Position numbers and translations under genes: made by a program
The notes under the pieces: generated by a model
Told to the model about the DNA's origin: nothing
The model's input: only the letters and a program-made list of their open reading frames with translations
Databases searched by the model: none
DNA from: Octopus sinensis
Lineage: Eukaryota
Direction of reading: 5' to 3'
NCBI RefSeq assembly: GCF_006345805.1
Contig: NC_043005.1
Location: forward strand, 44,950,001-45,014,000
Length of the DNA: 64,000 bases
In this document: positions 1 to 64,000 of the stretch, piece by piece
How positions within the stretch are numbered: position 1 is the first letter of the stretch
Layout of the letters: every line of letters starts with the position of its first letter

Positions 1-177
1 ACACATAAATAAGTGTGTGTGTACATATCTATATATATATATGTGTGTGTGTGTGTACATGTATATATACATGTATACATATATTTAAAAAATTTGAGAA
101 AAACACAACAAATAACATTGTACAAAAACATAACAAACAGAAATCTCGTAGCTACATCCAACAACATCCAAGAAATC

Positions 178-219
<42 letters not shown>

Positions 220-708
220 GTATTCATACACACAGAAACATATATTTATATTTTCACACACACACACACACACACACATACACACACACAAAATGATCAT
301 CCAATCTAGATAACACTAATATCACTATTAATCTCGCTTTTTCTTCCTTGGATTGAATATGAATTTGATTAAAGAAACTATGTATCCAGACTCTAATATA
401 TTTTGCTTAGGCACCAGATTGGAACCTGGTGTAGCCCTCCAGCTTATCAGCTTCAGTCAAACCATCTAACCCATGCCAGCATGGAATGTAGATGCTAAAT
501 GATGATGATATATATTTGTATATAATCTTCTGCTATACTGTAGAAGACTATATGACTATATATATTGTGACTAGATCAGGTAGATGGAGATGGATGGATG
601 CATGCATATATGTATGCTTCAATACATATATAGCCAGTGATGATATATATATATATATATAGTAATACCAGCGTTATAATTATTTTTATTTTATCAAATT
701 TGATTTGT

Positions 709-741
<33 letters not shown>

Positions 742-808
742 ATATATATATATAAACAAATCAAATTGCGATAAAATAAAAATAATTATATATATATATA
801 AAATAAAA

Positions 809-844
<36 letters not shown>

Positions 845-953
845 CAGTGGATATATATATGACAGGCTCTCCCATTGAAGATGACATAAGCATGTTCAGT
901 GAGAAGACAAGAATGTGTATGTGTGTGTATATATATATATATACATACACACA

Positions 954-2202
954 CAGGGTGTGAGGGGTATTTGAGGATAGTTTTGGTATATAATAAAAAC
1001 AATTATATTTCAGCATAAATAAATATGTATTTGAATAAACGTTTGTGCAATTAGTCTTGATAAGGATCTTTTAAGCAAATCATTCTATGGAACCACCTTC
1101 GACTTCGATGACTGCTTCAATGTGGAACCAAAACTGCTGGCATGCTGACTTTATATGGTCCTTATTCATTTCAGACATCATCTGGACAATGACAGCCTTC
1201 ACTGAAGCTACGGTACTATGAAGATGACAATTAGTCTCCCTTTCAACAGTGCTTCACACATAGTAGTCCATAGGGTTCAAATCTGTTGAGTTTGGAGGCC
1301 ACATATCGAGTGTTACATAATCATAAAGATTGTCTGACAACCATTCTTGGGTGACTAGGGCTTTGTAAGATGGTGCTGAGTCTTGTTGAAACACGTCTGG
1401 CCTTCCATTGTATACTTCATAAATCCAGGGCTTGATAACAGTTTCCAGTACCTTAATGTATTCAGCAGCATTAATTCTAAGTTGGGAGGCATCACATGAC
1501 CTTCACTACTCACCATTCCTAAAACCATCACATTTGCTGGAAATTTCATGTGCATCACTCTGGATATTTCCGAAGGGTCTGCACATAAGCACCTGCCATT
1601 TCTTCTGTTAGACTTTTGATGCTGCTCAAAGTTTTTTTTTTGTCAGAGAAAAATCAAAGCATGCCTCGTTGATGAGCTTTTTTTCACTTTGTTAAGTAAC
1701 CATTGTGAATGGGTGAGACATTCTTCCTGTATCTTTGCAGACATCTATTGGCGTTTCCTCATTACATTGAACTTGTATCGGATGTCACAGTTCTGATAGT
1801 CCACTCTGACATCCGAAGTTCTTTAGCAATGGACCTCTTTGATCTTCTGGTGTTTTCATTGGTAACGTTTTGAACATGTATAAATTCTGCTGTCTCTTTA
1901 GTGTCTGAGCTTTGTGAATGTTTTTTCCTCTTTGATACAGGTGAACCAGTACCATCACATGCCTCCAATTCCAACCAAACTTTGTGTACAAATGATCTTG
2001 CAGCATTTAGAAAGTTGCTAATTTCTAAATCATTGTGGTTTGCATGTAAAGCAACTATGACTGCTTGTCTTTACCCTTTCTTGAGTTAGCATGATATCTT
2101 GAAAGGGTTATCTGGAAAAAAAGAAAAAAGGATGATACAGTAAATAATTTGAAAGTGTAATGAACTAAAAATGAAATGTCCTCAAATACCACTCACACCC
2201 TG
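954..2202 (-). mobile_element. Full-length, inactivated Tc1/mariner-superfamily DD37D (maT) DNA transposon
   Basis: TIRs CAGGGTGTGAG(G/T)GGTATTTGAGGA at 954 and (reverse complement) ending at 2202, followed by TA. The minus strand encodes HTH-like RRSKRSIAKELRMSEWTIRTV, then FSD, KFPANVMVLGMVSSEGHVMPP and QQDSAPSYKA...WPPNSTDLNPMDYY with 37 residues between the last two Asp. Stops and frameshifts present. Confidence 0.9.
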
Positions 2203-2663
2203 TACATGATATGTGGCTTGTGCCTGCTGAATATGTTTGAGGTAGTTCTCAGTATATGAAACTATAAGTAGCACATAAAAACATGTATTGTGTCTATTAA
2301 ACAATATTTATTTCTCACCAGGTAGAGTAGTCTCTTTTGTTGATCTTACCATCACAGAACATTACATTATATATATATATATTATGATGGATTATTTACA
2401 CAGCACATTTAAGATTAAATTTGCAAAGGTACAAGACCAAATACTTAAACAGTGTAGCTGAGGACTATTTTAATCACCAGGTCAAATTTCATATTGATAT
2501 TAAATATAGATGTGTTCAGTAAACATATAACTTTAATTATGTTCAAATTTTAATTTGAAGTATGTTGTTGGTGCCACTATTTAATTAATTGCATGTAGCC
2601 TGACCAACCAACTCATCACCTACAAATCTGGCAAATACACAAATGAAATTGATTAATTCTTAC

Positions 2664-2723
2664 CAGGAAACGGGATGGAAGAGCAGAAAGGTTACAGGGT
2701 TACTGTGAGTACCAAAACCTTTC
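2664..2723 (-). other. Candidate 60-nt coding exon (KGFGTHSNPVTFLLFHPVS), unverified
   Basis: Acceptor tgcattcctcaccAG, donor GTAAGA, one open frame, length a multiple of 3. The peptide loosely resembles a WD40 strand but no family is recognised. Confidence 0.25.
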
Positions 2724-2806
2724 CTGGTGAGGAATGCACTACATAATAACAACAGCTTAGTGGCTAGTCACCTCTGTATCAGAGCTAGGCAGACACAGAA
2801 AAGTAG

Positions 2807-2842
2807 AAATGATGATGATGATGATTATGATGTTGATGGTGG

Positions 2843-2877
<35 letters not shown>

Positions 2878-2896
2878 ATGATGATGATGGTGGTGG

Positions 2897-2931
<35 letters not shown>

Positions 2932-3015
2932 GCGGTGGTGGTGGTGGTGGTGGTGGTGGTGGCGGCGGTTGGTGGTGGTGGTAGTGGTGGTGGTGATGAT
3001 GATGATGATGATGAT
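2807..3015. repeat. Compound (GAT)n/(GGT)n microsatellite
   Basis: Read directly; explains the poly-D/M/G ORFs. Confidence 0.95.
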
Positions 3016-3514
3016 GTATTACAACATTCCGTCAGTTGCTGCCGTAAAGTAAGTGAATTCTGATGAAACCAAAATTAGTGGATCCAATGTTCCTCCCTGA
3101 TTGCTGAGATCCCCTGTTTAAAATGTCTTGTTTTGCAAATTGCTTGGTGACCTCAGTGGTGCTGGTGCCACATGAAAAGACATGGAGGATGTGGAATACC
3201 AATGCATCCTGTGTGTCACAAACACATAGTTGTCATATAGGAGAAGCTATTTTCCAGTCATGTACACAACAGCAATTAACTTATTTGCATGTATTTGAAT
3301 CTGTTGGAATGTTGTAGGAATAAATATGCAGTCATTGTTTCCGATTTTTCTGTTCACTATGCAAATTATGAGTTATTAGTTCTTTTAACATATTCCCCAA
3401 AATATCCAGCACAGTCATACTTGGTAATCAAAGTGACTTTCGTGTCCATCAATATATGTATTTATGTAAATAGATATGGCACTCCATTACTTACAATGAC
3501 GATTGTTCCAGCTG

Positions 3515-3800
3515 ACCTAATCAACAAAACAGCCTGCTCATGAAATTAACATGCAAGTGGCTGTGCATTCCACAGACACGTGTACTCTTACTGTAGTCCT
3601 CAGGGAGATTCAGTGAGACATGGAATGTGACGAGGCTGGCCCTTTAAAATACAGGTACTACTCACTTTTGCCAACTGAGTGAACTGGAGCAATGGGAAAT
3701 AAAGTGTTTCGCTCAAGGACACAACAAGCCACTGGGAATTGAACTCACGACTTTATGATCATGGGCTGAACACCATAACCACTAAGCCACATGCCTTCAT
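3515..3800 (-). mobile_element. tRNA-derived SINE, family C
   Basis: The reverse complement begins TGAAGGCATGTGGCTTAGTGGTT with a B-box-like GAGTTCAATTCC; head and body match the copies at 21077, 30147, 49822 and 53727. Confidence 0.8.
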
Positions 3801-3946
3801 TTATGTAGATATATCTATTAATCAACACCAGGCTGACTTCGGTTACTGAAAATGATTGTGCTGTGTAGATATTCCTAAAAAGGATTATGTTAGCAGAGTT
3901 AAGAAATGGGAATAATGAATTCAAGATTAAACTAATGTTATTTTTG

Positions 3947-4065
3947 AGATGAGGAATTCTGTACATTATTTACATTATTTACATTGGACAGATATGTGTC
4001 CTCATCTTCTTTGTTGTTACTACAATGTTTCAGCTGATTTACTCACCAGCTTTCATCAGATATCC
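3947..4065 (-). ncRNA. Short repeat module carrying a minimal type-I hammerhead-like motif (core 4020-4065)
   Basis: Minus strand reads ggatat CTGATGA a AGCTG gtgagtaaat CAGCT GAAAC attgtagt, then the tail aatgtaaataatgtaaataatgta. Homologous to 5375-5523. Confidence 0.7.
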
Positions 4066-4133
4066 AGGTAGTGTACTGGTTAAGAGTGCAGGCTAGTAAC
4101 CCCAAGATTGAATAAATAATAATAATAATGATA

Positions 4134-4202
<69 letters not shown>

Positions 4203-4212
4203 ATAATAATAA

Positions 4213-5285
4213 TGACAAAAAGTGACACAGACAGATTGTTTGTACCAAGAAAAAAAGGGGAAAAAGGACTTATTGGATGCGAACACAGCATTAGAACAGA
4301 AGAAAACAACATAGCATCGTATGTAAAAAATACCACAGAACTGCTATTATTAGAAGTAAGAAGGTCAGGCTTGTGTAGGATGAAAGATTGCAAAGATAAA
4401 GCCTTATACAACAAATTGAAAACAAATGAAACTGAAAATAGGTGGATAAAGAAAAGAATACATGGTCAATTTCATAGAGATGTTGAAGATAAGACAGACA
4501 GAGAAAGATCGCTATGGATGACTAAAAGTGATTTAAAACCGAAAATGGATACTCTAATCTGTGCTGCCCAAGAGCAAGCACTAAGAACAAACTACATAAA
4601 ATACAGAATAGACAACACAGTAGAAAGTGATAAATGCAGAATCTGTGGACAAAATGGTGAAATGGTATGGCATATTACCAGCCATTGTATGCCACTAGCC
4701 CAGAAGGAATATAAGAGATGCCATGACAATATAGCCAGGGTTGTCCATTGGACACTTTTCAACAAGCATGGACTTGACAGAGCAAAAAATTGGTATGACC
4801 ACAAACCTGAAGGCATCTTTGAAAATAGAAATGCAAAGATCCTATGGGATTTCTTGATTCAGTGCAACCATGAGATAGAGAATAGGAAGCCGGACATAGT
4901 CTTAATTGAAAAAGAAAACAAACTATGCTGGATCATAGATATAGCATGCCCAGCTGACAACCAGGTATGTGATAAGAAAGAAAGAAAAGTCGAGAGATAT
5001 GACAGGTTAGCTTGGAAAGTTAAGCAGTTGTGGTCGATGAAAAAGATAGCAGTAGTACCAATAATTGTCGGAGCCCTGGAAACAGTGAGCAAAAATCTTG
5101 AGAAGTACGTGGATCAAATAGGAGCTGCAATAAGGAAGCAGCACTTGCAGAAAACAGCACTGCTTGGAACCGCTTGAATACTCCGGAAGGTGCTCAAAAA
5201 ATAAGAGGTGTTACCTTAGTTCACTGGTAGTGAACAGCTGACACTGTAGTACATCTTCAGTGTTAGAAGCCGTGCAAAGGCAATG
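4213..5285 (+). mobile_element. 5'-truncated R4/Dong-clade non-LTR retrotransposon (CCHC finger + restriction-like endonuclease + 3' UTR)
   Basis: ORF contains DRLFVPRKKGEKGL, CRICGQNGEMVWHITSHC, HDNIARVVHW and KILWDF...RKPDIVLIEKENKLCWIIDIACPAD (PD..D RLE core). A premature TGA at 5175-5177 precedes ILRKVL. Flanked on both sides by (TAA)n. Confidence 0.9.
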
Positions 5286-5311
5286 ATAATAATAATAATA
5301 ATGATAATAAA

Positions 5312-5355
<44 letters not shown>

Positions 5356-5374
5356 TGATGATAATAATAATGAC

Positions 5375-5523
5375 ACCAACAAAAATATACCTTAGGATTG
5401 AGAACCCAGGGTTGGGTTCAAAATTCTACCAGGACACCTAATGAAGGCTGGAGAGTAAATCAGCCGAAACGTGGTGACAACAAATAAGATAAGGACACAT
5501 ATCAATCCAATGAAAATAATGTA
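5375..5523 (+). ncRNA. Second copy of the hammerhead-bearing module (core 5433-5478, degenerate)
   Basis: gacac CTAATGA a GGCTG gagagtaaat CAGCC GAAAC gtg gtgac. Core G5 is mutated to A and the cleavage base to G. Same tail as the 3947-4065 copy. Confidence 0.65.
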
Positions 5524-5775
5524 AAGATTAAACTGATGTTATTTTTGTCTTCATCATGTTGTATACAATATAGTATACTGTATACAATGTTGTATGGTTG
5601 ACAGACACAGGCTTCAAATGCAGAGGACTCGAGAAGATTGATATGAAATGAAGCGAGCAATACTCTGTTGGATGTGCAAGGTAAGTATGCAGAATTAGCA
5701 TAAAGATGGTTAGTGAAAAATTGGGCTGGAATACAATTTTTTCATTGATCTTACCTTAATGGAAAATTAAACTAC

Positions 5776-5817
<42 letters not shown>

Positions 5818-5820
<3 letters not shown>

Positions 5821-6064
5821 TGCAGGTGTGACAGTTTGGTAAGAAGTTTGCTTCCCAGTCACATGGTTCTGGGTTCAGTTCCACTGCATGGCACCTTGAC
5901 CAAGTATCTGGGCTGATCAAAATCTTGTGAGTGGATTTGATAGACAGAAATTGAAAGAAGCCTGTTGTGTGTACCATCATCATCATCATCATCAACATCT
6001 GTTGTCCATGCTGGCATCGTTTCAATGGCCAGATGCCCTTCAGAATGCCAACCTCACCACTAAC

Positions 6065-6111
<47 letters not shown>

Positions 6112-6320
6112 ATATATATAATATATATATATCTTTTATTCTTTTATTTCTTTCAGTCATTTGATTGTGGCCATGCTGGAGCACTACCCGGAGTCAAACA
6201 AATCAACCCCAGGACTAATTCTTTGTAAGCCTAGTACTTATACTATCGATCACTTTTGTCGAACTGCTAAGTTATAGGTACGTAAACGCACTGACATCGG
6301 TTGTCAAGTGATGGTAGTAT
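5818..6320. mobile_element. Cluster of SINE-A fragments (5818-5972 plus; 6133-6320 minus) with an RTE-type 3' fragment and (AT)n between
   Basis: Matches head and tail of the family-A copies at 26905, 39641 and 45735. Confidence 0.75.
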
Positions 6321-6592
6321 TTCCACTGACAGCTTTTCAGTGTGTTCAAAAATCACATAAGCCCCCACCTCGAATTTTCCAAGACAGCTTAGGGCCTGAA
6401 ATACTCCTAGCAAATGCATGTTGGTTAGTCAAATTAGCCTAGCATTTACTCCACAAATGTTTTGTTGTCAATGCTGCACTTTCCCATATCACCTGTTTCA
6501 ACATAACTGTAATATATTATATATGAACTATGCCATTTTAATTCTGAGCAATGCCAGGTATCTCTGCTAGTATGCATATATAGATATATTAT

Positions 6593-6774
6593 CACACTCA
6601 CCGGTAAAATTTCCGCTTATTTCTTATTTTTTTAATTTTCTTAAAATTTTCGTTGCGTCTTGCAACCTTTACAATAGTCTTCAGTCAAGACTATTGAAAA
6701 GGTTGCAAGACACAACGAAAATTTTTGGAAAATAAAAAAATAAGAAATAAGTGGAAATTTTACTGGTGAGTGTG
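6593..6774. repeat. 182-bp imperfect palindrome of an interspersed repeat (element continues to ~6890)
   Basis: Arms 6593-6681 and 6687-6774 are reverse complements around the loop CAGTC. The right arm plus downstream sequence recurs once, unpaired, at ~18600-18805. Confidence 0.85.
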
Positions 6775-7146
6775 TTACATTATAAGGCACAAAAAGAAAA
6801 TGACTCTCACCAGACAAAATAGAATATGCTTCAACGCACGAACTCATATAAAGAATCTTGCAAACCAAATCCAAAAACGAGATATATTATCAGTTGCACA
6901 TATAGGGTGTATGTGCTTTGTTTATACACCTATTTGCTGCAGAATAACATCCTGTGGAAGCTCACTACATGACACCAAGTGTTAGAGAGCCCTGAGTGTT
7001 CCTGATAAGGCAATACAACTGGCATTGAGATGATCAATCATCTCGACACTATACCACAGCAAACAGGCACATATGCAAAACACACACTATGTCTATGCAA
7101 CTGATAATTCTTAGATTATTAGAGCAGCTTTTAATTTGCAATTTAA

Positions 7147-7199
<53 letters not shown>

Positions 7200-7453
7200 A
7201 AGAGAGAGAGAGAGAGACTGTGATAGATATAAATGAATGTCACCATCATGCAAGCAGTATCCTTATTCTCATGGGGAATATTACCTGGTTTAGAAACAGG
7301 TGAGGGTTGGCGATAGGGAGGGCATCAAATTGTAGAAAATTCACCTCAAGAAACTCCGTCTGTTCTATGCATGCATGGAAAATTGGACATTAAATGATAA
7401 TGATACATGCATATATATATATGTATATATATACATACACATACACGCACGCA

Positions 7454-7490
<37 letters not shown>

Positions 7491-7589
7491 AAATACAATA
7501 CATATGTGTATGTGTATATATATATATACTCCGGTATGCGGAATTCTTGACTGGTAGCACTGTCATGTGCAAGTTGTTTGCAAAACATC

Positions 7590-7624
<35 letters not shown>

Positions 7625-7831
7625 TATATGTACGTATGTATATATATATATACACATATGTATTGTATTTATACATATATATATATATATGAATGTATGT
7701 GTGTGTGTGTATGTATATATACACACACACAATCAGACATATTGATGTGTGTGTGTTTTTTGTGTTGGTGTGTATACATGTATTTATATATGTATGTATG
7801 TGTTTTGTGTTTGTATATATGTATGCATGTG

Positions 7832-7865
<34 letters not shown>

Positions 7866-9879
7866 TGTATGTACATATGTATGTAGGTAGGTAGGTAAGT
7901 ATGTTTGTATGTATGTATATATATATATATAAATATGTTTATTATATAAATATAAGTGAATGCATATAAGCATATAAAAATATTATATATATATATATAA
8001 CCCTTACATTTAAAGATAAAGAAATTGATAGTAAAATAGCAACTTCTTTGATAACAATAGTTACCTTTATATATTAGTTCATTGTATCTAAATACAGCAA
8101 GAAATATATAGTGAAGGTGATGATAAGTCTACCACGGAAAAATACTTTCTCTTGATAAAATCAAGATTCCCTGTCTTCATATATATAATACATAAAGATG
8201 ACAATCCAGATAGGAAAATACAGTTTTTACTTCATGTAGCTTACATTAAGATTACAATCTAAAATAAGTGATCTTAGGAAAAAGAAAAAATAAAGCTTCT
8301 TTGAAATCTAGAATAATTAAAAATCAAAATATTATTTTAAAATATTTTTATTTTAATTTTGAAAATTTTGAGAACATTTATTTAATAATATGTTTACAAT
8401 TCATTTTTTCTTTTTTATCTTGAAGAAGTTCAATTCCTGTTTTCAGTTTAGCAATTCTTCAAAAATTTGTTTTCAGTTTAAAAATTTAGTATTTTTAATG
8501 TATGGAGAGAGAAGTAAAATTGTATAAAATTATTTAAGTAACTTCTCTGAAAATAAATATTTATGATATTCTTAAAATTCAGAAGATTTTAATTAGGTGA
8601 TTTTTCTACATAGTTTTCCCACAGTGAGGAAGGTTTTCTTATATTTTTGATTTTGTTAAATATTTCAGCTGGGACCCTTTAAATGTTATGTATATTTGGC
8701 AGAAGTCAACATTAATTCATAAAAAATGCTTAGAAACTCTTCATTAATTCTTGATATTTGCTGAATTACTGCTTCCAAACCCTTCATTTGTCTGCTACAG
8801 AATTACTACTTACAACTCTTCATTTGTCTGCTGCTACTTTTGAAAGTTTTCAATCATTATTGCTTACTAGAAGAAGGTTTACAGTAAAATCTAGTTTTTA
8901 GCTAGAAACAATAAAATGAACAGCATTTTGACTTTAAATTAATATTCTCCACACAACATTATTCACTAGTATGGCAAGTTTATAGCTAATTCTTTGAATC
9001 ATCATCATCATCATTCTCAACATCATCATCATCATCATCATCACCATCATCATTACTGATGTCATCATCATCATCATCATTATTTTCTTTTAGCCATTTG
9101 AGGGACCTTAATTGAAATGATTCTACTTTTAAGGAATGGCTCTTGACAGAACTTAATTTAGAAGATTATAAAATTTATTAGCTGGTGGGGCTTGTTAGAG
9201 CGGATGGGATAAAAGTACTTCTTATCACACCACAACTATTAAAGTAGCTTATCAAAGCCTCCTTTCAACAAGACTTGTTTGATTAACTCTACTTTTAATA
9301 CACGATGAATATATGTTTAGATTCCAAACACATCTATGAAAATCTTTGAAAGATATTATTACAAAACAGTTAAAATGAAAACGATTTAAACTAGCTAAAA
9401 ATGTAGGTGATGTTAAGAATCAAATATTTGTGTTTTAGTATATAGTTTTCTGCATGAGTGTGAATGTGTGTATGTGTGTGTGTGTGTAAATGTGTGTATG
9501 TGTAAGTGCATGTGTGTGTTATGTGTATAAGACTATGTGTATGTTTAATTTATCTGCAAAACAAGGGCACAAAAAGTAAAAAATGTTAAAAAAAATTTGA
9601 CAAATTTTATTCAAATTAGCACTCCCAGAAATTGTCTTGTTGAATAACAATAACAACAATAACAATAACAACAGCAACAATAACAATAACAACAAATACA
9701 ACAACATCGATATTAATGATTTCTGATGTAAGTACAATACCAGCAATTTTAAGAGAAAGGGCTTCATTGATTATATTAACACCATTACACATCTGGAACT
9801 TAATTTTATCAACCTCGTAAGGATGAAAGGTAAAGTCAACCCTGGTAGGATTTGAACTCAAAATGTAAACAGTTGAAAG

Positions 9880-10556
9880 AAACACTTTAGCAGTTAAACC
9901 AGCTATATCTGGCCCAAATATCCTCCCTATATTATGTTCTAACCAGTCAGATCCAGCCTATCACACTTACCCTTCATTGCCATTATAAAATATACAGTCA
10001 CATCATCAAAATTTCAAAGCTACAAAATAATCTTTTCTACTCTAGGCACAAAGCCCAAAATTTTAGGGGATGGGAAGGGGGTGGGTAGTAGATTAGATCA
10101 ACCCCAGAATGCAGCTGGTACTTAATTTATCGTCCCCAAAAGGATTAAAGGCAAAGTTGGCCTCGGCAGAATTCGAACTCAGAGTGTAAAGACAGATGAA
10201 ATACTGCTATGCCTGTCACCTGGCGTACAAACGTTTCTTATTTCTTTATTGCCCACAAGGGGCTAAACATAGAGGGGACAAACAAGGACAGACAAAGGGA
10301 TTAAGTAAATTACATTGACCCCAGTGTGTAACTGGTACTTATTTAATTGACCCTGAAAAAATATTAAGGCGAAGTCGACCTCGGCGGAATTTGAACTCAG
10401 AACGTAGCAGCAGACGAAATGCTGCTAAGCATTTCTACCGGCGTGCTAATGTTTCTGCCAGATCACCACCTTAAAGCTACAAAATAATGCATGATTAATT
10501 AGAAACAATGAAAAACCATTACATTTGACAGTATAATCTGAATACAAAAGGGCTAA
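9880..10556. mobile_element. piggyBac-type (TTAA) MITE, copy 1, interrupted by a SINE dimer
   Basis: Homologous to 42781-44269 and 45042-45617; ends ...ctgaatacaaaagggctaa. Confidence 0.7.
10032..10472 (-). mobile_element. Head-to-tail dimeric SINE, family B, with 16-bp TSD
   Basis: AAAGCTACAAAATAAT at 10016-10031 and 10473-10488. Two units share the GTTCTGAGTT(C)AATTC(C/T)GCCGAGG...CTT(T/C)GCCTTT core. Confidence 0.85.
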
Positions 10557-10769
10557 GACATATTTTCTAAAGCTCCAACAATTCTGCTAGCTTGCTGCAC
10601 TTTCAATAATAGTTTCTGATTTAGGCACAAGGTTAGCAATTTTGAGAGAGGATCTAACTGGTACCATCCTTCCCTGTTCTTGACTAGTACTTTAATTTTA
10701 CCTACCCCCAAATAAATGTAAAGAAAAATTGACCTCGGTGAGATTTGAAATCAAAAATTTCTCAACCAC

Positions 10770-10959
10770 ATAATTCCAGATTCAGCCCCACTGCATGACA
10801 CCTTGGGCAAGTATCTTCTATTATGACCTCAGGCCAACCAAAGCCTTGTAAGTGGATTTGGTTGTAGGAAACTGAAAGAAGTTTGTTGTAAAATATATAT
10901 ATATATACAAATAACATATCCTTTAGCCGGTTACTATAACCGCTTACTCTGTTTACATT

Positions 10960-10996
<37 letters not shown>

Positions 10997-11225
10997 ATTT
11001 ATGTGTGTGTCTTTGTGTCTGTGTTTGTCTCCCCATTGCTGACTGACAATTGGTTTTGGTTTGTTTATGTTCCTGCAACTCAATGGTTTAGCAAAAATTA
11101 CCAATATAATAAGTACTAAGCTTAAAAAAAAGTCCTGGAGTCAATTTGTTTAGCTAAAACACTTCAATGTGTTGCTCCAGCATGGCCACAATCAAAATAA
11201 CTGAAACAGATAAAAAAGAATAAAT
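10770..11225 (+). mobile_element. SINE family A, diverged, internal (AT)/(GT) microsatellite
   Basis: GCACCTTGGGCAAGT...CCAAAGCCTTG...GGAAACTGAAAGAAG and tail CTCCAGCATGGCCAC...CTGAAAC. Confidence 0.8.
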
Positions 11226-11339
11226 AACAAATGGTATTTTCCCTGACAATCTAACAATTCTGCTAACTCACAATTCTACTCTAATGGTTTCTAATTTAAG
11301 CATGAAGCCTGTAATTTTGAAAGGAAGGATTTCTAATAT

Positions 11340-11374
<35 letters not shown>

Positions 11375-11406
11375 ATGATAATAATGATAATAATAATAAT
11401 AATAAT

Positions 11407-11620
11407 TATATCCCTTCTACTATAGGCACAAGGCCTGAAATTTGGGGATGGGGACTAGTCGAATAAATCAACCCCAGTGTCTCACTGGTACTTAATTTAT
11501 TGACCCCTGAAGGATGAAAGGCAAAGTCGACCTTGGTAGAATTTGAACTTAGAATTTAAAAGCAAATGAAATGCTGCTAAGCATTTCGCCTGGCATGGTA
11601 ACAATTCTGATCTCTGCTTT
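11407..11620 (-). mobile_element. SINE family B
   Basis: GAAAGGATGAAAGGCAAAGTCGACC-like core shared with more than 10 copies (e.g. 9770, 18890, 19290, 26760, 29930, 33130, 47385, 62340). Confidence 0.8.
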
Positions 11621-11781
11621 AATAGTAATGATAATAATAATTCACTAAGCAAAAGTACTGCTTTCTCTGCATGAGATTTTTCCATGCTATTTCTTTAAGT
11701 GATGGTTGGCTAGTGGCATGAAAAGGGACGGTTTTGTTAGGTTTAGTAATGTTAAGTATTATCAGAAAGTCAGTTGCTTAC

Positions 11782-11821
11782 AGTAGTGTAACTGGCATAT
11801 ATAAAACAGAATTTATTCTGC
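11782..11821 (-). other. Candidate 40-nt exon (RINSVLYMPVTL or QNKFCFIYASYTT), unverified
   Basis: Acceptor attatctttctcAG, donor GTAAGC, two open frames. Confidence 0.2.
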
Positions 11822-13699
11822 CTGAGAAAGATAATTTGTGACCTATATTCAACAAAAGTAAAGTAAAGTGGAGAGATGAAACAGAACATTCACATGTTCA
11901 TTGACATCAAAGATCATTAGGAAGAAAATTGCTACAGACATATAATTTGGATGTGTTATTTAACACTGTGCTACAACTGTTCAATGTTTTCCATATACTT
12001 AAATTTGTTGTACCTAACAGGAGTAGGAAAACTATCCTCCCCAAGTTGCTCATATTAAAATATCTTCTTTTGAATTGCTTTATCTCTAATTCTTTTTAAT
12101 TTTATCTCAGTTTGCTTGTTATTTTAGATAATTAACAGTATAAACTCAGAAAGTGTAAAAAAAATGTCTAATATAAATTTCATTTAAACAGAAAAAGAGA
12201 AAAAGGAAAAGAAGTGAATCAATGATATGGAAGAAAATTTAGTCAGCCACAATGATGTGGAAATAATGAGGATCTATGTTTAGCATCAAAATTCTATCAA
12301 AGTAGGAAAACTCTGAAGAACATATAAGAATACCCATAAGACTAAGAGGTACAGTTATAAAATAAATATTACACACATGCACAAACATGCATACACATGC
12401 TTGGAATATCCTAGCTAAGTTTTATGTTTGCAGTATATTTCTGTAAGCTTAAAAACAAGAGAAGAATGTGAGAACAACAAACAAAAGTACAAGGTCAATA
12501 TAGTTAAATTGTGGGGAAATAACAGAGAAGAATTTAACGTTTTGGACAGTGGTCTTTTGCCAATAATGGAAAAGAAATAAAAAAGGAAAAATGCTAAATG
12601 AAATAAACAAAACAGTGTTTATTTTCAGCAAAGCAGCATATTGAATAACAAACAGAATTGAAGTGAGCAGAGTGGTCATATTTAGAATTCTGATTTTTTA
12701 GTCAAAAGAATGAGAGCTAAGGAAGATAAATAAGGAAAGCATGGAAAGGTATAAGTTGTACAAGCATATGTAAGCATACTGTGAATGCTAAGGGGTGTAT
12801 GTGTTAGCAAGTTGTGTGAGTATGTATATGTTTGTATGTTTTCGAGAATTGATGTAGATATGCTGTACTACTGCATGGGTGGTGTGATCAGAGCCTAATG
12901 TTGTGTGGGCCAGTGTGTCTACTAGGTGGGTAGTGAAGTGTGTATGATGAGATGAATGGGTTGTGTGCATCTGTGTAAGAAGAAAGGAGGGTTAACGTGC
13001 ATGTCAGCGTTATTGGTGTTTGTGGATGTTTTAGTGGGTAGGCAGTGTTTTTAGTGGATAGTAACTCTATAATTTGAGCATGTAGGCATTTTGAAAATAC
13101 CTTGCAGAGTGACAACCATGCCCTGCACAGTTTTGAGCTGCTCCTTTGGCAATGATTAGCACCCATTCAGCCACCCTGTCAAGGATACAACAAAATCATG
13201 AAACTGCTACACAGTGGATTGTGAAGAGGTAGCAGAAGAGCTCAACTGAGCTAATGGTGCTTCTTACATTGATGCTGAGCAAAGGATCAACAGTCAGGAT
13301 CACCAATCTCTATCAAGAGAGTAACAGCAACACATCCATAGGGGCAGTGTCCATGTAATCAGCTAATGAACGATTCACTATGACTCAAGCTCCCAATACA
13401 AATTCATAATAATGGAACTGGATGGAAACAGAGAGTCATGGGAATCTGACAAAGCAGCAAAAAAAAAAAAAAACCATATAATTAATACTTGTTGAATAGA
13501 TTGTGATTAATCAAAAAATTAATTATTTTTCTTAATGCAAATGGAAGTCAGTAGTTCCATGGAGTTTTACAATTCTGCAAACAGTGAGATAACAAATTGG
13601 TCAGGTCTAGAAAACTGAAGTGACAGGACATTGGTTTATTTCTCTCTCTCTCTCTTTTGTCTCACAACTAACAACCATATCATCTAAACACTACATACC

Positions 13700-14270
13700 T
13701 CTACAGTATCTACTTCCTCCCCAAATTCTAAAAAAACTAATACCACTGATTGTTCTATTACTTTTACCTGCAACTGCTGCATAAAACTCATTTCCAAATA
13801 CCTCAATCAGTGCTTCTCACACTTACATCCTTACTTCCATGTTACTAACCAGGCTGTTCAGCTATTCAACTCTTTCTCCTTCTCCTTCTCCCCTTGATCC
13901 CCTCCTTGATATTCTTCAACTTTACAATGTGACACTTCTCTCTCCCATGGCAATAAAGATCTCATCCTCAGATATTTCTTTGACTATTGCACTATGGACC
14001 AAACCCAGCACCTCTACTCTCTGTCACTGCACTGAACTCATATTCACCTGCAACTGCTTTTCATTTTCCAGAGACTTCCACCTGAAGTTTACAAGAAGTA
14101 GTCATGAGACTACTAGTACTCAAATCTGTTTTTTTGTTACAATGAAGCCCAAATCTTTACCAAATTTATACCAGTGAACTCATCACACAGCTGTATAATC
14201 ATCACACTTGCAACTGTACTAGTGATATCTCCTTTAATTGTGCACAGCATAACTCATAAATGCCTTCAAC
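13700..14270 (+). mobile_element. Highly degenerate Penelope-like RT fragment
   Basis: PSTSTLCHCTELIFTCNCFSFSRDFHL resembles the PLE RT segment PSTTTLLRLAELVLTLNNFSF; an upstream FTM motif lies in another frame. Confidence 0.5.
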
Positions 14271-14352
14271 CTACGTTTTCTACTATGGTTTCAGGATGAC
14301 CAAAGCCTTGTGAGTGAGTTCAGTAGTTAGAAAGTAGTGAAGGTAGCCTGTC

Positions 14353-14436
<84 letters not shown>

Positions 14437-14565
14437 TAAACATATATACATGTATATGTTAATATGTATATACAAGTATGCATCTTGGATATTCCATTAC
14501 CATGCTCTTGCAGACCACCTAGATAGCCAATGGATTTATATTATTATGCATATATAAATGAAAGA

Positions 14566-14597
<32 letters not shown>

Positions 14598-14651
14598 AGA
14601 AAATAGCTCACTACTTAGCTGCACAGACAATCTGTTGGACAGATACATCAG

Positions 14652-14700
<49 letters not shown>

Positions 14701-14881
14701 AGAGAGAGAGATACATGCATACATATAATATATATATGTGTATATATATATATATTTATATATATATAGTCATTATACGTACATTATTTTTAACTTGTTT
14801 CTTATGTATATATATATAGAGAGAGACAGACAGATAGAGAGACCGAGAGAGAGAGAGAGAGAGGCAGACAAACAGGCAGAC

Positions 14882-14946
<65 letters not shown>

Positions 14947-15304
14947 TTCATTTAGCATATAAGCTAAGATAAGAAATACACCATGGAATGGTTAGGAAAT
15001 AGTAGGCTTGAAATGAGAATTGAAAAAGCAGGAAAAGTATTAAAATCTTGAGTAATAAGGGACAAATTGATAGGCTGCATAGAATGAGGAAATAGATGGA
15101 TACATCATTAGATCATACATGTAATATAAGGAAGAAGATAGATGGAGCAGAGCTTTATCTAGAGGAAGAAAGAGATTAATAGTGAGATAGGACACGAAGC
15201 TTCCGGAAATTGAGAAACGAAACATACAAGAGATAATAAAGGTAGTTATATTATTGATTGTTAAATGACATAACACAGAAGGACATTTTAAAGTAAATGA
15301 GAGA

Positions 15305-15306
15305 CG

Positions 15307-15347
<41 letters not shown>

Positions 15348-15760
15348 TGTGTGCGTGTGTATGTTATTGTGTGTGTGTGTGTGCTATTGAGTGTTTCTGC
15401 TATTGTGTGCTTATGTTATTTTGTATGTGTATGTGCATGTCTGTTGTGTATTATGTATGTGTATATGCATTAACACACGCACTAATACACTAATACACAC
15501 ACACACACACACATTAACATACAAACACACGTGTATGCTTGTGCAAGTCTGTATGTTTTTGTGTGTGCGTGTGTGTTATGTGTTAGTGTGTCTGTTAGTG
15601 TGTATGTGAGCATGTGCATGTGTGTTTGTGTGTATGTTAGCGTGTTGTGTGTGTGTGTGTGTTAATGTGTGTGTGTGGGTTAGTGTGCATGTTAGTGTGT
15701 GTGTGTGTTAATGTGTATGTGTTATTGTGTGTTAGTGTGTTAGTGTGTATGTGGTGTTTT
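15305..15760. repeat. Degenerate (GT)n-derived low-complexity block with recurring GTTAGTGT motif
   Basis: Read directly. Confidence 0.85.
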
Positions 15761-16829
15761 CAATGGAAGAGCTATGGTGTAAGGAAATTGTCTGATAAAA
15801 GTTGAAGATACTGAGATTTATAATGTGCAATATTGCAAACAAGGATTGGTTTTTATTCTGTTAAGTTTTCAGCAAGCCAAATCGGTGACCTCATTTTAAT
15901 TTCCATTTACAGTCATTTTGCATACATCACAAGCTCCTGTAAGAAAGACATGAATGTCAGACATTCTCACGTCTTTTGTTAAATGTTTTTTAAATAACAT
16001 ATACTTTGAGTTTTCGTGCTTCCCACCCCAAGACTATGTTAGTAGTGCAGTAGGCCTCTAGGCAGGCCAATACATAGGGCCCCATAGTGCTTATAGTAGA
16101 TGACACTTGCTTCAGGTGCCACACAGTGAGACTGAACTCAGAACCATATGGTTAGGAAGCAAGTTTTCTTACCACACAACCATGCCTTCACTTTGGTCAA
16201 GGTTTGAACTCAGACCACAGAGAGCTAGAACAAATAATACAAGACATTTTGTCCTGTCCACCACAACGTTTGGTCCTTGTTTCAGTAAAGTGACTTATGT
16301 GCTTCCATGACACCAAGAGCTGTGCCAATGGGTTGCAGACTCCTGATAGGACCTTTCATACTGGAAAAGTCAAGGGATAGAGGCCAGACTAATAATGGAC
16401 CCACCTCTTGCCAGAGATAAAAATGGATTTGCATAGGTCCAACACCTCTTCATAGAAACAAGTTACAGAAGCATCGATGATAAATCAAAACCATCAAGAC
16501 TTGGGGGAAGAAGGTCAAGAAGGCATTTTGTCAGGAAAATATATGATAAGGTGCCACAAAATATTTAAAAGGAAACCGCAAGGAAACAGGGATCTAACTG
16601 GAGGAGTAAGCAGAAAAGGTAGCCTCATGTTCATCAATGGCCTGTGCTCCATAGGAAACAAGTGGCTTAAGTGAATCAGTATTTTGTACCACCACAACCA
16701 CCATCATCACTATTTAACATGAGTTTTCCATGCTGGTAGGGTTGAATGGTTCAACAAGAACTGGCAAGCCAGAGTACTGCACTGCAAGATCTATTGTTTG
16801 TTGTGGCACAGTTTATCTTTTATCTCTCA

Positions 16830-17990
16830 TCTTTGACAAATGTTAGTAGAACAGTCCACAACTCTCCTACTCTATAGTAGATATGTAGATGACATTAATA
16901 TAATAGTTAGAACCAACTCTAGTGATGGTAATGTAGAGACTGAGAAGAATGTAATGGAGAGCATCCAGCAAATAGCTAACTCCATTCACCAAAGTATCAA
17001 GGTAACTATAGATTACCCCTCTAAGAACCCTAACAATAGACTCCCTGTACTTTGGTTAGAGACTGTGAACAATAGAGTGCAGCTCCTCCACTCTTATTAC
17101 ATGAAGCCCGTAACTTCAAAATATGTTGTTCACAAGAAATCAGCTTTGTCACACAACATGAAAATTAACATACTAACAGCAGACCTAGTAAGAATAATGA
17201 ACAATGTGTCCCCACAATGCGAACCCTATGAAATGAAGAAATATATACAGAACTTCATACACCACATGCAGTTCTCTGGATATGATAAGAAAGACAGGGT
17301 TCGTGTATACAGTGGGGCTAGAAAGAAATTAGATAATATTATATGAAATGATACCAGTGGTACCTGCCCTAGATATAGAAATAAAGAATGGAATATCATA
17401 CAAAGAACTTGTGACAAAGCAAACAGGGCGAACACGTGGTATAAAACCAACAAATATCAAGGAGTGATGTTTGTAGAGGCCCACAGCCCATGGAGAACTA
17501 GCCCGTAGATTTAGAAAAGCTCTGAAGGAGACCAAACGCAACATTAAAATTGTTGAAAAGCCAGGGAACTCTGTCAGATCACAACTATGTATGACATACC
17601 CCTTTAAGAATACCATATGAACCAATGATAACTGCATAGTATGTAGGATTAGCCCTGGTATTAACTGTAGAATTCAAAATGTAGTTTACAGCATAAGATG
17701 CATAGAAGGTGCTTGTAAGGACATGAACATGATGTACATAGGGGAGACTTCTAGGAGCATTGCAGAACAGATAAATGAACATCTAAGACAATATGACGAC
17801 AGAAAACAGTCCTCCATACTCTACCAACATGCCAAAGACTACCATGGAGGTAACTTAGGTCATCTTATCCAAGCACCCAAAAGACCCAACACTCAGACAA
17901 ATACGGGAGTACATCCTTATAAATGAAACCTCCCCAATACTAAATAGGAAATATACACAATAAATACCATACCTCCATACCCACAGTTTA
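16830..17990 (+). mobile_element. 5'-truncated Penelope-like element: RT C-half + C-terminal GIY-YIG endonuclease, inactivated
   Basis: YSRYVDDINII (RT catalytic), DYPSKNPNNRLPVL, YMKPVTS, a C-x4-C-x2-C-type linker, then VVYSIRC...YIGETSRS...NEH...QH. In-frame TGA at 17344 and 17618; frameshifts near 17480 and ~17860. Confidence 0.9.
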
Positions 17991-18039
17991 CACAGGTAGA
18001 GTAGAATAGTTAGTGGACTATTAGGTAGATAAATGGATC

Positions 18040-18560
18040 AATGTATGTATGTATGTGGGTGTGAGTGTGTGTATGCACTTTTAAAAAAAAATTTTTATTT
18101 ATTATAATTTTTTAAAATTTATTTCTGTATGTAAGCATATAGATATGTGAATAAACAGATCAATATACAGATGGATAGGTATATAGACTATATGAACAGA
18201 CACATATGGAAACACAAATCCACACATATAAAGATGCACATCCATACATACAAACATGGTACACAGTTGCATAACACACACACACCACACACACACACAC
18301 AGACATGCACACACAAGGAGACAGAGGTGCATATACATATACAAACACATGCTCACACACACATACATAGAAAATACACAAACACAGACAGGCAAGCACA
18401 TAAATATGCAGGATACATACATACAGATGCACACACATACATACATATATACATATGCATACACACACATATATACATACATACACATGCAAACACACAT
18501 ATACATACGTACATGCATGCATGTATAGGCACACACACATACATTGACCCACACACATGC
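18040..18560. repeat. Degenerate (CA)/(TA)/(CATA) low-complexity block
   Basis: Read directly; source of the 168-169 aa pseudo-ORFs. Confidence 0.9.
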
Positions 18561-18579
18561 GCACAAACAAACAAAAGGG

Positions 18580-18805
18580 AACGCAGTGTAAATAACGGAC
18601 AGAGTCAAAAACTATTGAAAAGGTTGCAAGATGCAACGAAAATTTTAGGACAATAAAAATAAGAAAAAAAGTGGAAATTTTACCGGTGAGTGTGTTAAAT
18701 AATAAGGCACAAAAAGAAAATGACTCTCTCCAGACACAACAGAATATGCTTCAACACACGAACTCATATAAAGAATCTTGCAAACCAAATCCAAAAACGA
18801 AATAT
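18580..18805. repeat. Single-arm copy of the 6593-6890 repeat family
   Basis: ACTATTGAAAAGGTTGCAAGA...GGAAATTTTACCGGTGAGTGTG...GCAAACCAAATCCAAAAACGA is shared with 6690-6880. Confidence 0.85.
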
Positions 18806-19969
18806 ATATATATATATTTTATATATGCATGTGTTTGTGTGATAGATATGTTACTGCACTGGACAAAATGTTTCACAGTATTTCATCCATCTTTACACTC
18901 TGAGCTCAAATTCTGTCATGGTGACTTTACCTTTCATCCTTTCAAGATTGATAAGAAGGTACCAGTTGAACACAGGGGGTCAATGTAGCTGACATACCCA
19001 TTCCCTGAAACTGCTGGCCTTGTGCCAAAATTTGAAACCAAAATTTCCTCTCTCCAAAACTGTATATGATTAATTATAAATTATAAATTATAATTGAATC
19101 TTTTTTCTTTTTTATCTTTGAAAATAATTGATTTTGAATTATTCCAATTGTATTATTTTAAATTTTGTGATCTGTGAGAAAAGTGCCAGAATAATAACTA
19201 TTTTACAATATCTAGTTTTGTTCTTTTTTGCAATCTGTGTTGAAATTGCACTGAGGGACTCTTTACCTGCCAATGCTTGATGAACTATTGATCTCTGATG
19301 TAGGCTTGTGGTTGATTATATTGATCCCCAGTATTTCAGGTTATTATTTTATTGATAGTGAAAGAATGAAAGACAAAGTCAGCCTTGGTGAGATTTGAAC
19401 TCAGAATATAAAGACTGTAACTGAATATGCAAAATGCTTTATGTGACTGTCTAATGACTTTGCTCATCCATTTCTGTGTGATGCTGATACCAAACATGTA
19501 CTGGAGACAATTCAGTCCAATATTCAGCTCTTTTATAGATATATGTAAATATCAGCTGTCGGATATAAGGTTTAGAGACAGTGGACAAAATACAAAATCA
19601 GGCGCAAAGATTCAGCATACTGTACTTGTGAAGTCCTTTATAAGACCTCCAGCTACACAAAAAACACCGAACATAATTAAGATCTGCTTAATTTTAGAAC
19701 TCAAAAACAACCAGTTTTGGCTCCTGGCCAAACTTGAAAGCTAGCTTATAATTCCTAACACAAGGCTTAATAGCTCATAAGTGGCTTCTTAAAAGTATGT
19801 CCAAGAAAACGACTTCCAAATGACTCCAGGATTTTAAACAATATATTAAATACATCAAAAGGGTGAATGGAGTTTCATATTTCCTTCTCTTATATCTTTC
19901 ACCAGTTTCTTTCATAAAAAATGGGTCAGAGAGATTGAAATGTTATGTTCAGAAATCAACAAATACCTA

Positions 19970-20188
19970 TGAGGGCTTGCTAAAAAGTTTCTGGCTGTAA
20001 GGGTATCACAAAAGGCCTGGTTGGAGGTACAACCTTCCAAGTTCTTTTACAGAGCTTTGAAAAACTAAGAAAACCACTGCAATAAGTGTGTGAATCTGAG
20101 AGGAGAATATGTTGAATAAGAATCATAATTAACGTATCTTCCTATGTTTTCTTTTACCCAAAGCCAGGAACTTTTTAGCACCTCCTCA
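19970..20188 (+). mobile_element. Mariner-derived MITE (219 bp), TA TSD
   Basis: TIRs TGAGG...GCTAAAAAGTT(T/C)CTGGCT with TA on both sides; retains the transposase C-terminus KCVNLRGEYVE*. Confidence 0.85.
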
Positions 20189-21076
20189 TACAACTAGTTT
20201 GGACTGTAACAGGAAAGCTAGCTGACTGATAACTTATTCACTCAACCACTTTACCAACACATATCTTTCTCATTTTAACATAATTCCTGAAGGTAATTTT
20301 TCTTTTATTTTGCCTTTTTCTTTTAGCCATTTTATGCAGAAGGAAAAAAATCAACATTTGTTATAAAATATCACACATATCATGACATATCAAAATATAT
20401 ATAAATGGGAAAATATCAGCATGCATGACAAAACATCCTATCTCAACATATACTGTTTTAATGAACTATTTTAATAGAACTATAGGCTATTTTAAATAAG
20501 ATGGAGTCTGTTGTAGCTTCTGGGGATAACAAAAGAAATAATCATTCTCCAATTAAGAGCTTGGCCAAAAACACTAGATCATCATCAACTTCATTTTTCT
20601 CCTCCCCCTCAGCCTTCTCCTCCTCCTCCTCCTCATCATCATTTTCATCATAATTCAACAACCGTTTACCATGCTGGTATGGGTTGCACAGTTTGATAGA
20701 TGACAAGCCAGAAGACTGTGTCAAGCTCTATTGTTGGCTGTTTTGGTGTTTTTTTTATGGCTGGATGCCCTTTCTAACACCAACCATTTTACAAAGTTTA
20801 TTGTGTTCTTTTTTGTGCATGGCACCAACAGTTGTGAAGTTACCAAGTAACTTACAACAAAGGTTCTTCAACTAAGCAGGGAGTAGAACTGCGGTGGGTG
20901 GACTTGTATCAGGTGATGAAAAGTTAGTACAGAAATAGATTTCTTACAGAAGAAAAATACATGGCTACCTCAGTTGGAGAGAGAGAGAGAGAAAGAGAGA
21001 GAAAGTGATAGAGGAGAGCAAGAAAGTAGAGAGATAGAGAGAGAAGAGATAAGGAAGATGATGAAGATATGATGGG

Positions 21077-21297
21077 ACATGGAGGCATGTGGCTTAGTGG
21101 TTAGGGTTTTGGACTCATGATCACAAGATTGTGGTTTCAATTCCTGGACTGGGTGAGGCATTGTGTTCTTGAACAAAACACTTCATTTCACATTGCTCCA
21201 GTCCACTCAGCTGGTAAAAATGAGTAATCCTGCGATGAAACTGGGAAACCAGTCCTTATGAGTCGGCATGACTCAAGAAGGCAACTTCATCTTTATA
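21077..21297 (+). mobile_element. SINE family C
   Basis: GGAGGCATGTGGCTTAGTGGTTAGGG...GGTTTCAATTCC tRNA-like head. Confidence 0.85.
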
Positions 21298-21904
21298 CTT
21301 AGGATAGGACATGCACTCAAGTTACAGGGAAATGAATATGTGGAACCAGATATTGGTTAGGGTGAGTGGGTGAAATATATTTATTTTTCATTTAAAAGAT
21401 TTTTATTTTGCTTCTAACTAAATCGACTTTTGTGAACAATGGTGATAATTTGTTAGCTCAGTTTTTATAATGATTATATCTGAATGCAAAAAAGACAAAT
21501 TGATGCATTTAATCCAACTTTTGTCTAATTCTGAGTAGAAGTCACTGGAGGAGCTTCACAGAAAAATAGTTTAAGAAGTTTACTGGGCTCAGATTCAGCA
21601 TCCCACTTGGTAGCTAATGGGTAATTGTTATTGATCATAGCCTCGGGTAAATCCAAAATTTGTGTGTGTGAAATTGAGTCAACAGAAAGTTTTTGGAGGC
21701 TTGTTGTATAGCTTGTACTGGAAATTCAAAAGTCAAGCTTTCTTACACATTGCGTCATGCTAATACTACCTGAGATACAAGTGACTATGGAATACTTAAC
21801 CACTTACATGCTAAGTCAATCAGCAGACACCTCAGTTGATTAAACAACTGAATACTCATTTGTTGAAATCAATGGAGATCCATTTATTTCACTCTTTAAT
21901 GAAT

Positions 21905-23045
21905 CCAATGAACTTACAATGAAGTCCCTTGTCTGTACATTGTGGACTAATTTCTTAAGGAGCAAGAGAACCTGCTGAAGGCTTTCATCAAGTAAACAAT
22001 GCCAAGTTCATTGGATTACTTTAGGCTAAACACTTCTACTGCAGTTGCCTTACTAAAAAGATAGCATCAATAGTACTTCTACCTGACACAAAACCATACT
22101 GTATCTCATCTAGTCAAACTCTCTTCATAATTAATTGAGCCTTTCTGTAGCTTTCATGATCTGGTCCAAAGTTCAATATCTCTGTAATTGCTCCTATCCA
22201 AAGCATTTCCTTTAACCTTGTAATAGTTGACCATAATACTGCTACACCAGTCATTGTGTATAGTACCTTCCATTAGAACTTGATTAATTATGCAGGTGAT
22301 GAGACTGTATACCACTTTTAGGCAACTCAGTAGAAATTTCTGATGAACCAGAGGCTTTCTCTGTCTTCATATCCTTAATTGCTTTATCCATCATACAGTG
22401 TCAGTCCATATGACTAGTATCTCTGTTGGGTTCACATTAAGAAGACACTCTTCCACACATTTTCTACATATAACAGCACTTCCATACCTCTTTATTTTCA
22501 GAATCACACAGTGCAAGTATACCATCAGTACCATTATCCTTCTATGACACACTTCTTTCCCAAAGCATCTTGATTTTCTATGATACACTGTCTGGAACAC
22601 ATCATGCCCCTAGTCCTCATGCTGCAAAACATTAGCCAAACCTCTTCTTTCTGCTTCTCCCCTTGCTAAATTGACTTTTTAGCCCATTTTGTTTTAACTA
22701 CCAAGCTACCTGGTATAATTCTCTGCTATCCCTATTGTTTCAATCCTTCCAAACTAATTGCTTCGCTTTTATGGCTTTGTCTATTTCACTGTTCTGCCAC
22801 ATTTCCCTTGGTCTGGCTTGAACTTTGAACCAGCCACAGATTTAGTCCATTGTCCTCAGTAGCTTACTTGTCCTGTAAGAACTTCCAGATATCCTCCATC
22901 TCCAGCTTCTTGTCAAATGCTTCATTTAGAATTTTTCTTCTCTAAATCTCTAATTATTCAAAAGTTCTTTAAGTTTCCATGTCATCTTTTTCCAAATTGG
23001 TTTATGCCTCGCAGTCCTTCGAGCTGTATCTGTCAGTGCTTTGAA
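21905..23045 (-). mobile_element. Old RTE LINE relic (pre-RT and RT N-half)
   Basis: Minus-strand fragments DKAIKDMKTEKASGSSEI, an IDAIF-like region and KAFSR; many stops and frameshifts. Confidence 0.7.
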
Positions 23046-24894
23046 GAGTCCTTTTTCCTTAATGAATTTAAAGAGAAAATTAAAGGAATATGAAATATTT
23101 AATGACTAATGAAAATATAGATAGATATATTTTCTTTTTAACCACCTAATGGATCTATAACCTTATTTACAAACATTTTCTAGCTTAAATAGATCTATTT
23201 CCTTGTTACACCCAACTAATTGCTATAGTGACAGCAGTTTCAATACAAAATATTAATTGTAATATTAATCGTAATAGCTTTATTGATTAATTCTTCACAA
23301 TATCATTTTTAATTCCTTCATTTCTAATTTATATCATTTTTCTAAAATATTGGATTAAAAAAAAATTCAACATTTTATTTTGAAAAACCAGCCATAATGC
23401 CACTGATGATGTGACTTGTGTAAATAGGTTATGAACAAAAACGACACCTCCCTACCACTGGACTGTTGTTCTCATTTAATTGAAAAAAATATTGTCTTTT
23501 GTCTGCTCTGCATCAGAATAAATAATTCAATATTCTCTTTCTTTGATAGTTGTTTGAATTTTGTAAAAACATGCTGGAATATTCTATTTTTTGTTGAGGT
23601 TCATGAAACTCACATATTAGTTCCTGCTTTTGATAATAAATTCTAAATTTTAAAGCAATTGTCTAGCTCAAGATCTAGGTTAGTTTCTTTAAATTAAAAC
23701 TTAACATAAAGCCTATGATTCTCAAAATAGGTTTAAAAGTTGGTGAAAATCTTCTGCTTGAACTGAAATTGAAGTTATATTCTTGTTCCAAAAACTACAG
23801 AAGAAAATTGTAAAATTTATATCTCATATTTTTATGAGAAGCTTGTGTAAAATATTTATTTTTATACAAAAAATTGTACATCAGTTTTATACATTGACTG
23901 TAAACATGAATATTGGATAGATCAATACAAGATATAAACAGAAAGAAAAAGAAAGTGGGTATCTGGTGTAATCTGGCACTTAAGAAAGCACCAAATGGCA
24001 CTTGGTGCAAAGGGCCTGCTGCTTACATTTCCCTTCTTTTCCTCTTTGTTTATATCCCATTTTTACAATATCATGCATTCAATATATAAAAGTATTTGAA
24101 CAATCCTACTTTAATAAAAAGTTCAATTTATGATAAAACATTAAATTTTTTAAATTTAATTTTACTTGAAAGTTGATAATATTTCTTCATTGTCAAAATG
24201 TGAAATGTTTCATTTGGGAAAATTGAAAAAAAATATGAAACCTATTTCAGATTTTTCAGGCATAGGAAACAATTATGTCTTCAACAAATCCTTAGTCTAA
24301 ATCCTGTAGAAAAATGACCATATATTTGATATTTTCGAAATATAATATCTCTAGCTTATCTTACATGCCATAACTGCAATGCTCCCATCCTTTGTAGCTA
24401 TCTTAGATACAATACACAAAAACTCATTCAATAGCCTTTGGCAAAATGAAGACACATCATTCACATATCAACAAGCACATGTAATTAAGTACCTATGTAT
24501 CTACTCATATTTAGTCTTGAACAACATATTATTAAAATCCTTAAGGTCAGTGCAAAAGCAATACTTCACAATATCTGATAATCATTCCTTGCAACCTAAC
24601 ATTGGCTAAAACTGCTTTGCCAAAAAACTATGATCAGAAAACTAAAAGCATACAATGGAATACAACTCTTATATTAGAAACTGTGTTACTTTGCTGATAC
24701 ATACATAGCAAACATTTTAGGTTGTATCCAAGGAAGACCAACTCACTGATTGGTAAAAACCTCACGCTCATAGCAGCATGAGGGTTCAGTACATAGGTTC
24801 TGTGTGTGCACGTGCATGTGTGTGTGTATGTATGTGTGTGGTGCGTGTGTGTGTATGAGTGTGTATGTTGTGTGTGTATGCATACACACACTTA

Positions 24895-25140
<246 letters not shown>

Positions 25141-25934
25141 GTATATAATTCTTTAGTAAAAATATTATTAGCAGTAACTTGGAAGTTTTGGTCTGCTTAG
25201 CCTTCAAACAAGCATTAATATACATAGATATATACATATTTATGCATCGTGCATATATGTACATGTGTGTGTGTGTGTGTGCGCGCGCGTGCACATGTGT
25301 GTATGTGCGCGCACGTGTGTGTATATGTACCTGCAAGAAAATAGGCTTATAAATGCATGTACTACAGTCATTCTTTCATCATTTTTATAGACATTACTCA
25401 TACGTTGCATTTCCCACTCCAGACCTCTGGATTATAGAGTAAATATTTGCTCAGCTTCTTTATGATATGAAATGTCATATCATTTAATAATAACATTAAG
25501 CAACATTCAATAACTGATATCTTCAGGCTTTGCTGAAAAGGTATAGGTTGTTGCAATTTCTGACAATAATTCCCATACCATAAATATATGTCTTCAAGGC
25601 ACCAGCCCATTCTTTGAATCATGCAGTTTATATCAGACTCAGATCTACAAGTATTGATTTTGCCTGGGATAAACTTTATTTTACAATTACCCCAGTTTCA
25701 GATCTTGCAGTCATGAAACTGAAATCAAAACATTGATTTTAATGAATTTCTTCCAGTTTTGTTGGAAATTTCATGAAACATTTTAACTTTGATTTTGACC
25801 TTAAAAAAGAATGTGTTGGAATTAAGCAGTTTTAGTCAAATTTACAATATCTATAAACACTGTTAACCCTTTTGATGCCGTACTGCCAAAAGCATTAAAA
25901 CCACCAATGTCATATAAATTTCTGTCTTTTATTT

Positions 25935-26185
25935 TTATTTTTCTTTATTTCCAGTCATTAGACTGCAGTCATGTTGTGGGTACTGCCCTGAAGGGCTGAA
26001 TCAAACAAATTAACTCAAGTACTTTTTTTGTATTTGTTTTTAAAGTTTGGTACTTATTCTATCATATGCTTTTTGTCGAACTGCTAAGTTACAGGGACAT
26101 AAACAAACCAGTACCATTTTTCTAAGCAGTAATGGGGACAAACACAAACCCTCAGACACAGATATAGACACATACATACACATAC

Positions 26186-26225
<40 letters not shown>

Positions 26226-26410
26226 CATTATGTGGCACCCACACTGGTATCACAATGGGCTTCATTCAGTTTCCATCTACTAAATCCCTGCACAGGGCTT
26301 CATTGGCTCAGGGCTATAGTAGAAGATGCCTAAGGTGTCACACAGTGAAACTGAACCAGGACCATTGGTTGGGGAGCAAACTCATGTAGTCACAACAACA
26401 GCTGTGTTAC
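25935..26410 (-). mobile_element. SINE family A, diverged
   Basis: Colinear with 26905-27304. Confidence 0.8.
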
Positions 26411-26904
26411 TAAACCATTCCAAACTGCCTGAATTTATTAAAAGAAATCATTTTAGAATTCAAGTCTTAGCTAAAATATTCTTATCACATCATACACATG
26501 ATCACGTGACTAACCAGGTTATCAGATGGTCACAATGTGCTTTTGCATTGTTTCAGCCATCGAATGACACCGCCCTGCTGGCTAGATGAGCAGGCCAACA
26601 TTCCCCACTGATCAAGGAGATTGGAGCTAAATAAAATGAAGTGATTTGCTTAAGAACACAATACACTGTCCAGTCAGGGAATTGAACCCATGATCTAGCG
26701 ATCATAAGTGCAACAGCTTAACCACTAGGCCACACACCTTCACAAATGTTCTTGCATGAATCATAATTGTTTCAAATTTTGGCGCAAGGCCAATGATTTC
26801 AGGGAAGGGAGCAAGTTGATTACATCAACCCTGGTGATCCATTGGTACTTATTATATCGACCATGAAAGGATGAAAGGCAAAGTCAGCCTTATGAATCAT
26901 AATA

Positions 26905-27304
26905 CTTTTTTACTTGTTTCTGTCATTTGACTGTGGCCATGCTGGAGCACCGCCTTTAATCCAGCAAATCAACCCCAGGACTTACTCTTTGTAAGCCTAG
27001 TAATTATTCTATCGGTCTCTTTTGCTGAACAGCTAAGTTACAGGGACGTAAACACACCAGCATCGGTTGTCAAGCGATGTTGGAGGGGACAAACACAGAC
27101 ACACAAACATATACACACACATATATATAAATATATATATATATACAACGGGCTTCTTTCAGTTTCCGTCTACAAAATCCACTCACAAGGCTTTGGTTGG
27201 CCTGAGGACATAGTAGAAGACACTTGCCCAAGGTGCCACGCAGTGGGACTGAACCCAGAACCATGTGGTTGGTAAGCAAGCTACTTACCACACAGCCACT
27301 CCTA
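26905..27304 (-). mobile_element. SINE family A, full length, relatively young
   Basis: Reverse complement AGGAGTGGCTGTGTGGTAAGTAGCTTGC...GGGTTCAGTCCC (A/B boxes), a central microsatellite and the tail CAAATGACAGAAACAAGTAAAAAA; CpGs retained. Confidence 0.9.
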
Positions 27305-27769
27305 CACATAATGTACAATTTCAGTAGATAGATATGCTATCTTTTCCTTTTCTTTTATTTTTCCTAGTATAAACTAATTTTTAGGTTATATTCCAAACAG
27401 TAGTATAGTATATTGATAATTAAAGAAATTACATTTATGCTACTAAATCTCTCAAAATTCTTGATAATTTTGAAAATTGAATTAATAGGTGTAGGCATGG
27501 CTGTGTGGTAAGAAGATTGCTTCCAAACCACATTATTCCAAGTTCAATCCCAGTGTGGCACCTTGGTTTAGTGGCTTCTACTAAAGCCCTGGGCTGACCA
27601 AAGTCTTATGAGTACATTTGGTACATGGGAACTGAAGGATACCCATTGTATATTAATATTGCATGTGTGTGTGTGTATGACTGTATGTCACTCTCTCTAT
27701 ATGTGTGTATATGTATCTCTCTCTATATATATGTATGTATGTGTGTGTGTGTGTGAGTTTGGAGGGATA

Positions 27770-28285
27770 TATCATCAAGGTGGATACTGTGGTGGCTCTC
27801 AGTTATGTTCCAGATTACAGCTAACTGCATCAGTCGGTACTTAACGTCTGTGACTACTATTCATCATTCATGCTGTAAATTCCTCTGACAAGTTATTCCA
27901 TGTTTGCTTCACTGGATGATAATATTGTCTGGAGTGTATATAAGCAAAAATTATAACAATATAGAACTTGGAGATATGCCCATCCTTAAAATTTATTTCC
28001 TCTTGTTTTACAGTTTTATACAGCATATTTTTATGGTCATTACTACCTTCGAATATATACTGTATTTGATAATTTTTCTTGGTGTTGTTAGTCCTTTTCT
28101 CTTCTTGGTCATGAAAGTATGCTCGCCATCTCATGCTGTGTATGAAGGAATTGGTATAATCAATGAGATATTTTAGGCATTCCTTCTTAGGGAATAATGG
28201 AATGTCTTTTAGGGATGAGTCAATGTTGATTTTTCTCTATACTTTGGGACTCCACCTTAGTTGCTTGTTGAAAATCAAGAATTAT
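27770..28285 (-). mobile_element. Probable N-terminal fragment of a Penelope-like ORF
   Basis: KINIDSSLKDIPLFPKKECLKYLIDYTNSFIHSMRWRAYF resembles the YSxKNIP...RMRWxAxF N-terminal motif recalled from invertebrate PLE ORFs. Confidence 0.5.
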
Positions 28286-28291
28286 TATTAA

Positions 28292-28675
28292 CTAGCAGTA
28301 TCGCCCGGCGTTGCTCAGGTTTGTAAGGGAAATAACTATAAAGCATTTTTAGAGAGTTATAGCCAAAAAATAACAAAAAAATGGAAAAAAAATGATGGTA
28401 AATTTTTTTTGAGAGTTAAAAAAGGTGGAGTTGCGTCCCCTAGACGGTCTGTGGTTTGGGTTTCTGATTCTCGATCCCATGTCGAATTTATCGATCTTTT
28501 TCAGAACTGGGGGAACTTTTCAAAATTTTCGCTGCGTTAGTTTTGAATTATGACATTGGGCTATGTGTGTGTCAAGTTTCATCAGAATCGGTTGAAAGCC
28601 GTGGTCAGAGTGAGGGTACGAGAAAACAGACACACAGAAAACGCACAGACAAACTGCCGTTTATATAGAGAGAGA
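28292..28675 (-). mobile_element. Non-autonomous Helitron, subfamily 1
   Basis: Minus strand A|TC...hairpin CCTGAGCAACGCCGGG...CTAG|T; no TSD. Confidence 0.85.
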
Positions 28676-29063
28676 TGTAGGGATATATCATCCAGGTGGT
28701 TACTAGATGATAAATCCTGACGAGAAAAATACAGCATATATTTAAAGGTCATAATGACCATAAAAATATGCTGTATAAAATCCTAAAATATGAGGAAATA
28801 AATTTTGAGGATGAGCAAGTGTCTATGTTCTATATCATTATAATTTTTGCTTATATATATATGCACATTAATGTCAGACAATGAAAATGAGTGCTCAACA
28901 CCACATTGGTGAATGTAATTTCTTTATTTATGAATTAAGGCTACCATTGGTTTCATGTTAAGAAAAGTAGGAAAATATCCTAGTGTCTTGACAATTTTTC
29001 AACCCAATCACATGGAGAAAGGTGTTTGCCTCCATTTTGGAAAACACAGCCTCTCTCTCTCTC

Positions 29064-29135
<72 letters not shown>

Positions 29136-29169
29136 CATATATAATATATATATATAATATATAATATAT

Positions 29170-29460
29170 ATATCATTGTTATCAACATTTAATGTCCGTT
29201 GTCCATGCTAGCATGGGTTAGACGGTTTGATCAGTGCTGGTAAGCTGGAAGGCTGCACCAGACTCCAGTTTGATTTGACATGGTTTTCCATGACTGGATG
29301 TCCTTCCTAACGCTAACCACTCTGAGAGTGTAATGGGTGGTTTTATGTGCCACTGGCATGGGTACTATTTGCATGACACCAGAATCTGCCATGACAGTGA
29401 TTTTGCATGGCTTGATGGGTCTTCTTCTCAAGCACAATTGTTGGACAACCTGCATGTTTT
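29170..29460 (-). mobile_element. RTE 3'-end fragment
   Basis: Reverse complement matches 57500-57680 (CATGCTAGCATGGA...ACATTAAA tail). Similar short copies near 430, 16700, 20640, 36770, 37080 and 50070. Confidence 0.75.
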
Positions 29461-30146
29461 CCTATCAATAGTTTGCCGTAAGCTCCAAGTAGTATCTCTC
29501 TCCCAGTCTGTAATTATTGCTGTTAATATCTATAAAAGGCCAACACAGTTTATCTTTTATTGTGGTAAAACTTTTTGTTAAATGTTCATGGGTGTTGTTC
29601 AGTTACTTCTATACACAGCTCAAGAAACATTTTCTTACATCATCTCCACCAGTCACTACCATAGACCAATCAAAGTCCATCAAGCCATGACAGTGTAATT
29701 GATATCACTCTTAAGATTAAGATTACAGACAACTTTAAAAAATAAAAAAATATATCTTTGACATATTACTTGTCATCAAAACACAGTTGCTGACGAAGTG
29801 ACCACAGAGCCTCTCATGGGTTACTGAACCTGCTAGAAATAGCAGCCAAATTTCCTCCAAGTCAAACCCTACTGTTTTAAAAACAGGAGACATTGGCCAA
29901 TATAGTTCCTATAAAAACTTAAACTTCTCCAAGACAAATTTTGCCTTTCATCCTTTTGGTGTTGATACAATAAGTACCAGTTGAGCATTGGAGGTGGGGG
30001 TGATGTAATTAATTTAATTCATCCCTAGAAATTGCTGGCCTTGTGCCAAAATTTGAAACCAATGTGGTTCCTATAAATATGAATATACAGGGTGTTCATG
30101 GCTGAGAACTCTTCATTTGTAGGTTTGTTTGATCAGAGTTCTCATG

Positions 30147-30416
30147 GGGCTGAATAGGTAAAGTTAAAGTTACCTTCTCAAGTCATGCTGATTCATAAGG
30201 GCTGGTTTCCCGGTTTCCATGACATAAATATTCCCCACCTGGATGGGACACAGCTCCATCACAGAATTACTCGTTTTTATCAGCTAAGTGGATTGGAGTA
30301 ACATAAAATGAAGTGTTTGACTCAAGAATACAATGTGTCACCTGGTCCAAGAATCAAAACCAGAATCTTACGATCGTGAGTCCAACACCCTAACCACTAA
30401 GCCATGTGCCTCCACA
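30147..30416 (-). mobile_element. SINE family C
   Basis: Colinear with 53727-53972 and the reverse complement of 49822-50070. Confidence 0.85.
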
Positions 30417-31097
30417 TGGGGCTAAATAGTGACAACAGCAATATCAGTTATTGAGAAATGTAGTTCTAAATCCAGATGAATGGTTCATAATATACCACCA
30501 AGGATTTCATGTATGTACAGTAAACTTTGACACTCTTAACATTTGTTGCAAGGCCAAACGTTCAGTGTTGGCAAGTGTGTTTGTAAGTATCATCTCATAC
30601 ATTCCCTTAAAATAAGTTTGATCCTGTAGCAAGACCATTTTCTATTATTGCATATTGAAAACATTTAAGTTGGCTTATCACATTAATCTGTAGTGATTGG
30701 TTAACATACCTATCATATGAGTTGTTGGACATCTGTTGAGTCCTGTGTTGTGATTGGTTGAGGGTTGTGCAGGAATTGGATCAAAGGTCCAATTATGTGT
30801 TCTAGAGCTTCCTTTTTACTATAAATTGGTGTGACAACTTATTTCTGAGTCAGAGGAGTGAAACGTTTTTTTTTCAAGGCAAGTAATGCTGATCCTGCCA
30901 TTTTCAGAGGAAGATTATCATATAACATAGTCCATATAACCAATGTCAACCCAGGCTGAATTATCAAAACGATGGATGAACAACAACCAACAGTATTAGT
31001 AATATTTCTTGTTTGATACAACTTTACAAATTAATAAAGTCCTGCTGTTATTTTAAAGATGGCTTCTTTTGTTACTTCTATGAATGAACATGCAAAA

Positions 31098-31496
31098 TCT
31101 TTATATATAAAAGAGAGGTTGTGTGCTGTCTGTCTCCTACGATTTAGATTCCTAACTACTCCCACATTTTGCGGTGCAGTTTAACCAAAACCGGGTATCT
31201 TATAGTCGTGATTCATATCAAGCCCTTCTGGGTATTAGCGCGCATCTACGATGAGTCTACGATTTAAAAAAAAAATTACCATCAATTTTTCCCATTTTTT
31301 AATGCATTTTTGGCATATATAAGGGAAGTAACTCTCTAAAAATTTATTATTAAATCTCAGAACGTAAAAAGCTACAGTAACACCCCCCCCCCTTGTGGTT
31401 AGCCATATTGAGATGGCTATTATACTTTACATCTCTAAAAATGCTTATATAGTTATTTCCCTTACAAACCCGAGCAACGCCGGGCGATACTGCTAG
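31098..31496 (+). mobile_element. Non-autonomous Helitron, subfamily 2
   Basis: A|TC at 31097/98, hairpin CCCGAGCAACGCCGGG at 31469-31484, CTAG|T at 31493-31497. Confidence 0.88.
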
Positions 31497-32072
31497 TATA
31501 TTATACAATGATATACATGATTCTTTAACCAAACCAAGGGAGACTTTAAACCAACAGTAGAACAACTAATACCACATTGAACCAGCAAGTTTCTATTTAT
31601 CTCAACTTCAACTATGAGAAGACTGGGATTGGGTTAATAATATTCTGTAGACTATAAAATACACATGTTAATTAGTTAATTTAGATGTTATATAAGAAAG
31701 TGTAGATCAACTTTTCACCAATTCTTTATATGACCAGCTTTTGCAGACAGTCATGTTGCAGCAGAGCCAGTCATTGAAATGTTGCATTCTTCATTCATTG
31801 AAGTTTTCTCACTTCTCTACATGACTAAATTTTCTGTCACGTTACAAAAGGGTTAGTTAGTCATTTGCATATTACATTCTACATTTCTACTCAGTTTTCA
31901 GTGTTTAAAACTGTTGTTACAAGTCTGTTATAAATACAGACTATAGCATCATGTGTGGCTAACCACAGAGCATTAATTAACTTTCTTTGACAGATGTCAC
32001 ATCACCACTTTTTTCCAGGGACCATCAAGCTGTAAATGCCTCGTTTTTATTGGAAGAACAACATGAGTTATT

Positions 32073-32080
32073 CTAGAAAC

Positions 32081-32158
<78 letters not shown>

Positions 32159-32200
32159 TTATCTATCAATCCATCCATCCATCCATCCATCCATCCATCC

Positions 32201-32236
<36 letters not shown>

Positions 32237-32265
32237 GTCTGTCTATCTATCTATCTATCTATTTT

Positions 32266-32303
<38 letters not shown>

Positions 32304-32384
32304 ATCTATCTATCTATCTATTCTATCTATCTATTTATCTATCTATTTATCTATCAATCCATCCATCCATCCATCCATCCATCC

Positions 32385-32420
<36 letters not shown>

Positions 32421-32453
32421 GTCTGTCTATCTATCTATCTATCTATCTATTTT

Positions 32454-32523
<70 letters not shown>

Positions 32524-32526
32524 ATC

Positions 32527-32560
<34 letters not shown>

Positions 32561-32596
32561 TCATCATGGTGGTGGTGGTGGTGACAATGGTGATGG

Positions 32597-32627
<31 letters not shown>

Positions 32628-32705
32628 AATGATGATGACGATGACGATGATGATGGCAATGATGGTGATGATGATGATGACGACGACAATGATGATGATC
32701 ATGAT
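32073..32705. repeat. (ATCT)/(ATCC) array followed by (CAT)/(GGT)/(GAT) repeats
   Basis: Read directly. Confidence 0.95.
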
Positions 32706-35700
32706 GGCTGTTTTGTCAGGAATTAAGCACCATAGTCAATTACATACAACAGTGAGACCACTTTGGACACAGTTGCCATGCTTTAGCCCATATTGTTTTG
32801 TGATGTCATTACTTTATTGTCTGGTCAATGCAACAATAAATGCTATTTTTGTTAAGGTCCCTCTTCTAGCTAATTAAAAACAACCAAATGTGATATTGGT
32901 TTGAAATAATCGCACTTAATCCCATGCTTTTATTTCTGAAATTCTATTAAAGTGAAAGAGATGAGAATAATGACAAGGATAATGAGGACAATGAGAATGA
33001 TGATGTTGATGATGGTGATAAAGACAGTGACTGCAGTGGTGATGGTATCAACAACAACAACAACAACAACAACAAAGGTGATGGCAATAACAGCAATGAC
33101 AACAACAATAACTCTAGGGATGAAATGTATTGATTTCGAATTTTGGCACAAGGCCAGCAATTTTGGTGGGAGGGGTCAACTCGATTAGATTGTCCCCAGT
33201 GCTCAACTGGTACTTATTTTATTGACTCCGAAAGAATGAAAGGTGAAGTCAATCTCAGCAGAATAAACAGAATTAATATTATAGAGTCCACCCATGACTG
33301 TTTCCTTCATACTTTTGGTGAAAATATGTATTCAGAAAAATTGTGTAATATATCCTTTGTTTACCAAGAAAGTAAGGTGTTATTTGAGTGAGATTTGACA
33401 ACTATTTCCAGCATGCTATGTGACTGCATAAAGACTCCCTTCTATATTAAGGCCAAAAATATTATCTTTACTAATGAAAACAATAAAGCTTATTTTACAA
33501 AGCAAGTTGGCTTCATCATACCAAATGTAATTTATTGGTTCTGTTAAGGAATAGTGTTGATAATACATTCAATTAAGAATTTTTAAGTAATTAACATTTT
33601 TTGCTGGAAACCAGTACAGCTGAGCACAGATCTTTTCTTCCTAGACTAAGCAATATAATCTGTGCAAGAGAAACATTTGAATCAATTTTCATAACAGCAG
33701 GTAGATGTGAAATTTCACTTTATTTACAAGTCAACAAACCCATCAACCACACGTAGTAGAAAAATATAATCTCCACTAAAAGATTGGAAACATACCCAAC
33801 TTGCTACGGATGTTTGTTTTCAAAGAAAATAATAATTAACATAAAGATGAAAATATGACCTTTATTTCCAGCAGGGCTATAATTTCTAATTAGAATATTA
33901 CTGTATGTCAATGGCCTCTCACATCCTGTTAATTTATTTTCCACCAAATATATCCTCACTGCTACAAGGATGTTTCTCCTGCTGTTTAAGCATATCTACA
34001 TAGTACTATCCTATCCTGTAGCAAAAATAATTCTGATAATACAACTACTTCAATCATATATTTTCACCCAGATTAAAACCATCATGGATATTCATGTTAA
34101 ACTATCAACAATACTACCTACAAAAGCAACATTATCATTTTTGCTGTTAATATTGTTGTTTATGTCATTTGAGGAATAACTAAAAACATCCATCAGAAAA
34201 CTTGTCTAATAAAACAAATCAAAGACACATGATGAAAAGTGCTTTATAAAAATTAATTTTAGTATGAAGAGATTTAATAAAAGCATTTTCTACAGAAGAA
34301 TAATTATGGGCATAGTCAAAGAGATGAGAAATATTCCAAAAATATTTTTTCAAGTTTGAATTAATGAAAATTTTCTATAAGTTTCTATATAGTCCATCCT
34401 TTCTATATATTAATCATATAAAACCTGTTTGTCAGTGTTAAATTGATTAGTTCTAATATTGCAAAGAAAGCAAGCAAGCACTGAAAAACCTTCATGCAAT
34501 TTCTCATAGTTTTCAAAGCAACAGAAAATGGCAATTTCTTTTGCTTGTCTTTTGCTTTTTTTTTTTAACATTATATTGACTTTTCTGAAGTCAACTAAAT
34601 ATGGTATTGATAAAAGAACATCTTTTCAAAGACATGCAAAAATCTTTTTCCTTTAAATTTCTCCTGTTCAAAGAGAAAGGTAATGATAAGGAAAAACTTT
34701 TTTTTTTATTTGTACTTTTGGTGGTGCAAAGGATTTTATGAATGAGGTTCATAGACAATTGCAAATATTGGTTCCCTAAACAGCAAAGTAAGGGGGTTTG
34801 TAAAAGATTAATAATAAAACTATATTTTCTTTCAAGTTTTACTTATTTTTTATGAATTCTATAAATATTTGAAATTCTCTTTTGAGATTTCATTCGTTGC
34901 TTGAATGGTTATTATTAACTGCTGTATTTAGAGAAATCTTAAATTTTTTGGATTATGCCAAGACAAATATTACTACCACTTTAAGAGATTTTTCTTTAGA
35001 CAAATAATTAAACCTAACCACTTTTTTTTCCATTTAATTAATACAAATATTGTGCTTTCTGTCATTTTAACTTTACTGACTCAAATATTAACTTTGAATA
35101 ACACAATTTAATTCTTGGGCTGCAAAGTAAATATATTTTTGATAAACCACAGACAGAAGTAATATTTAAAAGAATCTTAACAAATTGAAGAAAGCTACTT
35201 TTAACTGTGCTATCTTAAGGACAAATTATATAGAGTATTGTATGCAGCACATTTCATTGAAGAATTCATCAAAGAAAGTTGTCTCAACAATTATAAAATG
35301 GAAAACAAATGGTTTCTTCACCAGACTGAATATTGACATGGCTAAATTGTGAGGAATTTTATTTTGCAACTACATCATTCCAGACAGGATTTCATTATGT
35401 GGCACACTGGCCAAGTAAGTGTCTTCTAGCATAGCTTTGGGTCAAACAGTGTCTCATGAATAGAATTTGGTCAAAGGAAATTGCATATATGTGGTGTGTG
35501 TGTGTGTTTGTGTGAGTGTATGTGTGTGTGCATTTATATTTTATAATATACATGTAGGAAGGACTGAGATGATTGGTGTTTTGCTGTTCTCTCCAAAAGA
35601 CCACTCCATTACAGCAAAAATGATTTCCTAACACCAGTCATGCTTGTATGCCTGAGGCCCTGTCTCCCCTCCTCTCTCTCCTCTTTCTGATACATCATAT

Positions 35701-38264
35701 ATTCCACCACCACTATCACACATTTGTCCATAGTCTATGGTACTACCCTATGCTATGCAGCTGCTGTACCTATCTGAAAGCAATGTGCACCCATATTACA
35801 TCCCCTCCCAAAAGATCTCTTTCACCCCTTGTAACCGTTTCCATTCCTCATCATCCCTGTCTACACAAATTTCAGCCAATCATCTCCTTTCTATGGCTTC
35901 AGCCACTACTCTTTCTCCCTTCTGTTATACTCCATTCTAAACACCCTCTCTTATCTATCATACTCAATGCCTTTTTATATTTACCATCATGACCCACACC
36001 TACTTATAGCCCCTAATGTATCCCCATATCTCCCTCTCCACTGATTCTACTATTATAAAAGCATCATCCACCATGACTCACTGTCTGTACCCTTTTTTAT
36101 GCTCATCTTCTTGTTCCTTGAGAGTTTACCCTGATACAGGATCACTCATATCCAGTAAGTTCACCATCGATTCACTGCAGGTAAATTCACCATCATCTAT
36201 TCAAACATGATTTTGAATAACGTAAATTTGAATTTTGTGTTGATTTATGTTGTAAAGAAGTGTGAATTAAAATTTAAGCTTATTTTTCTTCATATTTAGT
36301 ACATACTGTGTTTTAACCCAAAAGATAACATCTCTGATTGCACGTTTTCCTCTCCATTACTTTCGTATTTTCTCAATAAAATAGTTTCTAATTATTAATG
36401 GGAATATACAATGGATATATTTTCTCAGTAAATTTTTCTCACAGTGAACTTGCATCATGATAAAGAAAATTCCCCATGAATTGATAGCAGTGAACTCTCC
36501 TGCAATGAATTGATAGCAGTGAACTAACCTGTAACTCTGATCACTACCTTCCTCTTATCTCCTGCAGTCATGTATCTCCTTCATACAAGACACCTGGTCT
36601 TGACCTTCTATTTTACTTTAGCCTTTCAACACATTGCATCCAGCCATCTACTTTCACTTTCTCCTCGCAAATACTTCCTCTTAAGAGTGGGAACTTTTTC
36701 TATTTTCTTTTCCTCTGTTGTTTTCTGTGTTGCAGATTACATGTCAACCTCATTATGCCAGTGGCACAAAAAAAATGCACCCAGTATACTCTGTGAAGTG
36801 GTTGGCATTAAAGAAGGGCATCCAACTGTAGAAACCAAGCCAATGCTGACACTGGAACTTAATACAGCACTGCAGTGTGTCACGTCCCTATCAAGCCATC
36901 TTATCTATGCTAGTATGGAAGGCAAATGTTAAATGATGATAATGATGATGATGTAGGAAGGGTACCCAACAATAGAAACATACCATAACAGACATTGGAG
37001 CATGAAATAGTTTTTCAAAATGTTCAGGTCCTATCAAACCATCCAACTTATGGAGAGCAGATATTAATTCATCATCATCATCAACAATACTTAACGTCCG
37101 TTTTCTATGCTGACACAAGTTGGACAGCTTGACAGGAACTGGCAAGGTCAAGGGCTGCGACAAATTTCCCAGTCTATTTTGACTTGATTTCTATGGCTAG
37201 ATCCCCTTCTTAATGCCAACCACTTTACAAAGTATACTGGGTACTTTGTTATGTGGTACCATCACCAATGCTTTTTATGTGGCACCTTTGCCAATGCTTT
37301 TTATGTGGCACCATCACCAGTGCTTTTTATGTGACACCAGCACCCGCATTAATGCTTTTTACATGGCACATTGGTTTTAGGATCCCAGTTCCTTGATGGT
37401 GAACAGATCTTCTTAAGTACAGCAATGCACCACATATCTCTGTCTTCTGTCACCTCCTTTATAAGGTTCAGCATTTTGCAATTGGCCTTCAATACTTCAT
37501 CCCATGTCTTCTTGAGTTACCCTGTGTTGTGCTGTTCTCAGAACATTGGAATATTACATAAAATCAGGAAACCGAAATGTTTAAGTAAAGCTGAAAATAA
37601 CAATGAAGAATGACTTATTCTTAATTTTTACTCCAATATACTTAAATCAAATGGTCAGTCATTGAAATATTTGGACCTTGAGATAATCTTAATTTTAAAG
37701 AATTCTGTTCCAAAGAAAAAGTATACTAAAATGGAAATTTTCCTTAAGTTTGCTCATTTGCTTGCAACTAATACAATGCCATACCAATTTATAGTTAATA
37801 TAAAACAATAGTCAGTGAGATAATTAAATTGATCACCTCTTTCTAATTTCATTGTTGTTTGTTATCTGATTTGAATATAATTTGAACATAATTTTCTTTC
37901 TCTCTATAAATATGAGTCAGAATGTCCAAAATTATTTACTCAAATGGCTGTGCAAAAAATTGTAAGAAATTTGCAACTAAAAAGACTTTAACTCAATTTG
38001 TTTATTGTTTATCTTTGTAATCTTTTTACTTGTTTCAGTCATTAGACTGTGGCCATGCTGGGGCACTACCTTGAATTTTTAGTTGAATGAATTGACCCCA
38101 GTACTTACTTTTTTTTTATGCCTGATACTTATTCTATTGGATGCTTTTGCCAAACTGCTTCGTTACTGGGATGTAAACACACCAACACAGGTTGTCAAGT
38201 GGTGGTGGGTAACAAACACAGGCACAAAGACGAAAACACACATACATATATATACATATACATA

Positions 38265-38700
38265 CAGTATCTCACGGAACTATGTACACCCCTAAAAAAT
38301 TTCAGTAAAATTGCCATTTCTTTGATAATATTGAAGGAAATCAAACGAAGTTTATACTGAATAAAATATGTTATACGTGCAAACATTATACAAATTTGAA
38401 ACACAAAACAATAAACATTTTCGAAGATATAAATGAAATATTAATTTTCAAATGATACGAAAATATGTACACCCTAAAGGATTATTTACTATATTCAAAA
38501 TTTGGTGTGACCACCCTTGCTTTCAATGATTGCATTAAGTCTACTGAGCATAGAGTCAACTAAACTTCCAGATATAACTGATGAAATTGGCCTCCATTCA
38601 TCCTGGATGATGTCTTTCAACTTTTTTAAACGGTCCCAGAATCAGTGCTTTTTATTGGTCACCCGCATGGATACCTTTTACATGATGTCAACGGCAGTAA
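38265..38700. mobile_element. One IR/DR arm of a Tc1-like element inserted in the microsatellite of a SINE-A (38015-38262)
   Basis: TA|CAGTATCTCAC...; direct repeat TATGTACACCC at 38281 and 38464. No second arm found; right boundary approximate. Confidence 0.6.
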
Positions 38701-39640
38701 AAAATAAAGCAAGCTAAGAGTGGGCCTTGCAGTATAGCTACTACTATTTGTCTGGCAACAATTTAATTTGGACATGATTATATGAAGACATTTAAATTTA
38801 TTGCAGCCTTTATTAACTTTATTGCTGACAAAATCTTCATGACACACATTTGTTTATTCACTCATAACATATCATGTAAACAGAAACATTCTTCTTACAC
38901 ATTCACTCAACTATAATAATTTGAAAGGGCAAATGTTTAAAACTAAATCTAACACCATGTGTTTAGTGTCTAAGAACCCTCTTTCAAAATGAAATAGCAA
39001 AGAGTACATTTTCACATGGCTGCAGTCAAATGACTGAAACAAATAAAAGAGTAAAAGAATAAAAGAGGTGTTAATCAAATGTCCCAGTGTGAAGGAAGGA
39101 AAGTAAATATATGCTCTTCACAGTTACACTTCAAGAGAGGCTTTTAGAATGAAATTCAGAGAGTTGCAGATTAGCATGTGGCAACAGATTTAGTTTTACT
39201 TATTTACACTTTTATATTATTGTAGTTGAAGGACTGAGAGAATGTATACATATTTAAAGCATGTTTCAATTAAATAAAAATAAACATGTGAAGTGAAGGC
39301 TTAACACCAGCAGTTTTATGAAAATGTACTCTGAATTATTATTATTTGACTTCTGTTAATCTACTAAAACAAATAACCTGAAACAGAAGCCAAGAGTAAG
39401 AAGAAAATTGATGGCATATCTAGTTATAATCCTTTACATTCAAATTGCACTAAGGTTAGCTTTGTCTTTCTTCCATTTAGAAGTTGATAAAATAAAGTGC
39501 TAGTCCAGTAATGAAGGATATTTAATGGACTGTACCCGGCCCCCAAATTTGTAACCTTATGCTATTGTTAGAAATCAATGCTATAGACATGGCATTTCTA
39601 TAGAAAGTTCTCTGGAGTGAAAGCAGAGAGTTTCAGCTCA

Positions 39641-40059
39641 TTTTACTCTTTTACTTGTTTCAGTCATTTGACTGTGACCATGCTGGAGCACCGCCTTCAT
39701 TCGAGCAAATCGACTCCAGGACTTATTCTTTGTAAGCCTAGTACTTATTCTATCAGTCTCTTTTGCTGAACTGCTAAGTTACAGGGATGTAAACACATCA
39801 GCATCAGTTGTCAAGCAATGTTGGGGGGGACAAGGGGACAAACACAGACACACAAACATATACACACACATACATACATATATATACATATATACGACGG
39901 GCTTCTTTCAGTTTCCATTTACCAAATCCACTCACAAGGCTTTGGTTGGCCCAAGGCTATAGTAGAAGACACTCGCCCAAGGTGCCAAGCAGTGGGACTG
40001 AGCCTGGAACCATGTGGTTCATAAGCAAGCTACTTACCACACAGCCACTCCTATACCTA
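39641..40059 (-). mobile_element. SINE family A, full length
   Basis: Colinear with 26905-27304. Confidence 0.9.
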
Positions 40060-40311
40060 TGTATTGTTTTTAAATAAGAAGTATGTGATGTATGATTTTT
40101 TGGGGGGTGTTTTTCTGTTATCTTTGTAGTGATCATATCCTTAATACAGGATGCTTCTTTGAAGATTTTTGTTTTAATAGATAGTAAATATTTCTTGGTC
40201 ACGTGTAGATGAAACTAATATGCAGAAACAGGAAGGGTACAGTACAAACAAGAAGATATTTTTTCGAACACAAAATTCTTTTGAACAGCAGATATACTGG
40301 GTAAATTCTCC

Positions 40312-42239
40312 GGTTAATATAGGGCGTAACAAATATCAGAAAATCAAAAAAAAAATGTGTGTAATAGGTGTAAAACAACTTCCTATGAACGAATATGAAA
40401 AAAAAATTTCGCGCACGCGAAAGGGGGGTGGGGGAGATGCCTCGGAAAATTCACATCGGGAAGTTCCGAAAGCGTCTGAGGAGCTGACCCGGGCACCAAA
40501 ACAAAAAAAAAATAGTGTAATATGTGTAAAACAACTTGCTCTAAACGAATATGACAAAAAAAAATGCGCTCTCGCGAAAGAGGGGTGGGGGAGAGGCCTC
40601 GGAATATTTATATCGGGAATTTCCGAAAGCGTCTGAACCGGGCACAAAAACAAAAACAAAAACAGCGTAATAGGTGTAAAACAACTTGCTCTAAACGACT
40701 ATCATGAAAAAAATGCGCGCTCGCGAAAGGGGGGTGGGGGAGAGGCTTCGGAAATTTCACATCTTCAGTCCACGGCCTTTAAACTAAGAAAAAATAGTGT
40801 AATTGGTGTAAAACTACTTGTTCTAAACGAGTATCAAGAACACACACTCACACATGAATCATAAACTCCGTATTTCGCAAAAAAAAATAAATAAAGAGAA
40901 GAAATTCTGGAAAAAGTGAAGAAATGTTGGATCTCATTCCTTGGTTAAAGCTATTTTAAACATTAAATTTATGCTTTTCTTTGAAATAGTTCAGATATAT
41001 GCAATTCTTCTCACTTATTAAAATGCATTTATCAGAAAAAAAGAGACAGAAAAAATTATTATTTTGTGTCAATCCTTCCCTAATTATCCTTTATTAATTA
41101 GTTTTGGCGTGTATTTTTTTCCCAAATTAATTTTTTCACCTTTACAACACTGTTTAGTAAAGCAATTAATTATCTTTATAATTTGCATATTTGACTTATT
41201 AATCAAAATTCTCTAGATGTAATATATACTAAGTAATGCATCCTTCATTTATGTGTTCCGTTCTGTATTATGCATGCGTGACTGTTTGTATGTAAGTGTG
41301 TTTAACTGTGCACATGAATGTGAATATTAAAGAACATATTTATTTACTATGATTGTTATTTTCAGAACAAATAAATCTTTTGGCTGTTATGTTATTGATG
41401 TTATTATTATTGCTAGTTAAAGGGTGGTGACTTGGCTGAATATTTTGAGTCTTGTAGTATGTAGTTGTGTTAGTCAATATTCTGAGTTCAAATCCAACTC
41501 ATTTCTTTATCCTCATTATCGATGGACCACTCAAAGAGGTATGTATACATTATCATTTTCGTAACATAATTTCTGTAGTATTTCAAGATGTTTCTGACAC
41601 GTATTTTGATTCACATGGCGGAGATCCAACATTTCTTCACTTTTTCCAGAATTTCTTCTCTTTATTTTTTTTTTTTGCGAAATACGGAGTTTATGATTCA
41701 TGTGTGAGTGTGTGTTCTTGATACTCGTTTAGAACAAGTAGTTTTACACCAATTACACTATTTTTTCTTAGTTTAAAGGCCGTGGACTGAAGATGTGAAA
41801 TTTCCGAAGCCTCTCCCCCACCCCCTTTCGCGAGCGCGCATTTTTTTCATGATAGTCGTTTAGAGCAAGTTGTTTTACACCTATTACGCTGTTTTTGTTT
41901 TTGTTTTTGTGCCCGGTTCAGACGCTTTCGGAAATTCCCGATATAAATATTCCGAGGCCTCTCCCCCACCCCTCTTTCGCGAGAGCGCATTTTTTTTGTC
42001 ATATTCGTTTAGAGCAAGTTGTTTTACACATATTACACTATTTGTTTTTTGTTTTGGTGCCCGGGTCAGCTCCTCAGACGCTTTCGGAACTTCCCGATGT
42101 GAATTTTCCGAGGCCTCTCCCCCACCCCCTTTCGCGTGCGCGAAATTTTTTTTTCATATTCGTTCATAGGAAGTTGTTTTACACCTATTACACACATTTT
42201 TTTTTTATTTTCTGATATTTGTTACGCCCTATATTAACC
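40312..42239. mobile_element. Non-autonomous foldback-type DNA transposon with ~620-bp TIRs and 8-bp TSD
   Basis: Arms 40312-40935 and 41621-42239 are near-identical reverse complements starting GGTTAATATAGGGCG. AATTCTCC at 40304-40311 and 40240-equivalent 42240-42247. Non-coding 685-bp spacer. Confidence 0.95.
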
Positions 42240-42883
42240 AATTCTCCTTACAAGGTGGAAAAATTTGTCTACAAGCTAGTTTGCTTGTATATATACACAC
42301 ATGTTTTACAGTAAGCTATTTAGCATCTAAATCGATGGATGAATTTGTCAATAGGCAGTTTAGCTTAATGGTAAAGCACTCAGCTGAAGTCTTGGGGAAT
42401 GTGGATTTGAGCCCCATGGCTGTTTGTTGACAAATTCTTCTGCTTTGTAAGGGTAATTCACCCAGTATTTCTGCTCTTCTAATGACAATTCTGCATTCAA
42501 AAGAATATATTCTTGTTTGTATCATACAATACACATTTTGATACTTCTAATAAAAACAAATGTTAGTTTGTTTATATTTATACGCACGTGTTGCAAGGAG
42601 AGTGTCTCAGCTTTATATGAGTACACATACTTATGGTTAAGTTGATGTTATTGATGTTTCAACCCCCAGTTAGTTCTAATCAAGCTGCCCTGTTATCACA
42701 GGCATTTTAACTGTGGCCAGGCCATACCATCCTTTATTCAGATATTCAGAGTGTATTTAGGATTACATTCTCCTTATATCATTTAAACCAGCCATATTCA
42801 GCACAAATATTCTATTTGTTTTAATACAAACTCACCAGATCTGGTCTCTCATCCTACCCTACAATGTCATTCTGAAAATCAAC

Positions 42884-43274
42884 AGGAGTGCCCTGTGGTA
42901 AGTAGCTTGCTTACCAACCATATGGTTCCAGGTTCAGTCCCACTGTGTGGCACCTTGGGCAAGTGTCTTTTACTATAGCCTCGGGCCGACCAAAGCCTTG
43001 TGAGTAGATTTGGTAGAGGGAAACTGAAAGAAGCCCATTGTATATATGTATATGTATATATATATATATGTGTGTGTGTTTGTCCCCCCAACATTGCTTG
43101 ACAACCGATGCAGGTGTATTTACGTCCCTGTAACTTAGCAGTTCGCCAAAAGAAACCAATAGACTAAGTACTAGGCTTACAAAGAATAAGTCCTGGGTCA
43201 ATTTACTCAACTAAAGGTGGTGCTCCAGCATGGCCGCAGTCAAATGACTGAAACAAGTAAAAGAGTAAAAGAGT
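42884..43274 (+). mobile_element. SINE family A, full length
   Basis: Head AGGAGTGCCCTGTGGTAAGTAGC, tail GTAAAAGAGTAAAAGAGT. Confidence 0.9.
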
Positions 43275-43346
43275 AATCACTTCATCAAAATCTCAAAGTT
43301 ACAAGATAATGTTTGGCTAATTCAAAACAATGTGAATAAATAAGTA

Positions 43347-44230
43347 CAAGGTGGTATCAAAAGATTCCCAGACATGTTATGTTTAAGGAAAAATAACTTA
43401 TTTGCCTAAATTTTAACGTCATCTCTTTTGAAATAGTCACCTTGCTCAAGAATACATCAGTTCCAGTATTCCAGCCACTTTTGGAAACTTGTCTGGAAGT
43501 CATTTTCCACAAGCGAGTTGAGGACCTTCTGCCATTTGCTCTGTATCTTGACAATGGTTGTTAAAATGGCAGTCTTTGAGGTGCATTTTCATATTGGGGA
43601 AGTGATGGAAGTTCACAGGTACTAAATCTGGCAAATAGTGTGGGTGTGGAAGCGATGCCATGTTGTTTTTTTTTTGCTGGGAAACTCATGAGTGAGGAGA
43701 ACTCAGTGTCAATGTGCTTTGTTGTCATGAAGAAACCAATTCTTCACGCCCCACAGATCTGGTCACTTTCACCAAATGTTGTCCCTCAAATGCTTTAAAC
43801 CACCACAGTATAATTCTTGATTGACAGTCTGGCCCTGGGGGATGAATTCTTGATGCACAATGCTGCAGATGGCAAAAAAATTATGAGCATGCTCTTGATT
43901 GAGCTGCAGCCCTGTTGTGCCTTTTGAAGTGCCCATGCCACTTGAAACATTATGTATGACCCATTGCCTCATTGCTGTAAGCTTGTGGAAGCATGATCAA
44001 TGTCTCTGTAGCAGACTTCCCAAGTTTGAAGCAAAATTTCACGTTGGCTCTTTGCTCCAACTTCCTGTTCATGATAAAAATTGCATACATATGATCACAA
44101 AAACACAGCAATGTTACTCAGCACAGTGCCTCATGAAGGTCACTTCTACCTCTCACTGCCCATGCAACCATGTGCTGCCATCTGTTAGTGCACTGCACAA
44201 CTAGTCCAGGAACTTTTTGATACCACCTCC
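43347..44230 (-). mobile_element. Internally deleted mariner (DD34D-type) element
   Basis: TIRs C(A/G)AGGTGGTATCAAAA...CC...GAC at both ends, left TA. Minus strand IVHQEFIPQGQTVNQELY, LHDNKAH and LPHPHYLPDLVPVNF. Confidence 0.85.
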
Positions 44231-45041
44231 TGTCATATTTGACAGAGTAATCTGAATGCTAAAGGGTTATTCAATGTGACTTGCCCTTTATTTTTCTAAG
44301 ATCACAGAGAGGGATTTAAAAGATGTTTTGATGCTATTTTTAGTAGGATGAATGAACACATAGAGATACTCAAGGAAAAAATATAATTGGTCCCTGAAGT
44401 ACAAGAAAATTGATAGAACGTGGTTAGCAGCTTTGGGGTACTTTTTAAAGAATTTGCCCAATATTGAAAAACATAATGAAAAGTATAACCATCTGGAATA
44501 ATAATTTCTCTCTTTGTATGATATGATCAGAAGTTTAAAATTTGTTTTGATGCTGTAACTATTAAAACATATTCAAAAAGAATAAGATATGTTATGTGCA
44601 AATTATCGAATAACAACTAGAAATGTTACCTCTATATCACTATGCACAGCTTTGAAAAGTAGTTATGATTATAAAAAAATGGAAAAATTAATTGTAAACA
44701 AATTTAAAATGCTACCATTGGAAAAAAAAATCTGAAAATGAAATATTATTTTGCTAAATATGATAATTTTCCAATGCTGGAAGACAAGAACAGTCATTTA
44801 ACACTGCTGTGAGCCATCTATTCAATCTGATGAAAAGAAATCCATAATCACAACTGTTGATATAAAAATACCTCATATGACGATGACTCAAAAACTTTTA
44901 CAAGATCTAGCAATTGCTGAATGTATTACAACCCCAGAATCCCAAACTCAATAATTACATATTTTCCATAAAACTAACAATGAAAATTCCTCAAATACAA
45001 CAAGCACTGGTAAACAACAACATCAAAAGTAAGAAATACAT

Positions 45042-45617
45042 TTAACTCATTAGCATTCAGGTTACTCTGTCAATTGTAAAAGATAAAGCCTCCCTTTCGT
45101 CAAGAATAACTATAGGATTCTGCCTAGAAAGTTCCCTCAGAGGCACAAGTCCTTACAAGGCTGCTTTGTGGAAGTTGTTAATGCATACCAGTGTCCCATC
45201 TCCACACCACTACCAATGACGTCCAAGGGAAAGGCAAGGGCCAATACAGCTTGGCACCAGGGATCGTGTAACTCCTTTCTGCAGTTAAGCAAACTGGAAC
45301 AAAGTGAAATAAAGTGTCTTACTCAAAAACACAACACACAGCCTAGTCTGAAAATCGAACTCACAACCTCATGTTTGTAAGCCCAATACTCCAACCACTG
45401 AACCATAAGCCACTCTGTCAAATGTAATACTTATTTATTCACATTATTTTTAATTAATCATGCATTATCTTGTAGCTTAGAGTTTTCAATTATGTGATTG
45501 TATATTTTTAGAATGACATTGTACAGTAGATTTGATAAACCTGATCTGGCCAGTTTGAACATAAAATAGGTTAAATATTTCAGCTGGATATGGCTGGCTT
45601 AAATGCTAAAGGGTTAA
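45042..45617. mobile_element. piggyBac-type MITE copy 3 (TTAA at both ends), interrupted by a SINE at 45080-45411
   Basis: TTAACTCATTAGCATT ... AATGCTAAAGGGTTAA. The SINE is flanked by ACTCTGTCAA(T/A)TGTAA at 45064-45079 and 45412-45427. Confidence 0.85.
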
Positions 45618-45734
45618 ATTGTGGCAATCATCAAGTATATTACTGAGCAAAACTTCAGAAACTCAGTAAATACTGGAGTTTAATACAGGTTTCATAAAGC
45701 TGACAAAGTAAATTCTTCTGACACATTTGGTGAT

Positions 45735-45920
45735 AGGTGCAGGAGTAACTGTGTGGTAAGTAGCTTGCTTACCAACCACATGGTTCTGGGTTCATTCCCA
45801 CTGTGTGGCACCTTGGGCAAGTGTCTTCTACTATAGCCTCGGGCTAACCAAAGCCTTGTGAGTGGATTTGGTAGACGGAAACTGCATGAAGCCTGTCGTA
45901 TATATGTATGTGTGTCTGTG

Positions 45921-45953
<33 letters not shown>

Positions 45954-46170
45954 TTGTGTGTCTGTGTTTGTCCTGCCCCCAACATCACTTGACAACCGAA
46001 GCTGGTGTGTTTACATCTCCGTAACTTAGTGGGTTGGCAAAAGAGACAGATAGAATAAGTACTAGGCTTATAAAGAATAAGTCCTGGGGTTGATTTGCTC
46101 GACTAAAGGCAGTGCTCCAGCATGGCCACAGTCAAATGACTGAAACAATTAAAAAAAAAGAGAAAGAGAG
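45735..46170 (+). mobile_element. SINE family A, full length
   Basis: A/B-box head, central (GT)n, conserved tail. Confidence 0.9.
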
Positions 46171-48199
46171 AATTGCATCATTTTAACTAAGAAAAAGTCT
46201 AAGTGATTAGATTTGTTTGGGTTGATACACCAGTTGAATATTTCATCAATGTTTCATTAAGACATCTCATAAAATTTCTTTATCAAATTCCTTACTTGTT
46301 CCAAAAATCACCTCAGTCATTCTTAAAAGTTACTTTTTTTTTATTATTAATCAGTATCCTTGATAACTTTTCTTTGAATGGGTTGTTATGTAAAATGTTC
46401 ATCACCTGAAAGAATATAGTAAGAAACTCTTGGGACAGATAAATAGCAGAAGGTTTTCAGAGACAAAAGAAACACCCCGTCCCCCCCCCTGCACGTGTTT
46501 CAGCCCTTAACTCCTTACACTCTAAGGGGGATGCATTTTGGATACCACTCTACTACCACATTCTGTACCATTGTCTACATTGCAGCCCTTTTGGAAGGTT
46601 AAGTTGGTCCAAATTGAAAGTACCTTAAGTGTTGTAACCAATGCAGCCACAGATATATGTAATGCAGTAACTTCTCAGAATCGATCATGCATCTCTAACA
46701 TCTTAGCCTAGATTAAACCTTAAACAGCAGACATTATCATTAGATGTTTCATTAGAGAATAGCAGACATCGTCAATTAATGTTTCAAATATTTTACATGG
46801 ATATGGCCATCATCAAAGGAAAGTAAATATTTTACGGCACTTTTTAATGAGATCGTAAATTTTACTGTGTTGAGAGACTAACAATTATTATAGTTATTGT
46901 ACTTATTAAAATAGAAAAATAAAAGATTACCCTTTAAAAACTGAAAGGTTTTTTTTGTATATTTGGCATACATATTTATCAACCCTTTCTGACTGTTTAA
47001 TAGTTGGGTAAAGACTCCCTTCAATCATGAATAACCATGCAATTTCACTTAGAAATTTCCCCTTCATGGCACAAGTCCATACAACGTTGTTTATGAAAGA
47101 CCAGCAGTCATCCCTGCATATCAGTCTCCCCTCTCCATGCCACCAATGTTATCCAAGGGAAAGGCAAAGGCTGATACAACTTGGCACCAATGATGTCGCA
47201 ATTCATTTCTACCAACTGAGTGAAGTGAAGTGAAGTGATGTGAAACAAAGTATCTTGCTCAAGAACACAGCACTCACCTCAGCTTGGAATCAAACTTGCA
47301 ACCTCTTAATTGTGAGTCCAACACTCTAATCACTGAGCCAATGGTTAAAGCATTGCTTTTTTGGCCAAAAATAGCATATTTGGTAATTTCCTTTCTACTA
47401 TAGGCACCAGGCCTGAAATTTTGGGGGAGATGCAAGTCAATTCCATTGACCTCAGTGCTTGCCTGGTGCTTATTTTATCAATCCCAAAAGGATGAAATGG
47501 AAAACGACCTCAGCTGAATTTGAACTTGGGACATAAAGGCAGATAAAATGCTGCCAAGCATTTTATCTGGCATGCTAACAATTCCACCAGCTCACTGCCT
47601 TTACATTTTTGGTGTTAAATTAACTGCACATGCAGACAGCTAAACAAACATGCCCCACCACCACCACCATTCAACCAGTCATATTTTTTGGTTGTTGAGT
47701 AAATTGTCATTTAACTATTTCTATTTTGTTCTAACATCCACCAATAACATTCTAAAACATTCATCATTTTCCATATAAATAAACTTTGATTTGAAACTCT
47801 AACAACAGATGTTTTGAAGCAGCTAGAGGCTGATATAAAAGACATTCTCTCACATCTATGTTGCATCATATCCACTTCTATGTGCTATTAACCCCTCACA
47901 TACAATATTACTATATACTCATATATTTGGTAATCGTGCAGTTCTTATCACTTTCACTCTCTCTCACTCACTCACTCACTCCTTGTGACCCCACTATTTT
48001 TATTGTTTTTTTTAAAGCCTGGTGCTTACTATGTCAGTCTCATTTTACAAAAATGCTGTTACAGGGATGTAAACAAATGAAAACCAGTTGCCTAGTGGTG
48101 ATAGAGGACAAACACAGACATAAAAACGTACATACATACATACATACATACATACATACATACATACATACATACATACATACATACATACATACATAC

Positions 48200-48682
48200 A
48201 TTGTTTTGTCTTGGTATAAAAGATGGGCTACAGTAAATATTCTGCTCAATACCACAGATTTGATTGTCAGTTGTTTGACCTTAACCGGTTGAGCATGTCC
48301 CTTAGTGGCTGACAATATGTGCATCTCTGTTCATGAGCAGGAGTAGTGGGGGAGCATCATAGCCATGTGTTGAGAGGAATTCTTTGGGGTTTGGATAATT
48401 CACCTTTGGAAACATGGGCGTTTCATTCAACATCCTTAAACAACCCTTATTGAGGGACCTTTTGAGCGGGATGGGTTACTTGACCAGAAAAAAATTCTAA
48501 CTGGGCCCCACCTGCAAGGTCATGTGCTGTTTATCTTGATATCAGATCACCATGTCGCGCACATATGGTTGTGATGCATGTGCCTGGTGTACTCTTATCA
48601 GACGGGTAGTCATGATGGGTATACTGGGCTTCATATATTTTACTCCAGTGTCACTTTCATGGCATGCACTGCTCTCTCACTC
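48200..48682. repeat. Unclassified, CpG-retaining ~480-bp interspersed-repeat-like segment abutting (AAT)n
   Basis: GC-richer than its flanks with several CpGs; sharp boundaries at (TACA)n and (AAT)n. Repeat status is recalled, not shown within this window. Confidence 0.4.
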
Positions 48683-48713
<31 letters not shown>

Positions 48714-48773
48714 TCGAAAATACCTTAGAATTTTCTCCAAGACACCTGGGTTCATCCATTTGGAATTACTAAA

Positions 48774-48809
<36 letters not shown>

Positions 48810-49821
48810 CATATAAATAAAAAAATTTTTTTCTCTTTACCAGCGGGACTTGGGGGTATTGGTGTGTGGGAGATATCTTATGGTAGTGGAATAATATTTA
48901 ACTGCTATTTCTAAATTTCAGTATGTGGTGAAGCAATTTTGCTGAACCCTAATTATAATTAGGCTTATAATTATAGAATCTTTGTATAAGGTTACCGATG
49001 ATAGTTCTTTTAACATACCGAACTACTTGGTAAAATTATTAATTATTAATTGATTAATTGATTTTACCCTTTATTATTATTATTATTGTTATATATATAT
49101 ATATCCATACATGCTATTAACTTTTTTTAGTTTCTGTCTACCAAATCAACTCACAAGACTTTGATTTGCCCAGGCGTATGGTAGAAGACACTTTTGCAAA
49201 ACCTCATGCAATGGAACTGAACCTAAGCCCACATAGTTAGGAACAAATTTCCGAAACACACTGCCTTGCCTGCACCTAGTTACACCTGCACCTGAAATTA
49301 GTTGAAATTTCTTATTAAAATCAAGTAGATTTTGAATAGTCAAGTAACAAGAATACATGTGTTGATTTGCGAACATATTGTCATCTCTTTCTTATTCACC
49401 TTCAGCAACAACCTCACACATGGCATTCTCTTTTACATTGCATTTGGCAATGCCTCGTTCTATTTGATGATCAGTCATTAATTCTCATCAACACATTATT
49501 CATTATAAGCTAACTAGAAATAGTCATACAGTGAAGAAAACAAAAACAATACTGGTCAATGACTGATATTATTTTTAGTTAACCTACAAGTATGGCTGAC
49601 AGTTCCAAGCACATTACTGCTTTATTCAGCATACCTTCTATACTAATGATGTTAGAATCTCAAGTAAATGTACAAAGTTGTGTATTGGCTGATGTAGATA
49701 AATTATTGTTTAAACAATAAAGAAGTTGTTTAAACATGTCGCCATTGCTGCTAATGCCACTGCTGCCACTGTTGGTGGCGGTGTCATCTTATTTCACCTC
49801 CATCTCCCATGCAGTGGATAC

Positions 49822-50070
49822 ATGTGGCTTAGAGGCTAGGGTGTTGGTCTCATGATTGTAGGATTGTGGTTTTGATTCCTGGATCAGGCAATGCATTGTG
49901 TTCTTGAGCAAAACACTTCATTTCATGTTACTCCAGTCTGCTCACCTGGCAAAAATGAGTAATCTTACGATGGACCGGTGTCCCATCCAGGTGAGGAATC
50001 TATATGCCATGGAAACTTGAAAACTGGCCCTAATGAGTTGGTGTGACTCAAGAAGGTAACCTTTACTTTT
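49822..50070 (+). mobile_element. SINE family C
   Basis: Colinear with 21077-21297. Confidence 0.85.
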
Positions 50071-50452
50071 TTTCATCTTATCTCCCATGCTGGCATGGGT
50101 TTGAGTGTTCAACAGGATTCAACAAGTGAGAGGGATGTCAAACTCCAGTGTTGGCTTTAGTATGATTTCTAAGGCTGGATGTCCTTCTTAATCCCAAATA
50201 TTTTACAAGGTGTACTTGGTTCTTTTTTTCATGGTACCAACGCTAGTGAAATTAATAAATAGCTCACAAGACAAGTCCCCTCAACTGAGTTGAGGTGTAG
50301 TATAGTGGGAGGTGGCTTTGTGATAGGTGTTGATAGGGTAAAGTATGGTAGAGGAACTGGTGTCATACTTAGAGTCAATCCAAGTAGGAAAGAGAGAAAG
50401 AATGGTAGAGATGAGATGTTAGGGTGTACCCTCATGATATAAGAGAGAAAGT

Positions 50453-50770
50453 TTTAACATCATCTCTTTTGAAATAATCACCTTGTGCAGCAATACACTG
50501 GTCCCAGTATTCCTGCTACTTTGGGAATCCAGCCTGGAAGTTGTTTTCTATGAGCAAGTCGAGGACCCTCTGCAATTCACTCTGGATCTCAACAACGATG
50601 TTAAAATGGCAACCTTTAAGCTGCATTTTCATCTTGGGGAAGAGATGGAAGTTTGTAGGTGCTAAATCTGGAAAATAGGGCAGGTGCAGAAGCAATACCT
50701 TGTTGTTTTTGGTGAGGAACTCATGAGTGAGGAGACCTTGGTAACAGGGTGCATTGTCATCATGAAGAAT
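50453..50770 (-). mobile_element. Mariner fragment related to 43347-44230
   Basis: Colinear with 43410-43730 (TTTAAC(G/A)TCATCTCTTTTGAAATA...). Confidence 0.8.
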
Positions 50771-50829
50771 CTAATCTGTTCCTGTATCATACCTTAACCA
50801 CTCAACACCTGACTCAAAGCCATTTCTCT

Positions 50830-51400
50830 CAATATAGTACCCCCACTCAGCACTTCTTTATGCAACTGTCCTCATCCATACACAACACAGTTCCATACCC
50901 ATACAGTCTTCTCTCTTGCACACTACATACAGTGCCTCTTGCACCCAATTTTTCTCTCTCCATTGCTGTACTTTGTCATACATGCACATTGACATTACAT
51001 GTCCAACAGAGCATGTTAGTTTCATTTCTTTTAAGTGTTTAAATGTTTTCTTCATTCACAGTGTACATTTTACTATTATGTAGCGTTGCTGTTCATACAC
51101 AAACATTGTAAAATCTGCTTTTCACTCAGAGAGAGAGAGAGAGAGAGGCCTTTTGTTACCAACAGAGATAATAGATCTCTGAACTTTCTTCAGCCAGTTC
51201 TTATTTTAGCAACTATATTTTCAGAACATGTTCCACAGCTAATTAGATTACAAAGGTAACAGAAAGCTATTGACTACCTCCAAAGATCCTCCTGGACCTT
51301 TAAGGAAATCTATTTCTTGCATATGAATCTTCCACAATTAAAGTCCACTTTCACTGTTAATTCTCCTGTGATTCTACTTCATCTCTTAATACTGCCCCTG
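50830..51400 (-). mobile_element. RTE LINE C-terminal relic
   Basis: LEVVNSFCYL...RKFRDLLSLLVTKGLSL(R)VKSRFY...QERRL, homologous to 56640-57050. Confidence 0.8.
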
Positions 51401-51576
51401 CTTGAAAAACAATAGTTAAGTTAGTGTTAGTATGTTCTATGCTGGAAACATCAAAAAGCTAACTAGAAATAATTATGTATGGGACAAGGAAAGAATATAG
51501 TCAAAAACTAATATTGTTTGCCATTTTCTGGCAAGTACAGAAGACAACTCTATCTGTGTTTTAATCTTATACTCAC

Positions 51577-51611
51577 CTCATCAGGGAAAGAAAGTTCTTA
51601 CCAAACTCATG
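51577..51611 (-). other. Candidate 35-nt exon (HEFGKNFLSLM), unverified
   Basis: Acceptor ttattgattctttcAG, consensus donor AG|GTGAGT, a single open frame. Confidence 0.3.
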
Positions 51612-51899
51612 CTGAAAGAATCAATAAGTAAATACATTAGAATGTATAATATTCAGTGTTGGGAAATAATTATGTTTAGATAATTACCAACTTTACCAAT
51701 TCGTACATTTTAATGTATTGTTCTTTTTATCTAATCATTAAGGCAATGAAGTTGCCAGCCAAGGATTCTGCTCCTAAAGATATTTGACTATGTTCTACCT
51801 ATTTGTTGTTCTGGTCTGCCATGTAGTTCTGTTCACTAATGTTACATGCATTTCTGTGCCAACCAGGGATTGTTTTGCAGATTTGCTTTAGCCTGAATT

Positions 51900-53690
51900 C
51901 TTAAAAAAGATATTGCCATGGTTTTTACCAAGTTTGTGTGAGATTTGTTGGAAGTTAAGCAGCTGAGAGATTTGAATTTTATGACAAAGGGAATCTGAAC
52001 GATTCTGATTATGGCCATGCAAATGAATTTAAAAGTAAATATGGTTCAGTAGATGGGGACAACCAGTTAAACACTGTTCCTACACAAAATGTACAGCTTA
52101 TAGGAGAAGGGCAGATAAGGGGGCCATTTAGAAGTGGCAGAAGAAGGAAATATGTAGCAGTGGTAGAGGATGTTACAGTGCTCTTCATGTTTCCAGATTG
52201 GTAAAAATTATGTCTATTTTTTTCTTAATGCTAGTTTTAACCCTACAGAAGATCCAAGGCTTAGAAATATCTTAGATAACATTACTGGACGATCAGATAA
52301 TCCTGTGGTGTTGACTTCAGTTACTCCAGACAGATGAACTATGACAGGTGTTAGTCAATGAAACCAACAACCAAGCTGCATGTGTCAGAGTAGCTAAGAT
52401 CAATAACGATTATGCAAAGAACTTTTACACAGTAACTGGGGGTAGGAGATGAAAATATTTTTGGCTGCAGAATTGCTATAGAAATGCTAACATATGAGCT
52501 GCTTTCGTAACAGAAGGATAAAATTTTTCACTCTATCACCCGGCTTTAATAGAATATTTGACCAAAATCAATTCGTGATCATACAGAATTTTTGCATTAT
52601 GTGAATGAAGACAACTCTAGCTGTTGATAAATTTAGGCTTTTGCTGAACAACATCTTGGAAGAATTTAAATATTAATACAAACCAGAACAGAATATGTCA
52701 CACGATGAAGAGATGATTTCCACGAAGAATTTTCTGACAATAAAAAAAAACTGGCATTCTGTTGGTTGCAACAACAAGGTTCCAGTTGATCCGATCAATG
52801 GAACAACCTGCTCATAAAATTAATGTGCAAGTGGCTGAGCACATGACAGACATACATACTCTTAATGTAGTTCTCAGTGAGATGCAGCATGACACAGAAC
52901 AAAGCAAGGTTGGCCCTTGGAAATCCAAGTACAAGTCATTTTTACCAGTTGACCACATGCCTTCACAAGGTAAAGTCAACCTCGATAGCATTTGAATTCA
53001 GAATATAAAGAGCTGAGCATAAAATCTTGCTTGTAAAAATGAGAATTGATAAATATGTATTACTGAGACATATTCAGGCTGAGGATCTAATACAAATGAA
53101 ATCAATAATCTTGGAGTGACTGAGAATACTTATGTCCTTCTACTCAAATAATGATTCAAATAGACCATTATTACTGAATGTCTCTTGTGACAAATGTTAT
53201 TCTGGTAATGAACTGACTTGATATTTGGCCAGGTACTGCAGCATTGGTTACGTTGACTCTATTCAAATGATCAAGATTAATTTCTTTCAAAGATATAATA
53301 TTGTCTGCCTGTTGTGGAGATATATTTCATCACCTCTTTGATCATCTGTTCCTCAGCCACAAGAGAAAGCAAAGAGTGCACCAGAAAGCAAGGAGTGCAG
53401 TAGAGTGCCATTTCCTTTGTTCCAAAACAGTTTCTGCATACAATAAATAAACACGGATGGGGAACAGACAAGAATGGCGAGTTGATTGTGCAAGAATACA
53501 AGTTACCTTGCAGGCTGATGGCAAAGATTTTATGAGGTCTACATACAAATGTACAATTTATATGTTCTTGTTATCTACCAATCCTATACAGAAAATGACT
53601 GGAAGACACATTTCTGCAGTACATTGCAAACATGTGTAAGAAACTTGCTGAGGACTTCACGCCCTAGCAGCAGCTGATACCATCTTCATC
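51900..53690 (+). pseudogene. Decayed piggyBac transposase, interrupted by SINE fragments
   Basis: Ordered piggyBac-like motifs: LVNETNN (~52355), DKFRLLL...YKPEQNMSHDEEM (D1, ~52700), NLGV...DKCYSGNEL (D2, ~53200), YNK...MG and WQRFY...YNLYVL (~53440-53570). Many stops and frameshifts. Confidence 0.7.
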
Positions 53691-53726
53691 AGTTAATATC
53701 AACACTCAGCTCAAGGATGTAAAACA

Positions 53727-53972
53727 GTAAAGGCAAAGTTTCTTTCACAAGTCATGCTGACTCATAAGGGACAGTTTCCTGGTTTCCATGGCACATAAAT
53801 TCCCAACCAGGATGGAACACCAGTCCATCGTAGGATTACTCAGTTTTGCCAGCTGAGTGGATTGGAGCAATGGGAAATGAAGTGTTTTGCTCAAGAGCAC
53901 AACCCAGTCCAGGAATCAAAACCAGAATCTTATGATCATGAGTCCAGCACCCTAACCACTGAGCCATGCACC
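53727..53972 (-). mobile_element. SINE family C
   Basis: Colinear with 30147-30416. Confidence 0.85.
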
Positions 53973-56506
53973 TCCCCACTCAAGGATGTAGGACCAAGTC
54001 ATTTAATAGGACCTGACATACCATCACAAACAACTTTGATTTTGTTTATTCAGAAATACACAAGAGCACATTGATGAGAAATCCAGATGCACAATACAAA
54101 AAACTTTCTAAGAAAAAAAATATGTATATTGGTATCTCCACTTTGAGAAATACTTCTGTATTGGCACTAGAGTTAATAACAGCAGGAAAATTTGGCACAC
54201 CAAAACTGGATTACTGAAGGTAAGCCATTGGTGGTCAACTGAAGAAAGAAGACTAAGAAAATAAAGTAAGAAATGTCTAATTACAAATACAAAGTTAATT
54301 ATATTTATGTTTTTGTTTTTCATGTTTAAATTAATATTTTTTCCATGATTTTCTTGTCGAGGCTCAGGGTTGGGAAATGCACATCTATTAGGAGGTCAGG
54401 GTTCAGAGGGTTAATGCTCTGTTTACAGACTAAGTCTCTGATTGGTAATATTATACTCCTCGATATATTTCATAGTGAGTATATTTCATACCATAGATAA
54501 CCTGGTTTTGTTCATCTTTTCTATTATTCACCTTAGTCAGCCTATGCCAGAATCTACATCAATAGAATACAGTTTTTTTAGTATTACTGAGATAACCTTT
54601 AATAAAGCTAAATGTTCATAACTGTCAAACTTTATTCCATTATTCTTTAGTCATATTATCAAATTAGTTTTCATTAGAATTTAATATCACTTCTTTGTAC
54701 AAGAAATACATACTTTTTTTTTATCAGTTCAAATGCTTTTACAAAAATATGAACACAAAGATGTTCATATCAACTTTTCGACTTTTTATCTTATTCTATT
54801 GAAGCTGTCTGTTGACATTCGCTTTTATGGTTTATTCTTCAGTAAAAAAATTGAGGAAATATGATTTAGAAAAAGAGAGGAGAGTAAAAATTTTAAATAA
54901 ATCTTCCTCCAAGTTATTAACATAATATCAAACTTGCCACTGAATGTTTTAAAATCTTAAATCTTAAATTCCTTTGAATAAAATTTCAAACATTTAAGCT
55001 AAGAAAAAGAATAAAATATCATTTATGGAACCCAACAGAATGCTAAATACACAAAATAAGAATTTTTTTTTTCCAATATTCAAAATTATTCCTTAAAAAC
55101 TTTAATTCCTTAAAAGAATAATTATTTGTAAAGCAGTCCTTGTTTGTTTTGTGGAAAATAGCTTAGGTAAGCTTATATGTTAAATCCAAAATAATACTCT
55201 TAGAGAATGGCATTTGACAAAGAAAACTCTCATAAAGTAAAATAGAAGTTAGAAGCTATAAAAAAAAATGTATGTTCAGAGCATGCTTAGAACAGCAATG
55301 TAGTTAACCGCACTAAAAATATAGCAGCTAAGTCTTCCTCCGATATTTTTAATGCAAGTTTGTGTGTATATATGTGTTTAAGTAACATTTGTTGCAAATG
55401 TACTGACAATACTTGAAGCAGTTTCATTCCTTCTTCACTAAATGGGACTCTTCTGTAACCATTACACACTCTTCAGAATAATTACCTAAATCGATGAATT
55501 AAAAGTAGAAGATAATGTTTTTTATAAATCTTGAACAAGTATTTTATTCTCTTGCTTAAAAGTAGGACAAGAGTAATCCTAATTAGTTGCTATGGTGACA
55601 AAATTAGCTTTCTGCTATTGAGCAGAAATTTCAGTACAAAAAAAAAATTATATTCTTGTCTGATATTTTTCTTTAAACCATTTTAATATGCAGTTTTTTT
55701 TTCTGTGTGTGTGTTTTTTAAAATAGAAAGTCATAGATGTTGAGTCTGTTAATTTCTACCTGGAGATAGTAGCATGAATTATCATCATTCTACAAGAATT
55801 AACTATTTAACACTTTACATAAACAATATTGATTTAATGCAAAGAACTAATGGATTGATTTCACTCTGGATAATATAGAACATCACAACACACCACTCTA
55901 CTAGGTTCCTGGTTTTATGTTAAACAATGATTTTTACAATATTCTCTATCAAGCTAGTGAGGGAATCTCTATGGGTTTGCTGAATTTGTTAGAAACCACA
56001 GCCAAATCTCCCTTAAATCAAACTCACTTGAAAGAAAAAGAAGTACATGTTGGACAATATAACCTCTGAACTAAAAAAAAGAAAAATACAGAATGGTTAT
56101 GGTTGGAATGTCTTATGTCATAATTCTGGCCTAAGAGTAAACTTGTATCAACCTCACCAGTCCATAGATCCTTCCTTTTGTCTAAACCATAAAAAAAAAT
56201 ATAAAGAAAATAATAGCCAGAGTAGATGTAAGGAAGGATAAGTGTTAAGTTGGCAACCTTGTCATCAACATCATCATCGTCATCGTTATCAAATGATCCC
56301 TTTGTACCCTTAAATTGTCCTTTTTGAGTCTACTACCTTTTTTCATTAGTTTACTTTGAAGAGATTTTTTTTTTACTATAATAGTGGTGTCAGTAGGTTT
56401 TTAAACTTAAAACATATAAAATTAGAATAAATACTACAAGGCATTCATTCAATATTCAAAACTTTCTGCTAGTCCATAACCCTAAGCTTGTATTTATTTA
56501 TTGATC

Positions 56507-57681
56507 AAGCTATGGCCACCTAAGAGGTGCAGCAACATCAAAGGAAGATTAAGCAGGAAGATAACTTTTGTGTGCAGCAGATGCACAAAGGTATAAACAC
56601 CACAGATGCTCAGAAAACAGATTCCATCATAATCCAGGGTGAGAAACTAGAAGTAGTTGATAGCTTCCGCAACCCAGGTGACAAAATTAGTAGTGGAGGT
56701 GGATGCTCAGAGAGTGTTACGACTAGAATAAGAATAGCCTGAGCAAAGTTAAGAAAGCTTCTACTCCTACTGGTGACAAAGGGCCTCTCACTCAGAGTGA
56801 AAAGTAGATTGTACGATGCATATGTGCAAACTGCTATGCTTCACAGAAGTGAAACATGGGCCATGACTGTGGAGGACATGCTTAGGCACAAAAGAAATGA
56901 AGCTAGCATGATCTGCTGGATGTATAATGTCAGTGTGCACACACGACAGCGACCTGAGAGCATCGGATGTAGCATTCAAGAGAGACGTTTACGCTGGTAT
57001 GGTCATGTACTATGGATGGATGAGAAGAACTGTGTGAAGAAGTGCCACTCCCAAACAGTTGAAGGAATCTGGGGTAGAGGTAGACCCAGGAAGATATAGG
57101 ATGAGGTGGTGAAGCGTGACCTTCAAATGTTGGGCCTCACAGAGGCAATGACGAAAGACCAAGACCTCTAGAGATATGCTATGACTGCGAGGACCCAGCA
57201 AATGAAGTGAGTTCACGGCTGTATCCTCCACTAGTTTTGCATAATCAGCCCAAGTCCATTCAAAAGTACCTTGGATTGTAGGGTGACCTGCTGTGCTTGA
57301 GGAGGCCTATTGAGTCAAAAACATCAACATCAAAATGAAAATCAAATGTAAATTGCAGTTGTGATACCCATGCCAGTGGCATGTAAGAAGCACCATCCGA
57401 ATGTGGCCAATGCCAGTGCTGCCTTGACTGGCTTCCGTGCTGGTGGCATGTAAAAAGCACCAACCAATTGTGGCCATTGCCAGCCTCCTCTGGACCCTGT
57501 ACCAGTGGCACATAAAAAGCACCCACTACACTCACGGAGTGGTTGGTGTTGGGAAGGATACCCAGCAGTAGAAACACTGCCAGATCAGACTGGAGCCTGG
57601 TGCAGCCTCCTGGCTTCCAGACCCCAGTCAAACCGTCCAACCCATGCTAGCGTGGAAAACGGACGTTAAACGATGATGATG
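56507..57681 (+). mobile_element. 5'-truncated RTE LINE: Cys-rich insert, C-terminal domain, 3' UTR with tandem modules, (GAT)n tail
   Basis: KLWPPKRCSNIKG...FVCSRC, EKLEVVDSFR, KGLSLRVKSRLYDAYVQTAMLHRSETW, IQERRLRWYGHV, GRGRPRK; tail GGACGTTAAACGATGATGATG. Confidence 0.92.
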
Positions 57682-58515
57682 AACCCCAAGATTGTGAGTT
57701 CAATTCCAGGCAGTGCCTTGAATAGATGATGGTGGTGGTGGTGGTGGTGGTGGTGGTGATGATGATGATGATGAAAGAGTGAAGGGTAAATTTGATCTTG
57801 GCAAGGTTTGAACTCAGTGTACAAGGAGTTAGAACAAATACTGCAAGGTATTTTATCCAATACTTTAAAGATTCTTCCACTTCACCACTTTACATAATAT
57901 AGGTTTGCAGCAGTACTTGGCATTCAAACCCCTGATATTTCACAAACAATAAAAAGACCACTACATATCAAGTAATTTTGGTTTGCATTTTGGCCAATCC
58001 TATTCTAGGTGTATTCATATAATCACATGATTTGATGGGAAATTTCCATACAGTTTTTTGCCAAAATACAGTCATAAATGTAGACACATAAGATAAGCAA
58101 CACGGAAGTTTGAGAGAAGGCACAGATTTCAGAAAAGACAGACAAACACAGATGATTCTTGGTCAGCCATGCTGCTCAACCTCAGGTTAAAAAGAATCAA
58201 TTTGTCAACCTTGAGCACCGAACATTCTTACATCTCATTCTAACCTGAAGGTATAATGATCTCACTTCTTGCTAGCATGCATTCTCACCTCTAGCAAAAT
58301 ATACATACATAAACACAACCCATGCCAGCACAGAAAATGGATGTTTTGGTAAGTAACCTTGGTTATATCATTATGTAAATAAATGTGATGCATTGGAAAC
58401 TATGTATCATTGATTGGTTTTATATGGAAGCTGCATACAACCTGACCAAATAATACAGCTCCCAGCCTGACCAAGCTACAGGTTAAAGGTAAACCAGTTT
58501 AAAAACTAGACTTAC

Positions 58516-58540
58516 CTAAAACGTCATAGGCTAAAGTGGA
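58516..58540 (-). other. Candidate micro-exon, 15 nt (58516-58530) or 25 nt (58516-58540, STLAYDVL), unverified
   Basis: Long upstream pyrimidine tract, two alternative AGs, consensus donor AG|GTAAGT. Confidence 0.3.
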
Positions 58541-58916
58541 CTAGTTTAAAAACCAGACATAGTCAAAACAAAAATGGAAAGTGGAAGGAAAATAATTAAG
58601 TGAAATTATATTTTGCCTTTAATTATTCACAATGATTTAAGTAAAAAATTACATCAATTTTTAATTGTAATTCACAAAACAATTACCTGTATTTTCAGTA
58701 GGCACAATTTCTTGTAGCTAATGAAGAAAAGTTTATAATTATTACTGATTCTACAAAATTCACCAAAACAAATTGCATAACCTAAAAAAGTATTAAATGA
58801 TGTTTTTGTTTTTATTTTTTTTCTGCTAAACATTAGAAAATAAACTTATATAAAGCATTGTTAATTTTCATAGTTTTTTCTTAGATGTTTTCGTTGACAA
58901 TATTAAATCTCTGCTA

Positions 58917-59256
58917 AGGAGGGGAGCTGGCAGAATTGTTAGTATGCCAGGCAAAATGCTTAGCAGCATTTCATCCGTCTTCACATTCTAAGTTCGAGTT
59001 CCACTGAGGTTGACTGTCTTTCATCAACTTACCCCTCCCCCCAAATTGCTGGCCTTGTGCGGAAATTTGAAATCAATATTAAACCTTTGCTGCATTTTGT
59101 CTGTTTTCATGTTCTGAGTTCAAATTCCGGTGAGGCCAACTTTACCTTTCATCCTTTTGGGGTTGATAAAATAAGTACCAGTTAAGTACTGGGGTTGATG
59201 TAATCAACTTACTCCCTCTCTAAAATTGCTGGCCTTGAGCCAGAATTCGAAATCAG
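58917..59256 (+). mobile_element. Two tandem SINE-B units
   Basis: Head AAGGAGGGGAGCTGGCAGAATTGTTAG; both units end TTGCTGGCCTTG...GAAATCA. Confidence 0.8.
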
Positions 59257-59859
59257 TATTAAATCTCTTCTGTTGAATTCTCAACCACTGTAGTACTTGG
59301 CTGTTTTGCACAATATTGTAGTTTCAGTTACTTCAACATGCAAGACCTGTGATTTTTTTCTCCGAATGTCCTTGCTGTACCTATCAAGGTATCAAGGTGC
59401 GATAAAAACAGCTAAGTGAATTAAAATGTCAGCATATTCTTTCTTTGGAAAAAACAAATTAAGTTTGATTATTTTTGCAGATTTAATTGCTTTAGTTTGC
59501 CAGGCAGAAAATGAACTCTTGGTTTTTTTTTCAATTACAATGAAATAAGGACACGTCTCCTTTCATTATTCTTTGTGACATCATTACTTTCAACTTTTTT
59601 AAATTTTCATTTCAAATTTGCCCTCTCCATCTGTTTTTTTTGGGGGGGTTTTATTTCCCTAAAACTCACCAAAGTTTAAATGACATTCTAAGACTTGAGT
59701 TACTTCGAAGGAAAACCTTTAGATTAGAAAGTTGGACAAAAGTTTCCAAAAGACTCTTACATATGCTGAATAATGCAGAATTTTTCTAACACTTTTGCAG
59801 ATAACTTTTTGCTATTCTAAATGTTTTTCTTTCTAACCGAAAGTTGTTGAGCATTTCCT

Positions 59860-60395
59860 TATTCTTCTTTTACTCTTTTTACTTGTTTCAGTCATTTGAC
59901 TGCGGCCTTGCTGGAGCACCGCCTTAAATCGAGCAACTCGACCCCGGAACTTATTCTTTGTAAGCCCAGTACTTATTCTATCGGTCTCTTTTGCTGAACC
60001 ACTAAGTGACGGGGACATAAACCACCTTTAGTTGAGCAAATTGACCCCAGGACTAATTCTTTGTAAGCCCTGTATTTATTATATCGGTCTCGTTTGCCAA
60101 ACCGCTAAGTTAAATGGACGTAAACACACCAGCATCATTGTCAAGCGATGCTGGGGGAACAAACACAGACACACAAACACACACACACACTCTCACACAC
60201 ACACACACACACACACACATGCACATATATACGACGGGCTTCTTTCAATTTCCATCTACCAAATCCACTCACAAGGCTTCAGTTGGCCCGAGGCTATAGT
60301 AGAAGACACTTGCCCAAAGTGCCACGCATTGGGACTGAGCCCAGTACCATGTGGTTCGTAAGCAAGCTACTTACCACACATCCACTCCTATACCT
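59860..60395 (-). mobile_element. SINE family A with ~105-bp internal duplication
   Basis: The segment GAGCAA...GACCCC...TTCTTTGTAAGCCC...CTAAGT occurs twice (~59930 and ~60033). Confidence 0.88.
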
Positions 60396-60830
<435 letters not shown>

Positions 60831-61212
60831 TAAGGAATATGTTAAGTTATTAAAAATATATTAGACATATTACAATATTAGATTTATCAAAGATTTCCTT
60901 TCAATGTTAAATAAAATTATTTGTTTGTCTAAGGCTTCACAACCATGCATTCATCAAGTTGCATTGTTTTTTTTTTTGGTTTTTGACTGTATTTTCTTCT
61001 TTTATTATATTTCTTTTAATTCTTTTATTTATGCTACAATTTTTGGCTGAAGTATTTTATTTTTCTATAAATTCAATAGAACTTGATTTCAATCTAATTC
61101 CTAAAAGAAACCTAATTTTCATGGGAATAGATATTTCAAAGGATAATCAAATTTTGTTTATTCCATTCATGATATGCGCAGAAACTGATTTTTCTTTCTG
61201 TTGCAGGAAAAT

Positions 61213-61250
<38 letters not shown>

Positions 61251-61679
61251 ATATGCATACATATATACATATACACACACATGTATGTATGTATGTATGT
61301 ATGTATGTATGCGTGTACATATATGTATTTATTACATTATCATTTTGAAACATAACAGAATGCTTTTTAATGTATGTTAACATTCTGTTGTGACTGAAAG
61401 AGTCATCCCATAAATTGAAGTTCATCATGAATTGTTGACTGTTGACAGTATAATATTCTCTTCCAAAATTCGTTTGTTTGATTCAACTTTTATTCTATCT
61501 AACTCTTCTCTTCAACTTAAAAATTAAATATCCCCCTCCCCCAGTCCAGAAGTCTTACCTATCTGAGATTCCTCCTCTCTTTATATGTATTAAAAACAAA
61601 AAGCTTCAGATCTTGGAAATATCATGAAAGAGAAAGCCTTTAACGTAAAAATCCTTAAGTTAAAATAAAAACTCAGACT

Positions 61680-61864
61680 AGGTGCAGGTGTGGCTGTGTA
61701 GTAAGAAGCATGTTTCCCAACCACATGGTTGTGGGTTTAGTTCCACTGGTGAGCAGCTCGGGCAAGTGTGTTCTACTATAGCCTTGGGCCAACCAAAGCC
61801 TTGTGAGTGGATTTAATAAATGGAAACTGAAAGAAGCCCATCATATATGTATATACATGCATAC

Positions 61865-61900
<36 letters not shown>

Positions 61901-62085
61901 CTGTCTGCATTTGTCCCCATCACTGCTTGGGAACTGGTGTAGGTGTGTTTACATCCCTGTGAATTAGTGGTTCAGCAAAAGAGACTGATAGAATAACTGT
62001 CAGGCTTAAAAATCAAAAAGTATTGGGGTTGATTCATTACACCAAAAAAATTCTTCAAGGTGGTGCCCCAGCATGGCCGCAGTCT
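61680..62085 (+). mobile_element. SINE family A
   Basis: Head AGGTGCAGGTGTGGCTGTGTAGTAAG, tail AAGGTGGTGCCCCAGCATGGCCGCAGTC. Confidence 0.85.
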
Positions 62086-62677
62086 CACCACAGCTGCAAC
62101 AATTAAAAGGTAAAATGTAAAGGTGAGACAATTGATAGAATGTGATCCAAAGAGAAACACTGAGCTTTATTCAGATTAATCTTCAATAATACTATGGTCT
62201 GCATGCTCTGTGGGATTAAGCTCTAAACAAAATTATCTTTCATGCTCAATCTCCATTTAAGGTTGCAAAATCAATTAAATTGCACCATCATTAGCTGCTT
62301 CTTCTTTCATTTGTTTCATTCAAATGAAGCTGTATGAAAATGGGTTTCAAATTCTGGCACAAGGTCTGAAAATTTGGCAGCAGAGGGGTAAGTCAATTAT
62401 ATTAACTCCAGTGCTCAACTGGGACTTATTTTATCAACCCTGAAAAGATGGAAGGCAAAGTCAACTTTGGCGGTATTTGAACTCAGAACATAAAGACAGA
62501 CAGAATGCCACTAAGCATTTCCCTGCATGCTAATGATTATGCCAGATTGCTGCCTTAACGTTGCTGTATAATAATGATATTAATTATTTCTAGGGATTTT
62601 ACTCATTGTTTGTCAAGTCTTACCATTTACATCTTTGTTAGGTTTCCATAATTTGTATCTCAGCATTAAATAATGTA

Positions 62678-63243
62678 TTGGGTTGTCTGGAAAGTTTGTG
62701 CCGATTTATAGTAGCTTACCTTTCGACTTATTTTAGAACATGGTTGAATCCATAAAATAGGATTTGACTACACCTCCATTTAGAACACAGTTTAAGTTAT
62801 CTTTTTGTGGAAGAAGATTTATGTTCTTATAACCTGTATTAATTCTGTAACCCTTTAAAATGGAAGATAAGAAAGTTCATTTTCGGCACTTGATGATTTG
62901 GGAACCAGACAAAAATTGCTGCATCTCGGGTGGGATGTGTTACCCCACCCTCCATATTCACCAGATATTGCTCCCACGGATTTCCACTTATTCAGGTCTC
63001 TGCAGAATAGTCTTAATGGTAAAAATTTCAATTCCTTGGATGACGTAAAAAGATACCTTGATGAATTCTTTGCCATGAAACCACCTCAATTCTGGGAAGA
63101 GGATATTTTCAAGTTAAAGGAAAGATGGAGATGCATTGTGCAACGAAATGGTTCGTATTTGGTTGATTATAAATGTAATGGCAAGTATTTATTGACCTTT
63201 TTCTTTCCTTTAAAAATCGGTATGAACTTTCCGGACAACCCAA
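62678..63243 (+). mobile_element. Internally deleted mariner (Hsmar1/SETMAR-like), TA TSD
   Basis: TIRs TTGGGTTGTC(T/C)GGAAAGTT, TA on both sides. N-terminal MEDKKVHFRHLM is fused out of frame to WDVLPHPPYSPDIAPTDFHLFRSLQNSL. Confidence 0.92.
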
Positions 63244-63478
63244 TACATTGAGTGCTAATTTGCACATTAATTTCACAAGTAGGCTGTTCCAGTGATCAGA
63301 TCAACTGGAAAAACCCTTGTTGATGTAACTGACAAAGTGTCAGTTTTTAAAAAAATTTATTTTGAAGTCCCCAACTCAGATATTGTCACTGTCATTTGTT
63401 ATCAAGGTGCTTCATTTACCCATCAGTCATCCTCAGTAATGGTGCGTAAAGAGATGTAACAGTTACTGCTTCTTTACC

Positions 63479-63540
<62 letters not shown>

Positions 63541-64000
63541 TGTATGTATGTATGTATGTATATCAAAATGCTTCAATGGAGAGATTTTTTTCCCACATGG
63601 TGAGTTATAAAAAAGAAGTGAAAAAGAAGGAAAATGCACACAATGTATATATTCTTTATGTGATAAAATATTTACACAGTCAACAAGTTTCACTTTTGTT
63701 AATCATGACTAAGGAATTAATGATGCTACAATTTTATGGATTCATAAGAAGTTTTCAGTCCATTCAAGTAGCAGAAAAGTCACTTTGTAAATGAATCAGA
63801 AGATACATAAATTTAAGGGGGTGGAGGTAGCTTCTGATTTGTTTATGAAACAACTTTCCTGCTAACAAACTTCATATGATACCAAAAAATTGTAATATTT
63901 CCACTAATTTCTTAGTCAAGATTAGCAGAAGTGTAAGTAATTGACTATGCAAATATTTTATCACAAAAAAATATATACATTCTGTGCATTTTCTATCTTT

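What the first reader, a model, noticed from the sequence alone, without database searches (positions are those of the whole stretch)
40304..42247. Young foldback transposon with ~620-bp TIRs, GG termini and 8-bp TSD
The two arms are almost identical by eye and keep many CpGs in a CpG-poor window, implying recent insertion. GG ends with an 8-bp TSD do not fit hAT or P (CA/TA ends); Merlin or Mutator/Phantom-type foldbacks are the candidates. No transposase is present, so the autonomous partner is unidentified. A ~0.6-kb stem could form hairpins in DNA, or long dsRNA if this region is transcribed, which matters in coleoids known for extensive A-to-I editing (inference).
Basis: partly seen in the sequence, partly recalled or inferred. 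Interest (0 to 1): 0.72.

Follow-up and report, generated by a model that had tools for sequence, protein, structure and literature searches.

The report
Young non-coding foldback transposon in octopus
A 1.9-kb mobile DNA element made of two near-identical inverted arms jumped recently into an older repeat in an octopus-type genome; this is an ordinary kind of transposon, and the enzyme family that moves it (Merlin or Mutator-like) is still unproven.

Summary
The element spans 40312-42239 (1,928 bp). It has inverted arms of 624 and 619 nt that differ by 2 substitutions and 5 one-base indels. The ends read GGTTAATATAGGGCG..., and an exact 8-bp duplication (AATTCTCC) flanks it. Joining the flanks with one duplication copy restores a gapless alignment to an older paralogue nearby, so this is a true insertion and not an assembly artefact.

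Each subrepeat carries a conserved 26-nt motif, which is the classic foldback architecture. The 685-bp loop and the arms encode nothing.

The arms have CpG o/e 1.31, against 0.23 for the rest of the window. SINE-like repeats in the window match Octopus sinensis and O. vulgaris loci at up to 96%, which supports the coleoid guess.

Octopus Merlin elements that I recovered have GG ends, 8-bp duplications (3 of 3) and ~354-bp CpG-rich terminal inverted repeats. They share no sequence with this element beyond the GG. Repbase already lists a Merlin foldback-like non-autonomous element with 1-kb arms made of tandem repeats.

Best reading: a non-autonomous foldback element, with a Merlin partner (~0.5) or a MULE/Phantom partner (~0.3). 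It is a new member of a known kind and of modest interest.

The parts
40304..40311 (.). Left copy of the 8-bp target-site duplication, AATTCTCC
   Evidence: Exact match to 42240-42247 and not extendable. The paralogous uninterrupted site carries a single AATTACCC.
40312..40935 (+). Left arm (TIR), 624 nt, starting GGTTAATATAGGGCG
   Evidence: 617 of 624 aligned columns are identical to the reverse complement of the right arm. CpG o/e is 1.31.
40312..40336 (+). Unique terminal segment of the arm, outside the subrepeats. Presumed cleavage and terminal recognition site (inferred).
   Evidence: The 19-mer at the tip occurs only at the two ends of the element. The subrepeat array begins at about 40337.
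40337..40900 (+). Tandem subrepeat array of the left arm. Units of about 157, 149 and 132 nt, plus a degenerate fourth unit.
   Evidence: TRF reports period 157, 2.8 copies and 84% matches over 40340-40763. See also the repeat finder families D1 and D3 and the alignment A1.
40361..40386 (+). Conserved 26-nt motif GTAATWKGTGTAAAACWACTTSYTMT, copy 1 of 4 in the left arm. The other copies are at 40517-40542, 40667-40692 and 40799-40824. Candidate transposase-binding site (inferred).
   Evidence: 8 matches in the window, all inside the element, 4 per arm in mirror positions; 0 expected by chance.
40936..41620 (.). Unique loop (middle domain), 685 nt, 27.7% GC, non-coding
   Evidence: CpG o/e 0.53. 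The longest ORF is 84 aa and there are no Pfam hits. No similarity to the rest of the window or to the fetched loci. No credible Rfam hit.
41621..42239 (-). Right arm (TIR), 619 nt, ending ...CGCCCTATATTAACC. It carries the mirror subrepeat array (41792-42211) and the 26-nt motifs at 41731-41756, 41862-41887, 42011-42036 and 42166-42191.
42240..42247 (.). Right copy of the 8-bp target-site duplication, AATTCTCC
40243..40311 (.). Left part of the older repeat that was the insertion target. It continues at 42248-42274.
   Evidence: With 40311 joined to 42248, the sequence aligns across the junction to the inverted paralogue 42424-42521. The alignment spans 98 nt at about 80% identity, with one 2-nt gap well upstream of the junction. 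It scores 95, against 80 with both TSD copies kept and 72 with none.
42424..42521 (.). Inverted paralogue of the target sequence. It is the other arm of an older, TA-flanked, MITE-like palindromic unit and serves as the 'empty site' reference.
   Evidence: A tRNA-like segment at 42354-42425 lies between the two old arms (Rfam RF00005, 33.4 bits).

Best explanation
This is a non-autonomous, foldback-type class II (TIR) DNA transposon of 1,928 bp.

Shown: it inserted by a reaction that duplicated exactly 8 bp of target, inside an older MITE-like repeat. It consists of two ~620-nt inverted arms around a 685-nt non-coding loop. Each arm has a 25-nt unique tip beginning GG, followed by 3.5 tandem ~150-nt subrepeats.

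Inferred: it is moved in trans by a DDE transposase encoded elsewhere in the genome. That enzyme recognises the GG-terminal tip and binds the 26-nt motif repeated four times per arm. It excises the element and reinserts it at an 8-bp staggered cut.

The most likely partner is a Merlin (IS1595-like) transposase, at about 0.5. A MULE/Phantom transposase is next, at about 0.3.

The insertion is recent. The TSD is intact, the arms show no CpG decay although the genome is strongly CpG-depleted, and the arms differ by only 2 substitutions in 619 sites. A rough upper bound is ~0.45 My (0.05-1.6), using the octopus calibration of JC 0.09 = 25 My and assuming the arms were identical at insertion and not homogenised since.

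The confidence given (0.88) is for the general statement that this is a real, recent, non-autonomous foldback TIR transposon.
For: Real insertion: exact 8-bp TSD. The empty-site reconstruction aligns without a gap at the junction to a paralogue that carries one copy of the target octamer. The arms are not perfectly identical and a unique loop is present.

Foldback anatomy.

Non-autonomous. tblastn with three Merlin proteins finds nothing in the window.

Youth. Among subrepeats 1-3, CpG columns are no more variable (3 of 18) than other columns (31 of 113).

Merlin fit:
- The literature states that Merlin families have a terminal GG and 8-9 bp TSDs, and that O. bimaculoides is unusually rich in Merlin, with 191 hits (PMC8101967).
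- I recovered an Octopus Merlin encoding a 305-aa DDE_Tnp_IS1595 protein that is identical in O. sinensis and O. vulgaris.
- Its three copies have GG ends, 8-bp TSDs (GCAAATCT, CAAGGCTT, GAAACTTT) and ~354-bp TIRs with CpG o/e 1.3-1.5.
- Two further Merlin families (L008, L009) also show GG ends and 8-bp TSDs.
- The Repbase table lists Merlin-N5_DR, non-autonomous, with 1,000-bp TIRs each holding a 113-bp x 5.2 tandem array, and several C. briggsae non-autonomous Merlins whose TIRs are built of tandem repeats (PMC8101967 S1 Table).

Subterminal repeats are shown experimentally to bind transposase and raise excision for the foldback-like MULE Muta1 (PMC5499845). By analogy, this supports the proposed role of the 26-nt motifs.
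Against: - No autonomous partner and no second copy of the family could be found. There is none in the window, in 118 kb of fetched loci, of which ~92 kb are Octopus, in JGI metagenome contigs or in IMG/VR.
- The arm pseudo-ORF has no relatives in the protein database.
- There is no nucleotide similarity to the Octopus Merlin TIRs beyond the GG.
- All three Merlin families examined end GGC[A/G]..T.TTT, whereas this element ends GGTTAATAT.
- The superfamily is inferred from one TSD and two terminal bases, and MULE/Phantom elements can share both.
- Mutator families outnumber Merlin families in O. vulgaris, 55 to 18 (PMC13282606 supplement).
Confidence: 0.88

Rival explanations
1. This is a foldback element of the Mutator superfamily (Phantom-type MULE). 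The anatomy and the cut-and-paste mechanism are the same as in the best explanation, but it is mobilised by a MULE transposase.
For: - Most described foldback elements are assigned to Mutator/Phantom (PMC4079207; PMC3169594).
- Phantom TSDs are 8-10 bp and its TIRs reach 613 bp; Spectre makes 8-bp TSDs (PMC6446971).
- Muta1 has 8 or 9 bp TSDs, the terminus GGGTCTACCC and subterminal tandem repeats (PMC5499845).
- The left terminus of Tm1 is CGGTTAA, which resembles the GGTTAA found here.
- Mutator is more abundant than Merlin in O. vulgaris, with 55 families against 18.
Against: - 9 bp is the usual MULE/foldback TSD length (Tm1 is 'most commonly 9 bp'); 8 bp is at the low end.
- The third terminal base here is T, not the G of GGG/GAG-type MULE ends (own knowledge).
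- The foldback architecture with tandem subrepeats is not specific to MULEs, because Merlin-N5_DR has it too.
- No MULE domain was found among the long ORFs of the window.
Confidence: 0.3
2. This is a non-autonomous element of another superfamily that makes 8-bp duplications: hAT, P/Galileo-like, Zisupton or Novosib.
For: - The predominant hAT TSD is 8 bp (PMC5499845).
- hAT is the largest 8-bp-TSD group in O. vulgaris, with 134 families.
- Galileo shows that foldback-like long TIRs with internal repeats can arise in the P superfamily (PMC3688188 and PMC3573991 abstracts).
- 123 TIR families in O. vulgaris are unclassified.
Against: - hAT ends are YARNG and P ends are CA-type (own knowledge of Yuan & Wessler 2011, not re-read here). 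This element begins GGTTA at both ends, and the TSD boundaries leave no room to shift the ends.
- Galileo makes 7-bp TSDs (own knowledge).
Confidence: 0.1
3. This is not a transposon. It is an assembly artefact (a palindromic chimeric read) or a local inverted duplication.
For: Near-identical inverted arms are what foldback chimeras in long-read data look like. All five indels between the arms are one-base differences, three of them in homopolymer runs, which could be sequencing errors. There is only one copy in the window.
Against: - An artefact would not produce an exact 8-bp direct duplication of the target abutting the arm tips.
- It would not have a 685-nt unique loop.
- It would not leave an empty site that aligns without a gap at the junction to a paralogue.
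- The arms also have an internal organisation (tip plus tandem subrepeats that are only 84% alike) that predates this copy.
Confidence: 0.02

Closest known systems
Non-autonomous Merlin elements with long, internally repetitive TIRs (Repbase Merlin-N5_DR of zebrafish; MERLIN2/4/5/8_CB of C. briggsae)
   Same: No coding capacity. Very long TIRs built of tandem repeats: Merlin-N5_DR has 1,000-bp TIRs with a 113-bp x 5.2 array in each arm. Merlin elements have GG termini and 8-9 bp TSDs.
   Different: No sequence comparison was possible, because Repbase sequences are not on hand. Membership rests on the TSD length and two terminal bases only. The unit length here is ~150 bp, with 3.5 units per arm.
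Octopus Merlin (8.7-kb element encoding the 305-aa DDE_Tnp_IS1595 protein P0197; L003 4266-12986, L005 4253-12988, L004 3888-12938)
   Same: Same host genus. GG termini, 8-bp TSDs in 3 of 3 copies, long (~354 bp) CpG-rich TIRs (o/e 1.3-1.5, against 1.31 here), and signs of recent activity: copies are 99.6% alike and the protein is identical in two species.
   Different: It is autonomous and 8.7 kb long, and it carries a LINE inside. Its TIRs are imperfect (96%) and hold only a microsatellite (TGTA/CATA), with no long-period tandem subrepeats. Its termini are GGCGATGTTTCG and GGCATAGTTTCG, against GGTTAATATAGG here. There is no detectable nucleotide similarity.
Foldback elements of the Mutator/Phantom group (Drosophila FB, Meloidogyne Tm1, Aedes Muta1) and the unclassified foldback Tetris of D. 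virilis
   Same: Long TIRs composed of a terminal motif plus tandem subrepeats, a non-coding middle domain in most copies, and TSDs of 8-10 bp. Tetris has ~220-bp internal tandem repeats and 8-9 bp TSDs, and no autonomous copy has been found for it.
   Different: In those families 9 bp is the commonest TSD. Their subrepeats are usually short (12-15 bp in Muta1 and Tm1). The termini are GGG-type in Muta1 and asymmetric in Tm1. The host phylum differs.
Galileo (P superfamily) of Drosophila
   Same: Foldback-like long TIRs with internal repeats that hold multiple transposase (THAP) binding sites (PMC3688188). This is a functional analogue for the repeated 26-nt motif.
   Different: Galileo belongs to the P superfamily and has 7-bp TSDs and different termini (own knowledge). 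The family was not tested further here.

Membership tests
Foldback-type TIR elements (a structural class, not a superfamily) | Very long TIRs that make up most of the element, around a short middle domain | tested here: met
   Arms of 624 and 619 nt out of 1,928 nt, with a 685-nt loop.
Foldback-type TIR elements (a structural class, not a superfamily) | TIRs internally composed of tandem subrepeats | tested here: met
   3.5 units of ~150 nt per arm, 84% matches.
Foldback-type TIR elements (a structural class, not a superfamily) | Flanked by a target-site duplication (evidence of transposition) | tested here: met
   Exact 8-bp TSD, plus a paralogous empty site.
Merlin superfamily | Transposase with a DDE_Tnp_IS1595 domain, encoded by the element or by an autonomous partner sharing its TIRs | not testable with these tools
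   The element encodes nothing and the window holds no Merlin remnant. The host genome could not be searched by DNA, so no partner was identified.
Merlin superfamily | TSD of 8 or 9 bp | tested here: met
   8 bp. Merlin copies checked here gave 8 bp in 5 of 5 elements.
Merlin superfamily | TIRs begin 5'-GG | tested here: met
   GGTTAATATAGGGCG at both ends.
Merlin superfamily | TIR sequence similarity to a Merlin family of the same host | tested here: not met
   No similarity to the Octopus Merlin TIRs beyond GG (the alignment score is within the shuffle range; no blastn hit above chance level (best E 0.06, 15-60 nt)). The three families examined end GGC[A/G].... Only 1 of ~18 Octopus Merlin families could be examined.
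Mutator superfamily (MULE / Phantom foldbacks) | MULE transposase in an autonomous partner with the same TIRs | not testable with these tools
   No MULE domain in the long ORFs of the window.
Mutator superfamily (MULE / Phantom foldbacks) | TSD of 8-11 bp, typically 9 | tested here: inconclusive
   8 bp is within the range but is not the mode. One copy gives a single data point.
Mutator superfamily (MULE / Phantom foldbacks) | Long TIRs with a terminal motif plus subterminal repeats | tested here: met
   However, this feature is shared with some Merlins.
hAT superfamily | 8-bp TSD together with YARNG termini | tested here: not met
   The TSD length fits, but the termini are GGTTA and not YARNG. 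The motif is from own knowledge; the TSD length is.
piggyBac / Kolobok (TTAA-target elements) | TTAA target-site duplication | tested here: not met
   A TTAA lies at positions 3-6 of each end. However, the duplicated target is the octamer AATTCTCC, and the paralogous empty site has no TTAA at the junction.

The most novel reading that the evidence does not exclude
The element belongs to a currently active, so far undescribed octopus foldback family, mobilised by Merlin. Its CpG-rich arms are undecayed at CpGs even between 84%-alike subrepeats. That could reflect recent horizontal arrival or escape from germline methylation. When transcribed, its ~617-bp perfect hairpin would be a substrate for ADAR hyper-editing or endo-siRNA production in a coleoid.
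Probability: 0.1. Interest if true: 0.5.

Novelty: new member of a known kind. Interest (0 to 1): 0.25.

Why it matters
Taken alone this is routine repeat annotation. It has three modest uses.

- It is a clean, verifiable example of a very recent DNA-transposon insertion in an octopus-type genome, with an intact TSD and an internal empty-site control. That fits reports that many TIR families are recently active in Octopus vulgaris (PMC13282606).
- Foldback elements have not been described for cephalopods in the searchable literature. Such elements are known elsewhere to cause inversions and to seed satellite DNA (PMC4079207).
- If the partner is Merlin, the family would be a tractable pair for testing how a little-studied eukaryotic transposase uses repeated subterminal sites: a donor with four candidate binding sites per arm, plus a 305-aa transposase.

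The dsRNA and editing angle is untested.

Tried and rejected
- Other copies in the window: none (blastn; motif searches).
- Other copies elsewhere: the 26-nt motif and the 24-nt terminus gave no match in JGI metagenome contigs or IMG/VR. These collections hold little or no cephalopod DNA, so the negatives are weak.
- Spurious arm ORF as bait for other copies: there is no exact record and no homologue.
- Literature search for the terminal and motif strings: the only hit was an unrelated primer.
- Organism via the LINE ORF at 4128-5177: the best hits were 65-70% identical, in an unnamed ENA assembly, which was uninformative. The organism was settled instead through repeats shared with Octopus loci.
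It was replaced by ORF-wise scans.
- Pfam on 27 further long ORFs of the window: only LINE, Penelope-like and Tc1/mariner remnants.
- Merlin loci L006 (O. sinensis) and L007 (O. bimaculoides): no recognisable TIRs or TSDs around the gene.
- L008 and L009 share no repeats with the window, so they are not from an octopus.
- piggyBac-like reading (TTAA near the tip): rejected on the empty-site evidence.
- From memory, the IS1595-family end consensus of the ISNwi1 subgroup (ggnnatTAT) resembles GGTTAATAT. No held paper contains that string, so it stays a lead and is not used as evidence.
- Marquez & Pritham 2010 (the Phantom paper) is not held.
Full report
**1. Observation.**
Two inverted arms, 40312-40935 (624 nt) and 41621-42239 (619 nt), align over 624 columns with 617 identities. 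They differ by two substitutions (40438 T/G, 40509 A/C) and five one-base gaps, all in the right arm. Both arms end in GGTTAATATAGGGCG. The terminal 19-mer occurs nowhere else in the 64-kb window, even allowing three mismatches. The octamer AATTCTCC directly abuts both tips (40304-40311 and 42240-42247) and cannot be extended. Each arm holds 31 CpGs, giving CpG o/e 1.31. The rest of the window has o/e 0.23, and none of 608 sliding windows of arm length reaches the arm value. Folded as a single strand, 617 of 624 left-arm bases pair with the right arm. The MFE is -1256 kcal/mol, against -437 +/- 10 for shuffles.

**2. It is a real insertion.**
The left flank 40243-40307 is an inverted copy (about 80-84% identical) of 42455-42521. 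I removed the element and one copy of the octamer by joining 40311 to 42248. The alignment to that paralogue then runs straight across the junction and extends to 98 nt. The query reads ...GTAAATTCTCC|TTACAAGGTGG... and the paralogue reads ...GTGAATTACCCTTACAAAGCAG.... The alignment scores 95, against 80 with both octamers kept and 72 with none. So the target was a pre-existing repeat carrying one copy of the octamer, and the insertion duplicated exactly 8 bp. This result, the 685-nt unique loop and the small differences between the arms together exclude a palindromic assembly chimera. The target itself looks like an older, TA-flanked, MITE-like palindrome. Its arms are 40243-40311 plus 42248-42274 on one side and 42424-42521 on the other. 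It encloses a tRNA-like segment at 42354-42425 (Rfam tRNA, 33.4 bits).

**3.
Each arm is not a uniform sequence. A 25-nt unique tip is followed by a tandem array of ~150-nt units: 157, 149 and 132 nt, plus a degenerate fourth unit. TRF reports period 157, 2.8 copies and 84% matches, with a mirror array in the right arm. Every unit carries a conserved 26-nt motif, GTAATWKGTGTAAAACWACTTSYTMT. It has eight matches in the window, all within the element, four per arm, with none expected by chance. The three outer units also carry a CpG-rich block, TTCGCGCACGCGAAAGGGGGGTGGGGGAGAGGCCTCGGAA. This is the classic foldback layout of terminal motif, subterminal tandem repeats and a non-coding middle domain.

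Among subrepeats 1-3, CpG columns are no more variable (3 of 18) than other columns (31 of 113). The family lineage therefore shows no methylation-type CpG decay, although the host window is strongly CpG-depleted. Only the innermost degenerate unit has CG->CA changes. The numbers are small.

**4. No coding capacity.**
The longest loop ORF is 84 aa. No loop or arm ORF hits Pfam even at E<=1. tblastn with three Merlin proteins finds nothing in the window. The longer ORFs of the window are only LINE (zf-RVT, 4128-5177), Penelope-like (GIY-YIG, 17621-17923) and Tc1/mariner remnants. The element is non-autonomous and its partner is not in this window.

**5. Host.**
The tools never name the source. 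However, the window's abundant ~400-bp SINE-like repeat has at least seven copies, for example 26903-27315, 31093-31497 and 39641-40071. It matches loci from Octopus sinensis (GCA_006345805.1) at up to 96% and from O. vulgaris (GCA_951406725.2) at about 86%.

**6. Which transposase?**
The literature gives these hallmarks.

- Merlin: terminal 5'-GG in all families, 8- or 9-bp TSDs and TIRs of 24-462 bp. O. bimaculoides is among the richest bilaterians, with 191 hits (PMC8101967).
- MULE: TSDs of 8-11 bp.
- Phantom: TSDs of 8-10 bp and TIRs of 18-613 bp (PMC6446971).
- Tm1 foldback: TSDs mostly 9 bp (PMC3169594).
- Muta1: TSDs of 8 or 9 bp and the terminus GGGTCTACCC. Its 12-bp subterminal repeats bind transposase and raise excision (PMC5499845).
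- Tetris: ~220-bp subrepeats, 8-10 bp TSDs and no partner found (PMC4079207).

To test the Merlin hallmarks in the host genus, I took an O. bimaculoides Merlin protein from the supplement of PMC8101967 and searched the protein collection. I then fetched the encoding loci. One 305-aa DDE_Tnp_IS1595 protein is identical at two O. sinensis loci and one O. vulgaris locus. The element around it is 8.7 kb long and the copies are 99.6% alike, with ~354-bp TIRs that are 96% identical. Its ends are GGCGATGTTTCG... and ...CGAAACTATGCC. Its three copies have 8-bp TSDs: GCAAATCT, CAAGGCTT and GAAACTTT. The TIRs are CpG-rich, with o/e 1.3-1.5. Two more Merlin families, from non-octopus ENA contigs, also show GG ends and 8-bp TSDs.

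So Merlin in Octopus has the same hallmarks as the element under study and is recently active. Against a direct link, there is no nucleotide similarity between this element and those TIRs beyond the GG. All three Merlin families examined end GGC[A/G]..T.TTT, whereas this one ends GGTTAATAT. Only 1 of ~18 Octopus Merlin families could be examined.

The foldback layout does not by itself favour Mutator. The Repbase table reproduced in PMC8101967 lists non-autonomous Merlin-N5_DR with 1,000-bp TIRs, each containing a 113-bp x 5.2 tandem array. It also lists several C. briggsae non-autonomous Merlins whose TIRs are tandem repeats. Mutator families are about three times as numerous as Merlin families in O. 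vulgaris, 55 against 18. hAT also makes 8-bp TSDs, but its ends are YARNG (own knowledge) and do not fit. A TTAA-target reading is excluded by the empty site.

My weighting is Merlin about 0.5, MULE/Phantom about 0.3 and other or unclassified about 0.2.

**7. Mechanism.**
Shown: a non-coding element with TIRs, an 8-bp TSD and repeated subterminal motifs, inserted in a pre-existing repeat.

Inferred: a DDE transposase supplied in trans binds the repeated 26-nt motifs and the GG tip, synapses the two ends and excises the element. It reinserts the element at an 8-bp staggered cut, and gap repair gives the TSD. The long, near-perfect arms can extrude as a hairpin or cruciform. If transcribed, they would make a ~617-bp dsRNA. 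No data here show that the locus is transcribed.

**8. Age.**
The arms differ by two substitutions in 619 sites (d = 0.0032). I used the octopus calibration quoted in PMC13282606, where JC 0.09 is about 25 My. I assumed the arms were identical at insertion and not homogenised afterwards. This gives about 0.45 My, with a Poisson range of 0.05-1.6 My. The assumption is weak for a DNA transposon. The intact TSD and the absence of any CpG->TpG/CpA difference between the arms are independent signs of youth.

**9. Novelty and verdict.**
Foldback-type non-autonomous TIR elements are well known, including within Merlin. No paper in the searchable library describes one in cephalopods. Automated libraries for Octopus list many unclassified TIR and MITE families and may already contain this one.

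The element is a new member of a known kind and of modest interest. The decisive step is to search the octopus assemblies with the termini, collect all copies and find the one with an ORF. That could not be run with the collections available here.

Noticed in passing
window 40243-40311 + 42248-42521: The insertion target is an older palindromic, TA-flanked, MITE-like unit of ~345 bp once the insert is removed. Its ~98-nt arms are ~80% alike (TACAAACAAG...CTTGTTTGTA). It encloses a tRNA-like sequence at 42354-42425 (Rfam RF00005, 33.4 bits; ARAGORN finds no tRNA). No other copy was found in the window or the fetched loci.
   Followed up: partly
window 26903-27315, 31093-31497, 39641-40071, 42882-43277, 45733-46173, 60021-60396, 61675-62122: A ~400-bp SINE-like repeat with an embedded microsatellite is the commonest repeat of the window. 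Its copies match Octopus sinensis and O. vulgaris loci at 80-96%, which is what identifies the host as an octopus-type genome.
   Followed up: partly
L003 4266-12986; L005 4253-12988 (O. sinensis); L004 3888-12938 (O. vulgaris): An 8.7-kb Octopus Merlin element carries LINE ORFs inside it (RVT_1 and an endonuclease domain, minus strand, 6.0-9.1 kb). It nevertheless exists as three copies with different 8-bp TSDs, 99.6% alike, so the Merlin seems to have transposed with the LINE as a passenger. The 305-aa transposase is identical in the two species. A second inverted pair (4638-4981 and 9412-9755) lies inside the element.
   Followed up: partly
L003-L005, L008 (2070...), L009 (3437-5465): Three Merlin families related to the O. 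bimaculoides query share the terminal pattern GGC[A/G]..T.TTT as well as 8-bp TSDs. This suggests a conserved end motif for this Merlin clade.
   Followed up: no
L008 5066, 6539, 8012, 9480: In an unnamed ENA contig, the right end of a Merlin element recurs four times at a 1,473-bp period, each time with the same flanking octamer and a 104-aa DDE_Tnp_IS1595 fragment. This is a tandemly amplified transposon end.
   Followed up: no
window 4128-5177; 16837-17923; 1257-1502, 50519-50770, 62871-63248: Other transposon remnants are present. They are an intact 349-aa LINE C-terminal ORF (weak zf-RVT match, 23.2 bits, below Pfam's cut-off; best database relatives only 65-70% identical), a Penelope-like piece (weak GIY-YIG match, 17.7 bits, below Pfam's cut-off), and Tc1/mariner transposase fragments.
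   Followed up: partly
window 40345, 40423, 40556, 40729, 40888: All five one-base indels between the arms are bases missing from the right arm. Three of them lie in homopolymer runs. They may be real deletions or sequencing errors.
   Followed up: no
window ~24701-25500 and ~28001-28900: These are the two patches of the window outside the element with the highest CpG o/e (0.8-1.0, against a mean of 0.23). The first overlaps simple repeats. They were not examined.
   Followed up: no
L001, L002 (ENA ERZ25066843): An unnamed long-read assembly with Mb-scale contigs holds LINE copies 73-74% identical at the DNA level to the window's LINE at 4221-5387.
   Followed up: no
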